From: an uncultured virus (IMG/VR IMGVR_UViG_3300046171_000179)
Lineage: Duplodnaviria; Heunggongvirae; Uroviricota; Caudoviricetes; Crassvirales
IMG/VR virus record: IMGVR_UViG_3300046171_000179
Direction: 5' to 3' (one strand)
DNA length: 64,000 nucleotides
Part shown: piece after piece, positions 1 to 64,000 of the stretch
Layout: each line of letters starts with the position of its first letter
Numbering within the stretch: position 1 is the first letter of the stretch
Program-made: the position numbers and the translations under genes
Notes under the pieces: model-generated
Told to the model about the DNA's origin: nothing
Seen by the model: the letters and a program-made list of their open reading frames with translations, nothing else
Database searches by the model: none

Positions 1-2
1 AA

Positions 3-44
3 ACAAAGATTACATATATCTTAATATAATGTATATATCTTTGT
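3..44. promoter_or_regulatory. Inverted repeat in AT-rich non-coding leader; contains TATCTTTG (Bacteroidota -7 element TAnnTTTG) at 36-43
   Basis: ACAAAGAT (3-10) / ATCTTTGT (37-44); no clear -33 element. Confidence 0.3.
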
Positions 45-313
45 GTATATGATAACATATGAGCATATTTATTGAATATATGATAATGATATGATATATT
101 TACATGACATATTGTCACATCGATATGTTATACGCAATAAAACTGTTAGTTTGTTGCAAATAATATAACAAATGTATTGTTTTATTATTAATATGGGGGT
201 ACTTTTTATATTGGTTTTTCTAACTGATTGATATTCAGTATAGTATATGTTATTCAATACCCCTCTATATGAAACACTTATTTCTAACTTAAGCCTTACG
301 GGTTTAAAAAAAA

Positions 314-529
314 ATGAGAAAGTTAATTGTTACCATATTGTTAATTCTATGTTACTCCTGTGGTTCTATTAAAGGCCAGGCGTATGTAGATGTTAACGAA
401 AATGTAGATTTTGAACAAGGTGAAGATCTTCGCTACCGTACCCGGTTTAAGGTTGGGTATAAGATATACATCGGAGAGAAGCACACACTAATAAAACAAA
501 AAGATGGCAAAGAAAGAAAAAGAAACTAA
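314..529 (+). CDS. Small putative lipoprotein
   Basis: MRK + hydrophobic stretch + YSC lipobox-like Cys. Confidence 0.55.
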   Translation: MRKLIVTILLILCYSCGSIKGQAYVDVNENVDFEQGEDLRYRTRFKVGYKIYIGEKHTLIKQKDGKERKRN

Positions 530-632
530 GAAAGAAGTAAAAGTTGAAGCTCCTAAGCTAGATACGGTTGTAAGACGCGACGGGTCTATAACAGTTAACA
601 ATAACTCTACATCACGTAGATATAAATCATAG
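504..632 (+). CDS. 42-aa hypothetical protein (MAKKEKETKK...RRYKS), not in ORF track
   Basis: Manual translation; A-rich leader; fills gap to next gene. Confidence 0.55.
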   Translation: MAKKEKETKKEVKVEAPKLDTVVRRDGSITVNNNSTSRRYKS

Positions 633-635
633 GCT

Positions 636-977
636 ATGGGTATAGGACCACAATCACTAGGCAAGGCGGGTATGAAAAAAGGTGTACACGCTTGCGGATC
701 ACCACTTACTAAAATGAGTGATAAAAGAAAAGCTAGAAAAAAAGCTAGGGCTGTTAAAAAATTAAAAGTACCTGCGGATTCTACTTTTTCCTCATTTGAT
801 GAATACGCGAAGAAAGAAGCTAGAAAATTAAGTGATTCACCTATGACAAAAAGAGGGCTATGGGATAATATACACGCTAAGCGTAAGCGTATAGCAAAAG
901 GCTCCGGGGAGAAGATGCGTAAGCCAGGATCAAAGGGTGCACCGTCAGCTAAAGCTCTTAAAGAGTCACAATCATAA
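636..977 (+). CDS. Small basic protein
   Basis: K/R-rich; C-terminal GLWDNIHAKRKRIAKGSGEKMRKPGSKGAP motif recalled from marine phage small proteins. Confidence 0.75.
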   Translation: MGIGPQSLGKAGMKKGVHACGSPLTKMSDKRKARKKARAVKKLKVPADSTFSSFDEYAKKEARKLSDSPMTKRGLWDNIHAKRKRIAKGSGEKMRKPGSKGAPSAKALKESQS

Positions 978-1189
978 TGGCTGTTAATAGAAAGAAACCA
1001 GGTATGTCTAACGCTGGTAAATATACTAGAGTTAAGAAAAATGATTTCGCAGGGCCTAAGGGTACTTACCCTATTAATACATTGGCAAGAGCAAAGTCTG
1101 CACTTAAGCTTGCTCACAATGCTGCAAACCCTGCTGCTATCAAAAGAAAAGTTTATGCTAAGTATCCACAATTAAAGAAAAGAAAATAA
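977..1189 (+). CDS. Small basic protein
   Basis: TAATG coupling; FAGPKGTYPINTLARAKSAL; K/R-rich. Confidence 0.75.
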   Translation: MAVNRKKPGMSNAGKYTRVKKNDFAGPKGTYPINTLARAKSALKLAHNAANPAAIKRKVYAKYPQLKKRK

Positions 1190-1195
1190 TTTGAT

Positions 1196-1636
1196 ATGAA
1201 ACTTCCATCTAACGGAGTAGCGAAAGAAATAAGACATTATGTTGGTTCGCTATTCATATTTCTATTTGTAATAGGAATAATCATAGTATTGATACAATTT
1301 CCAGTACTAGATACAAACAAAGAGGTGGTGATGATGCTAATAGGTACAATAAGTGCTAGCATCGGTATAGTGGTGGCAACGATAACCGGGGCAAAACCAG
1401 ATGATGTGACGGCTTTAAAAGCCTCATTAGAGAAAAAAGAACACCATATAGAGCTCTTGGTGTCTGCAAAAGACCAATTAGAACAAATGGTTATAAATTT
1501 GCAAAAGCAAATGCTAGAAAATCAAGATGCAGTTATGGATAAAATAATATTAAAAGCGGCAATGGATTTCGATGACAAAAACAATCCACCTAAATGTGAG
1601 TGTGGAGAGAAAGACAAAGATAAATGTGACTGTTAA
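1196..1636 (+). CDS. Membrane protein (2 TM + coiled coil)
   Basis: Two hydrophobic helices then heptad-like region; Cys-rich tail. Confidence 0.7.
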   Translation: MKLPSNGVAKEIRHYVGSLFIFLFVIGIIIVLIQFPVLDTNKEVVMMLIGTISASIGIVVATITGAKPDDVTALKASLEKKEHHIELLVSAKDQLEQMVINLQKQMLENQDAVMDKIILKAAMDFDDKNNPPKCECGEKDKDKCDC

Positions 1637-1645
1637 TCACAATAA

Positions 1646-1723
1646 GTCAGAAGGCAAAAGCCTGAAAGGTTACGAACAGAGGGTTCATTACAAAAAACCT
1701 TGAAGACGGTTAGACCATCTGGC
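1646..1723 (+). ncRNA. Candidate multi-stem structured RNA in intergenic region
   Basis: GTCAGA/TCTGGC closing stem; inner AGGC/GCCT, AAGGTT/AACCTT, GAAC/GTTC, GGT/ACC. Confidence 0.35.
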
Positions 1724-1752
1724 ATTTTAAAAACAAAAAAAATCAAAAAACT

Positions 1753-1968
1753 ATGAATAAGTACCAAGATAAAGAGGCGTCTATGGACGATTACTCTCAC
1801 GAACGTAAATTACGCATCGACGGGCGCTATGAAGCGGCTAAAGGAAAAATGGCTGCGGCAAAAAATGACTTTGATCATGCCCATGCACTTAAAAAAGATG
1901 CACACTTTGATGCAGTATCACGTAAAGGCGGTACTTTTCTATCAAAACACTGGAAACATAACTCATAA
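1753..1968 (+). CDS. Hypothetical His-rich protein
   Basis: 71-aa ORF, A-rich leader. Confidence 0.7.
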   Translation: MNKYQDKEASMDDYSHERKLRIDGRYEAAKGKMAAAKNDFDHAHALKKDAHFDAVSRKGGTFLSKHWKHNS

Positions 1969-1978
1969 ATAGAATATT

Positions 1979-2305
1979 ATGCCTAATTTTAAAAAAAGTG
2001 ATGGTTTTTCACTAGGTGGAAGCCCATTTACAATGAAAAAAGGCTCTAAAGAGCTAGATACTGAAAGTTCTTTTAGAGAAGAAGCTAAAAACAAAATGGG
2101 ATCTTATGGATCTCCATTATTTGCTATAAAAAGTGATGGTATAAACGCTGGACTTGACGCTATGGCACAATCAAAAAAAGATGGAGATGCTGCTAAAGAA
2201 GCTGGCATGGAATCTATAGGCAAAGGAGTTGAAGATGTCGGCAATGAAATTATAAGTGCAAAAACAGAAGAAGAAGAATCATCAATAGATAAAACAAATA
2301 CATAA
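1979..2305 (+). CDS. Hypothetical protein with GSPF/GSPL motifs
   Basis: 108-aa ORF in operon context. Confidence 0.7.
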   Translation: MPNFKKSDGFSLGGSPFTMKKGSKELDTESSFREEAKNKMGSYGSPLFAIKSDGINAGLDAMAQSKKDGDAAKEAGMESIGKGVEDVGNEIISAKTEEEESSIDKTNT

Positions 2306-2316
2306 AATAAAAAATC

Positions 2317-2793
2317 ATGCCATACGGAAAAGGAACTTACGGTTCAAAGGTTGGAAGACCTAAGAAAAAATCACCAGCTAAAAAATATGGAGCTAAAACT
2401 CCAGCAATGAAAAAGAAAAGTCCAGCTAAACGTGCTTTAGTGGGTAAACAAAAGAATTTACCTGAAAATATTAAAAAAGCTATTAAAGCTGCACCTACTA
2501 AAAAGAAAAGTCCAGCTAAAATGGTTAAGTCTTTTGGTAATGCAGGTATGGTGGGTACGGCTAAGAAAGCAGGTGTTAAAAAAGCTGCTAAAAAAACTAC
2601 AGCTAAAAAACAAGGTTATAATGATCGTCTTGACGAATCACTAGGAATGAGAAGAGGTAAAGCTTCTACTAAAACACAAAGCATGAAGTCTCGTAGAGAT
2701 GAAAGCAAAGGTGCTAAGAAAGCTGCTGGTAAAAGAGCATACTCTGGTAACAAATCTAGTGCGCAAGGTAAAAGATTAATGAGAAAGCGATAA
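2317..2793 (+). CDS. Histone-H1-like basic protein
   Basis: K/A-rich with repeated KKKSPAK. Confidence 0.75.
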   Translation: MPYGKGTYGSKVGRPKKKSPAKKYGAKTPAMKKKSPAKRALVGKQKNLPENIKKAIKAAPTKKKSPAKMVKSFGNAGMVGTAKKAGVKKAAKKTTAKKQGYNDRLDESLGMRRGKASTKTQSMKSRRDESKGAKKAAGKRAYSGNKSSAQGKRLMRKR

Positions 2794-2795
2794 CA

Positions 2796-3128
2796 ATGGG
2801 ATACCAGCAACCGTTTAAATTCAGTAACGGGAAATCACCTTTCACTAAGAAAGCTGAACCTAGAAGAACGATTGGCCCAGGTAAAAATTTCAATAAAGCA
2901 AATCCAACAGGTACTGGTGCAGCTGCAGGCGGGGGTATGACACAGAAAGGTGTTAACGAATATAAACGTAAAAACCCTGGTAGTAAATTAAAAACTGCAG
3001 TTACAACACCTCCTTCTAAATTAAAAAAAGGAAGTAAAGCTGCTGGTAGACGGAAATCATTCTGCGCAAGATCACGAGGCTGGACCGGTGAAAGAGGTCG
3101 AGCAGCTCGCCGCAGATGGAACTGCTAA
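2796..3128 (+). CDS. Basic protein, DUF6321-like
   Basis: GGMTQKG...GSKLKTAVT...RRKSFCARS...RRWNC pattern. Confidence 0.65.
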   Translation: MGYQQPFKFSNGKSPFTKKAEPRRTIGPGKNFNKANPTGTGAAAGGGMTQKGVNEYKRKNPGSKLKTAVTTPPSKLKKGSKAAGRRKSFCARSRGWTGERGRAARRRWNC

Positions 3129-3157
3129 AATAATAAAATTAAATTAAATCAAATTAA

Positions 3158-4735
3158 ATGGCACAATTCGGAGGCCCAAAGCTTGTCAAGGCTTTATACT
3201 TTGACAACGAGGCAAAAGAACAATTAGTAAAAGGTATAAATAAGATTGCTGATGCAGTTAGCTCTACATTAGGAGCTAGCGGTAGAACTGTAGTTATAGA
3301 AGACGATTTTGGTAACCCATATGTTACTAAAGACGGAGTAACTGTAGCTAATTCTATAATGCTTATGGATCCAGTAGAAAACTTGGGTGCATCAATGATG
3401 AAGCAAGCAGCACAACAGACAGCCAATATAGCCGGGGATGGTACCACCACCTCTATAGTACTGACTCAGGCTATTATTGACTGTTATAATAAATTAAAAG
3501 CAAAACAGTTTTCGTTCAGAGATATTAAAAGCGGAATTAATAAATTTAAAGATAACGTTGTAAAACTACTAGAATCCAAAGCGATTGATGTAGACGATAA
3601 AAAATTAGATGACGTATCTATAATTTCAGCCAACAATGACAAAAAGCTTGGCCTGCTTATCTCTGATGCTTTTAAAAAAGCTGGTGAAAATGGTATTGTT
3701 ACTATGGAAACCTCATCTACAAGTGATACTTATGTAGACGTTGTTGAAGGTACTAGATTAGGTTCTACTACTAAATCAGCACATTTTTTTACTAATAAAG
3801 AAAAAGAAATATCAGAACTTGATAATCCACTTATTTTTATTAGTGCTACAGATATACCTAATGTAAGAAAAATTCAGGACATCTTGGAGTATGCTATTAA
3901 GTCTAATCGCAGCATACTTCTTATTGCCCCACTAGAGTCGCAACCGCTTACAGCACTAGCGATGAACATGGTTAAAGGCAATATTAAGGTCAATGTAATA
4001 GATCCACCCAGCTTCGGACTTAAGCGTAAGGACATACTTGAAGATCTAGCATTGCTTGTCGGGGCTAAAGTTTTTGACGAAAGCCTCGGGGATTCGATTG
4101 ATTCGATAACCCCCGACATGTTAGGAGAAGCTGACAAAGCTATCTCAGATAAAGAAGGTACAGTACTTGTTATTTCAGAAAAATCAAAAGAAGTAACAGA
4201 GCGTATCGAATATTTAAAAACTGCTCTTGCTAAAGAAGATCATCATGTTTTAACTAAACATTTAAACGATCGATTAGCTTTATTATGTGGAGGTGTATCT
4301 ATTATATATGTAGGTGCTGACACAGAAGTAGAATTAAAAGAAAAGCAAGACAGAGTAGATGATGCAATACATGCGGTTAAGGCTGCACGTAAAGAAGGCA
4401 TACTACCAGGCGGAGGATCTGCATTAGCATATGCAGCTACTATGGACTGGGAGCATGAGCTTAATCAAGGCGAACTAGCTGGGCTAAATGTACTAAAAGA
4501 TGCATTAGTGGCACCATATACAAAAATATTAACGAACGCAGGACTTTCAGTACAAGAACATTCATTAAGTAAATGGGGTGAAGGTATTGATGTAACTTCT
4601 GGAACTAAAAAACAAATGATAAACGCAGGTATTATTGATCCGCTGCTTGTAACAAAGAGCGCACTTAATAATGCAATATCTGTAGCAACTACTATTTTAT
4701 CAACTGATTGTGTAATTTCAAATGTAAGAGAATAA
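3158..4735 (+). CDS. groEL: Chaperonin GroEL (Cpn60)
   Basis: TKDGVTVA, AGDGTTT, DDAIHAVKAA..EGILPGGG, GIIDP motifs; no GGM tail. Confidence 0.97.
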   Translation: MAQFGGPKLVKALYFDNEAKEQLVKGINKIADAVSSTLGASGRTVVIEDDFGNPYVTKDGVTVANSIMLMDPVENLGASMMKQAAQQTANIAGDGTTTSIVLTQAIIDCYNKLKAKQFSFRDIKSGINKFKDNVVKLLESKAIDVDDKKLDDVSIISANNDKKLGLLISDAFKKAGENGIVTMETSSTSDTYVDVVEGTRLGSTTKSAHFFTNKEKEISELDNPLIFISATDIPNVRKIQDILEYAIKSNRSILLIAPLESQPLTALAMNMVKGNIKVNVIDPPSFGLKRKDILEDLALLVGAKVFDESLGDSIDSITPDMLGEADKAISDKEGTVLVISEKSKEVTERIEYLKTALAKEDHHVLTKHLNDRLALLCGGVSIIYVGADTEVELKEKQDRVDDAIHAVKAARKEGILPGGGSALAYAATMDWEHELNQGELAGLNVLKDALVAPYTKILTNAGLSVQEHSLSKWGEGIDVTSGTKKQMINAGIIDPLLVTKSALNNAISVATTILSTDCVISNVRE

Positions 4736-4989
4736 TGGAAGCAATTGGTAATTACATAGTAATTGAAGAGATTCATGAAAACATCAAAAAGACTGATGGT
4801 GGTTTAGAACTCACAGAGAAGCTTATGGAGGACATTAGGTATCGGAAAGGTGTTATTATCTCTTCTGGTCCAGAGCTTCTTAAAAACGGCCAGAGGATAC
4901 TCTATGATCGCGTAGCAGGCTTTCCTGCAGAGTTTGATAATAAAATATACAAAGTTATCTCATTAAGAGATGTTGTAGCAATATTATAA
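4735..4989 (+). CDS. groES: Co-chaperonin GroES (Cpn10)
   Basis: Starts MEAIGNYIVI coupled to groEL stop; KTDGGLEL mobile loop; DVVAIL end. Confidence 0.9.
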   Translation: MEAIGNYIVIEEIHENIKKTDGGLELTEKLMEDIRYRKGVIISSGPELLKNGQRILYDRVAGFPAEFDNKIYKVISLRDVVAIL

Positions 4990-5438
4990 TGGAAAGATCT
5001 GATTTCGCACAACGTGGGGAATTAAAGGTTGATTTCCTAAAATATTATAGATTAGTATCCAGATGGGCAACAAAAAACAATGATTTAAATGTTGCTGATC
5101 TGGAACTATTGTTTTATTTAGATCCTATAGTTTATTTTACTATAGATGATTTTAAAACAGGCACATTGTTTTATACCTGGGATAAAGACAGGTTTTATCG
5201 ACTACAAAAAAATGGTTGGATAAATAAAATGCATGTAGGAAGAGGTATAAGAGGTGATCATAATAAATATAAAGTAAGCCAAAAAGGTAAATTACTTATA
5301 ACAAAAATATATCGTATTTTAATTGGCGAAGAAGACTTGCCTTATTCAGCACGTAGAAATAAAATAATGAAACGTGAAACGTATATAGATAAAGTATACA
5401 GCCAAGCTATAAAAGAATTTAACAAACAAAAAAAATAA
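4989..5438 (+). CDS. Putative winged-helix protein
   Basis: LELLFYL...RLQKNGWI...YKVSQKGK resembles MarR-type wHTH. Confidence 0.5.
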   Translation: MERSDFAQRGELKVDFLKYYRLVSRWATKNNDLNVADLELLFYLDPIVYFTIDDFKTGTLFYTWDKDRFYRLQKNGWINKMHVGRGIRGDHNKYKVSQKGKLLITKIYRILIGEEDLPYSARRNKIMKRETYIDKVYSQAIKEFNKQKK

Positions 5439-5440
5439 AA

Positions 5441-5998
5441 ATGGCAAAAATAACAATGACTACTACAGTCAACACACAAACAGGAGCACCTATTAACACG
5501 TTTGCTATTGGTGTAAATGATATAATTAAGTCTGTAGTATTAAGACCTAAGATGTGTGCTGGTGCATATATGTATACTCAAGAAGCACTTGCTTTAACAG
5601 TAGCTGATGGATCTCAAGCAACAGCTACAATTCCTGGAAGTGATCCAACACCGATAGCAGGAAGAGGCGCTACCATGACTGTGGAATCTTCTACAATTGC
5701 AGCAACAACTTATACCGAAGGAATAGACTTTACTTTAAGCGGTAAAACTATTACTTTTACAACGCCTTATACGGGAACTGGTAAAACTACCACTATCACT
5801 TATGATTATTATGATACTAATGCTGCTAATCTTGTATATGATATACCAGTATATCCATCAAACACTAAAGGAGTTATTACAATGGATGGTTTAAACTTAA
5901 TTGTTTGGAATGAAGGTATATTAGCACAAGAAGTAAAAGCTTGGGCTGACACTGCTACAGCAAACGGAGTAATAGAAGCTTTAATAACAGATCAATAA
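5441..5998 (+). CDS. Putative virion structural protein
   Basis: Thr-rich, EGIDFTLSGKTITFTTP beta motif. Confidence 0.6.
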   Translation: MAKITMTTTVNTQTGAPINTFAIGVNDIIKSVVLRPKMCAGAYMYTQEALALTVADGSQATATIPGSDPTPIAGRGATMTVESSTIAATTYTEGIDFTLSGKTITFTTPYTGTGKTTTITYDYYDTNAANLVYDIPVYPSNTKGVITMDGLNLIVWNEGILAQEVKAWADTATANGVIEALITDQ

Positions 5999-6006
5999 AA
6001 TAAAAA

Positions 6007-6159
6007 ATGAAAAAAGGAACAAAATTAAGTATTGACCCTAGAGACACGTTTACTAAAGGTCTTAATATAGAACAAGCAAAAGTTACAAACCCAAATCAAT
6101 CTATGCCTATTACTCAAAAAGTAAAAATGGGTAGCGGTGGAACTAAATTAAAAGGATAA
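6007..6159 (+). CDS. 50-aa hypothetical protein, not in ORF track
   Basis: MKKGTKLSIDPRD...PITQKVK...; exactly fills gap. Confidence 0.6.
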   Translation: MKKGTKLSIDPRDTFTKGLNIEQAKVTNPNQSMPITQKVKMGSGGTKLKG

Positions 6160-6160
6160 A

Positions 6161-8275
6161 ATGGCTAAGATCAGTACATATACGATAGACTCTATTATAG
6201 AAGGTAGCGATAAGTTACTTGGTACTGATTCTGCGTCAACTTCAGCACTTGCAACAAGAAATTATACAATTGACAGCTTAAAGGCTTATATTCAAACTGG
6301 ATCTCCTGCTAACATTACAGATACAATACCTCTTGGTTTTGCACTTACTGTAAATAGAGAAGGTACAGCGTATGAAAGAGCTTTAGTAAGAACCCTTGCG
6401 GGATCTACTCTTACTAATGTTGTTCTTAAAAGTGCTACAGTTAATACAGGTTCAGATATATATTTAAACACACTTGGCTCCGGTCAAGTTTTTTTAATTA
6501 TAAGAGATTACAATAATGGCCAGTTTGCTGTTGATTATGACTTAGCAGATTTTGCAGCTAATTCAGCAACATTTACAGGTGTTATAGGTGGCGTTACTCA
6601 TTCAGGTACAGTTACTACTTTTAATGCGCCTGATTTTTCAAACGCTAGTCCAGCAGCTAACGATACTCAATATGTAGGTTCTGGTTCAACTAAATATACA
6701 GACTGGGCATTTAATGTAACATTAGACGCAGGTCAAACCTATACAGGTGGTCAAGTAGCATTTACGGAATTTACTTTTTTAACAGGCGCTACACAAATAG
6801 AAACTCAAGCTATAGGTACGCTAAAAGTAACGCGTAATATTGAAGTTCCAGATGGTGATGTTACTATTGGTACATCAAGTCCTACAACAGATCCTCGTAA
6901 TCTTACAGTGTATGGTGATGTTAAACTACCTACATCTGAAAGTAGAATAAAATTTGGTGGAGATACTAACAATGTACTTATGAGTACAGATGGTAACGAT
7001 CTTACTGTTTCAGCCACTGGAACTGGATCTAACCTTGTTGCTAATCCTACTAGATTTACTCAAGATATAGTAAAAGACACTAATACTACTTCTACTGATG
7101 GTAGAACCATCATGGGTCAAAATACATTTACAGCTATTAACACTGATGGCACTAGAGGTGTGCTTTCTAATCAAGGTGTTGAACTACAGAACTCTTCAGG
7201 TGTTGCTTTAGCTGAACAACAAGTATCAGGTAATGCATCTCAAGGTAGTTTAACAAATCAAGGTTATCTTACATCTTTAAAAGTAGATAATAATTGGTTT
7301 CAACTACCAGCATTATCATCAGGTGTAGCAGAAGCTTTACCAGGACTTAGCGAAACTTTAGCTGGTCCATCAGGAGCTATAACTACAGGCCGTTTTTTTT
7401 ACGGTATACAAAATGCTGCAGGAGCTCTTTTCCAAGCAGCCACATCACCAACCTCACTTACAACAGGTGAATCTATTGGTGCAAATGACACTTCAATAAC
7501 TATAACGTCTGGTAACAGGACAGATTTTGCCGCTATGTTTGCGGCTATTCCTGCAGGACAAAAGTTATATTTTGTTGAAAGTACATATACTACAGCATTT
7601 CCATCTGCAGGAGGGCAAATGTTGGATCAATCTATTAATATGTATATGGCTGTTGCTTATGATACAGGAACTTACATATTTACATTTGGTAAACAAGGGT
7701 ATGGTACACTTAATGTTTCAACAAGTACTTTTAATATTGATTCAGAAACTGTTAAGCTAAATAGCATACCACAAGCTGCTAAGTCAAATTATTTATATTA
7801 CGATACAGCCACAAAAGCTGTTTCTCATAATCCACTTAGTGTACTTGGATCTGCTAATGGCGCTACATATGATTATGGCGGTAATACTGATGTACCTGTT
7901 GTATCAATAGATTTTGATAACTTTATAATATCAGCGCCTGCTAATGGTATTGTTACTTTAAAACAAGGGCATACTTTTGGTGGTACTTTAACAGCAGATA
8001 CTGTTGCTACAAATTACAATCATTATATATTAAGTAATATAACAGCTGATAAAACTTTAACTCTTCCTGCAGGAACTGTAGATGATAGTATAAAGTTAAC
8101 TAATATGTCTTCTTTAGATGCTTCTGGCGCGTATGTACAACCATCATACACGTGGTCAATAGCAACAAATGGTTCAGATAAAATAATGCGAGCTAATAGT
8201 TTAACTCTTGATGCTTCTACAGAATCTTTTGAACTATTATATACAGATGCTGCTAACGGATGGGTAATAAATTAA
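6161..8275 (+). CDS. Tail fibre/structural protein
   Basis: MAKISTY...DKLLGTD N-terminus shared with 10990 ORF; C-terminal TLTLPA..D.IKL...GW fibre-junction-like domain. Confidence 0.75.
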   Translation: MAKISTYTIDSIIEGSDKLLGTDSASTSALATRNYTIDSLKAYIQTGSPANITDTIPLGFALTVNREGTAYERALVRTLAGSTLTNVVLKSATVNTGSDIYLNTLGSGQVFLIIRDYNNGQFAVDYDLADFAANSATFTGVIGGVTHSGTVTTFNAPDFSNASPAANDTQYVGSGSTKYTDWAFNVTLDAGQTYTGGQVAFTEFTFLTGATQIETQAIGTLKVTRNIEVPDGDVTIGTSSPTTDPRNLTVYGDVKLPTSESRIKFGGDTNNVLMSTDGNDLTVSATGTGSNLVANPTRFTQDIVKDTNTTSTDGRTIMGQNTFTAINTDGTRGVLSNQGVELQNSSGVALAEQQVSGNASQGSLTNQGYLTSLKVDNNWFQLPALSSGVAEALPGLSETLAGPSGAITTGRFFYGIQNAAGALFQAATSPTSLTTGESIGANDTSITITSGNRTDFAAMFAAIPAGQKLYFVESTYTTAFPSAGGQMLDQSINMYMAVAYDTGTYIFTFGKQGYGTLNVSTSTFNIDSETVKLNSIPQAAKSNYLYYDTATKAVSHNPLSVLGSANGATYDYGGNTDVPVVSIDFDNFIISAPANGIVTLKQGHTFGGTLTADTVATNYNHYILSNITADKTLTLPAGTVDDSIKLTNMSSLDASGAYVQPSYTWSIATNGSDKIMRANSLTLDASTESFELLYTDAANGWVIN

Positions 8276-8279
8276 CAAC

Positions 8280-8594
8280 ATGGGACTAACAATAGATTTA
8301 CCAAGCGCTGGACTCCTAGGGATATCAGGCGCACAAGCATTTGAAATAACATCTAATACCACAATGGGTATTAATAAGATATACGTTTGTAAACAAGCAC
8401 CAGATTTTACAATAACACTTCCAACAACAATAACTGCTGATGGAGGCGAAGTACTTGTAAAAAAGGTAGGTTCACAAACCGTAACAGTAACCGCGGCTTT
8501 AATCGAGGGTACTAATCAATCACTAACAATAACTAACAACCAAGCGGTAAGATTTGTATATATCAACGCTACTTTTGGTTGGTTAATAACTTAA
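8280..8594 (+). CDS. Small fibre-associated protein
   Basis: TITLP...GW domain paralogous to 6161 C-terminus. Confidence 0.65.
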   Translation: MGLTIDLPSAGLLGISGAQAFEITSNTTMGINKIYVCKQAPDFTITLPTTITADGGEVLVKKVGSQTVTVTAALIEGTNQSLTITNNQAVRFVYINATFGWLIT

Positions 8595-8597
8595 GCT

Positions 8598-8825
8598 ATG
8601 CCAGACGTTAAAACATTTTATCCTGGTGCAACAGCAGGAAATCCAATAAACAATGCTACTGATGCTGTTAATTCAACTAACGCAACAACCGCAACAACTG
8701 CAACGGTAGGTGATTCTATAGATGATCAAAACCAAACTCCAAACGCTCTTGTTTGGACAGGTACAGCTGCTGAATATGCAGCTCTTGGTTCTAAAGATGC
8801 GAACACACTTTATTTCGTAATATAA
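8598..8825 (+). CDS. Fibre hinge/adaptor protein
   Basis: C-terminal WTGTAAEYAALGSKDANTLYFVI. Confidence 0.65.
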   Translation: MPDVKTFYPGATAGNPINNATDAVNSTNATTATTATVGDSIDDQNQTPNALVWTGTAAEYAALGSKDANTLYFVI

Positions 8826-9724
8826 TGCCAATATACAAGGGAACTAACGAAGTTACCAGTGGAAACTTATATAAAGGATCTACTGAGATTCAAGATGGCT
8901 ATAAAGCCACTAGTCCTTTTTATACTAATGAAACAACTATAACTTTTAGTAATTTCACTGTAAATGCATCTGGCACTACAATCACACCAGCAATTTCTTC
9001 TATAACAGGAGTTCCTGGAGCGTCTTGGAGTACTACTTTTACTATAACTGCACCTTCTGGAAAAGGAGTTGGAGGAACTGGAGGCACATATGGTACAACA
9101 TCATATAGTTGGACACCTAATACTGCTATAGTGCCTAGCATAAGTGGTAGTAGCGGTAGAGCTACTAATGTTATGACATATAGTTTATCAGGAACATTTC
9201 CATCTCAAAGTTCAACTCTTTCAGTTAATGTAAATAATATAGTAATATATAATTCTCCAGGTTTAAGTTTTACAGGCCCTAGTTCAAGCTCAGGCAATAT
9301 AACTGGATTTGCATTTACTTGGGCAGGCTCTGGTAAAGGTGTTATAAGCTACGGCGGGTATTATCCAGCGGCTAGCGATCCACTATACCCAGCAAACTTT
9401 CATGATAATGTAAATGTATTTGTAGGTAATCAAGGAAGTTCAGCACAAGTAGATTTTAGCAACACCCCTATGTCATCTAGTATTTTTGGACCAGTCGGAA
9501 TAAGCTCAAATTCAACAGGAGGAAATAAAACACCTTCAACTGCTCAATATTATGGTGTAGGCGGTAATACTGGAGCGTCAACTAACTTAGGTAATTTTAG
9601 TGTAGATGGTGTTTTTGGAACAACTCAAACTGTAGGTAGTACATCAATTTCATTTTCAGTTTTAGTAGATGACGTAAATTATTATATGGCAGAAAGTAGT
9701 TCTATATCTGTTACGATAACTTAA
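8825..9724 (+). CDS. Putative receptor-binding/fibre protein
   Basis: N-terminal IYKG..LYKG..GYK repeats; S/T/G-rich body. Confidence 0.65.
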   Translation: MPIYKGTNEVTSGNLYKGSTEIQDGYKATSPFYTNETTITFSNFTVNASGTTITPAISSITGVPGASWSTTFTITAPSGKGVGGTGGTYGTTSYSWTPNTAIVPSISGSSGRATNVMTYSLSGTFPSQSSTLSVNVNNIVIYNSPGLSFTGPSSSSGNITGFAFTWAGSGKGVISYGGYYPAASDPLYPANFHDNVNVFVGNQGSSAQVDFSNTPMSSSIFGPVGISSNSTGGNKTPSTAQYYGVGGNTGASTNLGNFSVDGVFGTTQTVGSTSISFSVLVDDVNYYMAESSSISVTIT

Positions 9725-9740
9725 AATAAAAAAATAAAAA

Positions 9741-9893
9741 ATGGCAAATTTAACAAACATAATAGGTGGTCAACCGTACTATGATGCCACTAATGCAAAC
9801 TCAGAATCTTTATTAAATTTCTGGAAAGGTACACAAACTCAATATGATGCTATAGGCACTAAAGATCCTCAAACATTATACTTAATTACATAA
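9741..9893 (+). CDS. 50-aa hinge/adaptor paralog, not in ORF track
   Basis: Ends FWKGTQTQYDAIGTKDPQTLYLIT, paralogous to 8598 ORF. Confidence 0.75.
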   Translation: MANLTNIIGGQPYYDATNANSESLLNFWKGTQTQYDAIGTKDPQTLYLIT

Positions 9894-9896
9894 TAA

Positions 9897-10970
9897 ATGC
9901 CTATAAACTTATTCAATAATCCTTTATCCTCAATTAAATTGGGAGCTAACGATATTTTAAAAGGATATATTGGTAATAATGAAATATTTCCTAATTCAAT
10001 AACTATTGAGTTTGCTTCTATATCAGGCTTAGGTCTTACATATACTTTACCACCTTCTCAAACTGGTGATCCTGGCGCTTCTTATCCATCTACTACATTT
10101 ACTATATCCGGTTCAGGTAGTGAAATATTAAATGTTTCAAGTTTTGCAATGACAAACTTACCATCAACTTTATCTGCAGTTGTAAGTAGTGGTAGTGGTA
10201 CAAATACTTTAACTGTTACAATAAGTGGAACATTTCCGGCGGTAGGAGTAGGTCCTATAACTAGTGTTGTTTCTGGAATAAACGTTGCAACAGCATATTT
10301 AGCTCACTTCTTAATGGTAGGAGGTGGCGGTAGTGCAGGTAGTGGTTATGTATCATCCGGTGGTGGCGGTGGAGGTGTAAGAACCTCTTTTGCACCTAAC
10401 GGAGGTGGTCAATCTGTTGATCCACAAGCTACTTTAATACCTGGAACTACATATACAGTTACTGTAGCTGCTATTGGAGGAGATTCTACTATTTCTGGAG
10501 CTCCATTTAATAATATAGTAGCAACAGGAGGTAATAATGGAAGTGGTTCTACTGCTAATTCAGTAGGCGGTCCAAGTGCTGGTTCTTATGGATACTCAGG
10601 TGGAAGTAGTAATACCTCTATGTGGTCTGGTGGTAGTGGAGGTGGAGCCGGTGGCCCAGGTAGTTCAAGTTCAAGCTATGCTACTGGCGGTTTAAGTGGA
10701 GGAGCTCCTTTAGTTAATGCTATAAAAGGATCAAACGTTAATTATGGCTCAGGAGGTAGAGGTTATACAGGCAATTACGGAGCGGGAAGCTCTACACCGT
10801 CTGCATATGGAAAAGGTGGAGATGCTAGCGCAGGAGCTGGGCAGCCTGGTGTTGTAATACTTAGAGTGCCAACAGCAAGCGTAGGAACAGCTTCAGGTAC
10901 ACACACTACAGGTACTATTGGTAATGACACTTGGATAGAATGGACAGGTTCTGGATCTTACGTCGCGTGA
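9897..10970 (+). CDS. Glycine-rich fibre protein
   Basis: IKLG..ILKGYIG adaptor N-terminus; LMVGGGG...GVVILR Gly-rich domain. Confidence 0.75.
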   Translation: MPINLFNNPLSSIKLGANDILKGYIGNNEIFPNSITIEFASISGLGLTYTLPPSQTGDPGASYPSTTFTISGSGSEILNVSSFAMTNLPSTLSAVVSSGSGTNTLTVTISGTFPAVGVGPITSVVSGINVATAYLAHFLMVGGGGSAGSGYVSSGGGGGGVRTSFAPNGGGQSVDPQATLIPGTTYTVTVAAIGGDSTISGAPFNNIVATGGNNGSGSTANSVGGPSAGSYGYSGGSSNTSMWSGGSGGGAGGPGSSSSSYATGGLSGGAPLVNAIKGSNVNYGSGGRGYTGNYGAGSSTPSAYGKGGDASAGAGQPGVVILRVPTASVGTASGTHTTGTIGNDTWIEWTGSGSYVA

Positions 10971-10989
10971 TAAAAATAAAAAATAAAAA

Positions 10990-11685
10990 ATGGCAAGAAT
11001 AAAACTATATCCTAATGACACTACTATTGAAGGTGGTGATAAATTGGTTGGTACAGACATAAATGGTAATGCTACAAAAAATTACCAGATAGAAGAACTT
11101 GCTCGATATTTTGAACAAACAGGTAATGCACTTTTTCAATATAATTTTGCTGGAACTTACAGCAATGAAACTATTGACTCTGGTGAATATAGATATCAAG
11201 TTGATCCATCAGCACCAACTGTTTATGGTTGGGCTAATATAACTGGTATTGCAATAAGTAGATATAATAAAAACGGTGAGGATGCAACTCCTATGATACC
11301 TTTTTTAGTTAATCAACTTATTAAAATTACTGATATAGGCACATCTGAAAGCTTAGGTTATGGTTTATACAAAGTAAAAAGTTCTACAACACTAAGTAAT
11401 GGTGCTGCATATTTATTAACATTTACATTTAAAGGCGCTTCTAGCACTGTAGGTAATAGTGTTATATCTATAGCTCCTTTTGGTGGACAAGACTATGAGT
11501 ACGATGAAGAAATACCAGTAGCAGCATCAACATGGGAAATAAATCATAATTTAGGTAGATTTCCAAGTATAACTACAGTAGATTCAGCTGGTAGCGAAAT
11601 TACTGGCGCTGTAACTTATAATAATGAAAATAAAATAACAGTAGTATTCAATTCCGCAACAAGTGGTAATGCATATTTAAACTAA
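10990..11685 (+). CDS. Structural protein
   Basis: DKLVGTD N-terminus; WEINHNLGRFPSIT C-terminal domain. Confidence 0.7.
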   Translation: MARIKLYPNDTTIEGGDKLVGTDINGNATKNYQIEELARYFEQTGNALFQYNFAGTYSNETIDSGEYRYQVDPSAPTVYGWANITGIAISRYNKNGEDATPMIPFLVNQLIKITDIGTSESLGYGLYKVKSSTTLSNGAAYLLTFTFKGASSTVGNSVISIAPFGGQDYEYDEEIPVAASTWEINHNLGRFPSITTVDSAGSEITGAVTYNNENKITVVFNSATSGNAYLN

Positions 11686-11690
11686 ACAAA

Positions 11691-13055
11691 ATGGCAATAA
11701 ATTTTTTAAACAATCTTGATCTAAACAAGAATCAGCTACAAAATGCTGTAATACAGGTTTTAGGCACAGCGCCTTCAAACCCTGTATCTGGCCAGATATA
11801 TTATGACTCTTCAGATAATAATATATATTACTATAATGGTACTGCGTGGACATCATTTTCTGGTGATATTACTGAGATTACAACAAGTACAGCAAATCAG
11901 TTAACTGTAACAAATGGTGCTGGCCCTATAGTACAATTAGCTGTAGTAACAGCTACAGTTGCAAACAACAGCACAGCACTTGCTACAGGTGATCAAATAT
12001 ATGACTTTGTAATAGGTACACCTATAAGTTCATTAGCGGATGCAACTGCTAATGTAAATATGGATAGTAACAAAATTATTAACGTTACTGATCCTTCATC
12101 AGCACAAGATGCTGCAACAAAAGCATATGTAGATAATGCTGTAGTAGGTGGTTTAACATATAAAGGTGGTTATGATGCTACAACAAACTCACCTGATTTA
12201 GATTCATCTACAAGCGCAGCTACATATACTATTACAGTTTCAAACGCTTCTGGTGCTAACAAATACTATGTAGATGGTATACAACAACAAACATTAACAT
12301 TAATACCTGGAACTACATACACTATAAATCAAGATGATGCTAGTAATGCATCACATCCTTTAATACTAAGTACATCAGCTGTTGCAGCTGGTAACTATAG
12401 CACAGGTGTTACATATGAATTAGATGGATCTACAGTAACTTACACGAATTATATAAGTGGTTTTGCTGCAGCAACTCAAAGAAGACTTAGCATAACTTTA
12501 CAAGCAGGTCATCCTAGCTTAAATTATATATGTTACTACCATCAAAACATGGGTAACAATGTAAGTGCTGGTAATATAGCAATAGCTGTTGGAGATACTT
12601 ATACCGTAACTGCAGATGGTTTATTCTTTACTGAACAAGTAAGAGTAGGAGACTTTTTAATAGCAGAAGTAGCTACAGCTGCAGGCGCGGGTAGTGCACT
12701 AGCAAATTGGACTGTAGTACAAAGTAATATAGATGTAGCAACAGCAGCGGCAACCTCAGGAGCGGCTGTAAAAGGTATATCAGGTTATGATTCTGCAGAT
12801 TTTACAGTTGATACAGCTGGTTGGGTGCAACTTGCAAATAAAACATTTACAGCATCCATTGGTAATGGCTCAGCTACTTCATATACAGTTACACACAATT
12901 TAAATAGTTTTGATGTTATAGTACAACTTTATGATTTATCAACATATGATACGGTATATGCTGATGTTGTAAGAACTAGTGCTAATGTTGTTACAGTAAG
13001 CTTTACAACAGCACCAACTACAAATGATATAAGAGTACTTATTCAAGAAATATAA
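11691..13055 (+). CDS. Tail fibre-like protein
   Basis: DAATKAYVD, YICYYHQNMG, VTHNLNS motifs. Confidence 0.75.
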   Translation: MAINFLNNLDLNKNQLQNAVIQVLGTAPSNPVSGQIYYDSSDNNIYYYNGTAWTSFSGDITEITTSTANQLTVTNGAGPIVQLAVVTATVANNSTALATGDQIYDFVIGTPISSLADATANVNMDSNKIINVTDPSSAQDAATKAYVDNAVVGGLTYKGGYDATTNSPDLDSSTSAATYTITVSNASGANKYYVDGIQQQTLTLIPGTTYTINQDDASNASHPLILSTSAVAAGNYSTGVTYELDGSTVTYTNYISGFAAATQRRLSITLQAGHPSLNYICYYHQNMGNNVSAGNIAIAVGDTYTVTADGLFFTEQVRVGDFLIAEVATAAGAGSALANWTVVQSNIDVATAAATSGAAVKGISGYDSADFTVDTAGWVQLANKTFTASIGNGSATSYTVTHNLNSFDVIVQLYDLSTYDTVYADVVRTSANVVTVSFTTAPTTNDIRVLIQEI

Positions 13056-13058
13056 TTT

Positions 13059-15542
13059 ATGGCTTCAAAGTTTAAAAGTTCAGTAGAAATTGATGGTTAT
13101 CTATCAGTATCAAGCGGGAACTGGATACAAGTACCAGATGGTACTACTGCCCAGCGCCCAGGCTCGCCTACAGTTGGTATGTTTAGATATAACACTACTA
13201 CAGCTGAATTTGAAGGTTACTTTGGCTCAACTCCAGCTTGGGGTGCTATAGGTGGTGGTGGTAGTGGTACAGTTACTGAAGCATTTAAAACATTTGCAGT
13301 ATCAGGACAATCAAGCATTGTAGCTGATGGTCCTACAGATACATTAACCGTAGCCGCTGGTAATAACATCAGTCTAACTACAGATGCCGCAACAGACACA
13401 CTAACAATTGCTTCTACAGGAGGATCTGGTGGTGGTACGGTAACAATAGAAAGAAATAATTATACGGGCGATGGTTCAACAGTTGCATATGGTGTTTCGT
13501 CTACAGTAGTATCAGAAAATGATATACAAATATACTTAGATGGTGTTTATCAAGATAAAGATACTTTTACAGCAACAGGAACTACAGTAACATTTGGTAC
13601 AGCACCTCCAACAGGAACTGCTATTGAAATAATGCATTATGTTGCAGTCGATGGTGTTGTTGAGGTCGATGAATTTGTTGGTGACGGAACACAAACTGAT
13701 TTTTCTACAACACTTTCTATTATAAATGAAAATGCTACATCAGTATTTGTAAGTGGTGTTTATCAGTCTAAGTTGACATATCAAACTACAGGCAATGTAG
13801 TATCATTTACAACAGCACCACCAAACGGTGCAAATATAGAAATAGTTCATGTAAAAGCTTTAGCTTTAAGTGGATTTAATAAGAATAACTTTACAGGTAC
13901 AGGTTCTCAAACAGCATTTACTTTAAATACAACTGTTAACGAAGAGAATATGACCTTTGTATTTTTAGAAGGTATATACCAAGATAAAAGTACGTATAGC
14001 ATATCTGGATCAACACTTACATTTACAACAGCACCTCAAAGCGGTTATAATATAGAAGTGATGGTACTAGGTGCTATATCAGCATCGACTAATGCTTTAT
14101 ATACAGATACTTTTACAGGGGACGGTTCTACAACAGCATATGCTTTAGGTATAACACCAGTAGATTTAAACGCTATTGAAGTATATTTAAATGGTTTATA
14201 TCAAAATGTAAGTACTCTTACATTATCAGCTAATACAGTTACATTTGCTACAGCACCACCTAGTGGTGTTATAATAGAAATAAGATCTGTAGGATTTTTA
14301 AATTCAGGTGGTACATTATCACCTGCAACTTTAATAGGCGGTACTGGCATTGAGGTGATTACAAATTCACCTAATAACTTTACAATAAATAATACACTTG
14401 TAGATGTAACAGTATCTTTTAATGCGCCTACTGGTCAAAGTTTAACATATACAACGCCTGGAACTTCTTCAGGTCAAGCTGGTTCAATTTTCACAACAAC
14501 AACCTTTACTATTACATCTCCAACAGGTAAAGTATTAAGCGGAACTGCAGTAATTAGTGGATTACCAGCGGGATTAACAAGCTCTCAAAGTTATAACAAC
14601 ACAAACCCTGGTAATATTTTAACAATAACACTAGGCGGTGTTTATCCTAGTGCTAACTCAGTTGGTACAAATTTAGTTGTATCTAATTTAACAGAATCTA
14701 CTCCACCTTTAACAGTTAGCTATTTAGTAGTTGCTGGAGGAGGTGGCGGTGCTGGTGATTATGGAGGAGGTGGTGGAGCCGGTGGTTTACGTACTTCTTA
14801 TGGAAGTAGTTCTGGTGGCGGAAGTTCTGCTGAATCTACTCTAACATTGTCAACAGCGACTAATTATGCATTAACCGTGGGATCTAGTGGGGCTGGATCT
14901 ACAGGATCATCTGCAAAAGGTTCAAACGGCGTAAACTCTGTTTTTGCTACTATAATTTCTACAGGAGGTGGTGGTGCTGGTGCTGAATCTAATAATGATG
15001 GATTAACTGGAGGATGTGGAGGTGGAACTGGATATAGTTCGTCAGCAACTGCAGGATCTGGTACTACTAATCAAGGTTATGCTGGAGGGCTTGGATTTGT
15101 TGGTGGTGGTAAGTATACATCTGGAGGAGGTGGTGGTGCAGCACAAATTGGTCAAAATGGTGATGGTACTTCAAGTGGATCAGATGGAGGTAATGGTTTA
15201 TCTGTATCTATAACTGGCACAGCTACATATTATGCTGGAGGTGGCGGTGGTGGTGGCGGTAGGCCAAGTCAGGGTCCAGGAGCTATAGGTAATGGTGGTT
15301 TAGGCGGCGGAGGAGATTCTCCAAATTCAGCCACTGGAGATAACGGAACTGATAACACCGGTGGTGGCGGTGGCGGAGGTCAAGGAGATGCTGGTACAGG
15401 TGGAAATGGAGGTTCTGGAATAGTAATATTACGTTATCCAAATAATTATACAATATCAGGATTAGCAGGTACAACAATTACTGTAGGGTCAGATAAAGTA
15501 ACGACATTCACATCAGGAACTGGTAACATACAATTTAACTAA
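13059..15542 (+). CDS. Repeat-containing Gly-rich fibre/baseplate-like protein
   Basis: GTTAQRP..GMFRYN; four TGDG...GVYQ...FTTAP repeats; Gly-rich C-terminus. Confidence 0.8.
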   Translation: MASKFKSSVEIDGYLSVSSGNWIQVPDGTTAQRPGSPTVGMFRYNTTTAEFEGYFGSTPAWGAIGGGGSGTVTEAFKTFAVSGQSSIVADGPTDTLTVAAGNNISLTTDAATDTLTIASTGGSGGGTVTIERNNYTGDGSTVAYGVSSTVVSENDIQIYLDGVYQDKDTFTATGTTVTFGTAPPTGTAIEIMHYVAVDGVVEVDEFVGDGTQTDFSTTLSIINENATSVFVSGVYQSKLTYQTTGNVVSFTTAPPNGANIEIVHVKALALSGFNKNNFTGTGSQTAFTLNTTVNEENMTFVFLEGIYQDKSTYSISGSTLTFTTAPQSGYNIEVMVLGAISASTNALYTDTFTGDGSTTAYALGITPVDLNAIEVYLNGLYQNVSTLTLSANTVTFATAPPSGVIIEIRSVGFLNSGGTLSPATLIGGTGIEVITNSPNNFTINNTLVDVTVSFNAPTGQSLTYTTPGTSSGQAGSIFTTTTFTITSPTGKVLSGTAVISGLPAGLTSSQSYNNTNPGNILTITLGGVYPSANSVGTNLVVSNLTESTPPLTVSYLVVAGGGGGAGDYGGGGGAGGLRTSYGSSSGGGSSAESTLTLSTATNYALTVGSSGAGSTGSSAKGSNGVNSVFATIISTGGGGAGAESNNDGLTGGCGGGTGYSSSATAGSGTTNQGYAGGLGFVGGGKYTSGGGGGAAQIGQNGDGTSSGSDGGNGLSVSITGTATYYAGGGGGGGGRPSQGPGAIGNGGLGGGGDSPNSATGDNGTDNTGGGGGGGQGDAGTGGNGGSGIVILRYPNNYTISGLAGTTITVGSDKVTTFTSGTGNIQFN

Positions 15543-16840
15543 TGGCATTAACGAAATTAACACAAAACTTAATAGACGGAACTATTGTAACAAGCGTTAA
15601 TAGTCAAACAGGCGCGGTTACTTTAGAAACAGGTACTGATTGGGTATCAACCATCCAGACAAGTAATTTTACAGCTGTAGCTGGAAAAGGTTATTTTGTT
15701 AATACTACAGCTGGTACTATAACAATTAATTTACCTGCAGGTGTTGTAGGTACTGAAATAGTAATACAAGACTATGCTGGTACTTTTGCAACTAATAAAG
15801 TTTTATTAAATGCTAATGGCTCTGAAAAAATTCAAGGTTCTTCAACAATACAAGGTCAAATAACGACTAAAAATGCTACAGCCACATTAGTATATCAAGA
15901 CGCAATAAAAGGTTGGACATCACAAGATGTTATTACACAACCAACTAATGTAATAACAAATTATTTAGTAATTGCAGGCGGTGGCGGTGGTGGTTGTGCT
16001 AATGGCGGTGGTGCTGGCGGTGGTGCTGGCGGATATAGAACAACTATAGGAACATCAGGAGGTGGTGGTTCTGCAGAGTCTACATTAACATTATTACCCT
16101 CTACTAATTACACTGTAACTATAGGTGCAGGCGGCGCTGGGGGAGCTATCACGGGTACAGGTCAAAAAGGTGTATCAGGCTCAAATTCTTTATTTAGCAC
16201 AATAACATCTATAGGTGGTGGTCATGGGGGTGGACACCCTACTTCTGCTTCTAATAGTAATGGCGGTACTGGGGGATCTGGTGGTGGAGGTGGTAAAGAT
16301 TCTACACAAAGTACTCCTGGTTCCGGAACTACAAATCAAGGATATGATGGAGGAACTGCAGGAAATAATGCTGGAGGTGGCGGTGGAGGAGCAGGTGCTG
16401 CTGGATCAAATGGTAGCGGAAATGATATCGGTGGTAATGGTGGTAATGGCGTATCCTCAAGCATAACAGGTTCTGCAGTAACAAGAGCTGGCGGCGGAGG
16501 TGGCGGTTGTGAAGTTCCAAACTCTGCTTCTGATGCAGGATCCGGAGGTACTGGTGGTGGTGGTACAGGCGGTGCCGCAGGTAGCGTTGGTAGCGCACCA
16601 ACAGCGGGAACCACAAATACAGGCAGTGGGGGTGGCGGATCTGGTGATTATAATACTGGTGGAAATTATCCTGGACAAAATGGAGGTTCTGGAATAGTTA
16701 TATTACGTTATCCAAACTCATTTAATTTAACAAATCCTGGAGGTTCTTTAACTTTTTCTCAACAAGATACCCCTATAAGTGGAACTTCAGATTTATATAC
16801 AGAAATCACATCAGGAACAGGAAATATACAATTTAACTAA
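15542..16840 (+). CDS. Glycine-rich fibre protein
   Basis: GYFVNTT..TINLPA domain plus Gly-rich domain ending GSGIVILRYP. Confidence 0.8.
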   Translation: MALTKLTQNLIDGTIVTSVNSQTGAVTLETGTDWVSTIQTSNFTAVAGKGYFVNTTAGTITINLPAGVVGTEIVIQDYAGTFATNKVLLNANGSEKIQGSSTIQGQITTKNATATLVYQDAIKGWTSQDVITQPTNVITNYLVIAGGGGGGCANGGGAGGGAGGYRTTIGTSGGGGSAESTLTLLPSTNYTVTIGAGGAGGAITGTGQKGVSGSNSLFSTITSIGGGHGGGHPTSASNSNGGTGGSGGGGGKDSTQSTPGSGTTNQGYDGGTAGNNAGGGGGGAGAAGSNGSGNDIGGNGGNGVSSSITGSAVTRAGGGGGGCEVPNSASDAGSGGTGGGGTGGAAGSVGSAPTAGTTNTGSGGGGSGDYNTGGNYPGQNGGSGIVILRYPNSFNLTNPGGSLTFSQQDTPISGTSDLYTEITSGTGNIQFN

Positions 16841-16844
16841 TAAT

Positions 16845-17216
16845 ATGGCACATTACGCATTTTTAGATATGGCTAACGTAGTAACCGAAGTAATAGTAGG
16901 TAGAGACGAAGGCGATACAAATACAAACTGGGAATTAGAATACCAAGATGTAAGAAAACAAGTTTGTAAAAGAACTTCTTATAATACACAAGGTGGTGTA
17001 CACTCAGGTGATGGCACTCCATATAGAAAAAATTACGCAGGTATAGGATATACTTATGACTATGCCCGCGATGCTTTTATTCCACCTAAACCATATGCTA
17101 GCTGGACGCTAGATGAAACATCATGTTTATGGCAAGCACCAGTTGAGTATCCAGACGATGGAGAAAGATATGTTTGGAATGAAGAAAATCAAGAGTGGGA
17201 TTTAATAACAGAATAA
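16845..17216 (+). CDS. Conserved fibre-associated protein
   Basis: Likely start MAHYAF; TSYN...RKNYAGIGYTYD...DAFIPPKPYASW family usually follows Gly-rich fibres. Confidence 0.8.
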   Translation: MAHYAFLDMANVVTEVIVGRDEGDTNTNWELEYQDVRKQVCKRTSYNTQGGVHSGDGTPYRKNYAGIGYTYDYARDAFIPPKPYASWTLDETSCLWQAPVEYPDDGERYVWNEENQEWDLITE

Positions 17217-19925
17217 ATGGCTCAAACTAAACCTAAGGCAGCACAATTTTATGGCGTATCAGATAATGGTACAGATGGTCAGTTTTTAAAGACTGATGGT
17301 ACAGGTGGTATGTCTTGGGATAGCCCAATAACCAACCCTACACTAACATCTATTGATTATCCAGGTACAGCAACAGCAGCAGATCCTGCGGGTGGTGAAA
17401 GTGTTATTATTAATGGTACATTATTTGCTTCAGGAATAACTTGTACTGTGGGTGGTACATCAGCAGTTACAGCTTTTAATTCTGCTAATCAAATTACAAT
17501 TACTACACCAGCAAAAGCAGCTGGTCAATATACTATTGCTGTAACAAACCTAAATGGAGGTACTGCTTCACAAGCAAATTTTATACAATATAGTGGAGTG
17601 CCGGTGTGGTCAACAGCTTCAGGTAGTTTAGGTAGTGTTCAAGAAGGAGCTTCTGCTTCTTTTCAAGTAACAGCAACAGAAGGCAGTGACACTATAGAGT
17701 ATGCAGTAACTACAGGTACTTTACCAACAGGTTTATCACTTAATACAAATACAGGAGCTATTACAGGTACAGCACCCTCAGTAACAGCAGATACAACAAC
17801 AACATTTAGTATTACAGCTACAGATGACGAAAATCAAACTAGTTCTGAAAGATCTTTTAGCATAACTGTAACTAATGATAATCCTAGTAATTATTTTGAT
17901 ACTATTTTATACAATGGTAATGGAAGTTCTCAATCTATAACAGGTTTAAATTTTTCTCCGGATTTTGTATGGATAAAAGCAAGACAAGCAACCGCTGGAC
18001 ATCAAATTTTTGATACAATTAGAGGGGTTCACAAATCTTTAGGCTCAAATGGTAGTGATCAACAATATAACAACTCACCTTATTGTTTAACTTCTTTTGA
18101 TTCTAATGGTTTTGCTGTTACTGATCAAACCAATGGAGGTTACGGTGTTAATGGAGCACCAGGACAAACATATACGGGCTCAAATGCAAATTATGTAGCT
18201 TGGTGTTGGAAAGCTGGAGGAACTAAAGTAGCAAATACACAAGGATTAATAAATACTAATGTTAGTGCTAATACTACTTTAGGATTTAGTATTGTTGAGT
18301 ATAATGGAGCTACTAATGCAACTAATGATCAAAGTAATAACAGTGGTAACTATTGGTCTGTAGGCCATGGATTAGGAGCAACCCCAGATCTTGTTATAGT
18401 AAAAAAATTAAATGATGTTGGAAGTTGGTATGTAGGTGGAGCTGCACTTAGTTCTTCAGGTACAAATGGTAACCATTTAGTATTAAATGCCAGTTCTTCA
18501 ATGGCAACACAATCTAATATATTATGGGGAGGTTCTCAAACTTTTAACAACAACACTTTTGGACTTGGTGGATGGGATGTAGTAAATAGAAATGGAGATT
18601 CTTATATTGCTTATTGTTTTACATCAAAAACAGGTTTTAGTAAAGTAGGTACTTATACAGGAAATACATCAAACCCGCCAATAGTATCTACAGGATTTGA
18701 ACCTGCATTTTTAATGATAAAATCCGTAAATTTAAGTGATAGTTGGTTTATGGTTGACAACAAAAGAGAAACTACAAATCCTAGAGGTGATAGATTATTT
18801 GCCAACAGTGGAGCAGCTGAAGCTAGCGAGCCAGGTGCTCAAGTTAATTTTTTATCTAATGGTTTTCAACTAACAGGTTCTGGTGCAGGTGCAGGTCAAA
18901 CAAATAATAATGGAACTACTTATTTATATTTAGCTTTTGCAGCAGACGGCTCTACAACAACACCTAGTTTAGCTAATAGTTTTGCCGCTGAACTTTACAC
19001 AGGCAATGGTGGAACTAAAACAGTAACAACTGGATTTAAAACAGATTTAGTGTGGTTAAAAAGTAGAACTGCAGCATATCCTCCGTATATGGCAGATAGC
19101 GTAAGAGGTACTTTAAAAGTTTTAAGATCTAGCGAACAAGATGCACAAAGTACAGGTACTGGTGTAAGTTCTTTTGGTTCTACTTCTTTTGATGTAACAG
19201 GAGGTGGTGAAAATCAATCGGGAGGAAGTTATGTATCATGGAACTGGAAAGCAGGAGGAACACCTTCTATTAATACAGATGGAACACTGACTGGTGTGGT
19301 TTCAGCTAATCAAGCTGCTGGATTTAGTGTTGTACAATGGATTGGCAACGGTACTGTTGGTGCAACGGTAGGTCATGGACTTAATGCTGCTCCTGAATTA
19401 TTTATTACTAAAAACATAGAGGCTACTAATTTAAATTGGGCAACATATAGTGTAACAACTGGAAACAGCGCAAGACTTACATTAAATGAAAGTGCTGCTG
19501 TTAATACTGGAAGAGTTGAATGGAATAGCACAACTCCAACTTCATCAGTTGTAACTTTTAGTGATCATCCATGTGTTAATTCAACTGGTGTTAATTATAT
19601 AGGATATGCATTTACATCAATACCAAATTACCAAAAATGTGGTTCGTATGTTGGAAATGGGACTTTGGGTCATAGTATACCAGTGGGCTTTGCGCCTGAT
19701 TTTGTTATGCTTAAAATGACTACTGCAACAGGAGATTGGTATATGTTTGATAGTAAAAGGAAAACAGGTGTATACTCTGATCAACTTGAAGCAAATGATA
19801 ATGCGACGGAAGCAACAGGTACTTATGTTGAGTTAACTTCTACCGGATTTAATCTAAATACTACTTTATCTAGTATAAATAACAATGGCGAAACATTTAT
19901 ATATTTAGCAATAAAAGAAAATTAA
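17217..19925 (+). CDS. Virion protein with Ig-like domains and two DUF7483-like repeats
   Basis: LPTGLSLN..TGAITGT; YxGNG...PDFVWIK...W.WKAGG repeats. Confidence 0.75.
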   Translation: MAQTKPKAAQFYGVSDNGTDGQFLKTDGTGGMSWDSPITNPTLTSIDYPGTATAADPAGGESVIINGTLFASGITCTVGGTSAVTAFNSANQITITTPAKAAGQYTIAVTNLNGGTASQANFIQYSGVPVWSTASGSLGSVQEGASASFQVTATEGSDTIEYAVTTGTLPTGLSLNTNTGAITGTAPSVTADTTTTFSITATDDENQTSSERSFSITVTNDNPSNYFDTILYNGNGSSQSITGLNFSPDFVWIKARQATAGHQIFDTIRGVHKSLGSNGSDQQYNNSPYCLTSFDSNGFAVTDQTNGGYGVNGAPGQTYTGSNANYVAWCWKAGGTKVANTQGLINTNVSANTTLGFSIVEYNGATNATNDQSNNSGNYWSVGHGLGATPDLVIVKKLNDVGSWYVGGAALSSSGTNGNHLVLNASSSMATQSNILWGGSQTFNNNTFGLGGWDVVNRNGDSYIAYCFTSKTGFSKVGTYTGNTSNPPIVSTGFEPAFLMIKSVNLSDSWFMVDNKRETTNPRGDRLFANSGAAEASEPGAQVNFLSNGFQLTGSGAGAGQTNNNGTTYLYLAFAADGSTTTPSLANSFAAELYTGNGGTKTVTTGFKTDLVWLKSRTAAYPPYMADSVRGTLKVLRSSEQDAQSTGTGVSSFGSTSFDVTGGGENQSGGSYVSWNWKAGGTPSINTDGTLTGVVSANQAAGFSVVQWIGNGTVGATVGHGLNAAPELFITKNIEATNLNWATYSVTTGNSARLTLNESAAVNTGRVEWNSTTPTSSVVTFSDHPCVNSTGVNYIGYAFTSIPNYQKCGSYVGNGTLGHSIPVGFAPDFVMLKMTTATGDWYMFDSKRKTGVYSDQLEANDNATEATGTYVELTSTGFNLNTTLSSINNNGETFIYLAIKEN

Positions 19926-19931
19926 TAAAAA

Positions 19932-20375
19932 ATGGCTTTAACAAAAGTAACAAGTAACGTATTAAATGACGACGCAGTCACAACATCAAAAATAGTTAAT
20001 GCTAATGTAACTTCTAGTAAATTAGCTGCAGCTAGTGTTACTAGTACTAAAGTAGGTACTGAATTTACAACAGCTACTGCTTTAACACCAGCAGCTACAA
20101 TTGATGTAAGCTATACAGCAGCCCAGGTATTTACACTAACACCTAATGCTAATACTACACTTAATATAACTAATCCTGTGATCGGTGTAACTAAAGCTAT
20201 AGTTGTAACCGGTGCAGGTGGTTCATATACATTAGGTTTTACAGTAGGCGGATCAGCAGGTACATTTAATAAAATATCTGGTGACTATAGTGATACTGCA
20301 GCTGCTAAAAATTTTATACAAATCACATGTGTAGGTGCCACTGAGTTTTGGTATACTATATCTCAAATAGCTTAA
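19932..20375 (+). CDS. Structural protein
   Basis: MALTKV start, VTxxK repeats. Confidence 0.65.
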   Translation: MALTKVTSNVLNDDAVTTSKIVNANVTSSKLAAASVTSTKVGTEFTTATALTPAATIDVSYTAAQVFTLTPNANTTLNITNPVIGVTKAIVVTGAGGSYTLGFTVGGSAGTFNKISGDYSDTAAAKNFIQITCVGATEFWYTISQIA

Positions 20376-20378
20376 AGT

Positions 20379-23300
20379 ATGTTTGGACAAAGTCTGTTAT
20401 CAGCTTTTGGAATTGCGTGTACAACGGACACAGATCAGTTATTTGCAACTAATCAATCAGTTACATCTATAGCTACATATCAGTTAAACGCATCACCAGT
20501 TACTTCTATACCAGGTAATAACTATCCTGGTACAGCAAGCAATATAACATTCGCAGCTGGTAAATTTGGTAATGCTGCTGTTTTTAATGGTAGTAATAGC
20601 AAAATTATAGCAAATGGCAAGCCATTAAATAATAACACCTCTATAACTATATCTTTTTGGGCAAGAAACATTAGTTCTTCTGATTGGAAAACGCTATTAG
20701 GAGAAGGTGGAGATAGTGGAAATACACCTGGATATAAAATTTATACTAGTCCTCCGTCAGTTGCAAATAGTAATTATCTTTGGATGGCAAGAGCTGATAA
20801 TTCTGGTTATGTATTTGATACTTATGATGGTTCAGCAGCTAACAAAGGTGGTGTTGATATGGGTGTTGCAGGAAGTACATGGGTGCATTGTGTTTTTACA
20901 GTTTCTCCAACTCAACTTATTGTTTATAAAAATGGAGTTAATGTAAAATCTTTAAGTATATCTAATACATCATCTGTAGCTGGTTATTATGATTTTCAAT
21001 TCATGTATGATACTAAATATAATAGATACTTACAAGGAGAATTAGACCAAGTAAGATTATTTGATACTACTTTATCTCAAGCCGCTGTAACAGCTTTATA
21101 TAACGAAACAACTACAACAGCTACAAGCGCTAGTGTAGATTATCAACTTGCTAACCCTAATAGTGTTGCATATTATAAAATGTCAGATGCTACAGATCAG
21201 TTAGGTAATTACAATGGTACAGCTACTAATGTAAACTTTAATACCGAAGGTAAGTTTGGATTTGCTGGATCATTTAATGGTAGCAGTAGTTATATTCAAA
21301 TACCTAATAATTCTTTTAACTATTCAACAATGGCATTTAGCGCATGGGTAAATCCAAGTGCTAATGACACTTATAATTATATATTTCAAAACGGAATGTA
21401 TGACAATAGAATAGGTGGTTCAATAGGATGGTATGTACGAAGAGAAGCAGGAGGTTCACTTTTAGCTAGAGGTTTTTCAGCTAATTCTCTTTCTACTGCT
21501 GAGTTTGATGTAACATCATCAGGAGGGAATATTATTCCACTTAATACCTGGACTCATGTTGTGTGTGTTTTAACACCAACAAGTTTTAATATATATATAA
21601 ATGGAAGTTCAACAGCAGTTGCATCAGCTACTTTTTCAAACGCTATAACATATTCGGCAAGCCAACCTGCAGCTGTATATATTGGAGCTACTTATTATTA
21701 TTATAATGCTAGTATTTATGAATCTTGGTGGGAGGGTAAAATAGATCAAGTAAGAATATATGATGCAGCACTATCAGCATCAGATATATCTACACTTTAC
21801 AAAGAAGTTGAATGTGAGCCAGCAGCTATAAATGCTTTAGATCACTTTAATACTGTTTTATATACAGGTAATAATACTACAAATGTAATAAATACAGTAG
21901 GTTTTGAGCCTGGGTTATTATGGGTAAAAACTAGAGATGATAACAAAAATCATGTTTTAGTAGATACTGTAAGAGGGATTAGCAGCGTATTAGAGGCTGA
22001 TACACCAGCTGCTGCTGTTACAGGGTATACAGATGTTACAAGTTTTGATCCAAACGGGTTTACTTTAGCAGCAACTAGTGCTGTTTATATGAATCCGGCT
22101 GGTATAGATATGGTTTCATGGAACTGGAAAGCAGCTTTAGCTAATTTATCAACTAACTTTAACGGTAGTAGCAGTTATATTGAGTTAGCTTTTGCTTCTC
22201 TTAATGTAAACAATAATTTTACTTGGTCTTTTTGGATTAAATTTAATAGTTTTACACTTTACGATACGCCTATAGGTTTTTTTATGAATGGTTATACTAA
22301 TTTTATAGACTTAGTTGATGTAAATGGTCAATTGTCTTTTTATGATGGACAAAGTAGGTTAAATACTCCTGGTAGCACTTTTGCAACAGGATCATGGTAT
22401 CATGTAGCTGTTACTAAAAGTTCTACTAACGGTAGAAAGTTTTATGTAAACGGTTCGGAAGTAGCAAGCAATTCATCTAATTCAAATTCAGGATCTTCAT
22501 CTGGTGGTAGAAACCTATTAGGAGCTTATTCATCATCAGGTAATCCAACTACTGCACTTTTAAATGTAGATGGTGATATGGCACAGGTTAGAATATTTCA
22601 CAGCGCATTAACAGCAAGTCAAATTTCTGATCTATACGCAGAACCAGCTGCAAGTAATAATACATTAAATTATCCTGCGGGTGCAGGCTGTATCGCAGCT
22701 TATCCATTACAAACAAATGCAGTAGATTTAAGTGGTAATTACAGTGGTGCATCTAGTAATGTAACATTTGGTCAGCCAGGTTATTTAACTCAGAATACTT
22801 ATGGTACAATACCAAGTACGGTAGCAGCAAATCAAGAAGCTGGATTTAGTGTTGTGAAAACGGGCACAAGCAATTCAAATGAAACTGTAGGACACGGACT
22901 TGGTTTAGTTCCTAAACTCATAATTTCAAAACCTCTTGATGTTAGCGCTGATTGGACTGTTTGGACAGAAGGATTTACTAACCTTCAAGGTATATCACTA
23001 AATAACAATGCTGCAAAATATACAAATGGAAGTTTTGAGACAGTTACTTCGGTTTCAACTACTACAATAGGATTAGGGAGACAAATGTTAAGTAGTATTC
23101 ATTTTGGTGGGGCGAGTGGTGAAATAATCCATTATATTTTTGCAGACATCGCAGGTTATAGCAAAGTGGGCTCTTATACTTCAACTTATCCAAGTACAAC
23201 CTCTGTATACGTTGGCTTTCAACCAAGATTTGTTATGATTAAAAGTTATAATCAAGCAAGAAATTGGGTCATACACGATTCAACAAGAACAGCATCTAAA

Positions 23301-23444
23301 CAATTATACCCAAACTTGCCAAATAGTGAAGCAGATACAGGAACACAACTACAATTTACTTCAACAGGATTTAACGTAAGTGGTGGTTCAAATGATTTAG
23401 ATGGTGGTTCATCTTATAGTTATATATTTTTAGCAATAGCATAA
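20379..23444 (+). CDS. LamG/ConA-like lectin repeat virion protein
   Basis: Three FNGS.S...W.H...Y.NG...DQVR.F repeats plus DUF7483-like parts. Confidence 0.8.
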   Translation: MFGQSLLSAFGIACTTDTDQLFATNQSVTSIATYQLNASPVTSIPGNNYPGTASNITFAAGKFGNAAVFNGSNSKIIANGKPLNNNTSITISFWARNISSSDWKTLLGEGGDSGNTPGYKIYTSPPSVANSNYLWMARADNSGYVFDTYDGSAANKGGVDMGVAGSTWVHCVFTVSPTQLIVYKNGVNVKSLSISNTSSVAGYYDFQFMYDTKYNRYLQGELDQVRLFDTTLSQAAVTALYNETTTTATSASVDYQLANPNSVAYYKMSDATDQLGNYNGTATNVNFNTEGKFGFAGSFNGSSSYIQIPNNSFNYSTMAFSAWVNPSANDTYNYIFQNGMYDNRIGGSIGWYVRREAGGSLLARGFSANSLSTAEFDVTSSGGNIIPLNTWTHVVCVLTPTSFNIYINGSSTAVASATFSNAITYSASQPAAVYIGATYYYYNASIYESWWEGKIDQVRIYDAALSASDISTLYKEVECEPAAINALDHFNTVLYTGNNTTNVINTVGFEPGLLWVKTRDDNKNHVLVDTVRGISSVLEADTPAAAVTGYTDVTSFDPNGFTLAATSAVYMNPAGIDMVSWNWKAALANLSTNFNGSSSYIELAFASLNVNNNFTWSFWIKFNSFTLYDTPIGFFMNGYTNFIDLVDVNGQLSFYDGQSRLNTPGSTFATGSWYHVAVTKSSTNGRKFYVNGSEVASNSSNSNSGSSSGGRNLLGAYSSSGNPTTALLNVDGDMAQVRIFHSALTASQISDLYAEPAASNNTLNYPAGAGCIAAYPLQTNAVDLSGNYSGASSNVTFGQPGYLTQNTYGTIPSTVAANQEAGFSVVKTGTSNSNETVGHGLGLVPKLIISKPLDVSADWTVWTEGFTNLQGISLNNNAAKYTNGSFETVTSVSTTTIGLGRQMLSSIHFGGASGEIIHYIFADIAGYSKVGSYTSTYPSTTSVYVGFQPRFVMIKSYNQARNWVIHDSTRTASKQLYPNLPNSEADTGTQLQFTSTGFNVSGGSNDLDGGSSYSYIFLAIA

Positions 23445-23454
23445 ATTAAATAAA

Positions 23455-23880
23455 ATGAGTGAAAAAAAGAAACCCTTTAAAGATACAGGTGTCGGACGGT
23501 TTTTAATCGAAAAGGCACCAAGTATTCTAGGAATGGTCGGCGACGCAATATTGCCGGGAAATGTAATATCAGAACTAATTAGTGGTAACTCTCAGCTTTC
23601 AGAAAGCGATAAGCAAGTTGCACTAGAAAAGTTAAGAATAGAAAGAGCCGAAATTGATGGCACAACCAAAAGATGGGTAGCAGATGCTCGAAGCGGTAAC
23701 TGGCTTGCGTCCAACGTCCGACCATTGGTTCTTGTATTTTTAACAATATCATATGTTATAGGGTGGTACGCCGGCTATTCACTGGAATCAGTCACTTCAT
23801 TATTAACAATAGTCATCGGAGGCTATTTTGGATCTCGCGGCGTCGAGAAGGTATTTGGAAATAATAAACATAAACAATGA
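23455..23880 (+). CDS. Holin (3TM/GTA-type)
   Basis: RW.AD...WLASNVRPL...GGYFGSRGVEK. Confidence 0.8.
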   Translation: MSEKKKPFKDTGVGRFLIEKAPSILGMVGDAILPGNVISELISGNSQLSESDKQVALEKLRIERAEIDGTTKRWVADARSGNWLASNVRPLVLVFLTISYVIGWYAGYSLESVTSLLTIVIGGYFGSRGVEKVFGNNKHKQ

Positions 23881-24029
23881 TAGAACAAGATTTAAAAATC
23901 TTTGGAATTAACGTAGGAGCAATGATATTTTCAGTAATACCTGAAATAAACACAGTACTACAGACGGTAGTTTTATTGTTATCAATAGGATACACAATAT
24001 TAATGATAATAAAAAAAGCAAAAGAATAA
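23877..24029 (+). CDS. 50-aa membrane protein (holin/antiholin-like), not in ORF track
   Basis: ATGA overlap; MIEQDLKIFGINVGAMIFS...VLLLSIGYTILMIIKK; between holin and endolysin. Confidence 0.65.
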   Translation: MIEQDLKIFGINVGAMIFSVIPEINTVLQTVVLLLSIGYTILMIIKKAKE

Positions 24030-24033
24030 TACA

Positions 24034-24378
24034 ATGAAATATTTTAATGAATCTGAATTTAATAACTTTGACAAAATGGACCCTAAGCTTCTTGAGATGC
24101 TAGATAATCTTAGAGAAACATATGGATATCCAATTACATTAACGTCAACATATAGATCACCTCAGCATCCAATAGAGGCGCGTAAGTCTAGTCCAGGTGA
24201 GCACACTTATGGTGCCGCTGTAGATATAGCTTGTGTAGGAGGTGAGGCTACTTATAAATTAGTAAAAGCAGCTATTGAAGTAGGTTTTACTAGAATAGGT
24301 ATAAGTAGAAAAAACAATTTTGTTCATGTAGGTATAGGCTATGACGGTGCTCCACCTATGACAATATGGACATACTAA
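24034..24378 (+). CDS. Endolysin, peptidase M15A family
   Basis: STYR...EHTYGAAVDI...FVHV Zn-ligand pattern. Confidence 0.85.
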   Translation: MKYFNESEFNNFDKMDPKLLEMLDNLRETYGYPITLTSTYRSPQHPIEARKSSPGEHTYGAAVDIACVGGEATYKLVKAAIEVGFTRIGISRKNNFVHVGIGYDGAPPMTIWTY

Positions 24379-24388
24379 ATTAAATTAA

Positions 24389-24610
24389 ATGGCAAAATTA
24401 ATACGTAAGATCAGTATAGGTACTGACTACAAAAACGAAGCAATGCATTACTCTGTAGGCCAAGAAGTTTATGGAGGACATACTATTTCAGATATATTAG
24501 AAGAAGATGGTTCTTATAAAATATTTATAACTAAAAACAAAGAGGTATTACCTTGGAAACATTTTAATTCTAACATGGCTGTATCTGTTGAATATAACTT
24601 AGATTATTAA
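24389..24610 (+). CDS. Conserved hypothetical protein
   Basis: IRKISIG.DYK..AMHY.VGQ ORF preceding packaging module. Confidence 0.75.
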   Translation: MAKLIRKISIGTDYKNEAMHYSVGQEVYGGHTISDILEEDGSYKIFITKNKEVLPWKHFNSNMAVSVEYNLDY

Positions 24611-25212
24611 TGCAAGCACTTTTTGATTATATTATATCTACTGAAAATCGTTACAATAACGTAGTTAATGTTGATGACAAAAAATTAGTTGTTAATACAG
24701 AGATTACAGAGAGAGATTACATGTTCGTTAACAGAATAGGTAAAGTTATTAGTGTTCCAGCTGGTATAAAAACAGAAGTAAGTGTTGGAGATGAAATAAT
24801 AGTTCATCATAATGTTTTTAGAAGATGGTTAAACCAACAACAAGAAGAGCGTAACTCAGCTAGTTATCTTGATGAAGATAAATATACTGTTGCGGCGGAT
24901 CAAGTTTTTGCTTATAAAAAAGATAAAAAATGGATTGCACTTCCTGGATATTGCTTTGTTGCGCCTATAAAAATGAAAGACAAATGGGCTCTTGATACAG
25001 ATGAAAATTTAAAAGGGGAACTAGTATATACTAATAGCCAATTAAGTTCATTAGGAGCGTCTATAGGAGACGTGGTGGGGTTTACACCTAACTCTGAGTA
25101 TGAGTTTAATATTGATGGTCAAAAACTTTATAGAATTTTATCAAATCATATAACTATTAATTATGGACCGAAGAAAAAGAATAATACAAGCAGCGGAAAA
25201 AGCATTAGTTGA
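24610..25212 (+). CDS. Tandem GroES-like domain protein
   Basis: Two G.V...VGD.(I/V) GroES-fold-like repeats. Confidence 0.6.
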   Translation: MQALFDYIISTENRYNNVVNVDDKKLVVNTEITERDYMFVNRIGKVISVPAGIKTEVSVGDEIIVHHNVFRRWLNQQQEERNSASYLDEDKYTVAADQVFAYKKDKKWIALPGYCFVAPIKMKDKWALDTDENLKGELVYTNSQLSSLGASIGDVVGFTPNSEYEFNIDGQKLYRILSNHITINYGPKKKNNTSSGKSIS

Positions 25213-25405
25213 ACTTGAAAAAGTTATTAAACAAAATATTGATTTATCTGAACTAGATCCTGAAAAAGCTAAAACAGCAGCTCAAGCCAAATGGGTTGCA
25301 ATAGAAGATTCATTAAAGATTATAGAAAAAATTGAAGAGTTATCTGATAAAAAATCTAATACAGAATCTAAAACTTTTTTAGGTGTTGAAAATAGAATCA
25401 AATAA
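25163..25405 (+). CDS. Hypothetical protein, possible small terminase
   Basis: Helical 80-aa ORF coupled to terL. Confidence 0.5.
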   Translation: MDRRKRIIQAAEKALVELEKVIKQNIDLSELDPEKAKTAAQAKWVAIEDSLKIIEKIEELSDKKSNTESKTFLGVENRIK

Positions 25406-27636
25406 TGTACAAACAAACGCTTTATAAAATACACAATGCTCATTTATCTGATAAAAAAATTAAACATCTTAATAAACATAAGAAGTTTGAATATGGATAT
25501 AATGAAGAATTAGACTGTGTTGTAATAAGTAAAGATGGTACAATAGGTGATATATATGAAATACAAGGTCTTAAGGTAGCAATACCTAAAACTCCCAACA
25601 AAATAGATGGAGAAGACTTAAAACAAACAGATCAATATTTTAGAATAAAAAATAAACCAGAATCTTTAAATAAAATAAAAAGCATATATGATTTTCAATC
25701 TTACCCAGAGGATATTAAAGAAAAATACTACCAATATATTGATAGTGAGTTTAATTATCGTAATGATGGGTATTGGTTCATGTGCAACGGTGCCCCGAAC
25801 TACATTACAGGATCGCACTATGTCTATTTATCCTGGACAAAGATCGACGTGGGAGCACCAGATTTTAGGCAGGCAAACAGGATATTTTACTACTTCTGGG
25901 AGGCTTGCAAGGCAGATAAGAGATCTTATGGAATGTGCTACCTTAAGAACAGACGGTCTGGCTTTAGCTTCATGGCATCCTCAGAGACTGTTAACTTGGC
26001 AACAACTTCCAAGGACTCTAGATTTGGGGTCTTATCTAAAACTGGAGCAGATGCGAAGAAGATGTTTACAGACAAGATTGTACCCATATCAATCAACTAT
26101 CCATTTTTTTTCAAACCAATACAGGATGGGATGGAACGACCAAAGACGGAGTTATCCTATAAGATACCGTCAAGAAGACTTACCAGAAACGCCATCAAAG
26201 AGACCTATAGTCAGGAGGAATTTGGGAAGGGGCTCGATACAACAATCGATTGGAAGAACACGGGAGACAACTCGTATGATGGAGAGAAATTACAACTCCT
26301 CGTCCATGATGAATCCGGTAAATGGGAGAGGCCGGACAATATACTCAACAACTGGAGAGTCACGAAAACGTGCCTCAGGCTCGGTGCCAAAGTAGTAGGT
26401 AAATGTATGATGGGATCTACATCTAATGCTTTAAATAAAGGTGGAGATAACTTTAAAAAATTATTTTATAATTCAGATGTCACAAATAGAAACCGCAATG
26501 GCCAGACTACAAGTGGACTATATTCTTTGTTCATACCTATGGAGTGGGGATACGAAGGGTTTATTGACAAATACGGATATCCTGTCTTCGATACACCATC
26601 AGACCCGATTGAAGGAATTGATGGGGAAAAAATATTTACGGGAGTCATTGATCATTGGGAAAATGAAGTAGAAGGATTAAAAAAAGATAGTGATGCTTTA
26701 AATGAATATTACAGACAATTTCCAAGATCTGAAAAGCATGCTTTTAGAGATGAAACAGTTAATTCATTATTTAATTTAACTAAAATATATGAGCAAATAG
26801 ATTTTAACGAAGAAATGGCTATTAAAGGTTATGTTGTTCGTGGAACTTTTGCTTGGCAAAATGGTATAAAAGATACTAAAGTTATATGGGTTCCTAGTAA
26901 AAATGGTAGATTTAAAATATCATGGATACCGCCAGATAACATACAAAATAATATAATCATAAAAAATGGTATTAAATATCCTGGTAATGATGGCTTCGGA
27001 GCCTTCGGGTGTGATAGTTATGACATCAGCGGTACTGTTGGGGGTGGTGGGTCTAATGGTGCTCTTCATGGATTAACTACTTTTTCTATGGTGAATGATG
27101 TGCCTAATACTAAGTTTTTCTTAGAATACATAGCACGACCACAAACAGCAGAAATATTTTTTGAAGAAGTATTAATGGCATTAGTGTTTTACGGTATGCC
27201 AATACTTGCTGAAAATAATAAACCAAGATTATTATATCATTTAAAAAGAAGAGGTTATAGAGGTTTTTCTATGAACAGACCTGATAAACTTTTAGGTAAT
27301 TTATCTAAAACAGAAATAGAATTAGGAGGTATACCAAATACATCTGAAGATATAAAACAAGCACATGCGGCTGCTATTGAATCTTATATAGAAGATTATG
27401 TAGGACGTAAAGAAGAAAATCATGGTAATATGTATTTTCAAAAAACATTAGAAGACTGGGCGCGTTTTGATATATCAAGAAGAACATCTCATGATGCATC
27501 CATAAGTAGTGGACTTGCAATTATGGCGTGTAGAAAACATATGTATAGGCCTAATATGGAAAGAACAATAAAAAAAATAGATTTTCGTTTTGCAAAATAT
27601 AAAAACGACGGATCAATGAGTAAGATAATACAATAA
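25405..27636 (+). CDS. terL: Terminase large subunit
   Basis: KNRRSGFS Walker A, LLVHDESGK Walker B, FGCDSYD nuclease. Confidence 0.93.
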   Translation: MYKQTLYKIHNAHLSDKKIKHLNKHKKFEYGYNEELDCVVISKDGTIGDIYEIQGLKVAIPKTPNKIDGEDLKQTDQYFRIKNKPESLNKIKSIYDFQSYPEDIKEKYYQYIDSEFNYRNDGYWFMCNGAPNYITGSHYVYLSWTKIDVGAPDFRQANRIFYYFWEACKADKRSYGMCYLKNRRSGFSFMASSETVNLATTSKDSRFGVLSKTGADAKKMFTDKIVPISINYPFFFKPIQDGMERPKTELSYKIPSRRLTRNAIKETYSQEEFGKGLDTTIDWKNTGDNSYDGEKLQLLVHDESGKWERPDNILNNWRVTKTCLRLGAKVVGKCMMGSTSNALNKGGDNFKKLFYNSDVTNRNRNGQTTSGLYSLFIPMEWGYEGFIDKYGYPVFDTPSDPIEGIDGEKIFTGVIDHWENEVEGLKKDSDALNEYYRQFPRSEKHAFRDETVNSLFNLTKIYEQIDFNEEMAIKGYVVRGTFAWQNGIKDTKVIWVPSKNGRFKISWIPPDNIQNNIIIKNGIKYPGNDGFGAFGCDSYDISGTVGGGGSNGALHGLTTFSMVNDVPNTKFFLEYIARPQTAEIFFEEVLMALVFYGMPILAENNKPRLLYHLKRRGYRGFSMNRPDKLLGNLSKTEIELGGIPNTSEDIKQAHAAAIESYIEDYVGRKEENHGNMYFQKTLEDWARFDISRRTSHDASISSGLAIMACRKHMYRPNMERTIKKIDFRFAKYKNDGSMSKIIQ
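25688..26395 (+). CDS. Overprinted +1-frame ORF, lipoprotein-like (235 aa)
   Basis: Long stop-free frame; KK + hydrophobic + IGSC; host codons locally G/C-ending. Confidence 0.6.
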   Translation: MIFNLTQRILKKNTTNILIVSLIIVMMGIGSCATVPRTTLQDRTMSIYPGQRSTWEHQILGRQTGYFTTSGRLARQIRDLMECATLRTDGLALASWHPQRLLTWQQLPRTLDLGSYLKLEQMRRRCLQTRLYPYQSTIHFFSNQYRMGWNDQRRSYPIRYRQEDLPETPSKRPIVRRNLGRGSIQQSIGRTRETTRMMERNYNSSSMMNPVNGRGRTIYSTTGESRKRASGSVPK

Positions 27637-27638
27637 CT

Positions 27639-30070
27639 ATGGCAATAACAACAGGACAACTTCCTACACAATTTCCGAGTCAAGCTGTCTCAGATGAAGA
27701 AAAAATGTCTTCTGAATATGGTTTATCGGTTGGAAGGGCTATTGAACAAGAATGGTTCAATAAAGATAATAACCCCGGTATGTATTATCAAACCAATGAA
27801 GAGTTTCACAGGTTAAGATTATATGCTAGAGGTGAGCAGTCTGTTAAAAAATATAAAGATGAATTTGCTATAAACGGTGATTTGTCTTATTTAAATTTAG
27901 ACTGGAAACCTGTACCTATTATTCCTAAATTTGTAGATATCGTTGTAAATGGTATGCAAGATCGACTTTTTGATATAAAAGCTTTTGCGCAAGATCCTAT
28001 ATCAACAGGAAAAAGAACAGATTTTGTAAATAAAGTTCAAAGAGATATTAATGCTCAATCTTTATTAAAACAAATAGAAGCTGAAGTAGGTGTTGATGCT
28101 AGAAATATCAAACAAGATGATATGCCTACAAATACAGAAGAACTTGAATTATACATGCAATTAGCATATAAACAAGGTATAGAAATAGCTGAAGAACAAG
28201 CTATTAATAATGTTTTTCTAACAAATAAATATCCAGAATTAAAAAAACGCGTTGATTATGATTTAGCTGTATTAGGCATAGGAGCTGTAAAAAACACGTT
28301 TAACAATACAGATGGTATAAAACTAGACTATGTAGATCCCGCAAATTTAGTTTGGTCTTATACTGAAGATCCTAATTTTGAAGACTGTTATTATTTTGGA
28401 GAAATTAAAAGAATAAATCTTAACGAACTTAAAAAACAATTTCCAAATTTACCAAATGAAGAAATAGCAGAATTTGTTAAAAAAGGTTCTAATTGGGTTG
28501 ATTATAATAATAACTGGTTTAATAATAATTTTAATAGCGAAATAGATAATAATAATACACTTACTGTATTATATTTTAATTGGAAAACTTGGGAAAACAA
28601 CGTTTATAAAATTAAAGAAACATCTACTGGTGCTGATAAAGCTATATTAAAAAATGATAAATTTAACCCACCACAAGATAAAAGAACAAGATTTGAAAGA
28701 GTAGCACAAGCTAGAGAGGTTGTTTATGAAGGAGCTTATATATTAGGTAGTAATATACTACTTAAGTGGCAAAAAGCAAAAAACATGATAAGGCCTAGTT
28801 CAAATACTAATAAAGTATTAATGAACTATACTGTATCAGCTCCAAGAATGTATAAAGGTAATATAAATTCTTTAGTTTCTAAAATGACGCCTTATGCTGA
28901 TTTAATTCAGTTAACACATTTAAAACTACAACAAACAATACAAAGAATGGTTCCATCAGGTGTTTTTATAGATGCTGATGGTATTGCAGAAGTTGATTTA
29001 GGTAATGGAACTAATTATAATGCTCAAGAAGCATTAAACATGTATTTTTCTACAGGTTCTATTATTGGTAGATCTTTAACTGTAGAAGGTGATCCTAATC
29101 CAGGTAAAGTGCCAATACAAGAATTACCTGGAACTCAAGGTAATCAAATACAAATATTAGTAGCAGCATATAATCAGTATCTTCAAATGATAAGAGATAT
29201 TACTGGTTTAAATGAAGCTAGAGATGGTTCTGATCCTGATCCAAATTCACTAGTTGGAGTACAGAAATTAGCAGCAGCAAACAGTAATACAGCTACAAGA
29301 CATATATTATCATCAAGTATGTATATAACATTGGCCTTAGCTGAGGCTATATGTTTAAGATTTAAAGATGTATTAGAGTTTCATCCTACAAAAGAAGCTT
29401 TTATTGATTCACTTAGGTCAGATTTTCAGTAGGATCTTTAGAAGAAATGAAAAACTTACATTTGCATGATTTTGGTATATTTTTAGAATTAGAACCAGAT
29501 GAAGAAGAAAAATCTTTATTAGAAGCTAATATACAGGCTGCATTATCAAGAGATAGTATTAATTTAGAAGATGCTATTGACATACGTGAGATAAAAAATC
29601 TTAAACTTGCTAATCAAGTTCTTAAGATAAGACGTATTAAAAAACAACAGATAGATCAACAAATGGCCCAAGCGGCTAGCGTTGCTCAAGCTGAAGCACA
29701 AGGAGCTGCTCAAATACAAATAGAAGAAGCAAAAGCTCAAGCAGAACAAGTTAAAACAGAATCTAAAATTCAATATAGACAAGCTGATATTGAGTTTGAA
29801 ATTAAAAAATTAGAAGTAGAAGCCCAAACAAAAAGAGAGCTTATGCAGTTTGAATATGATTTAAATGTTAAATTAAAAGCTCTAGAATTAGAAGCTCAAA
29901 AAGAATTAGTAGAAAAACAAAATGAAACAGCTGTTGAAGTTGCTAATTTAAAAACATCTGCTAAAAGTTTATCAGGTCCACCTCAAACAGGTAAACCAGC
30001 TAAATCATTTGAATCTAAAGGAAATGATGTTTTAGGTGGTATTGATTTAAGTAGATTTTCACCTAAATAA
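27639..30070 (+). CDS. Portal protein, split by apparent frameshift near 29420
   Basis: Follows terL; LDWKPVPIIPKFVDIVVNG; removing two extra C restores SLGRFSVGSLEEMKNL. Confidence 0.85.
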
Positions 30071-30100
30071 AAATAAGTAACTATTATATTATATAAAATT

Positions 30101-31363
30101 ATGGAAGAACAAGAAAAAGTACAAGTTAAGGTTGTTGCAGACGATAGTCCAGCACCTACTAAACAAGAACAAGAAGCTGCTGTATTAGATCAAGCAGTAG
30201 AAACTGGGGAAGTTGCGTCTGAATATGGCTTACAAGACGATGGTGTTTATAAAATCAATTTAGATAAACCTCCCGTGCAAAACAAGGAAGAAAATGCCGT
30301 TCAAGAGCGAAAAACAGAGGAAGTTTCTGTGGATGAATCATCCGGAGATAGCAAAGAAGTGGACAAAGAAGTACGGGAACAGTCCAGTGAAAAAAACGAA
30401 CCCGTTCAAGCTGAAGAAAAAGTATTAAAAGAAAATGAATCTCCTTTAGAGCTAATTAAAGAAGATGAAGAAACTGTTGTTAAAGAAGAAGAACCTTCAA
30501 TAACAGCTGAACAAAAAGAAGAAGTTAAGGAAGCTGAAAAACAAATGCTTCCTGAAAACGTAGAAAAGCTAGTTACATTCATGGAAGAAACTGGTGGTTC
30601 TTTAGAAGATTATGTTAATCTAAATAGAGACATCAGTAAATATGATAATACTACTTTAATGCGTGAATATTATAAAAGTACAAAACCGCATTTAAATCAA
30701 GATGATATTGAGTTTATTCTTAATAAAAATTTTGGTTATGATGCAGAGACGGAAGATCCGTCAGATGTTAAAGCTAAACAATTAGCTTTTAAAGAAGAAT
30801 TATTTAATGCTCAAAACCACTTTAAAACAAGTAAGGAAAAATATTATGCTGATCTTAAGTTAAGAAAGCAAAACAATATTGATCCTGAATATAAAAAAGC
30901 TTATGAGTATTATAATGAACAACAAAGTTTAATAAAAGAAAGTGAAACTTTACAAAAAGATTTTTTAAATAAAACAAGTAATGTTTTTTCTGACGATTTC
31001 AAAGGTTTTGATTTTAGCGTAGGAAAAAATAAATATCGTTTTAAAGTAGAAAATCCATCTCAAGTTAAAGAATTTCAATCTGATATTAAAAATTTTGCTA
31101 ATGAATTTATCGGTAAAGATGGCACTATTACAGATGCTAAAGGTTATCACAAAGCTTTATTTGCCGGAAGAAATGCAGATAAAATAGCTAATCATTTTTA
31201 TGAGCAAGGCCGTGCCGATGCTATAAAAGAACAAGCTAAAGCTGCAAAAAATATTGATATGTCTCCGAGAGTAGATAATTCTAGTATTGTAAATTCAAAT
31301 GGTCAAAAAGTTAAAGTTGTTTCTGGAAATGACTCTTCTAAATTGCGAGTTAAATGGAAATAA
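30101..31363 (+). CDS. Putative scaffold/head assembly protein
   Basis: Acidic N-terminus; HFYEQGRADA; between portal and MCP. Confidence 0.7.
   Translation: MEEQEKVQVKVVADDSPAPTKQEQEAAVLDQAVETGEVASEYGLQDDGVYKINLDKPPVQNKEENAVQERKTEEVSVDESSGDSKEVDKEVREQSSEKNEPVQAEEKVLKENESPLELIKEDEETVVKEEEPSITAEQKEEVKEAEKQMLPENVEKLVTFMEETGGSLEDYVNLNRDISKYDNTTLMREYYKSTKPHLNQDDIEFILNKNFGYDAETEDPSDVKAKQLAFKEELFNAQNHFKTSKEKYYADLKLRKQNNIDPEYKKAYEYYNEQQSLIKESETLQKDFLNKTSNVFSDDFKGFDFSVGKNKYRFKVENPSQVKEFQSDIKNFANEFIGKDGTITDAKGYHKALFAGRNADKIANHFYEQGRADAIKEQAKAAKNIDMSPRVDNSSIVNSNGQKVKVVSGNDSSKLRVKWK
30294..30428 (+). CDS. Overprinted +1-frame 44-aa basic peptide
   Basis: MPFKSEKQRKFLWMNHPEIAKKWTKKYGNSPVKKTNPFKLKKKY; local G/C3 shift. 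Confidence 0.75.
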   Translation: MPFKSEKQRKFLWMNHPEIAKKWTKKYGNSPVKKTNPFKLKKKY

Positions 31364-31385
31364 ATAATTTTTAAAATCAAAACAA

Positions 31386-32975
31386 ATGGCATTTACAGTA
31401 GGCATACCAGCCGCTTTACAACCAACCCAGAGCAAAACAATGTATCCTGGGAACTATATCGATTTTACTGATGCGAATTTTGCTCAGTGGGGTCAACAAT
31501 TTTTACCTGATGTATACGAAAAAGAAGTAGAAAGATATGGAAACAGATCTATCGGTTCTTTTTTACGTATGGTATCAGCGGAAATGCCTTCCACTTCAGA
31601 TCAAATAATCTGGACTGAGCAAGGTAGATTACACACACGTTATGCTAACGTTATTCCTTTAAATAACGCAGGAACGCTTCCAGGTGGAGCTACTCCAGGC
31701 GCTATTGTAGCAGGTGTATCAGGTACAGCACTTAACTTTAGTGTACCAACTGCACAACCAAGAAGCACAGGAATTACTACAGATAAAACTGAGCCTGTAA
31801 ACTTTAGAGTTGGAGAAACAGTAATGGTACAAGTTCAAACTACAGCTACATCAGCTGTTGGTGGAACTGGCGAAGTAATAAAAGGAGTTGTAACTGCAGT
31901 AGCAGGACAAAACTTTCAAATCAAATGTTACGTTGCTCACAATGGAATCTTAGTAGGAGATAGAGTAACAGCTATTTCTTATGGATCTGAATTTGCTAAA
32001 GGTACAGGTACTTTTACAGAGTCTTTAAATCCTAGCTACGCTACATTTACCAACTCACCTATTATCTTAAAAGAAAACTATGCAATCAATGGTTCTGACA
32101 CAGCTCAGATCGGTTGGATTGAAGTTACTTCTGAGAATGGTGCTAGTGGGTATTTATGGTATATGAAGTCTGAACACGAAAATAGATTACGTTGGGAAGA
32201 TTACATTGAAATGTCTATGGTTGAAGGTGTTCTTAAGACAGGTGGACAAGGTGGTGCTAATGGAATAGCTTTAGGCTATACTACAGGTGCTAGCTCAATT
32301 ACTGTTGGTGGAACAAACCAAAACGCTAAAGGTACTGAAGGTTTCTTTGCTGCTCTTGAAGCACGTGGAAATGTATATCAAGGATTTGGATCTCAAGCAG
32401 CTGCTCAAGCAGGTGGTGGAGCATTAACAGATTTTGATGCAGTACTTAAACAATTAGACAAGCAAGGAGCTATTGAAGAAAACATGCTTTTCTTAAATCG
32501 TGAACTTTCTTTAGAGATTGATGACATTCTTGCAATGCAAAATGGTGCATATGCTGGAACAGCTAACCACGCTCACGGTACATCTTACGGTGTATTTAAC
32601 AACAGCGCGGATATGGCATTAAATCTTGGATTTACAGGATATCGCAGAGGATCTTATGACTTTTACAAAACTGACTGGAAATACTTAAATGACTGGTCAA
32701 CTCGTGGAGGTTTTGGTGATGTTGAAGGTGTATTAGTACCAGCAGGAACTTCTACAGTTTACGATCAGCAATTAGGTCAAAATATCAAGCGACCATTCTT
32801 ACACGTTCGTTATAGAGCTTCAGAAACTGAAAACAGAAAGAATAAATCTTGGATTACAGGATCTGTTGGAACTTCTAGCCCTACAACTGACATTGATGAA
32901 ATGAGAGTTATCTACTTAAGTGAAAGATGTCTTATTACTCAAGCTGCTAATAATTTCGTATTATTTAAAGCTTAA
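31386..32975 (+). CDS. Major capsid protein
   Basis: QQFLPDVYEKEVERYGNR, IIWTEQGRLH, SERCL; synteny; followed by strong terminator. Confidence 0.88.
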   Translation: MAFTVGIPAALQPTQSKTMYPGNYIDFTDANFAQWGQQFLPDVYEKEVERYGNRSIGSFLRMVSAEMPSTSDQIIWTEQGRLHTRYANVIPLNNAGTLPGGATPGAIVAGVSGTALNFSVPTAQPRSTGITTDKTEPVNFRVGETVMVQVQTTATSAVGGTGEVIKGVVTAVAGQNFQIKCYVAHNGILVGDRVTAISYGSEFAKGTGTFTESLNPSYATFTNSPIILKENYAINGSDTAQIGWIEVTSENGASGYLWYMKSEHENRLRWEDYIEMSMVEGVLKTGGQGGANGIALGYTTGASSITVGGTNQNAKGTEGFFAALEARGNVYQGFGSQAAAQAGGGALTDFDAVLKQLDKQGAIEENMLFLNRELSLEIDDILAMQNGAYAGTANHAHGTSYGVFNNSADMALNLGFTGYRRGSYDFYKTDWKYLNDWSTRGGFGDVEGVLVPAGTSTVYDQQLGQNIKRPFLHVRYRASETENRKNKSWITGSVGTSSPTTDIDEMRVIYLSERCLITQAANNFVLFKA

Positions 32976-32989
32976 TATTTTTTAACTAT

Positions 32990-33030
32990 AGAATACGGGC
33001 TCTTCGGAGCCCAGTATTCTTATTTTATAT
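32990..33030 (+). terminator. Rho-independent terminator after MCP
   Basis: AGAATAC-GGGCTC-TTCG-GAGCCC-A-GTATTCT then T-rich tail. Confidence 0.85.
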
Positions 33031-33039
33031 TATTTTATT

Positions 33040-33795
33040 ATGAAAACAAAATTACAGAACCCAGAAAAAAGCTGGGAACTAAAAGATAGAGTATATGTAT
33101 TAAAAGGTAATATGTCACCTATAACATATACAATACAGACTAGACATACTCCAAGAAAACCTTTATTATATTGGGATGAGGAAAAAGGAATAAATAGAGA
33201 ATTAAGATTAGCATCTAATCAAACATCATTATTTGTGGATGAACAAGATGGTTATTCTACATTACAACATTTAATATTTCAAGATGGAGTATTAAACGTT
33301 CCTAGAACAGAACCTTTAGTACAAAAGTTATTATCTATATATCATCCAAGAAAAATTTGGGAAGAAATAGATGATCAAGTTATAGCAGAAGATGAAATTG
33401 AAGATCTAGAGTTTGAACTAGAAGCTTTAAATTTAGTAAGAACTTTAGATATTTCACATTTAGAAGCTATAATGAGAACTGAATTAGGTTCAAGTGTGTC
33501 TACATTATCATCTAAAGAGTTAAAAAGAGATGCTTATAGATTTGCTAGACAAAATCCAGCTTTATTTATAGAGCTTTCTGAAGATGAAGATATAACTTTA
33601 AGAAATTTAGCTAACAGAGCTGTTGAATCTGGTATTTTAGAATTAACAGAAGATAACACTGTATTTAAATTTCCTAATGGTAAAAAGGTAATGACAGTAC
33701 CATTTGATCAACATCCTTATGGTGCATTAGCACAATACTTTAAAACAGATGAAGGAGTTGATTTAATGAAATCAATTACTAAAAAGCTTTCGTAG
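33040..33795 (+). CDS. Conserved morphogenesis-block protein
   Basis: 251-aa ORF immediately downstream of MCP. Confidence 0.7.
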   Translation: MKTKLQNPEKSWELKDRVYVLKGNMSPITYTIQTRHTPRKPLLYWDEEKGINRELRLASNQTSLFVDEQDGYSTLQHLIFQDGVLNVPRTEPLVQKLLSIYHPRKIWEEIDDQVIAEDEIEDLEFELEALNLVRTLDISHLEAIMRTELGSSVSTLSSKELKRDAYRFARQNPALFIELSEDEDITLRNLANRAVESGILELTEDNTVFKFPNGKKVMTVPFDQHPYGALAQYFKTDEGVDLMKSITKKLS

Positions 33796-33802
33796 CTTAC
33801 CT

Positions 33803-33831
33803 GATGTAAGGTGAGAAATCAACCTTACATC
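33803..33831. promoter_or_regulatory. Intergenic hairpin without U-tail
   Basis: GATGTAAGGT / ACCTTACATC perfect 10 bp. Confidence 0.5.
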
Positions 33832-33856
33832 AACAAATTAATATAAAAGTAAATAA

Positions 33857-34573
33857 ATGGTAAATATAAACAATGTATACCAATCTGTTCTTGTTATAAC
33901 AAACAAAGATAATCGTGGTTATATAACGCCTGAAGAATTTAATAGATTAGCTGAGCAAGCTCAAAATGAGATATTTGCAAGTTATTTTGTAAGAGAAGCA
34001 GGTTATGAGTTAAATGCTTTTTTAACAAGTGATTTTTCTGATCCTAATACTTATTTAGCAGAAAAAATAAATGTGTTTTATAAAGATAGCACTCTTACTC
34101 ATGCTAATGGTGAATTTACATATCCTGCTGACTTATATAGAGTAGGTGTGGTTTCTGTAGATAACGTTATAGCAGATAGAGCTTCACATGAAGAGGTTAA
34201 ATACATTAATTTATCACCATTAACAGCACCAGTAAAAACACAGCCCGTGTATTCATTAACAAACACGGGTGTTGTGGTTTATCCTTCAACAGTAACATCT
34301 GGTGTAAAATTAGATTACTTAAAAAAGCCAATAAGGCCTAAATGGGGTTACGTTCTAAATGGAACTGTGCCCTATTACGATCCTACAGTTTTTGACCCAG
34401 CAAATGATAGTTATGATACAGCGGCAAAATCTTACAACTTTGATTTACATCCTTCTGAAGAAAACAACTTAGTTGTTACTATACTAAACTATGCTGGAGT
34501 TGTTATCAAACAAGGAGATGTAACTGGATTTGCACAAGGTAAAGAACAACAAAACGCAGCAACTGAACAATAA
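33857..34573 (+). CDS. Head-tail connector/ring protein
   Basis: NKDNRGYITPEEFN..A.QAQ; synteny. Confidence 0.7.
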   Translation: MVNINNVYQSVLVITNKDNRGYITPEEFNRLAEQAQNEIFASYFVREAGYELNAFLTSDFSDPNTYLAEKINVFYKDSTLTHANGEFTYPADLYRVGVVSVDNVIADRASHEEVKYINLSPLTAPVKTQPVYSLTNTGVVVYPSTVTSGVKLDYLKKPIRPKWGYVLNGTVPYYDPTVFDPANDSYDTAAKSYNFDLHPSEENNLVVTILNYAGVVIKQGDVTGFAQGKEQQNAATEQ

Positions 34574-35500
34574 TGGCAATATCAAGAAAACCTTTAGATG
34601 TAGATAATTATTCCGCTTTAGATGGCGGTAATGGATTAGCAGTCCCTGGATATTACAGGAGAACAAACTTAAACGATATAATAAACAATTTTATTGTAGC
34701 ATATATTGGTGATGGTAAAATTCTTACTCAGGTTCCTAGATATGAGGTTGCTTTCTTTGCACAAAAAGCAGTGCAAGAATTTAGTTATGATGTTTTTCAT
34801 TCTGAAAAAGCCTTAGAAATACAACTAAGTTCATTAAGACAAATGTCTTTGCCATCAGACTACGTTAATTATATTAGTATAAAATGGACAGATGCTAGCG
34901 GCGTGCAAAGAACAATACTACCTAGCACAACAACACAAGCAAATCAAGGTGTTGCTCAAGATGAAAATTATCACTACTTATATGATAATGATGGTAATAT
35001 AATATTTGCTGAAACATCTGAAACAATAGATAGATATAAATCTAATAGTCCGGAGGAAAATGAAGAACTTGCAAGTACGTATTACTATGGATATTTTGAT
35101 GTACCTAATTACTTTGGTTATTTTGGAGGTCGTTATGGTTTAACACCTCAATTTTCTAATATAAATGGTACGTGTGTTATAGATTTAAATGCAGGACAAA
35201 TATATTTTCCATCAACAATACCTCAAGACACATATATAACATTAAGTTATATATCTGATGGTTTAGGGTAATAATGGAGATTTTGACAATGTGTTAGTGC
35301 CTAAATTAGCAGAAGAAGCTGTAATGTCAACAATTCTTTATAGCTTATGTAAAATAAGACCTTCAGCTTCAGGTTTATTACCTTTATATAAAAAAGAAGC
35401 AGCTGCTAAAACAAGAAATGCAAAAATTAGAATAGCTAATATGAAAGTAGATGAAATGACTCAGATATTTCGTAATAAAGCTAAATGGATTAAACACTAA
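34573..35500 (+). CDS. Tail tubular/ring protein, apparent frameshift near 35268
   Basis: LPSDYVNY; removing one G of TTAGGGTAA gives DGLGNNGDFDNVLVPKLAEEA. Confidence 0.75.
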
Positions 35501-35509
35501 TAAATTTCT

Positions 35510-38500
35510 ATGCCAGAAATTAAAAGAACATTCAATGTCGGTAAAATGAACCGAGATCTGGATGATAGAATAGTACCTGCCGGTGAATATCGAGAAGGTT
35601 TTAATATTAATATCGGGCAATCAGAAAGCTCAGATGTTGGTGCAGTTGAAAATTTATTAGGTAATGAATTAGTAGCACAAAGTGGACTTGCTAATGGTAA
35701 ATGTATAGGTCAAGTAGCTGATACTGGTGCAGAAAAAATATATTTTCTTGTTACTACAAATTCAATATATAATGAAACCAACAGTGGTCAGCATGGTTTA
35801 TTTGAATATGATCAAAAAACAAAACAACTTACAGCTTTAATTGTTTCAACACAGTTAAATTTACATCAAAATTATCCTGTAACAGGTATAAATATAGTTG
35901 ATGACCTTTTATTTTGGACTGATAATAGAAATTATCCTAGAAAAATAAATGTAGTAACCGCAAGAAACAATACTTCTTACTATACTGCAGCTGCAGATAT
36001 AGATAATTTAATATCTGTAGCTAAGTTTACACCATACGAATCCCCAACTATTGTTGCGGCAACTAGAGAATCTAGTATATCTTCTACTTTTATGGAAGAT
36101 AAACTTATTAGATTTTCATATAGGTGGCAGTTTGAAGATAGTGAGTATAGTGTATTAGCTCCATTTTCTCCTATACTTTTTTCAAGATTAAATGAAACTG
36201 ATACAATAAGTACTTCACTGTCAAATTTTGGTGAAATAGAAACTTTTGTTAACGCAATAAATCAAGTACAACTACAAATACCTACACCAACCGGATATGG
36301 TATTACAAGTGTTGAATTAATATACAAAGAGTCTGGATCAGGTACTTTATATGTTGTTGATGATCAAGAAATTACAACAGAACCTTTTGTAAACTTTACA
36401 TATTCTTCAACCGATCCATTTAGAACTTTGCCAGGTGATCAGCTTACTAGGGTTTATGATGCTGTACCTATTAAAGCTAAAGCACAAGAAGTTGCTGGTG
36501 GTAGATTAGTTTATGGAAATTTTTTACAAAATTTTGACATACCTAATATAGCTTTTAGTGTTGAAAGAACAGGTGAAACATCTGCTAGAAATAATATTTT
36601 AACAAATCAATCAGTTAAATCAAGAAGAACATATCAGGTTGGTATTGTATTAGCTGATAAATTTGGTAGACAATCACCTGTTATATTATCTAGCTCTGGT
36701 ACTGATACTGTTTTCATAGATCCAGGTTATGGTAATGCATCATCAACAACTGCTTTTAATGCATTGAGAATAGTATTTGCAGACACAACACAGATACCAA
36801 CATGGGCTTATTCATATAGAGTTGTTGTAAAACAACGTGAACAAGAATATTATAATTGGATATCTACTATTGATGCTGCTAACACGGTTAATCGTTTTGG
36901 CGATAGTATAAATAAAATACCTAGAGATCAAACAGCTGCAATACCTCCTAGTACTTCAGCAACAATATCTCCATGTAATGTATCTGTTTATCCTAAGTAT
37001 TTAGCTGGTGGAAATGTTTATACATCTCCATATGCGGCTTTAACTTCAGTACAATCTATTTCAAATCCTTCAGGTGATGCAACTGTTACAACTATTGATA
37101 ATAGCGGTAACGCAGTATCTACTGGTTTATGTGTTTTTGAAACAGAACCTGTTAGCTCTGAGTTAGATATATTTTATGAAACATCTACAGGAGGTTTAGT
37201 TGAGGATATTCCTGCTACTGCTATTGATATAGAATTTTTTAACTGTATATTGTTAACTTTTACAGCGGGTAATCATGTAGAAATAAATAGAATTAAAGCA
37301 GGTTTTAATCAACCGTTTTTTGATGTAGGTGTTAGAGCTTATGTAGTGCAAGAAAACTTTACTCAAGAAAGAAGAAATAATACTCTTATACATTCTAGTG
37401 GACTTTTAAACTCTAGAACTGGTATTAACTACATAAATCAATTTAATGAATCTGAGGGTGGTCTAACTATCTCTCTTGATCCACTAAATGGTTCTGTACA
37501 GAAAATGTTTGTTGATGATACGCAGATATTAATATTTCAAGAAGATAAAGTATCTAGATCACCTATTGATAAAAACTTTATATATGCAGCTGAAGGTGGC
37601 GCAGTGCCAGTTACAAGTAATACACAATTTTTGGGAACAGTAGCTGCTTATGCTGGTGAGTTTGGTATATCAAACGATCCTCAATCTTTTGCAAGTTTTG
37701 GTTTTTCAAGATATTTTACAGATAAAAATAGAGGTACTGTATTAAGATTATCTCAAAATGGTATTACTGAAATATCACAAGTTGGTATGGGTGATTTTTT
37801 TAGAGATGCTTTAAAACAATCTACGTCTATTATAGGATCTTATGATGAGTATAGTCGTATGTATGAATTAACTATTATAGGCCAAGGCTTTGATAGTAAT
37901 GAAGATACAAATGCAGCTACAGCATCAGATGGATATTTAACAGTTACTTTTGATGATAGATCAGGTGGGTGGACAAGTTTTAGAGGTTATAAACAAGAAG
38001 GTGGTTTATCATTAAATAATACATATTATACTTTTAACGGTGGTCAATTATGGCAACATCACAGTACTAATGTAACTAGAAATAATTTTTATAACTCTGG
38101 AACACAAGAGTCTTATGTTATACCTATATTTAACGACGCTCCATCGCTTGTAAAACAATATAACAGTTTAAGTTATGAAGGCGATACTGGCTGGGAGTTA
38201 GAGTACATAGAAACAGATATAAGCGCTTCAGGAACACTACCAGTTTTAGCAACATCTTTTACAACAACCCTACAATTAAATGGTGCTGCACCTAATTCTG
38301 TATTTAATGGAGCTAATACTGCTCAAGCTAAGCAAGGTGATAATGTTCAATGGGCTATTTTTGTATCACCATTAAACTCTCAATTTGCTTTTAACAACGT
38401 AAACGATATAACATTAACTCCAGCTTCTGGAAGTAGTTTAAGTGTAACAAATCCCGTTGGAACTCCTCCGTTTGAATCTACAGATGGAAGATTAGTATTT

Positions 38501-39499
38501 TTAGTTCAACACACTGTTGGAAACGCTAATAGCATACAAACTTTAAACATAGGAGGTACAGGCGCTTCTTTAGCATTTACTGTAGCTTTGTTGACCGTAA
38601 ACATTATAGATACTGTTTCAAACTCTTCAATAACTCCAGCTTCACAAGTGTTTAATAATGCTGGAAGTAATAGTGTTATATTTAGTACAGCTGTTGAAAA
38701 CAACTATTATATAGATACAGCTAACGTAACTGTTAGTGTGCTTGGGATGCCAGCTTCTACTAATCCTGGAACTTTAACAAATGTAAGGAGTGGAGTTGGA
38801 GGTTGTAGTGCATGTTTGGATAATTTAACTTACACTTTACCAATAACAGTTCCTTCAACAGCAACAGCTGGAACAATAACAGTAAATGGATCAGCAACAT
38901 TAAAATATACCTTACAATTAAATCAAGGTAATGTAGCGGCACCTACGGGTGGAACTGTTAATTATAGCACACCTGTTCAATCGAGCGGAGCAACAACAAC
39001 TATAGGTACACCTTTTTATAATTCTCCATTTGATTTAGCAAGTACTAGAACTGTTGTTATAACATACACATGTGCAACAACTGAAATACTTGTTGATAAT
39101 AGTTATGTTTTATCTGGTTTTCCAACTGGCACTACACCAACTCCTGTTTTAAGTAACGAAGATGGTCAACTAGCGATAACTCAAGTTATACCTATACTTA
39201 CACAAGATACAGTTGTAACTCCAGTTGTAGATTCAACAGTAGGAGCAGTTGCAGCAACATTAGGTAATACTTCTACAATAAATCTACCTCAACCTGGTAG
39301 TGCACAAACTATAGCTAGTACTTGGAATGTTAATGGATCTGCTTCACCAGGTTCTCCAACCGCCTCTTGGTTATCTTTAGATTCTGCTGCTTCTGGCGTA
39401 GCTATATCGTTATCTCCAGGAGTTTCTTTTACAGTTTCGGCGCTACTGAAAATAAACGGAGCTCATCAAGATCCCGAACTATTACTTAGCAACAACTAA
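35510..39499 (+). CDS. Tail stabilisation/muzzle protein with S/T-rich C-terminal extension
   Basis: GKMNRDLDDR, LFWTD.RN.PRKIN, YFTDKNRG.VLRLS, GWTSF; 3' end uncertain. Confidence 0.8.
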   Translation: MPEIKRTFNVGKMNRDLDDRIVPAGEYREGFNINIGQSESSDVGAVENLLGNELVAQSGLANGKCIGQVADTGAEKIYFLVTTNSIYNETNSGQHGLFEYDQKTKQLTALIVSTQLNLHQNYPVTGINIVDDLLFWTDNRNYPRKINVVTARNNTSYYTAAADIDNLISVAKFTPYESPTIVAATRESSISSTFMEDKLIRFSYRWQFEDSEYSVLAPFSPILFSRLNETDTISTSLSNFGEIETFVNAINQVQLQIPTPTGYGITSVELIYKESGSGTLYVVDDQEITTEPFVNFTYSSTDPFRTLPGDQLTRVYDAVPIKAKAQEVAGGRLVYGNFLQNFDIPNIAFSVERTGETSARNNILTNQSVKSRRTYQVGIVLADKFGRQSPVILSSSGTDTVFIDPGYGNASSTTAFNALRIVFADTTQIPTWAYSYRVVVKQREQEYYNWISTIDAANTVNRFGDSINKIPRDQTAAIPPSTSATISPCNVSVYPKYLAGGNVYTSPYAALTSVQSISNPSGDATVTTIDNSGNAVSTGLCVFETEPVSSELDIFYETSTGGLVEDIPATAIDIEFFNCILLTFTAGNHVEINRIKAGFNQPFFDVGVRAYVVQENFTQERRNNTLIHSSGLLNSRTGINYINQFNESEGGLTISLDPLNGSVQKMFVDDTQILIFQEDKVSRSPIDKNFIYAAEGGAVPVTSNTQFLGTVAAYAGEFGISNDPQSFASFGFSRYFTDKNRGTVLRLSQNGITEISQVGMGDFFRDALKQSTSIIGSYDEYSRMYELTIIGQGFDSNEDTNAATASDGYLTVTFDDRSGGWTSFRGYKQEGGLSLNNTYYTFNGGQLWQHHSTNVTRNNFYNSGTQESYVIPIFNDAPSLVKQYNSLSYEGDTGWELEYIETDISASGTLPVLATSFTTTLQLNGAAPNSVFNGANTAQAKQGDNVQWAIFVSPLNSQFAFNNVNDITLTPASGSSLSVTNPVGTPPFESTDGRLVFLVQHTVGNANSIQTLNIGGTGASLAFTVALLTVNIIDTVSNSSITPASQVFNNAGSNSVIFSTAVENNYYIDTANVTVSVLGMPASTNPGTLTNVRSGVGGCSACLDNLTYTLPITVPSTATAGTITVNGSATLKYTLQLNQGNVAAPTGGTVNYSTPVQSSGATTTIGTPFYNSPFDLASTRTVVITYTCATTEILVDNSYVLSGFPTGTTPTPVLSNEDGQLAITQVIPILTQDTVVTPVVDSTVGAVAATLGNTSTINLPQPGSAQTIASTWNVNGSASPGSPTASWLSLDSAASGVAISLSPGVSFTVSALLKINGAHQDPELLLSNN

Positions 39500-39559
39500 C
39501 AACAAGAGTAATTTCGCTAGCGTTCACTAATCAATAAATAACTATTAATCAAGCAGGAT

Positions 39560-39795
39560 AATATTGCAGATATAGTATCATTTCCTTTTGAAGAAAAAGA
39601 AGGCAAGTATTTTGCACCTATAGTTTCTCACAGAACTAAATATAAAGTTGAAAATGGATATTTAGACAGACATGGCAAAGAATTAATATCAGGATATTAA
39701 AGGAGCATTTTGCTTAATTAAAAACAATACCACTGTAAATTCAACAAGAAAGAAAACTAATTGCTTTAAACTGCGAAGCGTAAATTCATCGAAAT
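39560..39795 (+). other. Error-ridden coding segment (DIVSFPFEEKEGKYFAPIVS...IKGAF)
   Basis: Recognisable protein-like fragments in shifting frames. Confidence 0.45.
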
Positions 39796-39803
39796 TATAT
39801 TAT

Positions 39804-40245
39804 ATGCAATTACAAGTAAGAAAATTACAAGAATCCGATTGGGATTTAATACCAAAATGGTGGGAAGCTTACGGAGCCGAAGGCTTCCCTCGTGATATGT
39901 TACCTGGATCTTTTAGAGTTGGTGACGAAACAAGAAGAAAAAAGAAAAGGCTTAGGTGGCTTTATGGTTTGCAAAGGAGATGATCCTATTGCAGCTATGT
40001 GGCTGTGGATGACAAACAGTAAGACTGCGATTCCAGCTGTAGTAGTTAGTGATAAATCTTATCAAGACACGGACAGAAGTGATGCATTGCAACTCTTAGT
40101 AAATTTTACAACTGATTTTGCCGAGGACATGGGTTATAAATACGCATTTGCTTGGGCAAAAAAAGGAGTGTTATTAGATAAATATAAACAAGCGGAGTAT
40201 TATTGTGATGAAACTCCGTCTTATGAATTAATAATGAAATACTAA
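39804..40245 (+). CDS. Putative GNAT-like virion protein, apparent frameshift near 39930
   Basis: MQLQVRKLQESDWDLIPKWW... joins ...GGFMV...TNSKTA...MGYKYAF after removing one A. Confidence 0.6.
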
Positions 40246-41459
40246 TGGGAAGTATAGTAAAAGGAGTTGGATCATTATTTGGTGGTCGAGCTAGAAGAAG
40301 AGAAGAAGCAAGCGCACGAACAGAATTTGAAGGCGCTAAACAAGGATTAAAAGATTTTGAATTTGGAGATTTTTATGGAGATCTTCAAGCAAAAGAATTA
40401 GGTGCGGCGCAGCAAGGACAGTTGTCTCAAGCGCAAGGTGGCACTTTAGGCCCAGCGGGTCAAGCAGCTCTTGTTCAAAGAGGACCAGCTGTTCAGGCTC
40501 AGTTAGCTAATTTAGCAGATGCTCAAGGATACCAAGGTCAAGGTTACACAGCTGGATCTACTAGTGTTGGTCAGCTAGCAAGAGGCGCTGATACTGGTCT
40601 TACAAACACAATGAACAACTTACAAGTGTCTACGGCTGGAGCAGAACTAGCAGCACAAGAAGCAGATCAATCATTAGCAGCTTCTCAAGATTTAGCGGCT
40701 CAAGCAGGTACTGGGGCTGGTGGAGCTACTGCGTTAGCCGCTGCCGCTGCAAAGTCTAAAGCAGGTATTTCTGCGGATATAGATAGACAAGTTAAATCTA
40801 ACGAACAAATGAGAGCTGCCGCTGAAAGTCAATTACAACAAAGTCAATTAGCTCAAGGTAATTTAGCATCACAATTTGATTTAGGTCAACAACAATTTAA
40901 CGTTGGCGCTGCAAACGATGCTTCAAGATTTGGTGCTCAAGCTCAAAATGATGCAGCAAGATTTAGCGCACAAGCGCAAAATCAATTTGCTTTATCTGAA
41001 TTTCAAGCTGGAAATCAAATGAATCAATTTAATGCAGCTGCACAAAATCAAGTTGCTAGAGATAATTTTAATGCCGCTAATGCAACTAATCAGTTTAATG
41101 TTGGTGCACAAAACAGATTTTTAGAAAGTCAATTTGGTGCTGATAACGCTTTTTCTATGGCTAATATGGAGGCTGCAAACAAAATGTCACAGTTTAATGC
41201 AGCTGAAGCTAATCAACAAGAAAGAGCTAATCAATCACAGTTAAATTCATTTATGATAAATCAAGCTGCAGGTCAGGCTGATAGAGCTGAAAGCCAATAT
41301 GCTCAACAAATGGATCAATTTAACATTGGATCACAAAGATATGGTCAAGCTCAACAAGCTAGAGCGCAAGCTACTGGTGATTTGTTAGGTGGTATTGGAG
41401 GAGTTTTAAGTGCTGCTGCTGGGCCAGCTGGAGTACTTAAAGGAATTATGGGAGGATAA
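40245..41459 (+). CDS. Internal/ejection protein
   Basis: A/Q/G-rich, QFNA..AN repeats, Gly-rich hydrophobic termini. Confidence 0.7.
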   Translation: MGSIVKGVGSLFGGRARRREEASARTEFEGAKQGLKDFEFGDFYGDLQAKELGAAQQGQLSQAQGGTLGPAGQAALVQRGPAVQAQLANLADAQGYQGQGYTAGSTSVGQLARGADTGLTNTMNNLQVSTAGAELAAQEADQSLAASQDLAAQAGTGAGGATALAAAAAKSKAGISADIDRQVKSNEQMRAAAESQLQQSQLAQGNLASQFDLGQQQFNVGAANDASRFGAQAQNDAARFSAQAQNQFALSEFQAGNQMNQFNAAAQNQVARDNFNAANATNQFNVGAQNRFLESQFGADNAFSMANMEAANKMSQFNAAEANQQERANQSQLNSFMINQAAGQADRAESQYAQQMDQFNIGSQRYGQAQQARAQATGDLLGGIGGVLSAAAGPAGVLKGIMGG

Positions 41460-41475
41460 TTAATAAATTAATATT

Positions 41476-42903
41476 ATGGCAATAAATTCACAATTAGATT
41501 TAAGAGCGGTTCAAAATGCTTATGGTAATCACATGCAAAATGCTTTATCAAAAGCTGGAGATGATATTGATTTAGACATTGAAAAAACTAGAAAACTTCA
41601 AGAAGTAGCTGAAACAAAAGCAAGAAGAGAATTACAGACAGGTATATTAAAATCTCAACAATTAAAGGGATTAGTAGTTCCTTCAGAAACAGAATTTGAA
41701 AGTCTTAATTTATATGCTCAAGATATGAGCAGACAGCTTGTAGATCAATACAGTACTTTAGTATCTTCATTAGAAAAAAACGAAATAGATTCAAATCAGT
41801 TTGCTCAACAAGCTTCTATTATACAAATGCAAGTTCCTCAAATTAAAAATTTTGTAAGTGGACTTGAAGAAAGAGCATCTGCATGGAGTGCTGGATTGAA
41901 AGACAATACACTAAGTTTAGCTAATCCACCAGAGAATGAATCTTTTTTTGCAGCTATAGCTCAAAATAGAGGTGAGTTTGGTATGGATGAAAATGGCGTT
42001 TTAGTTTATCAAGGTAAAACAGAAGCTGGAGAAGATTTTAGTTTTCCAGCAAATAAACTTCAAGACATACCTGTTCCTATAAAAAAAGTAGAAAGTTTTG
42101 TTGAAATGAGTGATCCACTTGTTGATGCTTTGTTAAAACCAAAAGCTTATTTTAATGAAATAACAGGAAAAGAAGAGTTGAGAACAGTTGACAAACAGTC
42201 TAAAGATTATGAGCGTGCTGTTAGGCAAGCTTTTGATGCATTCTTAGGAGCTGATGATGATACTGCCAACTCTAAGCTTAGATCATTAGCTGCAGATCAC
42301 GTAGGGATGACTAGAGATCAAATTCAAGATGCTATCAATGATACAAATTATGAAGGTCCTACTGGTGAAACATTTGCAAATAGATTAGAGTATGAAATGG
42401 AAAAGCATTTTGTACAAACTGTAGATGAAAATTATGAGGCTACTAAATATAAAAACTGGAAGCAAGCTCAAGAAGATTTACAGATGCAAAAAATGTATCA
42501 ACAAAGTCAATTAGCAAGAGAAGCAGCGTGGCAGGGTAAGACACAAGTAGAAAGAGCACAATATCAAACAGCTAAATATATGAAAGATTTATCTTCTCCA
42601 ACAGAAGATTTAAACTCTTGGGTATCTGGAGCTGGAGCTAGTGTTTTAAGAACTTTTGAAAAAGACTTAAAAAAGGATGACGTATTAATACCTGCTGGTT
42701 CTATAGCTATAAAAGATAGAGGTGGTAAAAGTATATTAATTACACCTGAAATACTTGAAGATCCTAATAAGTTAGCTAGCTTTTTGTCATCAAGGTTATA
42801 TAATCTGCCACCTTATATGCAATCATTTAATTATAAATCAACAACACCTAAAGATATAAGTCCAATAAAAAAAATTACTAATTTTTTAACTGGTAAAAAA
42901 TAA
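41476..42903 (+). CDS. Internal/ejection protein
   Basis: Helical 475-aa ORF between ejection-like genes. Confidence 0.6.
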   Translation: MAINSQLDLRAVQNAYGNHMQNALSKAGDDIDLDIEKTRKLQEVAETKARRELQTGILKSQQLKGLVVPSETEFESLNLYAQDMSRQLVDQYSTLVSSLEKNEIDSNQFAQQASIIQMQVPQIKNFVSGLEERASAWSAGLKDNTLSLANPPENESFFAAIAQNRGEFGMDENGVLVYQGKTEAGEDFSFPANKLQDIPVPIKKVESFVEMSDPLVDALLKPKAYFNEITGKEELRTVDKQSKDYERAVRQAFDAFLGADDDTANSKLRSLAADHVGMTRDQIQDAINDTNYEGPTGETFANRLEYEMEKHFVQTVDENYEATKYKNWKQAQEDLQMQKMYQQSQLAREAAWQGKTQVERAQYQTAKYMKDLSSPTEDLNSWVSGAGASVLRTFEKDLKKDDVLIPAGSIAIKDRGGKSILITPEILEDPNKLASFLSSRLYNLPPYMQSFNYKSTTPKDISPIKKITNFLTGKK

Positions 42904-42909
42904 TCCTTT

Positions 42910-45900
42910 ATGGAAGAAGAATTCGAATTTATTACTCTTGATAATTATCAATCATTTACTCCCGAAGAGGAAGAACAAGAATTAGATGAGTTTGGTAATC
43001 CAATTATAATAAATCAATTATCAGATGAGCAAATAGCTAAAAATGAAAAATTAGCCTTTCAAAATGCTTTAAAATCTGTTAGTCCTCAAGGTTTTTGGGC
43101 TTTAGATAAAATATCTAATTTTGCAAATGTAATACCATCTACTGTAAAAGGAATTTTAAATGCTGGAGATGCTTTAGCTCAAGGTGCTTATGAAATAATT
43201 ACTGGAGATAAAATAGATTCAATAGAAAAACAAGAAGCTTTTGATTTAGCTTTAGGTAATGTAAAATCAGTTACATCTCCACAAAACGTAGCGCTTGAAA
43301 ATTTAGCAGATGAATCTATTGAGACACTTTCATTTGGTATAGAAGATAGAAAAGGAGAAGATTTTATTAGTTTAGCTGAAAAAGGAGATTATTTAGAATC
43401 AGCCGATGCATTAATGTCTGATTTGGCACAAGGTATACCTTCATTATATTTATCTATGGTAGGTGGCGGATTAGGTGCAGCTGCATTAGGTACATCTTCT
43501 TTTGGAAGTAAATTTGATGAAGTTAAAAGAGAAGAAGTTAAAGACGAAGCTTTGTTTCAAGAAGATGCTTTAGGCATGAGTTCATCTTATTTAAATAAAA
43601 TAACTACTTCTGGTATAACAGGTATAGGGGATTTTGTAGGTGAGTTAGTTACAGGAAGATTAGGAAAAATAGCTGGAAGATTAGCTCAAACTTTTGGACC
43701 TAAAGTTTCAAGTAAAATACTAGGAAAGGTAATAGGCACAACGGGCGCTAGTATAACAGAAGCGGCTTCTGAAGCTGTTCCTGAGTTTGTAGAGTCTTAC
43801 TTAGGTGATTATGCTATAGGAGGTGATGAAAAAGCTTTAGAAGGTTTAAGCCGTAGAATGTGGAGGAGTGGTATAATTGGAGGTATTTTAGGAGCAGGAG
43901 GAGTTAGCTTAAGTAATTTAAATTCAGAAGCTAAACAAGCTATAAATGTAGCTGTTCAGCCTAAGGTTATTACTAAACAACAGTTAGAAGTTTTTAGAAA
44001 AATAAAAGAATTAGAAGCTACGTTAGAAACAACTGAAGATCCAATAGCAAGAGAAGCTATAGAATTAGAAATAAATGAACTTACACAATCTAGACAAAAT
44101 TCAATAAATGAAGTAAGCAATAGAGTTCAAGAGTTATCTACAGATCAATTACAAGAGTTGAATAGCATTAATGGAGATATTGATTTATTTAATAGTGTTG
44201 TTAATGATACTAATTCTAGCGAAATAGCTAAAGAAGCGGCTCAAAATCAAATAAATAATTTAGAAAAAAAAGCTATAGATATTTTTCAACAACCAGAATT
44301 AAAAAATATTGAGTTGTCAGAAAAAGCACAAGAACTTTATAATGAAAGAGGTGTTGAAGCTAGAGACGAAATAATAGAAACTCAGGAAGGTTTGATAAGA
44401 CAAGTGGCAATAAATAAATTAAACTCTTTGCCACAAAACAAAAGAGCTGAAGACAATTATGAGAATTTAGTTAGTCAACTTAAATATGGTCCAGGAAGCG
44501 TAGAAGCTCTTATTAACTCATATAACCCTGAAACAGGAGTACCTATAACTGCATATATAGCAGAACAATTGCCTAAAAGAGCAGATAGAATAGCTAAACA
44601 AGTTATATCTCAAGACAATGTAACAGATTTTAATTCTACAGAAGTTTCTAATATTTTAACTGAAGATAATTTTGATTTTGAAGTACAAATTGGGTCAAAA
44701 CTTTTAGCAGATAAATTGAACATGCCTGTTGGTTTAATAAACAAAGCTTTAAAAGCTGTTGAGCCTGGTTTAGTATCTATAGAATCTATGTTAGATTCTA
44801 ACAACAAAGAGCTTAGTCCTAAAAAGAAAGCCTCTGAAATAGACAAAGAGTTTAAAAGAATATTTAACAACAGGCTAGTAAATGATATTAAAAATGAATT
44901 TGGAAAAAACACAAAAACAAAAGAAGATTTTTCAAATTATTTAAATAAAAATTATATAGGATTGGCTCAAGCTTTTTTAACTCAAAAATCAGGATTGAAA
45001 GGTAGGGGTATATCGAAGCAATGGGCGATGAATCCTCCTACAAAACAAGAATTTATAGATTATTTTGAAGGAAAGGATGTTAAAAAAAATACTAGAAGCG
45101 ATAGAAAAGCTGCACTAGCGGAAGCTGTGTCAAATCAAATAGCTATTGATGCTAGAAATGAATTTTTAGATGCAAATCCAGACCTAAGAAAAGCTTTTAA
45201 TGAAAGAAATAAAATACAACTAAAAGTAAATAGAAGCAATAAAGCTCAAGAAGAAGCGTCTAAAGTAATAAACGAAACTTTAATAGCGGATAAAAATGAA
45301 GTTGAGTCAATGAAAACTTTAGGAGGTGGATTTAAAAGTTTTTTAAATGATTTAAAACAATATAAAACAGTTAAAGATGCTTCACAAAAAGAACTAATTG
45401 AAAATCCTCAATGGGTTAAAGCTGGTGTTTCTAGAGGTGATAACATTTACTTTGAAGAAAACGTTGATGTTATGAAAAACGATTTGTCTTCTGTAGTAAG
45501 TTCAATTCCAAAAGAATTAGTTGATTTGTTTGGTTTAGATAGTTTTGCTTTTTTAGGTCAAGCGAATAGAGCTTTAGATCCAGCTTCTACCACTTTAGCT
45601 AGTAGACTTGAAGGAGGTAAAGGATCTCCTAAGTGGCTAATAAAAAAAGATGGAAAAGCTGAAAGAATATTACCTGGTACTCCAGGGGTAGGTTTTGAAT
45701 ATTTTAAAAATGCAAAAGAATCAGCTAAAGATATTGAAGAATTATATAAAAACAAAGATATAGATTTAAAACTTTATAGACAATTTAAAAATATAAATTT
45801 AAATAATGTAGAGTTTCAAAATCTAACTAATCCAGGTAAAAATAACTTTTTAAATGTATTACAAAGAATAGCTTCAGATAAAAAATATAATACTGTAAAA

Positions 45901-48900
45901 CAAAGAATACAAGCTTTAAATGATGCTGGTTGGAATAAAAAATCAATTGATGCATTAAATAAAGCAAATAACGATTTGATGAAGTTTCAAATAGATCTTC
46001 TTAAAAATCAATATGAAAAAGGAAAAATAAGTAAAGATGCTTTGTTTACAATGCTACAGTGGCAAACTAATATTAAAAATGGTTTTAGAGGTTTAACTTC
46101 TGTAAACAGTTTTTATTTACAAAATGGTCCAGTTAAATTAACAAAAGGTGAGCACTCTAAGCCTAATGCTTTAACAATGGTTCAAATATATAACTATGTT
46201 ACTGGCACTAAAAAGTCAAGAACTTTAGATGATATAATTTCTCAACATACTCAAGACTTTGGAACTAAAGAAAATTTTAATTTAATAGACAATGTTTTTG
46301 GAAGTACTACAGCAATGGAAGGAAATCAAAGATTGTTACAAGGCTTAAGCCCAACTGAATCTGCTAGTTTTTATGATATATCAGGACAAAGTATTTTAAG
46401 TAAAAATTTAGAAAAATCATTTAAAGAAAACGGAGTACCAATTGATGTGGGTTTTGCTCAATTGCAACAAGAATATAAAATTAATGGACCTATAAGTGTT
46501 CAAGTTGAAAATAAATTAAATGAAGTTAATATTAACAAGTTTAATGAAGTTTCTAAACAAGCAAAAGAAGCTAAAGCAAATTTATCTAATACAGAACTAG
46601 CTGAGGGAGTTTTGGGTGTTTTAAAAAATTCTTGGGGAGGTAATATAAATATAATTACAGATAAAAAAGCAGCAATTGATTTTTTAATAAAAAATAACAA
46701 CATGACATCTGTTCAAGCTAGATCTTATGTTGGTAAAGCCTCTGGATTTAGAGCTGGTAGCACCATATTTGTTGGTTCTAGCTCAGATATGCTTAACACT
46801 GCTATACATGAATCTGGACATATTTGGAATCCAATAATAAAAGAACAAGCTCCTGAACTTTGGAATGATATGGTTCAAAAAGTTAAAGATTCTAATCTGT
46901 GGGAAGCTACTGTTGCTGCTATAAGAAACGAACCAGAAGCATATCCTCCTGATCAATACACAGATGATTCTTTTGATTTAGAAGATGAAGTTTTATCTAT
47001 ATTAATAGGAAATAGAGGCGAAACTTTAGTTGAAGAAAAAAATTTAGATAAATCAGCTTTTAGAAAATTTATTGATAGTTTTTGGAAAAATTTAAGAAAC
47101 ATATTAGGATTTGATCCTACCACTAAAAACTTTCAAGATCTTACAATGAACGAGGTTCTTGATCTAGCTGTTTCTGAAATAATGACAGGAAATCCGCTTT
47201 CTAATTTTAGTAAATTAAAAGATGTTAACATACCTAAAAAAACATTAAGAACTTTACAAGAAAGTAAAAATCCGTCTATGCGAGCGGTTAGAGATCCTGA
47301 ATATAAAGCTTTAAAACAACTACAAAAAGATTATAAAGAAAATGGTAGAGATTTAGCTTTAGCTATAGAAACTTCTTATAGTAATGTAAAAGATATTTTA
47401 AGTTTTGATGATTGGTCTGATTTAGTGAGTTCAACGGTTAAAGAAATTAAAATTGGAAAAACAGCAGAAAGTACTGTAGTTGCCGTTGCAAAAAAAGACG
47501 TTGTTAATAATGAAAAAAATAGAAAAAATTTAATTAATACAATAAAAAAATTAAATGCTTTTATTGAAGGAGATCAATATTTACCGACTGAAATATTAAA
47601 CAAAAAAATAAATGATATACAAGATGCAGCTTTAAAAAATCAAAAAGAAATTGCTGAAAAACAAGCAGAAGGTTTAAATAAAAATTTTAGAAAAATAATA
47701 AATTCTGTTACAGGTAAACTAGGTAAACCATCAAGATGGTTTATACCACCAAATGCAGAAGATATTAAAGGATTGCTTTATACTTTTTTACCAGGAGGTA
47801 AAGAAGGTGTTGAGGCTAAAAAGTTTTTTAATTCTACAATATTAGATCCATATTCACGAGGAGTAGCTGATTCTGAAGCTGAAATACTTCAAAAAACAAG
47901 ACAGTTCACTAAATTAATGGAAAATTTTAAATCAGATTTAAAAGAAGTTATTGATGGAACTCCATATAGCGCTGGTCAAGCTATAAAAGTTTATAATTGG
48001 ATTAAAAATGGAGTTGATGTTGATATTGAAAAACAAAGTTATAAAGACGCTTTGGTAGAAGCCGTAGAAACAAATCCTGAGTTAAAGGCTCTTGCTGATC
48101 AAATTGAACAAAATTTTCCTATAGAATATAAAGCTACATGGAGAAATGATACTACAATTAATAAATCTATATATGACGCTATAAATTCTGGAACTAGAAC
48201 TAAACATTTAGCTACTTTTGCAGAAAATGTAGATAATATATTTAATAAAGACAACTTGCAAGAAATTGAAAACTTGTATGGTAAAAAGTTTAGACAAGCT
48301 TTACAAAATTCATTACAAAGAATGAAGACTGGTAGAAACCGCGTAAGCACGGATGCACAGTCAAATGCTTTTTTAAATTGGATAAATAGAGCTGTAGCAA
48401 CTACGATGTTTGTTAATACTAGATCGGCCGTATTACAGTTGTTATCATCGTTAAATTTTATAGGTAAACCTAATAATAATATATTTCAAGCAACGGCCGC
48501 TATGTTTAGCGATAATTGGAAAAAAGATTTTAATACTCTTTGGAACAGTGATTATTTAAAAAACAGAAGAGATGGTGCAAAATTTGATGTATTAGCTGAT
48601 GAAATGTCAGAAGGTGATGTTAAAGGTTTAAACAAGATACTTAAGTTTGGATTTTTACCAACAAGAATGGCTGATAGTTTTGCTATAGCTTTAGGTGGGG
48701 CCGCATATTATAGAAACACTATGGACGCGTTGATTTCTAAAGGTATGTCTCAAGCTGATGCTAAAAAAGAAGCTATGAGAATGTGGCAAACAACCGCAGA
48801 AGAATCTCAACAATCTTCTGATCCTTCTAAAATATCTGAAATACAATCAAGTTCTATTGGGAAGGTTATATATGCTTTTGCAAATACTCCATTTCAATAT

Positions 48901-49935
48901 GCTCGTATAAGTAAAAGAAAATTACAAGATGTAGTATCAGGAAGATCAGCTGCTGAAGGAGGTGGTAATCAAATAAGAAAAGATCTACAAAGTGTACTTT
49001 ATTATACAGTAGGTCAAGCCATGGTGTTTAACGCATTACAAACGGCATTATTTGCCGCTGCTTTTGAAGATGATGAAGATGAAAAAGAAAAACTTGTTGA
49101 TGAAAAAACTATTTTATCTGTTGAAAGGGCATTAACTTCTTATGCAAAAAGCTTAGGTAATCCAGGTGCTGTAGTGGGTGCTATATACAACGTTATAGCT
49201 GAAGCTAATGAACAACAAGAAAAATTTGGGTTTATAGATAACCCATATAAAGTTGCTTTAGAAGCTACATCTATATCACCACCTTTAAATACTAAACTAA
49301 GAGACATAGTTGCAATAGGTAATATATATAAATACAATGAAAAAGAAATTAAAAATGATCCTTTTAAACTTTCTCCTGACAACAAGGCTTTGGAAATTAT
49401 TGGTAATGCTGCTTCATTTGGCGGTGTTCCTTTAGATAGAGTTATAAGGAAAGCTCAAAATTTGTCTGCTATAGCTAATGAAGAGGCAGACGCGTGGCAA
49501 AAATTGTTTTTAACATTAGGTTGGAGTAAATGGGAATTAGGTTTACAGAATAATAATAGAAAATCTGGTTTAGATTTAGATTTAGATTTAGACCTAGACC
49601 TAGATTTAGATTTAGACTTAGGGCCTTTAAACAAAATAAAAAAAACTAGTAGTTTACCAAAAAATGTTTTAGGAAGAGCCAATAATGATGGAACTATTGA
49701 AGTAGATCCTTCACTTAAAGGTAAAGAAAAAAAGAAAGTAATAGCGCATGAGAAAAAACACATGCAAGATATGAAGTCTGGTAAATTAAATTATGATGAT
49801 AATTTTGTTTATTATAATGGAAATAAGCATGAGCGTAAAAATGGTAAAATAGACTACAACGGTAAGAAATATATAGAGGGCCATCCTAAACTACCTTGGG
49901 AAGCGGCTGCAAATAAGGTAGAAAAATCTGCATAA
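42910..49935 (+). CDS. Giant polyvalent ejection protein (sigma-region-2-like segment, two HExxH zincin motifs)
   Basis: 2341 aa; HESGH at 46807-46821, HEKKH at 49747-49761. Confidence 0.75.
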   Translation: MEEEFEFITLDNYQSFTPEEEEQELDEFGNPIIINQLSDEQIAKNEKLAFQNALKSVSPQGFWALDKISNFANVIPSTVKGILNAGDALAQGAYEIITGDKIDSIEKQEAFDLALGNVKSVTSPQNVALENLADESIETLSFGIEDRKGEDFISLAEKGDYLESADALMSDLAQGIPSLYLSMVGGGLGAAALGTSSFGSKFDEVKREEVKDEALFQEDALGMSSSYLNKITTSGITGIGDFVGELVTGRLGKIAGRLAQTFGPKVSSKILGKVIGTTGASITEAASEAVPEFVESYLGDYAIGGDEKALEGLSRRMWRSGIIGGILGAGGVSLSNLNSEAKQAINVAVQPKVITKQQLEVFRKIKELEATLETTEDPIAREAIELEINELTQSRQNSINEVSNRVQELSTDQLQELNSINGDIDLFNSVVNDTNSSEIAKEAAQNQINNLEKKAIDIFQQPELKNIELSEKAQELYNERGVEARDEIIETQEGLIRQVAINKLNSLPQNKRAEDNYENLVSQLKYGPGSVEALINSYNPETGVPITAYIAEQLPKRADRIAKQVISQDNVTDFNSTEVSNILTEDNFDFEVQIGSKLLADKLNMPVGLINKALKAVEPGLVSIESMLDSNNKELSPKKKASEIDKEFKRIFNNRLVNDIKNEFGKNTKTKEDFSNYLNKNYIGLAQAFLTQKSGLKGRGISKQWAMNPPTKQEFIDYFEGKDVKKNTRSDRKAALAEAVSNQIAIDARNEFLDANPDLRKAFNERNKIQLKVNRSNKAQEEASKVINETLIADKNEVESMKTLGGGFKSFLNDLKQYKTVKDASQKELIENPQWVKAGVSRGDNIYFEENVDVMKNDLSSVVSSIPKELVDLFGLDSFAFLGQANRALDPASTTLASRLEGGKGSPKWLIKKDGKAERILPGTPGVGFEYFKNAKESAKDIEELYKNKDIDLKLYRQFKNINLNNVEFQNLTNPGKNNFLNVLQRIASDKKYNTVKQRIQALNDAGWNKKSIDALNKANNDLMKFQIDLLKNQYEKGKISKDALFTMLQWQTNIKNGFRGLTSVNSFYLQNGPVKLTKGEHSKPNALTMVQIYNYVTGTKKSRTLDDIISQHTQDFGTKENFNLIDNVFGSTTAMEGNQRLLQGLSPTESASFYDISGQSILSKNLEKSFKENGVPIDVGFAQLQQEYKINGPISVQVENKLNEVNINKFNEVSKQAKEAKANLSNTELAEGVLGVLKNSWGGNINIITDKKAAIDFLIKNNNMTSVQARSYVGKASGFRAGSTIFVGSSSDMLNTAIHESGHIWNPIIKEQAPELWNDMVQKVKDSNLWEATVAAIRNEPEAYPPDQYTDDSFDLEDEVLSILIGNRGETLVEEKNLDKSAFRKFIDSFWKNLRNILGFDPTTKNFQDLTMNEVLDLAVSEIMTGNPLSNFSKLKDVNIPKKTLRTLQESKNPSMRAVRDPEYKALKQLQKDYKENGRDLALAIETSYSNVKDILSFDDWSDLVSSTVKEIKIGKTAESTVVAVAKKDVVNNEKNRKNLINTIKKLNAFIEGDQYLPTEILNKKINDIQDAALKNQKEIAEKQAEGLNKNFRKIINSVTGKLGKPSRWFIPPNAEDIKGLLYTFLPGGKEGVEAKKFFNSTILDPYSRGVADSEAEILQKTRQFTKLMENFKSDLKEVIDGTPYSAGQAIKVYNWIKNGVDVDIEKQSYKDALVEAVETNPELKALADQIEQNFPIEYKATWRNDTTINKSIYDAINSGTRTKHLATFAENVDNIFNKDNLQEIENLYGKKFRQALQNSLQRMKTGRNRVSTDAQSNAFLNWINRAVATTMFVNTRSAVLQLLSSLNFIGKPNNNIFQATAAMFSDNWKKDFNTLWNSDYLKNRRDGAKFDVLADEMSEGDVKGLNKILKFGFLPTRMADSFAIALGGAAYYRNTMDALISKGMSQADAKKEAMRMWQTTAEESQQSSDPSKISEIQSSSIGKVIYAFANTPFQYARISKRKLQDVVSGRSAAEGGGNQIRKDLQSVLYYTVGQAMVFNALQTALFAAAFEDDEDEKEKLVDEKTILSVERALTSYAKSLGNPGAVVGAIYNVIAEANEQQEKFGFIDNPYKVALEATSISPPLNTKLRDIVAIGNIYKYNEKEIKNDPFKLSPDNKALEIIGNAASFGGVPLDRVIRKAQNLSAIANEEADAWQKLFLTLGWSKWELGLQNNNRKSGLDLDLDLDLDLDLDLDLGPLNKIKKTSSLPKNVLGRANNDGTIEVDPSLKGKEKKKVIAHEKKHMQDMKSGKLNYDDNFVYYNGNKHERKNGKIDYNGKKYIEGHPKLPWEAAANKVEKSA
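49570..49620 (+). repeat. Hexamer repeat YTAGAY encoding L(DL)8
   Basis: TTAGATTTAGAT...CTAGAC... Confidence 0.9.
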
Positions 49936-49949
49936 TTAATAATAATAAC

Positions 49950-50897
49950 ATGGCAAAAAAACTTAGTAGAAGAGAAGAAAAATTAGCTGCAATACGTAAG
50001 GCAGATAGGGATCGCGATAGTGAGTTTGATAATCTAACTTTTGAAGAAGGTAGAGGAGCAATAAAAACAAGAGAAAGAGTCGGTCAATATAAAAGAAACA
50101 GACAAGGGGCTAGAGATATGTCTGGCTCTAAAATAAAAAGAGGAGATCAAACTGAAACTTATAAAAAATCAGATGATTCAACAGAAACTTTTGATAGGTT
50201 AGAATCTGGTGCAGATAAAAAAACAAGAAGTAAAAGAAAACAAAGAGCATTAGATAGAGAAACTTTAAGAGATGCTAGAAGAGAAAGAAGAGCGACTAGA
50301 ATAGCGGATAGAAAAGGTATGAGTGTTAGCCAGGCTCAAGACTTTATGAATAATCGTAAAGATAGATTAAATGCCGCTATGGGTGAATTTGGCAAAGGTT
50401 TATTTGGAATAGAGCAAGATCTTAGTAGAATAAAAGATAGAGAATATAGAAAAAGAGGTAAAGGTACTAGGGCGGAAGATTATAAACCTTTTGCTGATTC
50501 AAACACTAGAACTAAAAGTACATATTACGATAATGTTATTGGAAAAGAAGATTTAAAAAAATCTAATGTAACTTTAGAGGGTGGTGAAATAAAAATACCT
50601 AAATTTAAACCAATAAAAAAACCCGGTAAACCAAAAACAGAACAACCAAAACAAACTATTGAATTAACTAAAAGTAATTTAGAAAATACTTTAGACCCCA
50701 CTACTGTTTATTCAGCAAGAACAACTGGTAATACTTTTGATCCTTCTATTTTTACAGAATCTCAACAAAAAGAAAATAAAAAGAGAGATCAAGACATGGA
50801 AGGTGGTGTTGACAAAGAGTATGTAGGTCCATTTAGTAAATTAGATAGAAGTACCATGCAGGAAAATATGTCGAGTATTAAAGGCAGAAGAGGATAA
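49950..50897 (+). CDS. Basic hypothetical protein
   Basis: 315 aa, R/K/D/E-rich. Confidence 0.7.
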   Translation: MAKKLSRREEKLAAIRKADRDRDSEFDNLTFEEGRGAIKTRERVGQYKRNRQGARDMSGSKIKRGDQTETYKKSDDSTETFDRLESGADKKTRSKRKQRALDRETLRDARRERRATRIADRKGMSVSQAQDFMNNRKDRLNAAMGEFGKGLFGIEQDLSRIKDREYRKRGKGTRAEDYKPFADSNTRTKSTYYDNVIGKEDLKKSNVTLEGGEIKIPKFKPIKKPGKPKTEQPKQTIELTKSNLENTLDPTTVYSARTTGNTFDPSIFTESQQKENKKRDQDMEGGVDKEYVGPFSKLDRSTMQENMSSIKGRRG

Positions 50898-50940
50898 ATA
50901 AAAAAAGGGGAGCAAACCATTACGGCAAGCTCCCCTTTAA
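50898..50940. terminator. Terminator between convergent arms
   Basis: AAAGGGGAGC / GCTCCCCTTT stem; long U-run on minus strand. Confidence 0.85.
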
Positions 50941-50952
50941 CTGTTTATAATA

Positions 50953-51177
50953 TTAACCTAATATTAATCCGATTATAATACCAGCTATAGGACCTAACAC
51001 TGCCCACAGCTCTAATATTCTAATCTTCTTTAACTCTGCATTTGTAAAAACATTATCAGACGTATCTAATATAACATCTCCAGCTTTTTGTTTAAGCTCT
51101 TCTGTTTTTTGTTTTAACTCTTCTTCTAATTGTTTAATTTGTTTTTTTGCATCCGCAAAAGTAAATTTACTAGCCAT
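50953..51177 (-). CDS. Coiled-coil protein with C-terminal TM
   Basis: 74 aa, hydrophobic C-terminus. Confidence 0.65.
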   Translation of the reverse strand: MASKFTFADAKKQIKQLEEELKQKTEELKQKAGDVILDTSDNVFTNAELKKIRILELWAVLGPIAGIIIGLILG

Positions 51178-51198
51178 TGTTTTAGTTTTAATTATTAA

Positions 51199-52941
51199 TT
51201 ATCCATCACAGGATATACAGTTTGGATCCATAGCTTTAGCAGCTATATCACCTCTTAGAACTGATTCAGTTCTCATATAATAAAGAGTTTTTATACCCCT
51301 TTTCCAAGCTTCAAAATGGACTTTATTAACCCATCTTGGCTCAGCCTCCGCAGGAAATGCTAGATTTAATGATACTGATTGATCAATATAATCTTGCCGT
51401 ATTCCAGCTTGTCCAACTAACTCCAGTTGGTTTATCTCTTTAAACGTTTTATAAACGTTCTTGACAGACTCGCCTTCTTCTTGAGTTAGTCGTCCGAGGT
51501 GGTCGTAAAACCATCCATCGAGTTCTTTAATTCCTTGAATGGATCCACCATCTTCCAGAATTTTATCCCAAGTTTCTTTGGTATCAATACCAACTTTCTT
51601 AAGTACTTTCCTAAGTTCATTGTTTTTTCTTATAAATGTTCCTTTAGCTGATTGTTCTGTAAAAACATTAGCTGCCCAAGGCTCTATGCCTGGCGATATG
51701 TTACCACTTAATTTACTATTAGAAACTGTAGGCGCTACAGATCTTAAATGTGTATTTCTAAAACCTGTACCTACACACCACAAAGGCTCACCATATATCT
51801 CAGCAAGCTTACGTGATGCTCTTTCTGTTTCAATTTTAATCTTACTGAATATTTCTCTAGTTTTAAACTGAGCTAAAAGCCCTTCAAAAGCTATTCCCTT
51901 CTTCTGTAACAGCGTGTGCCAGCCTAATACACCTAAACCTATGGCTCGGCCTTTTTCCGCTGATCTAATAGCGTTTTCAAAGCCTTTCATATTCTTAGCT
52001 TTTTGTATAAACTCCTCCATTACACCATCTAAAAACCATGTAGCATCATAGATAAGATTAGTATTTTTCCACTCATCGTATTTAGCAAGATTTAAAGATG
52101 ACAAGCAACAAACAAAACTGTGGCTTTCATCTGTATGTAGTGTTATTTCACTACATATATTAGTCATATGTACCTTTAAGCTATTCGACTTGTAAGCAGG
52201 TGGATTAGCCTTGTTCGTATTACCTTTAAAGAGGATATACGGCTCCCCAGTAGCTTTACGTTTTTGGAGTAGCTTGGACCATCTTTGTCGTGCTTCTTGA
52301 TCTCCGCTCTCGAGCTTTCGCATAAACTTATCGCCAACGACAGCACACTGATGTAGGTTAAGAGATTGCCTGTTGACGTCACCTTTAGGTTCTCTAATTT
52401 CCAACCATTCATCAAAATCAGAGTGTTCGATATTGAGATTAACGGATGCAGCTCCTCTACGTACTGATCCTTGATTGGTCGCGAGTATAGTTGAGTCATA
52501 GATTTTGCAAAAAGGGACAACTCCATCTGATGTTCCATTACCTGTAATTTTAGATCCGGCAGGGCGTATCATATTGATGCCTATACCTACTCCGCCGCCG
52601 TGTTTAGCAAGTAGCATCATTTCTAAGTTCTTGTTACCTATATCATTTATGCTATCAGCAACATCAATACCAAAACAAGAGATAGGTAAACCTCTGTCTG
52701 TACCTGTATTAGATAACACAGGTGATGCTAAACATAGCCAGCCTTTCCAGATGTAGTCAAAAAACTGTTCTGCTAGCTCTGGTTTATATAACCTTCTAGC
52801 AACAGCATTTGAAACACGCGTGTAAGCTTCTCTAGGTGATTCACCCATCAAAAGATATCCACCGATAATAGTTTTCTTATAAACATCAGTATCACCCCAG
52901 TTAGGATAATCTACACCTTTTTTCCAATCGTTATTCCACAT
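51199..52941 (-). CDS. nrdA: Ribonucleotide reductase class Ia alpha (short, no ATP cone)
   Basis: PISCF, TNICSE, VAPT.S, KTLYY, C-terminal CISC. Confidence 0.95.
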   Translation of the reverse strand: MWNNDWKKGVDYPNWGDTDVYKKTIIGGYLLMGESPREAYTRVSNAVARRLYKPELAEQFFDYIWKGWLCLASPVLSNTGTDRGLPISCFGIDVADSINDIGNKNLEMMLLAKHGGGVGIGINMIRPAGSKITGNGTSDGVVPFCKIYDSTILATNQGSVRRGAASVNLNIEHSDFDEWLEIREPKGDVNRQSLNLHQCAVVGDKFMRKLESGDQEARQRWSKLLQKRKATGEPYILFKGNTNKANPPAYKSNSLKVHMTNICSEITLHTDESHSFVCCLSSLNLAKYDEWKNTNLIYDATWFLDGVMEEFIQKAKNMKGFENAIRSAEKGRAIGLGVLGWHTLLQKKGIAFEGLLAQFKTREIFSKIKIETERASRKLAEIYGEPLWCVGTGFRNTHLRSVAPTVSNSKLSGNISPGIEPWAANVFTEQSAKGTFIRKNNELRKVLKKVGIDTKETWDKILEDGGSIQGIKELDGWFYDHLGRLTQEEGESVKNVYKTFKEINQLELVGQAGIRQDYIDQSVSLNLAFPAEAEPRWVNKVHFEAWKRGIKTLYYMRTESVLRGDIAAKAMDPNCISCDG

Positions 52942-53077
52942 TTTTTTTATTTTTATTGTATTCTTCTACAAACTTTAAAGCATCATCTAAATGCTTTTCT
53001 TCCCAATGAATTCTATATTCATATCCGCCAGGAAAAACAGCATCACACTGACTACATTTTATTATATTCTTAGGCAT
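52931..53077 (-). CDS. 48-aa C2H2 zinc-finger protein, not in ORF track
   Basis: C-SQ-C-DAV-F-PGGYE-Y-RI-H-WEEK-H. Confidence 0.7.
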   Translation of the reverse strand: MPKNIIKCSQCDAVFPGGYEYRIHWEEKHLDDALKFVEEYNKNKKNVE

Positions 53078-53429
53078 TGTATAAATATATAGTATATCCT
53101 ATCATTACATTAATATTTACAGCTACTAAATTCCATTGTTTAGCTAACCAAACTTGAGGAATAGATATTAAACCGCCTAATATATAAATAATTGGACCTA
53201 TATTACCAGAGCTTAATATATAAGGAGCTATCATAATAAAAGCAGTTCCCATATAACCAAGTCTTTGAGCTAATCTTTCTTTAGCACTTAAACGCCTGTC
53301 CTGTACAAGTAATCTTAAAAAGCTTTTTTTCCATCTAAACTCACATCTCATACAGGTTTTTTTACCAGTATGTTTAAACTTAGATTCTTTCTTTTTTTTC
53401 TTACATATATTACACTCTCTCATTACCAA
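53070..53429 (-). CDS. Zn-ribbon plus multi-TM protein
   Basis: CNIC/CMRC then hydrophobic helices. Confidence 0.65.
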   Translation of the reverse strand: MVMRECNICKKKKKESKFKHTGKKTCMRCEFRWKKSFLRLLVQDRRLSAKERLAQRLGYMGTAFIMIAPYILSSGNIGPIIYILGGLISIPQVWLAKQWNLVAVNINVMIGYTIYLYNA

Positions 53430-54391
53430 ATATCTTCAAAATCTTCTCCTTCATTTGCTTTGGAATAATCTGTGGGACGTACAGCAAAAAAGTCAGTATG
53501 AGTGTGGCCACCAGTGAGATGGTAAAACCAATCGAGTCTGCTTGCTGCTTTGTCATCGTACTTAAAGTACTTCCCGAGGTGCTTGTATCCAAGCTCAAGC
53601 AGTTTTTCATTAAGTCTTTTTCTAATAAATTGTTTGAGATCGTAGGCTTTAAGGTTTTCAATATCTCCTTGTTCGAACATTTTATCAATGTATCGCTCTT
53701 CTGCTTTAAGCATTGCTTCTGCTGCATTTGTAACATCTTTTTTACAGTCTTCTAATAAATGATTATCTTCTTGACACATGTGTCTAAATAATTGGCAACC
53801 CATTTTACTGTGTAGTGATTCATCGCGAACAGACCACTTCATTTGTTGACCAATACCTTTTAAAAGGTTTCTTAATTGGAAGCTATATAACACAGCAAAA
53901 GCAGAATATAAACTAACTCCTTCAGCAAAAGCGCTAAAAATAGCCAACGATTTTGCAATACCAACTCTATCAGTTCCTTCATAGCTAACTAAGGTATTAA
54001 AACGTTCCATTGTAGCTTCATCTTGTAAGAAAGCTTCAAAATCTTCTAGGCCTAATGTTTCATTAAGATAACTATAAGCAACCGCGTGTATAGTTTCTTG
54101 GCTACCAAACATCATAGCCATTTGTTTTATCTCATGCTTAGGAAACCACGATACAACTTTTTGGGTCCAATAATCAGATACCGCACACTCAGTTTGCGCA
54201 AATCCCAAAAGTATATTTCCAACCAAGTTCTTCTCTGCTTTGGTAAGCTTTTCGTTCCAATCCTTGACATCACCTGACATCGGTATCTCGGTATGAAGCC
54301 AGAATGCTTGAGCTTGTTTAAGCCATCCCTCAGTATAGTACTCTGGATATTCAAACGGTTTGTATGCAATTCTTTCATCAAATAATCCCAT
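53423..54391 (-). CDS. nrdB: Ribonucleotide reductase beta
   Basis: ETIHAVAY, EGVSLYSAF, RDESLH diiron motifs. Confidence 0.95.
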   Translation of the reverse strand: MGLFDERIAYKPFEYPEYYTEGWLKQAQAFWLHTEIPMSGDVKDWNEKLTKAEKNLVGNILLGFAQTECAVSDYWTQKVVSWFPKHEIKQMAMMFGSQETIHAVAYSYLNETLGLEDFEAFLQDEATMERFNTLVSYEGTDRVGIAKSLAIFSAFAEGVSLYSAFAVLYSFQLRNLLKGIGQQMKWSVRDESLHSKMGCQLFRHMCQEDNHLLEDCKKDVTNAAEAMLKAEERYIDKMFEQGDIENLKAYDLKQFIRKRLNEKLLELGYKHLGKYFKYDDKAASRLDWFYHLTGGHTHTDFFAVRPTDYSKANEGEDFEDIW

Positions 54392-54610
54392 TTATACTTC
54401 TAGTTTTTTATCTTCTTGTTCTTTTTTCTTTTCTTCAAACATTTTAGTTAATTCTTTTAATGCTTTTTTATAACCTGGTAAAAGTTTAACTAACTCAGTT
54501 GTACCAACTGATATATCTTTCATTGTATTTAACTCTTGGATAATTCTATTTAATACATTACCCATTGTGTCTATTTTATTAGACATTTCTATTAACTTAT
54601 TTTCTTTCAT
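54392..54610 (-). CDS. Hypothetical protein
   Basis: 72-aa ORF abutting nrdB. Confidence 0.7.
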   Translation of the reverse strand: MKENKLIEMSNKIDTMGNVLNRIIQELNTMKDISVGTTELVKLLPGYKKALKELTKMFEEKKKEQEDKKLEV

Positions 54611-54886
54611 ATAAATAATTTTTTACCTAATATTAAAGGACTAGCATCTTTGTTATGATTAACTTCATAATGACTATCAAACTCTTTAATTAATATAGGT
54701 TTGTTTTTAAATCTTCTAGGATATTTCTCTAGTATATATTGTTTTAATTTATCCATAATAAACTGTTATACATAATTCCACAAAAGGTAAATAAAAAACA
54801 TGTTCTACAAATGTTTCCTCTGGATAACTTCTCATACCTATGAGCATTCCAGGATATAATCCAACACTAATTTCCCATCCTGTCAT
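54607..54886 (-). CDS. Two small ORFs (54749-54886 MTGWEIS...; 54607-54756 MDKLKQ...)
   Basis: Manual translation, overlapping start/stop coupling. Confidence 0.55.
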
Positions 54887-55070
54887 TTTTCTGTTCTTTT
54901 AAATAGTAGTTTAACATAGTCATGTGAAACTTTATACGTTCAGCGTAATGCTCACGTAGTGTAAAATCCGTGTTTGTTTCCGATAGATTCGATGTCAGAA
55001 TATCTGATTGGTCCATTTTTTGATTTTATATAATTATTAATATCTTTTTGTAATATTCTACGAGAATACA

Positions 55071-55523
55071 TTATCCTTGCTTCTTTCTTTTTTCTTTGAT
55101 CAGAATCATCGTGTAGTCTACTTCCTTCTGGTTTTGCGGCTTGTAAAGCGTCTTTCCAATCTTGTTTTTCGTGAGCCATAGTTTAAATAATTTCCATCTT
55201 ATAGGGAAAGACTCATTAGCCCTTCCCTTACATTCTATTATGTAGTCTTTTCCAACAAAGTCAGGTGTATACTTAATTCCCAACATTTTCTTTTGCCCTC
55301 TGTTAGTATATTCACCCTTTCCGTTCGCTTGTTTTTCAAAAGATTCATTGTTAAAATTAAATCCTTCGATAAGCTGGAAAACTTCATTTTCATATCCTTC
55401 AAATAATTTGTTTTTTTTAAGAGCCATATAAGTATATCTCTCTAAACCTGATGCAAAGTTAATACCATCATAAGTAATTTTCTTAGATTGTACTGGTCCT
55501 TTTTTTCTAGATCTTTTTTTCAT
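55071..55523 (-). CDS. Endonuclease I-like/Holliday junction resolvase
   Basis: FASGLE...YTPDF...IECKG. Confidence 0.8.
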   Translation of the reverse strand: MKKRSRKKGPVQSKKITYDGINFASGLERYTYMALKKNKLFEGYENEVFQLIEGFNFNNESFEKQANGKGEYTNRGQKKMLGIKYTPDFVGKDYIIECKGRANESFPIRWKLFKLWLTKNKIGKTLYKPQNQKEVDYTMILIKEKRKKQG

Positions 55524-56398
55524 TAAGTTCTGTTTGATACAAACGAAGGAGGTGGTCCTGGATCTGGATAATCAGACAAACTGTCTTTTGGATCTGCATA
55601 AACAAAAGTAGGATCATTATCTTTTACAAAAGTTCCATTAACCATTTTACCCGTACGTTTAGATATAACATCATAAGCTGAGCTTATACAACTTTCTATA
55701 TGTACACCTCTCATGTAAGCTAAGTTTGTTAACACCACAACCATGTCTCCTATAGCGTCTATAACCTCAGGTTGATCATTTTTTAACAAAGCTTTAGCTA
55801 ACTCTCCTGCCTCTTCTTGAAGCTTAACATATTGTGTAGTAGCATTACCTTTATCATACAAGCCTCTTTCTTTAGCCCATTGTCTTATTTTTTCAAACAT
55901 TTTCATAGGTTTTTTCTCACAACCTTGTTTTTGAAAAGGACCAGCTTCGTGCATGGCTTTGTTATAAACATAACAACGGTTATTATTAAACATAGATGTT
56001 TTAACGTTATCTAATATCCACTCTATTTTATCTGTAGCATTTATATTTACAGTTCCGTGTGGTGTTTCCCATTGTAAATCACCTAAAAATCTACCATCAA
56101 TATCTTCTTTAGATATAGCAAATGTAGTTGTTTGCTCTGTTACGTTTACTTTTTTCATTTCTTTATTAAATAATTTATCATAAGGTTTCATATCTACTTT
56201 ATAGCCTAGATCTTTCTGTAAAGTTCTTTCAGCTTTAGCAGCTTCTTTTATATCGTCTGTTTCAAATAATATTTCATATTCACCAGGTTTATAACCTTGT
56301 TCTTCTTCAACACGTTTTTTTATGTTTTTAGTACAACCTATTTTTTTACCAAGTATATGATATATTTTATATTTACCTTTTTTTACCTCTATATTCAT
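55523..56398 (-). CDS. GIY-YIG-like N-terminus fused to MazG-like NTP pyrophosphatase
   Basis: KIYHI..KKIGCT; KLQEEAGELA...DAIGD. Confidence 0.8.
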   Translation of the reverse strand: MNIEVKKGKYKIYHILGKKIGCTKNIKKRVEEEQGYKPGEYEILFETDDIKEAAKAERTLQKDLGYKVDMKPYDKLFNKEMKKVNVTEQTTTFAISKEDIDGRFLGDLQWETPHGTVNINATDKIEWILDNVKTSMFNNNRCYVYNKAMHEAGPFQKQGCEKKPMKMFEKIRQWAKERGLYDKGNATTQYVKLQEEAGELAKALLKNDQPEVIDAIGDMVVVLTNLAYMRGVHIESCISSAYDVISKRTGKMVNGTFVKDNDPTFVYADPKDSLSDYPDPGPPPSFVSNRT

Positions 56399-56400
56399 GT

Positions 56401-56739
56401 TTAATCTTTATATAGTTCAATAACGTAATAAATATTATTTTTACCTTTAACTATAGCCTCTCCTATTTTAGGATATATACTATAGTTGTATCTATATATA
56501 TTATCATTGTTATATTGATAATCAATTAAAGCGTTTGAATCAGAACTTGATTTAAAACTGCTTTTAACTTTACCATAATATGGCGTGTAATATATATCAT
56601 TATATGATTTACCAACTATTACAGCGTCTTGTACTCGTTCTTGGTAAAAGTCATCATATATATCTATAGTTGAATAACTATAATCTGCTTGAAATTGAGC
56701 AAATGTAAATATTGGGAGTAGTAATAATAATAGTTTCAT
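56401..56739 (-). CDS. Putative exported protein
   Basis: MKLLLLLLPIFTFAQ signal peptide. Confidence 0.6.
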   Translation of the reverse strand: MKLLLLLLPIFTFAQFQADYSYSTIDIYDDFYQERVQDAVIVGKSYNDIYYTPYYGKVKSSFKSSSDSNALIDYQYNNDNIYRYNYSIYPKIGEAIVKGKNNIYYVIELYKD

Positions 56740-56744
56740 ATTTT

Positions 56745-56996
56745 TTAATTTTCATTGTTACGATTAATCATAGCTTCTTCTATCTCATCTTGTAAACATC
56801 TTTTAGCTGCTTCAAGATATAATATAGCGTCCATCATCTCTTCTTGAACGTCAATAATAAATCTATTAAGATCTTTATCTTCACCCTTGATCTCTTCCAT
56901 CATGGTTGCACCATATTTCTTTTGACCTGTTAAACTGCGTTGGTCCATTTTTTTTAATACAGTCTGTACTATTTCGTCTTTTGTTTCTATTTGCAT
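56745..56996 (-). CDS. Small all-alpha NTP-PPase-like protein
   Basis: R...G.KKYG...QEE..DAILYL. Confidence 0.55.
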   Translation of the reverse strand: MQIETKDEIVQTVLKKMDQRSLTGQKKYGATMMEEIKGEDKDLNRFIIDVQEEMMDAILYLEAAKRCLQDEIEEAMINRNNEN

Positions 56997-57000
56997 ATTA

Positions 57001-57639
57001 TTATATTTTATTGTTATAAAGATGTAAATTGTGTGCGTAATGATAATATTCTCCAACGTCTACAGATACTCTATCTGCAACCATTTTTTGTAGATATGAA
57101 AAACAGTATTGATCAATACAAAAGCCAAACCAGAGATCATTAGATCGCATCAGAACAGCCATGTTTAGTTTGTTATTCAATATAGTAAACTGAACAGCAT
57201 AAGTACAAGGAGTATCCTTACGATATAAGGCATGTTCTTTACCATCGTAAATACTTATAGCTGCGTGCCTAGTATCTTTATCATGTTTTAACTTAGCTAT
57301 AACATAATCTAATTGATAGTTACGTTCCCATTGATATCCATAATTAGAATTAACATGACGATCTATAGACATACGCTCCCATATAGCAGGTACTTTGCCA
57401 TATAACTCTCCAAGCTTATCAATATTATTATCACCTGATAGATACCACTTCCATTCAGCTTCAGCATAATCTATATTAAAGTTTCTTTTTTCATTAGTTA
57501 TAATATTATCTAATGGATCAGATAAAGTAAAACCAACATTAAATAAAGCTTTAGTATCGCCAAAGTTTACACCGTCAGATATTATCTTGTGATAAAAATA
57601 ATTAAAAGCATCGTTAGCACAGTGAAATTTAGTTTTCAT
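57001..57639 (-). CDS. Thymidylate synthase family enzyme (possibly dCMP-specific)
   Basis: YGYQW, DTPCT, MRSNDLWFGFCID, HNLHLY. Confidence 0.85.
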   Translation of the reverse strand: MKTKFHCANDAFNYFYHKIISDGVNFGDTKALFNVGFTLSDPLDNIITNEKRNFNIDYAEAEWKWYLSGDNNIDKLGELYGKVPAIWERMSIDRHVNSNYGYQWERNYQLDYVIAKLKHDKDTRHAAISIYDGKEHALYRKDTPCTYAVQFTILNNKLNMAVLMRSNDLWFGFCIDQYCFSYLQKMVADRVSVDVGEYYHYAHNLHLYNNKI

Positions 57640-57931
57640 AAAATGATATTAAGTATTTAAATATAATTGCACTAAAACATAGATAATAAAACAAACCAAC
57701 AATTTTAGATATATTATAATATAAAGAATAGTATTTACTTTTTAGCATTATTGTTTCTAAATTAAATAGAATAAATAATAATATACTAAATAATATTATT
57801 GCAGGTTTCAAACCATTAACTTGTCTTAAATCTACATATATAATCAATGATGTTACTGTAAATATAATAATAATTATTGAAAATAAAAAGTTTTTTAAGC
57901 TTAAATAATTAAACTTTCTTCTGTTTATCAT
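57629..57931 (-). CDS. Membrane protein
   Basis: Three hydrophobic segments; very AT-rich. Confidence 0.5.
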   Translation of the reverse strand: MINRRKFNYLSLKNFLFSIIIIIFTVTSLIIYVDLRQVNGLKPAIILFSILLFILFNLETIMLKSKYYSLYYNISKIVGLFYYLCFSAIIFKYLISFYEN

Positions 57932-58211
57932 AATAGTATTTATATGCGTTCATAACTTCATCCCATATCTGTTTCCAATCATAATGATGTTTAGACTTAT
58001 AAACTTTTTTATGTTTACCAGGTTCTGATACACCAACGTGCCATTTACCGTTTTTATTAGTAACAGGTATTGGAGATATTATTATACCTTGTTTTACTCC
58101 CCAACTATACCACACGCGTTGTTCATCGCTCATCATCCACTCATCGTCTAATAAAAAACCAGACTTTTTTTTCTTAGCAAGCTCTCTTGCTTTTAAAGTA
58201 CCTACACTCAT
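57909..58211 (-). CDS. Hypothetical protein
   Basis: 100-aa ORF directly after primase. Confidence 0.7.
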   Translation of the reverse strand: MSVGTLKARELAKKKKSGFLLDDEWMMSDEQRVWYSWGVKQGIIISPIPVTNKNGKWHVGVSEPGKHKKVYKSKHHYDWKQIWDEVMNAYKYYYDKQKKV

Positions 58212-59921
58212 CTATCCTTCCCAAGGCATTGAATCTAACTCTTGTTGATACGGTATGTAGTCGCCTGAGTCTTTATTCCATTTAAAGTGTGCCTCTGCTT
58301 GGTTTTCTCCAAGGTTTTGAAACTTAACTTTAAGTACTTTAACCTTAACTGTTTTATTAGTGTAATTCCTATGAACAAGAAGCCCGTGATAACTAGCATC
58401 ATACCACTCACCACCTCCTTTAATAGAATACATTGTCGGTTCATCCATTGTTCCATCATCTTTCTTATACATTTTAGTTGGGTGAGCTACAACAATAACA
58501 AGTACATCATGCTTTTTTGCAAAAGCTTCTATACGTGTTAAGTATTCCATCGTTGCATCAGGTATACTCATTGCACTAGCTCCGTTCATTTTTACTTTAT
58601 TATATGGATCTATAACTAAACACTTTATACCTTTACGTTTAACTAATTCAGCACCTTTGTTTAGCACAGAATCAAGATCATATCTTTCATTTTCTATAAA
58701 GTAAAAGTTATCATCTACTAGTTCTGTAACTTGATTCCACTTATCTGTACCTATATCTTCTTTCTTAGGCATCCAACCTCCTATCTTACGTATTAATTTA
58801 TGAGTATGTAAGAATGTAGGTTTGTTCTCTGGTGAAGCAAATGCTGTTTTCCAGCCGTACTTCATTTGGTAACCCACCACCATTCGATCAACAAAATCAG
58901 ACTTCCCACTGCTAGGAACGCCTGTAACGGTGATGAATTGCCCTGTGTAAGTAGAGAATATGCTATCAAAGTTATCAAGACCGACTTGATAACCAGGTTT
59001 AAAACCTTCATGAATAAATTCTTGTAGTTCATCATTTACATCTTTTAAGGTTACTACATTTTCAAGAGGAACAGGACTAGCTGTATCAACAAGACGCTTG
59101 AGCATAGTATTGCCGTAGCGTAACATATATTCATTAGCATCTTTACAGTCGTTAAAGTCAACTGTATAACATACCTCTGCTCCGAACCGTCTAATGAGTT
59201 CTTGCTGTAGATTTTGTCCTGCTTCATCTTTGTCAACTGCAATGATAATTTTGGATTTGTCATCGAAATATTCAATGCAATTATCAAGGTAATCAAGGTT
59301 AAGGCGGTTAAGAGTAGCTCCGTTTGGTACACTGACCACACTGTCGATCTTAGAATCCACAAAAGATAAAGCATCCATTTCGCCTTCCACAATAACAACA
59401 TAATCACGGCCAATAGTACTATCAATATTATAGAATACTTTTTCGGCACCTTTAACAAGTTTAAAGTTTTTTCTACCATCTCTATATTTTATATTTATAA
59501 GTTCGTTATTAATAAAATAATTAAATTGAATAGTGTTCTCAACTTTAGAGGTCTGTGGCATCCACTCAGAACCTTCAGATATTCTCATCTTAATAAGTGT
59601 TCGTTGTGAAATGCCTCTGTCCTCAAACCATTTAACAGCTCTATCGCTTATAAGTACATTATTATGCCATTCAGGTTTTGTATATACTTTATTTACATCT
59701 CCTTTACGTTGAAAGGTATGTAACTGAAATACCTCATCACAATTCATACAAGTACCAAGACCACGTTCCCAATCATACATAGCACATTTTGCTTTACGAT
59801 TCTCAGGTTTTCTATCAGCAGAGCAAAGAGGACAAGTGCCCTCTTTTTTCCCTACTTCAAGATCATACTGATTGAACTGGTCAATAGTAAATCCGTTGAT
59901 CTCTGTATTGTTAATTGTCAT
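58212..59921 (-). CDS. Primase-helicase (T7 gp4/Twinkle-like)
   Basis: CPLC/CMNC Zn site, IVEGEMD and D.DEAG TOPRIM, GVPSSGKS, VIDP, VVAHP. Confidence 0.93.
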   Translation of the reverse strand: MTINNTEINGFTIDQFNQYDLEVGKKEGTCPLCSADRKPENRKAKCAMYDWERGLGTCMNCDEVFQLHTFQRKGDVNKVYTKPEWHNNVLISDRAVKWFEDRGISQRTLIKMRISEGSEWMPQTSKVENTIQFNYFINNELINIKYRDGRKNFKLVKGAEKVFYNIDSTIGRDYVVIVEGEMDALSFVDSKIDSVVSVPNGATLNRLNLDYLDNCIEYFDDKSKIIIAVDKDEAGQNLQQELIRRFGAEVCYTVDFNDCKDANEYMLRYGNTMLKRLVDTASPVPLENVVTLKDVNDELQEFIHEGFKPGYQVGLDNFDSIFSTYTGQFITVTGVPSSGKSDFVDRMVVGYQMKYGWKTAFASPENKPTFLHTHKLIRKIGGWMPKKEDIGTDKWNQVTELVDDNFYFIENERYDLDSVLNKGAELVKRKGIKCLVIDPYNKVKMNGASAMSIPDATMEYLTRIEAFAKKHDVLVIVVAHPTKMYKKDDGTMDEPTMYSIKGGGEWYDASYHGLLVHRNYTNKTVKVKVLKVKFQNLGENQAEAHFKWNKDSGDYIPYQQELDSMPWEG

Positions 59922-59987
59922 ATTAATCTTCGATTAAAGTTATATTCCCGTCGCTGTCGGTATTAATACTAATATAATCTTCTTCCA

Positions 59988-60317
59988 TTAGAAAGGAAGG
60001 TCAGGATCTGAACCAGCATTTGAGATACTTTGTAAAGTCTCTACATTACTTTGCTGAGGTTCACCTTCTCTAGGAGTTACCGCTACATTATTACCGTTAG
60101 TCCAAACAACTTTTACATTACCTAAAAATGTTTTAGGAGCTTTAGCATCTCTTTCATCTTTAGTTTGTTCAGTTTGTATATAACCAGCATCTCCGTATTG
60201 GCCTAGCTCATCGTTAAGTACGATAGTAATAGGATAGTATTTACCTTTTTTACCTTCATATATCTTAGACTTATCAATCTTAGTTAGATCAATATTAGCT
60301 GAAATTAAACTTGCCAT
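59988..60317 (-). CDS. Single-stranded DNA-binding protein
   Basis: IDLTKIDK...FLGN; C-terminal DPDLPF. Confidence 0.75.
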   Translation of the reverse strand: MASLISANIDLTKIDKSKIYEGKKGKYYPITIVLNDELGQYGDAGYIQTEQTKDERDAKAPKTFLGNVKVVWTNGNNVAVTPREGEPQQSNVETLQSISNAGSDPDLPF

Positions 60318-60485
60318 TTAGTATGTATTTATAGTGTTAAACATTCTTCGCATCTGATCTTTTGTAGCACCTGTAGTTCTACGTAGATTATCAACAGCCT
60401 TAGTATGCGATTGGTTGCTGTAAAAATTATTCACGCTTGTGTTAACTCCTGTTACATCACAAACTCTTTTTCTTGTTCTTGCCAT
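60318..60485 (-). CDS. 55-aa hypothetical protein, not in ORF track
   Basis: MARTRKRVCDVTG...; fills gap. Confidence 0.6.
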   Translation of the reverse strand: MARTRKRVCDVTGVNTSVNNFYSNQSHTKAVDNLRRTTGATKDQMRRMFNTINTY

Positions 60486-60494
60486 AAAATTAAA

Positions 60495-61226
60495 TTAAAG
60501 TGTTTTGGAGATATAATATTGGCTAAAATCTCCTTCGCCATTTACAAAAAACTCATTATATGCTTGAGCTGCTTTAGCAACTTTGTTTTGACCTGATTGT
60601 AGGAACTGATCACTACAGTCAAATAAACCTAGCTGCATAGTCTTTTTATCGACAACTATAAATATAAGCTCATAGCCAAACATCTTAGAATATATATAAG
60701 CTTGACTGTCGTAGTTATATTTATATGCTGAACTAGCAAATGAATTTATATTATTTGTTGTTTTAAGATCTACTATTAGTTGATGACTATGATTTATGAT
60801 ATCAGCTTTGCCTTTCCAATTTAAGTCTTCTAACTTAGTTACACCAGGCACTTCATATTCAACGTTACCCTCACGTATCATATCATAAAACAATTCATTA
60901 TCTAATACTTTCTCTCGCATCAACTCAATATGATCAGCTTCATGTTCTAACAGGCATATATCTTCGCCAGCTAACTCTTTGTAAGCTTTTGTATTTCTAG
61001 TTGATGATTTTATTATCTTATACTTATCAAGCTTTTCAGGCTCTAGTATAGTCGTATGGAAATAACCACCTACAACAAATGCAGGATTTGGTGGCGATGG
61101 CTTTTTAAAATCGAGAGGATTATTTAATAGCGCTGATATGTCACTGTTACTAAGATATTGTTTACCAAAATCTCCGTAATAATGTTCATCATCTCTTAAC
61201 TTCTCGATTATATCTTTTTTATCCAT
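60495..61226 (-). CDS. PD-(D/E)XK exonuclease (RecE/DUF3799-like)
   Basis: LSNSDI, G.YFHT.ILEP, KGKAD, VDLKT, Y..QAYIY. Confidence 0.85.
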   Translation of the reverse strand: MDKKDIIEKLRDDEHYYGDFGKQYLSNSDISALLNNPLDFKKPSPPNPAFVVGGYFHTTILEPEKLDKYKIIKSSTRNTKAYKELAGEDICLLEHEADHIELMREKVLDNELFYDMIREGNVEYEVPGVTKLEDLNWKGKADIINHSHQLIVDLKTTNNINSFASSAYKYNYDSQAYIYSKMFGYELIFIVVDKKTMQLGLFDCSDQFLQSGQNKVAKAAQAYNEFFVNGEGDFSQYYISKTL

Positions 61227-61806
61227 TCAATTGTGTTAAAGCTTCAGCTGTTATAGAATATTTTTCTTGTAATGTCTTCATTAAACCTCCATTAGCTAAG
61301 AACTTTTTAGCTTGATCTATATTTTTCATATCTATAATAGGTTTCTTATCAGCCATTATCTTATTTTCAAGAGCGTTAACTTTAGCTTTTAAAGTTTGTC
61401 TTGCTACATCTTTCCCATGCGTATTAGTTGCATCTGAATCAGCTGTATCATCTATAAGTAATAGATTACCTAATGCATATTTCTTACCGTAAGATGATGC
61501 TGAACCAAACTTCTGAGGCATCTGCATACCTTTTTGGTTAAGATCAATACCTACTACAGCAGTACCTTCAACTTGATCGCCTGTTTCAGCATCTACAATT
61601 GTAGCTGTACTATGTAATATAGGAAACTCACCTAATGTTAAGTTTTCTCTTATTGTAAAATATACTCCATGTTCTTTATTAAAAGGTTTTAAAGCTTCTA
61701 ATATATCTTCAGCAGATCTAAACATGTAATTACCAAAGCTATTTTTTCTAGACTTTTTAGCTTTGAACTCTGCTTGTATTGTACTAAGTTTTTCTCTAAT
61801 GTTCAT
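61219..61806 (-). CDS. ERF-family ssDNA annealing protein
   Basis: NSFGNY.FRSAEDI; Q..GSASSYGKKYAL...DD..D.D. Confidence 0.88.
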   Translation of the reverse strand: MNIREKLSTIQAEFKAKKSRKNSFGNYMFRSAEDILEALKPFNKEHGVYFTIRENLTLGEFPILHSTATIVDAETGDQVEGTAVVGIDLNQKGMQMPQKFGSASSYGKKYALGNLLLIDDTADSDATNTHGKDVARQTLKAKVNALENKIMADKKPIIDMKNIDQAKKFLANGGLMKTLQEKYSITAEALTQLNG

Positions 61807-61905
61807 TTGATTGAATTATTTCGTAATTAATATACATACCATTTTTATAATATGTCCTGATACCATCACCCTCGGTGTATGTATCAATGTCTGTTATATA
61901 ATCTT

Positions 61906-62268
61906 TCATATTAAATCATATATAACTCCATTCTTCTTAAATAATCTACGTTTAGCGTAGTTATCTATCTTGCCAAATACAGTATGACCATCAACGTAGT
62001 CATTATTATATTCATCATACTCATTATATATCTTAGCTTTTTTAGATACACCTTTACCTGTTAATTGATAACTGTTAATTGGTATATATTTACCTGATGA
62101 TACAGGTGATACAATGCTAAAATTATAATTTGCCTGTTTTTCTCTAGGCGCATTATCTTTGTAAGGATTAGGAGGTGAATCCCCTTGCCTTACATATTGT
62201 AATTCGTCAATAGCTGTGAAACAGCTTTTATATTTAGTCTTAAACTTATACATAGTATTATAGTGCAA
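61906..62268 (-). CDS. Hypothetical protein
   Basis: 120-aa ORF. Confidence 0.6.
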   Translation of the reverse strand: MHYNTMYKFKTKYKSCFTAIDELQYVRQGDSPPNPYKDNAPREKQANYNFSIVSPVSSGKYIPINSYQLTGKGVSKKAKIYNEYDEYNNDYVDGHTVFGKIDNYAKRRLFKKNGVIYDLI

Positions 62269-62286
62269 TTATTTGTTAAAGGGACC

Positions 62287-63063
62287 TTAATCCTGATATA
62301 TTTTTAAATTTTTTGCAGAGTACTCATGTACTTTTGACTGCGAGCGTATACCATTAGTAGAAACATAGTAAGCTAACTCATTTAAAGCATCTTCATTGGA
62401 TCTTAATCTTTTTAAGAGCCTTTGTTTTTGCTTTTTTACACTTTCCATGTTGCCACCATAGTGTTTAGCAATATCAGCTATTTTTTTAGGTTTAGAATAA
62501 ATATCATCTAAACCATAAAACATTTGCATCATGCCTGAATACTTAGGTATATATTTTTTTAACCATCCTATAAGGTAATCGCCTAGTTTATCATGCTCAT
62601 AATTATATACGTCATCTTCAACCATAGAGATTACATCGCTATCAAACCATTGAGGAAATAATACAGATATAAAACCAAATCCATTTGTATGTCTCTTTTT
62701 ATCTTTATTATTCCAAATGCCTTTTATAGGTCTACCAGATCCATCGACATTTTCTTTTATTCTATCTCCAACAATACCTTTAATACTGATACTCAAGAAC
62801 TTACTAACTGTTTTATTCTTGTCTAATTTTGATTCTAACTTATTTATATAGTTCCAATCAATATTACTCCAAGCTGTTAGTAATGCTAAATATGCCTCTT
62901 GATTTAGATCATTAATATTCATGACACCAATAGCTGAATAATCTTTTGAATAACTATTTGCTATTTTAGTTGCCATCTTAAAATAATCAGAAGGTATATT
63001 AGATTTTATATTATTAACTGTTTGCCGGTTGATAGCATAGATTTTCTTATTAAAATTTTTCAT
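62287..63063 (-). CDS. Sigma70-family sigma factor
   Basis: DLNQEAYLALL region 2; FYGL...IADIA...ESVKKQKQRLLKRLR region 4. Confidence 0.75.
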   Translation of the reverse strand: MKNFNKKIYAINRQTVNNIKSNIPSDYFKMATKIANSYSKDYSAIGVMNINDLNQEAYLALLTAWSNIDWNYINKLESKLDKNKTVSKFLSISIKGIVGDRIKENVDGSGRPIKGIWNNKDKKRHTNGFGFISVLFPQWFDSDVISMVEDDVYNYEHDKLGDYLIGWLKKYIPKYSGMMQMFYGLDDIYSKPKKIADIAKHYGGNMESVKKQKQRLLKRLRSNEDALNELAYYVSTNGIRSQSKVHEYSAKNLKIYQD

Positions 63064-63275
63064 ATATGTAATAATTTTAATCTTCTACTATATTTTCTTA
63101 TTAAAGCAGCTCTGTGTTTAAGCTCTTTTACAGGTATTCTATTCCTAGCTTCTCCTGTTAATACAATTTCTATAATTTCTTCACGTAGAGAGTAAATTTG
63201 ATTCCAAAGATACTCTCTGTGTTTAGAAGCTCTAGATCTAGTATCAATTCTTATATTTCCTATTTTTATTAGCAT
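63060..63275 (-). CDS. Hypothetical protein
   Basis: 71-aa ORF overlapping sigma start. Confidence 0.6.
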   Translation of the reverse strand: MLIKIGNIRIDTRSRASKHREYLWNQIYSLREEIIEIVLTGEARNRIPVKELKHRAALIRKYSRRLKLLHI

Positions 63276-63828
63276 CTTTCTTTGGTTTTCTAAATGCGTT
63301 GATCTTAGATCTTATGTTAAATACATCTGTTGATGTAAGATGTTTATATATTTGATATCCTTTCATACGTAGTTCCAAATTGAGTCTATTTTTTCGACAT
63401 AAGTTATACCGCCTTGATTAAAATGTAGATTCTTATGTTTATCAAAGCTAGGTGGTAATTCTCCAATAGCATAAGGTTTAAATTCAATTACTTTTCCAGT
63501 TGTTAAACTTCTTAGTTTTCTTGTTTTCATTAATATAAAGGTTTAGTTAAATTTTCTTCTGTTTCCCAATGCTCAACAATATGTTCACCTGTTGAGTCAT
63601 CAATATAATATGTTCTATCGTGTATAGTTATAAATACACAGTCTTCTGATCTTACATCTATTATCATGTTTTCTTTTTAATTGTTAATCCTTGTTTACCG
63701 AATATAGTAGTATAACCAAACTCATATCCGTCTTCTAACTCGTATTTAATGTTCTTAGCTGGTGGTTTATTTGCACCACCACCCATATATTTGTCTATTA
63801 AATACCTTTTTATCTCTTTTTTATTCAT
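63250..63828 (-). CDS. Four small coupled ORFs (MNKKEIK..., MIIDVRSED..., MKTRKLR..., MKGYQIY...)
   Basis: Manual translation; overlapping stops/starts; outer boundary approximate. Confidence 0.5.
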
Positions 63829-64000
63829 AATCACGAACGCTTTTGAAGAGAGGATGTCTGTAAGAGCCTGATGGTGTACGTTGGAAATAAGTAAACGTTG
63901 CTGTTTTGCCTATATACCACTCAGCAATGTCATACATTTTTGTTAGTATAGGCATTTTATCCATCACTGGCATTCCGAACTCGACACCGTTAGCGTCTCG
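63821..64000 (-). CDS. ATP-dependent DNA ligase, C-terminal fragment
   Basis: YIGKTATFTYFQRTPSGSYRHPLFKSVRDYE matches ligase OB domain/motif VI pattern. Confidence 0.8.
   Translation of the reverse strand, partial: RDANGVEFGMPVMDKMPILTKMYDIAEWYIGKTATFTYFQRTPSGSYRHPLFKSVRDYE

Follow-up and report, generated by a model that had tools for sequence, protein, structure and literature searches.

Does a short gene of the thymidylate synthase (TS) family, carried by an uncultured Crassvirales phage, encode an enzyme that modifies cytosine, and would the phage DNA then contain a modified base? The question is raised by a gene cassette within IMG/VR record IMGVR_UViG_3300046171_000179, of which a stretch of 64,000 nucleotides was analysed as a whole (hereafter, the window). 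The first-pass annotation, made from the letters of the window, had proposed a 5-methylcytosine or 5-hydroxymethylcytosine module consisting of the TS-family enzyme and two MazG-like genes just downstream. By all sequence tests, the idea of a predicted dCMP-specific, C5-modifying TS-family enzyme beside a pyrophosphatase stands, but only one of the two neighbours is recognisable as a MazG. No near-identical phage record was found by megablast. G001, the closest record, is a fragment of 34 kb that does not include the cassette region, and two other relatives (G002 and G004) served for wider genome context. Coordinates of all features are collected in Table 1.

Table 1. Features of the cassette and of its surroundings, with positions in the window.
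Feature	Position	Strand	Basis
Downstream genes for class I ribonucleotide reductase: beta at 53423-54391, alpha at 51199-52941	51199..54391	-	PHROGs 86 and 84; Pfam Ribonuc_red_sm, Ribonuc_red_lgC
DUF1064 nuclease-like gene after the cassette	55071..55523	-	Pfam DUF1064 E 9.9e-09; PHROG Holliday junction resolvase E 5.5e-11
Three-part protein, 291 aa: T5orf172 (GIY-YIG-like), conserved middle domain, MazG pyrophosphatase domain	55523..56398	-	Pfam, PHROG
MazG/HisE-type all-alpha NTP pyrophosphatase domain of the fusion, residues 165-262	55613..55906	-	Foldseek, VIA-align, PDB profile
T5orf172 domain of the fusion, residues 18-99	56102..56347	-	Pfam PF10544
112-aa ORF within the cassette, its N-terminus hydrophobic and signal-like	56401..56739	-	No tblastn hit in 80 related loci
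s83, acidic helical-hairpin protein, 83 aa, part of the cassette	56745..56996	-	tblastn, AlphaFold
Predicted dCMP hydroxymethylase, short TS-family enzyme, 212 aa	57001..57639	-	PF00303, PDB search, NCBIfam
Asp176 codon (ThyA Asn177, T4 Asp179; predicted selection of dCMP over dUMP)	57112..57114	-	Alignments and 200/200 family sequences
Asp142-Thr-Pro-Cys145 codons (predicted catalytic Cys; Asp at -3 corresponds to T4 Asp145 and ThyA Leu143)	57205..57216	-	Alignment
Ser98-Asn-Tyr100 codons (T4 Ser94 and Tyr96)	57340..57348	-	Alignment
Primase-helicase, upstream of the cassette	58212..59921	-	PHROG 239 E 1.7e-80

By sequence comparison, the 212-aa protein is a TS-fold enzyme that, among solved structures, scores better with CMP and dCMP hydroxymethylases than with ThyA. 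Its match to Pfam PF00303 (Thymidylat_synt) has E 5.3e-24 and ends at profile position 215 of 266. In a PDB sequence search the CMP hydroxymethylase MilA ranks first (E 3.2e-18), and T4 dCMP hydroxymethylase (E 1.7e-14) scores better than the top ThyA (3.6e-12). The protein stops directly after HLYNNKI, without the C-terminal tail of ThyA; lengths in its family are mainly 212-246 aa. Both motifs reported in the first-pass annotation, MRSNDLWFGFCID and PCT, are present in this reading frame. The motifs that it had given for ThyA (RS.D...G.PFN, PCH) and for the T4 enzyme (MRSND..FGF.ND) agree with the real sequences.

The 212-aa protein was aligned with E. coli ThyA and T4 gp42, and conservation was followed in a family set of 200 sequences, made up of the window's protein, 79 ORFs drawn from 80 IMG/VR loci and 120 proteins from databases. 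Cys145 of PCT falls on Cys146 of the ThyA PCH motif and on the catalytic Cys148 of T4. The Asp which had been singled out as the selective residue is that of FCID, residue 176, and its alignment to ThyA Asn177 and T4 Asp179 was borne out. At ThyA position 177, Asp or Asn sets the choice between dCMP and dUMP (PMC13326640, PMC8670742). Since this Asp is kept in 200 out of 200 family sequences, its presence in the window is not a matter of chance. The same full conservation applies to D142, C145, T146, S98 and D168, and Tyr100 is kept in 199 of the 200. Where the family has Ser98, E. coli ThyA has Pro.

At five compared active-site positions the window reads D, T, N, D and D, exactly as T4 gp42 does. 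The T4 dCMP hydroxymethylase signature is found as D142 (three residues before the Cys), S98 (two before the Tyr), D176, E62, Y100 and a missing C-terminal tail. Six of seven T4 residues checked are present in the 212-aa protein. The exception is T4 Arg177, which recognises and holds the glutamate tail of folate according to PMC6400193; all 200 family members have Cys at this position (Cys174). In the same source, the hydroxymethylase signature includes T4 Asp145, which activates the water and whose replacement in D145N gives no 5hm-dCMP, as well as T4 Ser94, a Ser or Thr two before the catalytic Tyr pairing with Asp or Glu at Cys -3. Asp or Glu occupies Cys -3 in four of four reference enzymes with non-methyl products (T4, RB69, SPO1 and a ViI-like phage) and in none of three methylating ones (E. 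coli ThyA, RB69 td and XP12). The rule that a hydrophobic residue at Cys -3 means a methyl product rests on few enzymes, and the XP12 methylase, with Asn rather than Leu at this place, departs from it.

The label of thymidylate synthase deserves separate consideration, since the TS fold is present and PHROG families bearing that name match the 212-aa protein at E 5.6e-38. Several features speak against ThyA (EC 2.1.1.45): the protein lacks Asn177, His147 and Leu143 as well as the C-terminal tail, and it stays under the cut-offs of all seven NCBIfam thymidylate synthase models, its top score being 72.8 bits against 327. A 5-hydroxy-dCMP synthase of the RB69 gp48 or DLP3 gp80 type would account for part of the active site, as enzymes of the RB69 type likewise have Asp at 177 and Thr at 147. 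Such synthases are, however, marked by replacement of ThyA Asp169 with Asn (D169N; PMC13326640). The RB69 homologue shows this Asn, whereas the corresponding Asp168 is kept in all 200 members of the window's family. Both readings of the gene, as ordinary thymidylate synthase and as 5-hydroxy-dCMP synthase, are very improbable.

More has to be said about a dCMP methyltransferase like that of Xanthomonas phage XP12, which would give DNA with 5-methylcytosine. Asp at ThyA position 177 is common to the window and XP12 enzymes, and N177D by itself converts ThyA to a dCMP methylase, as reported in PMC8670742. Nevertheless, the two enzymes differ in other respects. XP12 retains a long ThyA-like C-terminal region, Asn at Cys -3 and Pro after the Cys, whereas the window has Asp at Cys -3 and Thr after the Cys as in T4, and ends after HLYNNKI. 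Hydride transfer requires an active site sealed by the C-terminal tail (PMC6400193). The phylogeny against ThyA, gp42 and dCMP methylases which the first-pass annotation had suggested speaks in the same direction, placing E. coli ThyA, RB69 td and the XP12 methylase in one clade (support 100/99) with the window's family outside. It does not show the family grouping with T4 gp42; its deep nodes are supported at 50/92, and gp42 itself sits on a very long branch (3.29). We consider a methylase improbable. The comparison favours a 5-hydroxymethyl over a 5-methyl product because of Asp at Cys -3, Ser at Tyr -2, the missing C-terminal tail and the position of the family outside the methylating clade.

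The 291-aa protein encoded nearby is, by profile, fold and acidic residues, a MazG/HisE all-alpha NTP pyrophosphatase. Its Pfam matches are T5orf172 (PF10544, E 5.3e-06, 27.3 bits against a cut-off of 20), PRA-PH (E 5.6e-06, 27.1 against 21.3) and MazG (E 1.9e-04, 22.0 against 22), and a PHROG of MazG-like pyrophosphatases matches at E 4e-35. Foldseek matched the MazG domain to 1vmg, mouse dCTPase (6sqw), human DCTPP1 (7mu5) and the MazG-like enzyme of cyanophage S-2L (7ody), with probabilities of 0.99-1.00; 1vmg was also found by a profile search against PDB (E 4e-07). The 13 best VIA-align rows for the fusion all belong to the MazG or HisE family (Z 7.0-9.8). The lists of both fold searches (Foldseek and VIA-align) are taken up by matches to the MazG domain rather than to the N-terminal and middle domains. 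An alignment of the fusion family shows all three parts to be conserved. Residues E195, E196, E199, E211, D214 and D218 of the MazG domain, which we take to be its metal ligands, are invariant in this alignment, and Y10, Y13, G21, T23, R29 and E57 of T5orf172 are invariant in 33 sequences. Similarity of the fusion to T4 gp56 was not detectable by hhalign (probability 1.2%).

Of the two downstream genes originally described as MazG-like, the one encoding the 291-aa protein thus carries a C-terminal MazG/PRA-PH domain, but the 83-aa one, s83, could not be linked to MazG by Pfam, by PDB searches or by fold. We prefer the 83-aa form starting from ATG; the alternative 103-aa form, from TTG, overlaps the TS gene. 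Its AlphaFold model is all-alpha with two long helices (pLDDT 73). No Pfam family matches s83 (top, EncFtn-like, E 0.026), hhalign against the MazG fusion gives a probability of 0.9%, Foldseek returned no matches, neither the profile search against PDB nor the PDB sequence search found any, and VIA-align retrieved generic coiled coils only (Z at most 7.2). These searches thus gave no support to s83 as a MazG. The label "patatin-like phospholipase", given by JGI to some s83 homologues, found no support in our scans either. Neither the ESM Atlas nor a profile search of 5.8 billion proteins assigned s83 to a family. By tblastn, s83 is found in 67 of the 80 related loci, always adjoining the MazG gene. 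Prediction of a complex of s83 with the MazG fusion scored 0.00 against a mark of 0.32, which we take as speaking neither for nor against binding. The 112-aa ORF sits between the s83 and MazG fusion genes; none of the 80 related loci contains a homologue, and Pfam, PHROG and NCBIfam yield no match.

Gene order around the enzyme is conserved. The MazG fusion follows the hydroxymethylase gene in 78 of the 80 related IMG/VR loci, the DUF1064 gene is found in 67, and the full order of primase-helicase, TS, MazG, s83, DUF1064, ribonucleotide reductase beta and alpha is seen in 37. Pfam and PHROGs revealed no dNMP kinase, glycosyltransferase, dCMP deaminase or DNA polymerase among the window's 71 ORFs, many of which have no family at all. 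Nor were these four functions recognised in the early module (30 ORFs) of a relative that is complete at 69 kb, or among 98 cluster representatives taken from the flanks of the 80 loci. T4, for comparison, relies on its own kinase, gp1.

These observations bear on what becomes of the product. One conceivable outcome is that the modified nucleotide is made but scarcely enters DNA for want of a kinase, so that the pair of enzymes merely reshapes the nucleotide pool and lowers dCTP for an AT-rich genome. The missing dNMP kinase, the low genomic G+C content (26-41%) and the continued avoidance of some C-containing palindromes would agree with it. CATG is depleted (observed/expected 0.58, z -5.5), as is GGTACC, with a single occurrence where 15.8 are expected, while GATC, GGCC and GCGC are near expectation. 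The first two hint at ongoing restriction pressure, and the overall palindrome picture is mixed and weak. A hydroxymethylase would, however, be a wasteful means of lowering dCTP. TS homologues with Asp177 are tied to modified contigs in PMC8670742, and related enzymes gave low-level incorporation without a cognate kinase (PMC13326640). We see only a slight chance that pool reshaping is the whole role of the cassette.

Conversely, 5-hydroxymethyl-dCMP might be just the first step, to be decorated into a hypermodified base by further phage proteins, for example s83, other ORFs without a family or the fusion's middle domain. This is unlikely. The nearest cultured homologues (VPE25 and Lactobacillus phage ATCCB) adjoin glucosyltransferases or lie two genes from them, many ORFs of the window are without a family, and s83, likewise without one, is widely kept. 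Nevertheless, neither the window nor the flanks of its relatives yielded a domain of a glycosyltransferase, carbamoyltransferase, kinase or aminotransferase, and s83 is, as modelled, a bare helical hairpin.

The reading that we prefer, and hold to be reasonably probable, is that the 212-aa gene encodes a minimal gp42-like dCMP hydroxymethylase, with MazG as a dCTPase, for pre-replicative synthesis of 5-hydroxymethyl-dCMP; the phage DNA probably contains modified cytosine. The Cys145 thiolate would attack C6 of dCMP while Asp176 would read the N3 and 4-amino face of cytosine. A one-carbon unit would come from methylene-tetrahydrofolate, and Asp142, held by Ser98, would activate a water molecule which adds to the exocyclic methylene. 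We propose that hydride transfer does not take place because the site-sealing tail of ThyA is missing, so the products would be 5-hydroxymethyl-dCMP and tetrahydrofolate. The MazG domain of the fusion most likely reverts dCTP to dCMP, a step that would both supply the hydroxymethylase with substrate and prevent unmodified C from entering new DNA. In T4, the dCTP-removing role is played by gp56. Deoxynucleotides would be provided by the phage ribonucleotide reductase. As the searches turned up neither a kinase nor a polymerase of the phage, we propose that the host's kinases and replicase carry out the remaining steps. Replication in E. coli does place 5hmdC in plasmids when T4 enzymes provide the nucleotide (PMC13326640).

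A more elaborate scheme can be drawn by analogy. T4 DenA nicks cytosine-containing host DNA, and T5orf172 might act likewise on C-containing host DNA while MazG purges dCTP, and s83 or the middle domain adds a further function, such as recruitment of a host kinase or replisome, the whole forming a polymerase-free and kinase-free route of cytosine modification. We regard this version as doubtful, with little probability attached to it.

Among known systems, T4 gp42 (PDB 1b49, 1b5d, 1b5e, 6a9a and 6a9b) shares with the window's enzyme the TS fold, the catalytic Cys preceded at -3 by Asp and followed by Thr, the motifs NSNYG and MRSND, Asp at the position of ThyA N177 and the missing ThyA C-terminal tail. 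Identity is only about 26%, gp42 has 246 aa instead of 212, its Arg177 is replaced by Cys, and the window enzyme has no gp1-type kinase, glucosyltransferase or phage polymerase alongside. Streptomyces MilA (5b6d, 5jnh) is the top solved relative over residues 32-210, with an Asp aligned to Asp176. It differs in size (325-342 aa), in its substrate, the ribonucleotide CMP, and in serving an antibiotic pathway rather than DNA modification (PMC5175136). The closest annotated phage proteins are gene 42 of Bacteroides phage BF503P2 and its relatives (46% identity over 92%), which are short (226 aa) and have DTPCT and GFCND motifs. These come, however, from gut phages, where a second TS-like gene and dut, and not a MazG fusion, lie alongside; the label of BF503P2 gene 42, deoxycytidylate 5-hydroxymethyltransferase, is an automatic annotation.

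The TS homologue of Enterococcus phages VPE25 and VFW likewise has Asp at 177, Thr at 147 and Asp at Cys -3; that of VPE25 shows 33.5% identity across 91% of the protein and is encoded two genes from a beta-glucosyltransferase. VPE25 and VFW DNA resists bisulfite conversion (PMC4999554). Unlike the window's enzyme, their homologue has 281 aa with a C-terminal extension, and these phages possess glucosyltransferase and dUTPase genes, neither of which is in the window. DCTPP1 (mouse 6sqw, human 7mu5) and the S-2L enzyme (7ody) share the MazG fold with residues 165-262 of the fusion. By analogy with T4 gp56, DCTPP1 and the S-2L MazG-like enzyme, the proposed role would be cleavage of a canonical dNTP that shapes the pool; the difference is that the window's MazG is fused to T5orf172 and another conserved domain and has no detectable link to gp56.

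In sewage and coastal viromes, MetaGPA (PMC8670742) found Asp177 thymidylate synthases on cytosine-modified contigs, where they co-occur with PF01503 (PRA-PH). The two domains and the diagnostic positions 177 and 147 are the same as here, and a coastal virome was sampled; the MetaGPA result differs in being a statistical association across many contigs. The principle is already textbook knowledge (T4), and the association of Asp177 TS with PRA-PH/MazG is already published in that source. Literature searches on hydroxymethylcytosine in marine or Flavobacteri* phages, or on dCMP hydroxymethylase with MazG in viromes, found no paper on this phage group.

Should the hydroxymethylase reading hold, DNA of the 5-hydroxymethylcytosine type would be a trait of a seawater phage group that is very widespread. 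Such DNA would resist many restriction enzymes and might bias library preparation and enzyme-based methods applied to marine viromes. The modification would run on host kinases and the host replicase, so that few phage genes would be needed. The hosts are probably Flavobacteriaceae. DNA nearly identical to the window occurs in runs of 13 studies (24 runs listed), and IMG/VR holds 531 related stretches.

The TS-family gene and the MazG fusion gene downstream of it, judged by their sequences, most likely function as a minimal dCMP hydroxymethylase and a MazG-type dCTPase. The 212-aa TS-family protein was aligned with E. coli ThyA and T4 gp42, whose sequences were taken from their records, and the alignment bears out the active-site reading of the first-pass annotation, which had claimed an Asp at the substrate-selecting position together with PCT. 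Both MRSNDLWFGFCID and PCT are present in the translation, the Cys of PCT aligns with the catalytic Cys of both references, and the Asp of FCID, residue 176 (codon 57112-57114), falls on ThyA Asn177 and T4 Asp179. Asp142 and Thr146 occupy ThyA positions 143 and 147, Ser98 corresponds to T4 Ser94, and Asp168 is retained at ThyA position 169. The protein also has Glu62 and Tyr100, carries Met at the position of ThyA Trp83 and, in the alignment, lacks the C-terminal tail of ThyA.

According to three papers, ThyA positions 177 and 147 are the best separators of contigs with modified and unmodified cytosine (MetaGPA, one of whose three samples was coastal; PMC8670742); hydroxymethylases are marked by Asp145 three residues before the Cys, by Ser94 and by the missing C-terminal tail, the T4 D145N mutant giving no product (T4 ternary complex, PMC6400193); enzymes making a product other than methyl are acidic at ThyA position 143, and 5-hydroxy-dCMP synthases are recognised by Asn at position 169 (a 2026 NAR paper, PMC13326640).

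As a control, enzymes with known or reported product were added to the same alignment and compared at positions 143, 147, 169 and 177. With D, T, D, D, the window protein is identical to T4 gp42 at all four, while the pattern is L, H, D, N in E. coli ThyA and RB69 td (both methyl, dUMP), N, P, D, D in XP12 (methyl, dCMP) and E, T, N, D in the RB69 5-hydroxy enzyme. D, N, D, N is found in SPO1 gp29 and a ViI-like enzyme, whose product we take to be hydroxymethyl on dUMP. Since the MAFFT gap near position 143 differs between two runs, this position was located by counting residues backwards from the Cys without gaps, the definition that the T4 paper gives for Asp145 (PMC6400193). The enzyme of Agathobaculum phage AB434P2 (related locus L102:2902-3564) is annotated as a deoxyuridylate hydroxymethyltransferase, yet has Asp, not Asn, at ThyA position 177; the annotated substrate may be incorrect.

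Pfam Thymidylat_synt matches the TS-family protein with E 5.3e-24, reaching only profile position 215 of 266, and every NCBIfam thymidylate synthase cut-off is missed. Among all PDB sequences, the best match is MilA CMP hydroxymethylase (E 3.2e-18), followed by T4 dCMP hydroxymethylase (E 1.7e-14); ThyA enzymes reach E 3.6e-12 at best, that of E. coli E 2.1e-10.

The family is very large, with 8000 scored matches in the protein database and 531 stretches in IMG/VR; the protein matches listed have lengths of 211-229 aa and identities of about 70%. In all 200 sequences compared (the window's own, 79 ORFs from the best 80 of the 531 loci and the 120 protein matches listed), Asp142, Cys145, Thr146, Ser98, Asp168 and Asp176 are invariant. 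Invariant too is the sole departure from the T4 signature, a Cys replacing T4 Arg177, a residue that grips the folate glutamate tail according to the T4 paper (PMC6400193).

A phylogeny against ThyA, gp42 and dCMP methylases had been proposed in the first-pass annotation. Our maximum-likelihood tree of 20 rows excludes the window's family, together with gene 42 of Bacteroides phage BF503P2, both from the methylating clade of E. coli ThyA, RB69 td and XP12 (100/99 support) and from the clade of SPO1 and the ViI-like enzyme (97/97). Kinship with gp42 did not emerge from the tree, in which deep nodes are weak and T4 and RB69 sit on very long branches.

Genes around the TS-family gene of the window
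Feature	Coordinates	Strand	Remark
Primase-helicase	58212-59921	-	followed by two small ORFs before the TS-family gene
TS-family gene	57001-57639	-	
83-aa gene (s83)	56745-56996	-	
112-aa ORF	56401-56739	-	
291-aa MazG fusion gene	55523-56398	-	
DUF1064 nuclease-like gene	55071-55523	-	followed by small ORFs
Ribonucleotide reductase beta, then alpha		-	after the DUF1064 gene and small ORFs

The MazG fusion comes after the hydroxymethylase gene in 78 of the best 80 related loci. The order is TS, then MazG in 71, with s83 third wherever found; in the 7 loci of the window's own clade, s83 lies between the two. The 112-aa ORF is unique to the window, having no counterpart in the 80 loci. Within 10 kb of the cassette, related loci contain a pyrimidine-dimer glycosylase-like gene (24 loci), a PLP-dependent enzyme (12), a JmjC-type cupin gene (eight) and a second cupin gene (eight), with cupin examples at L046:6910-7731 and L037:15343-15696.

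Three conserved parts make up the 291-aa protein: a T5orf172 domain scoring 27.3 bits in Pfam, a middle domain without any match and a MazG/PRA-PH domain, whose two long helices have invariant acidic residues. In its structural model (mean pLDDT 79.5), residues ~160-260 retrieved Sulfolobus MazG, mouse dCTPase, human DCTPP1, the S-2L MazG-like enzyme and HisE with Foldseek, and the top 13 VIA-align rows all belong to the MazG/HisE family (Z 7.0-9.8). Of the two downstream MazG-like genes announced by the first-pass annotation, this one is thus supported by Pfam, Foldseek and VIA-align. The other, s83, is conserved (tblastn match in 67 of the 80 loci), with the invariant pattern RS..G..KYG ... 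DVQEE.MDA and a predicted two-helix hairpin. It showed no link to MazG or any family in Pfam, PDB sequences, profile-profile comparison, Foldseek, VIA-align, ESM Atlas or the protein profile search, which leaves the second pyrophosphatase unproven.

The main weakness of the hydroxymethylase reading is the missing kinase and polymerase genes. No dNMP kinase, glycosyltransferase, dCMP deaminase, carbamoyltransferase or DNA polymerase was found among the window's 71 ORFs, 30 early-module ORFs of G004, a complete 69-kb relative, or 98 cluster representatives of genes that flank the cassette in the 80 loci and are absent from the window. In the replication module (window 51199-64000, G004 contig 7742-25806), only primase-helicase, Erf, exonuclease, ligase fragment, sigma-like factor and RNR were recognised. 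Replication probably depends on the host replicase, and modified dCMP would require a host kinase, unlike in T4. Independent support comes from Enterococcus phages VPE25 and VFW. These phages, whose DNA resists bisulfite conversion (PMC4999554), encode a homologue with the same residues as the window protein; theirs lies two genes from a beta-glucosyltransferase, whereas no glycosyltransferase was found in the window.

The window, from a phage genome, has ~33% G+C, with structural and lysis genes on the plus strand to ~50.9 kb and the replication and nucleotide-metabolism module on the minus strand from ~51 kb to the window end. Among 87 records, the large terminase is closest to Caudoviricetes sp. 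(62% identity), then to Flavobacterium, Cellulophaga, Tenacibaculum and Maribacter phages (<60%; listed Flavobacterium rows ~45%), relatives that point to a host which is probably a member of Flavobacteriaceae. Near-identical DNA occurs as contigs in 16 seawater or marine metagenome runs from 13 studies, possibly including the window's source. Because the window's own s83 is present on contigs as long as 69,906 bases, the full genome is probably ~6 kb longer than the window, and the C-terminal end of a DNA ligase gene (63821-64000) extends past the window edge.

The portal gene (27639-30070) is divided between ORFs 27639-29432 and 29447-30070, which differ in frame, either by an assembly frameshift or by a real break; the parts share one frame in the relatives G002 and G004, forming a single 797-aa ORF in the latter. 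A chaperonin pair at 3158-4989 consists of a GroEL-like (525 aa, Cpn60 E 2.4e-56) and a GroES-like protein (93 aa), and ORF 24610-25212 gives another PHROG match labelled co-chaperonin GroES. In the structural module, a 2341-aa ORF (42910-49935) has no Pfam or PHROG match, and its neighbours (40245-42903 and 49950-50897) are likewise without family. Over the whole window, CATG (103 observed, 176.5 expected) and GGTACC (1 observed, 15.8 expected) are rarer than expected, and GATC, GGCC and GCGC occur about as often as expected.
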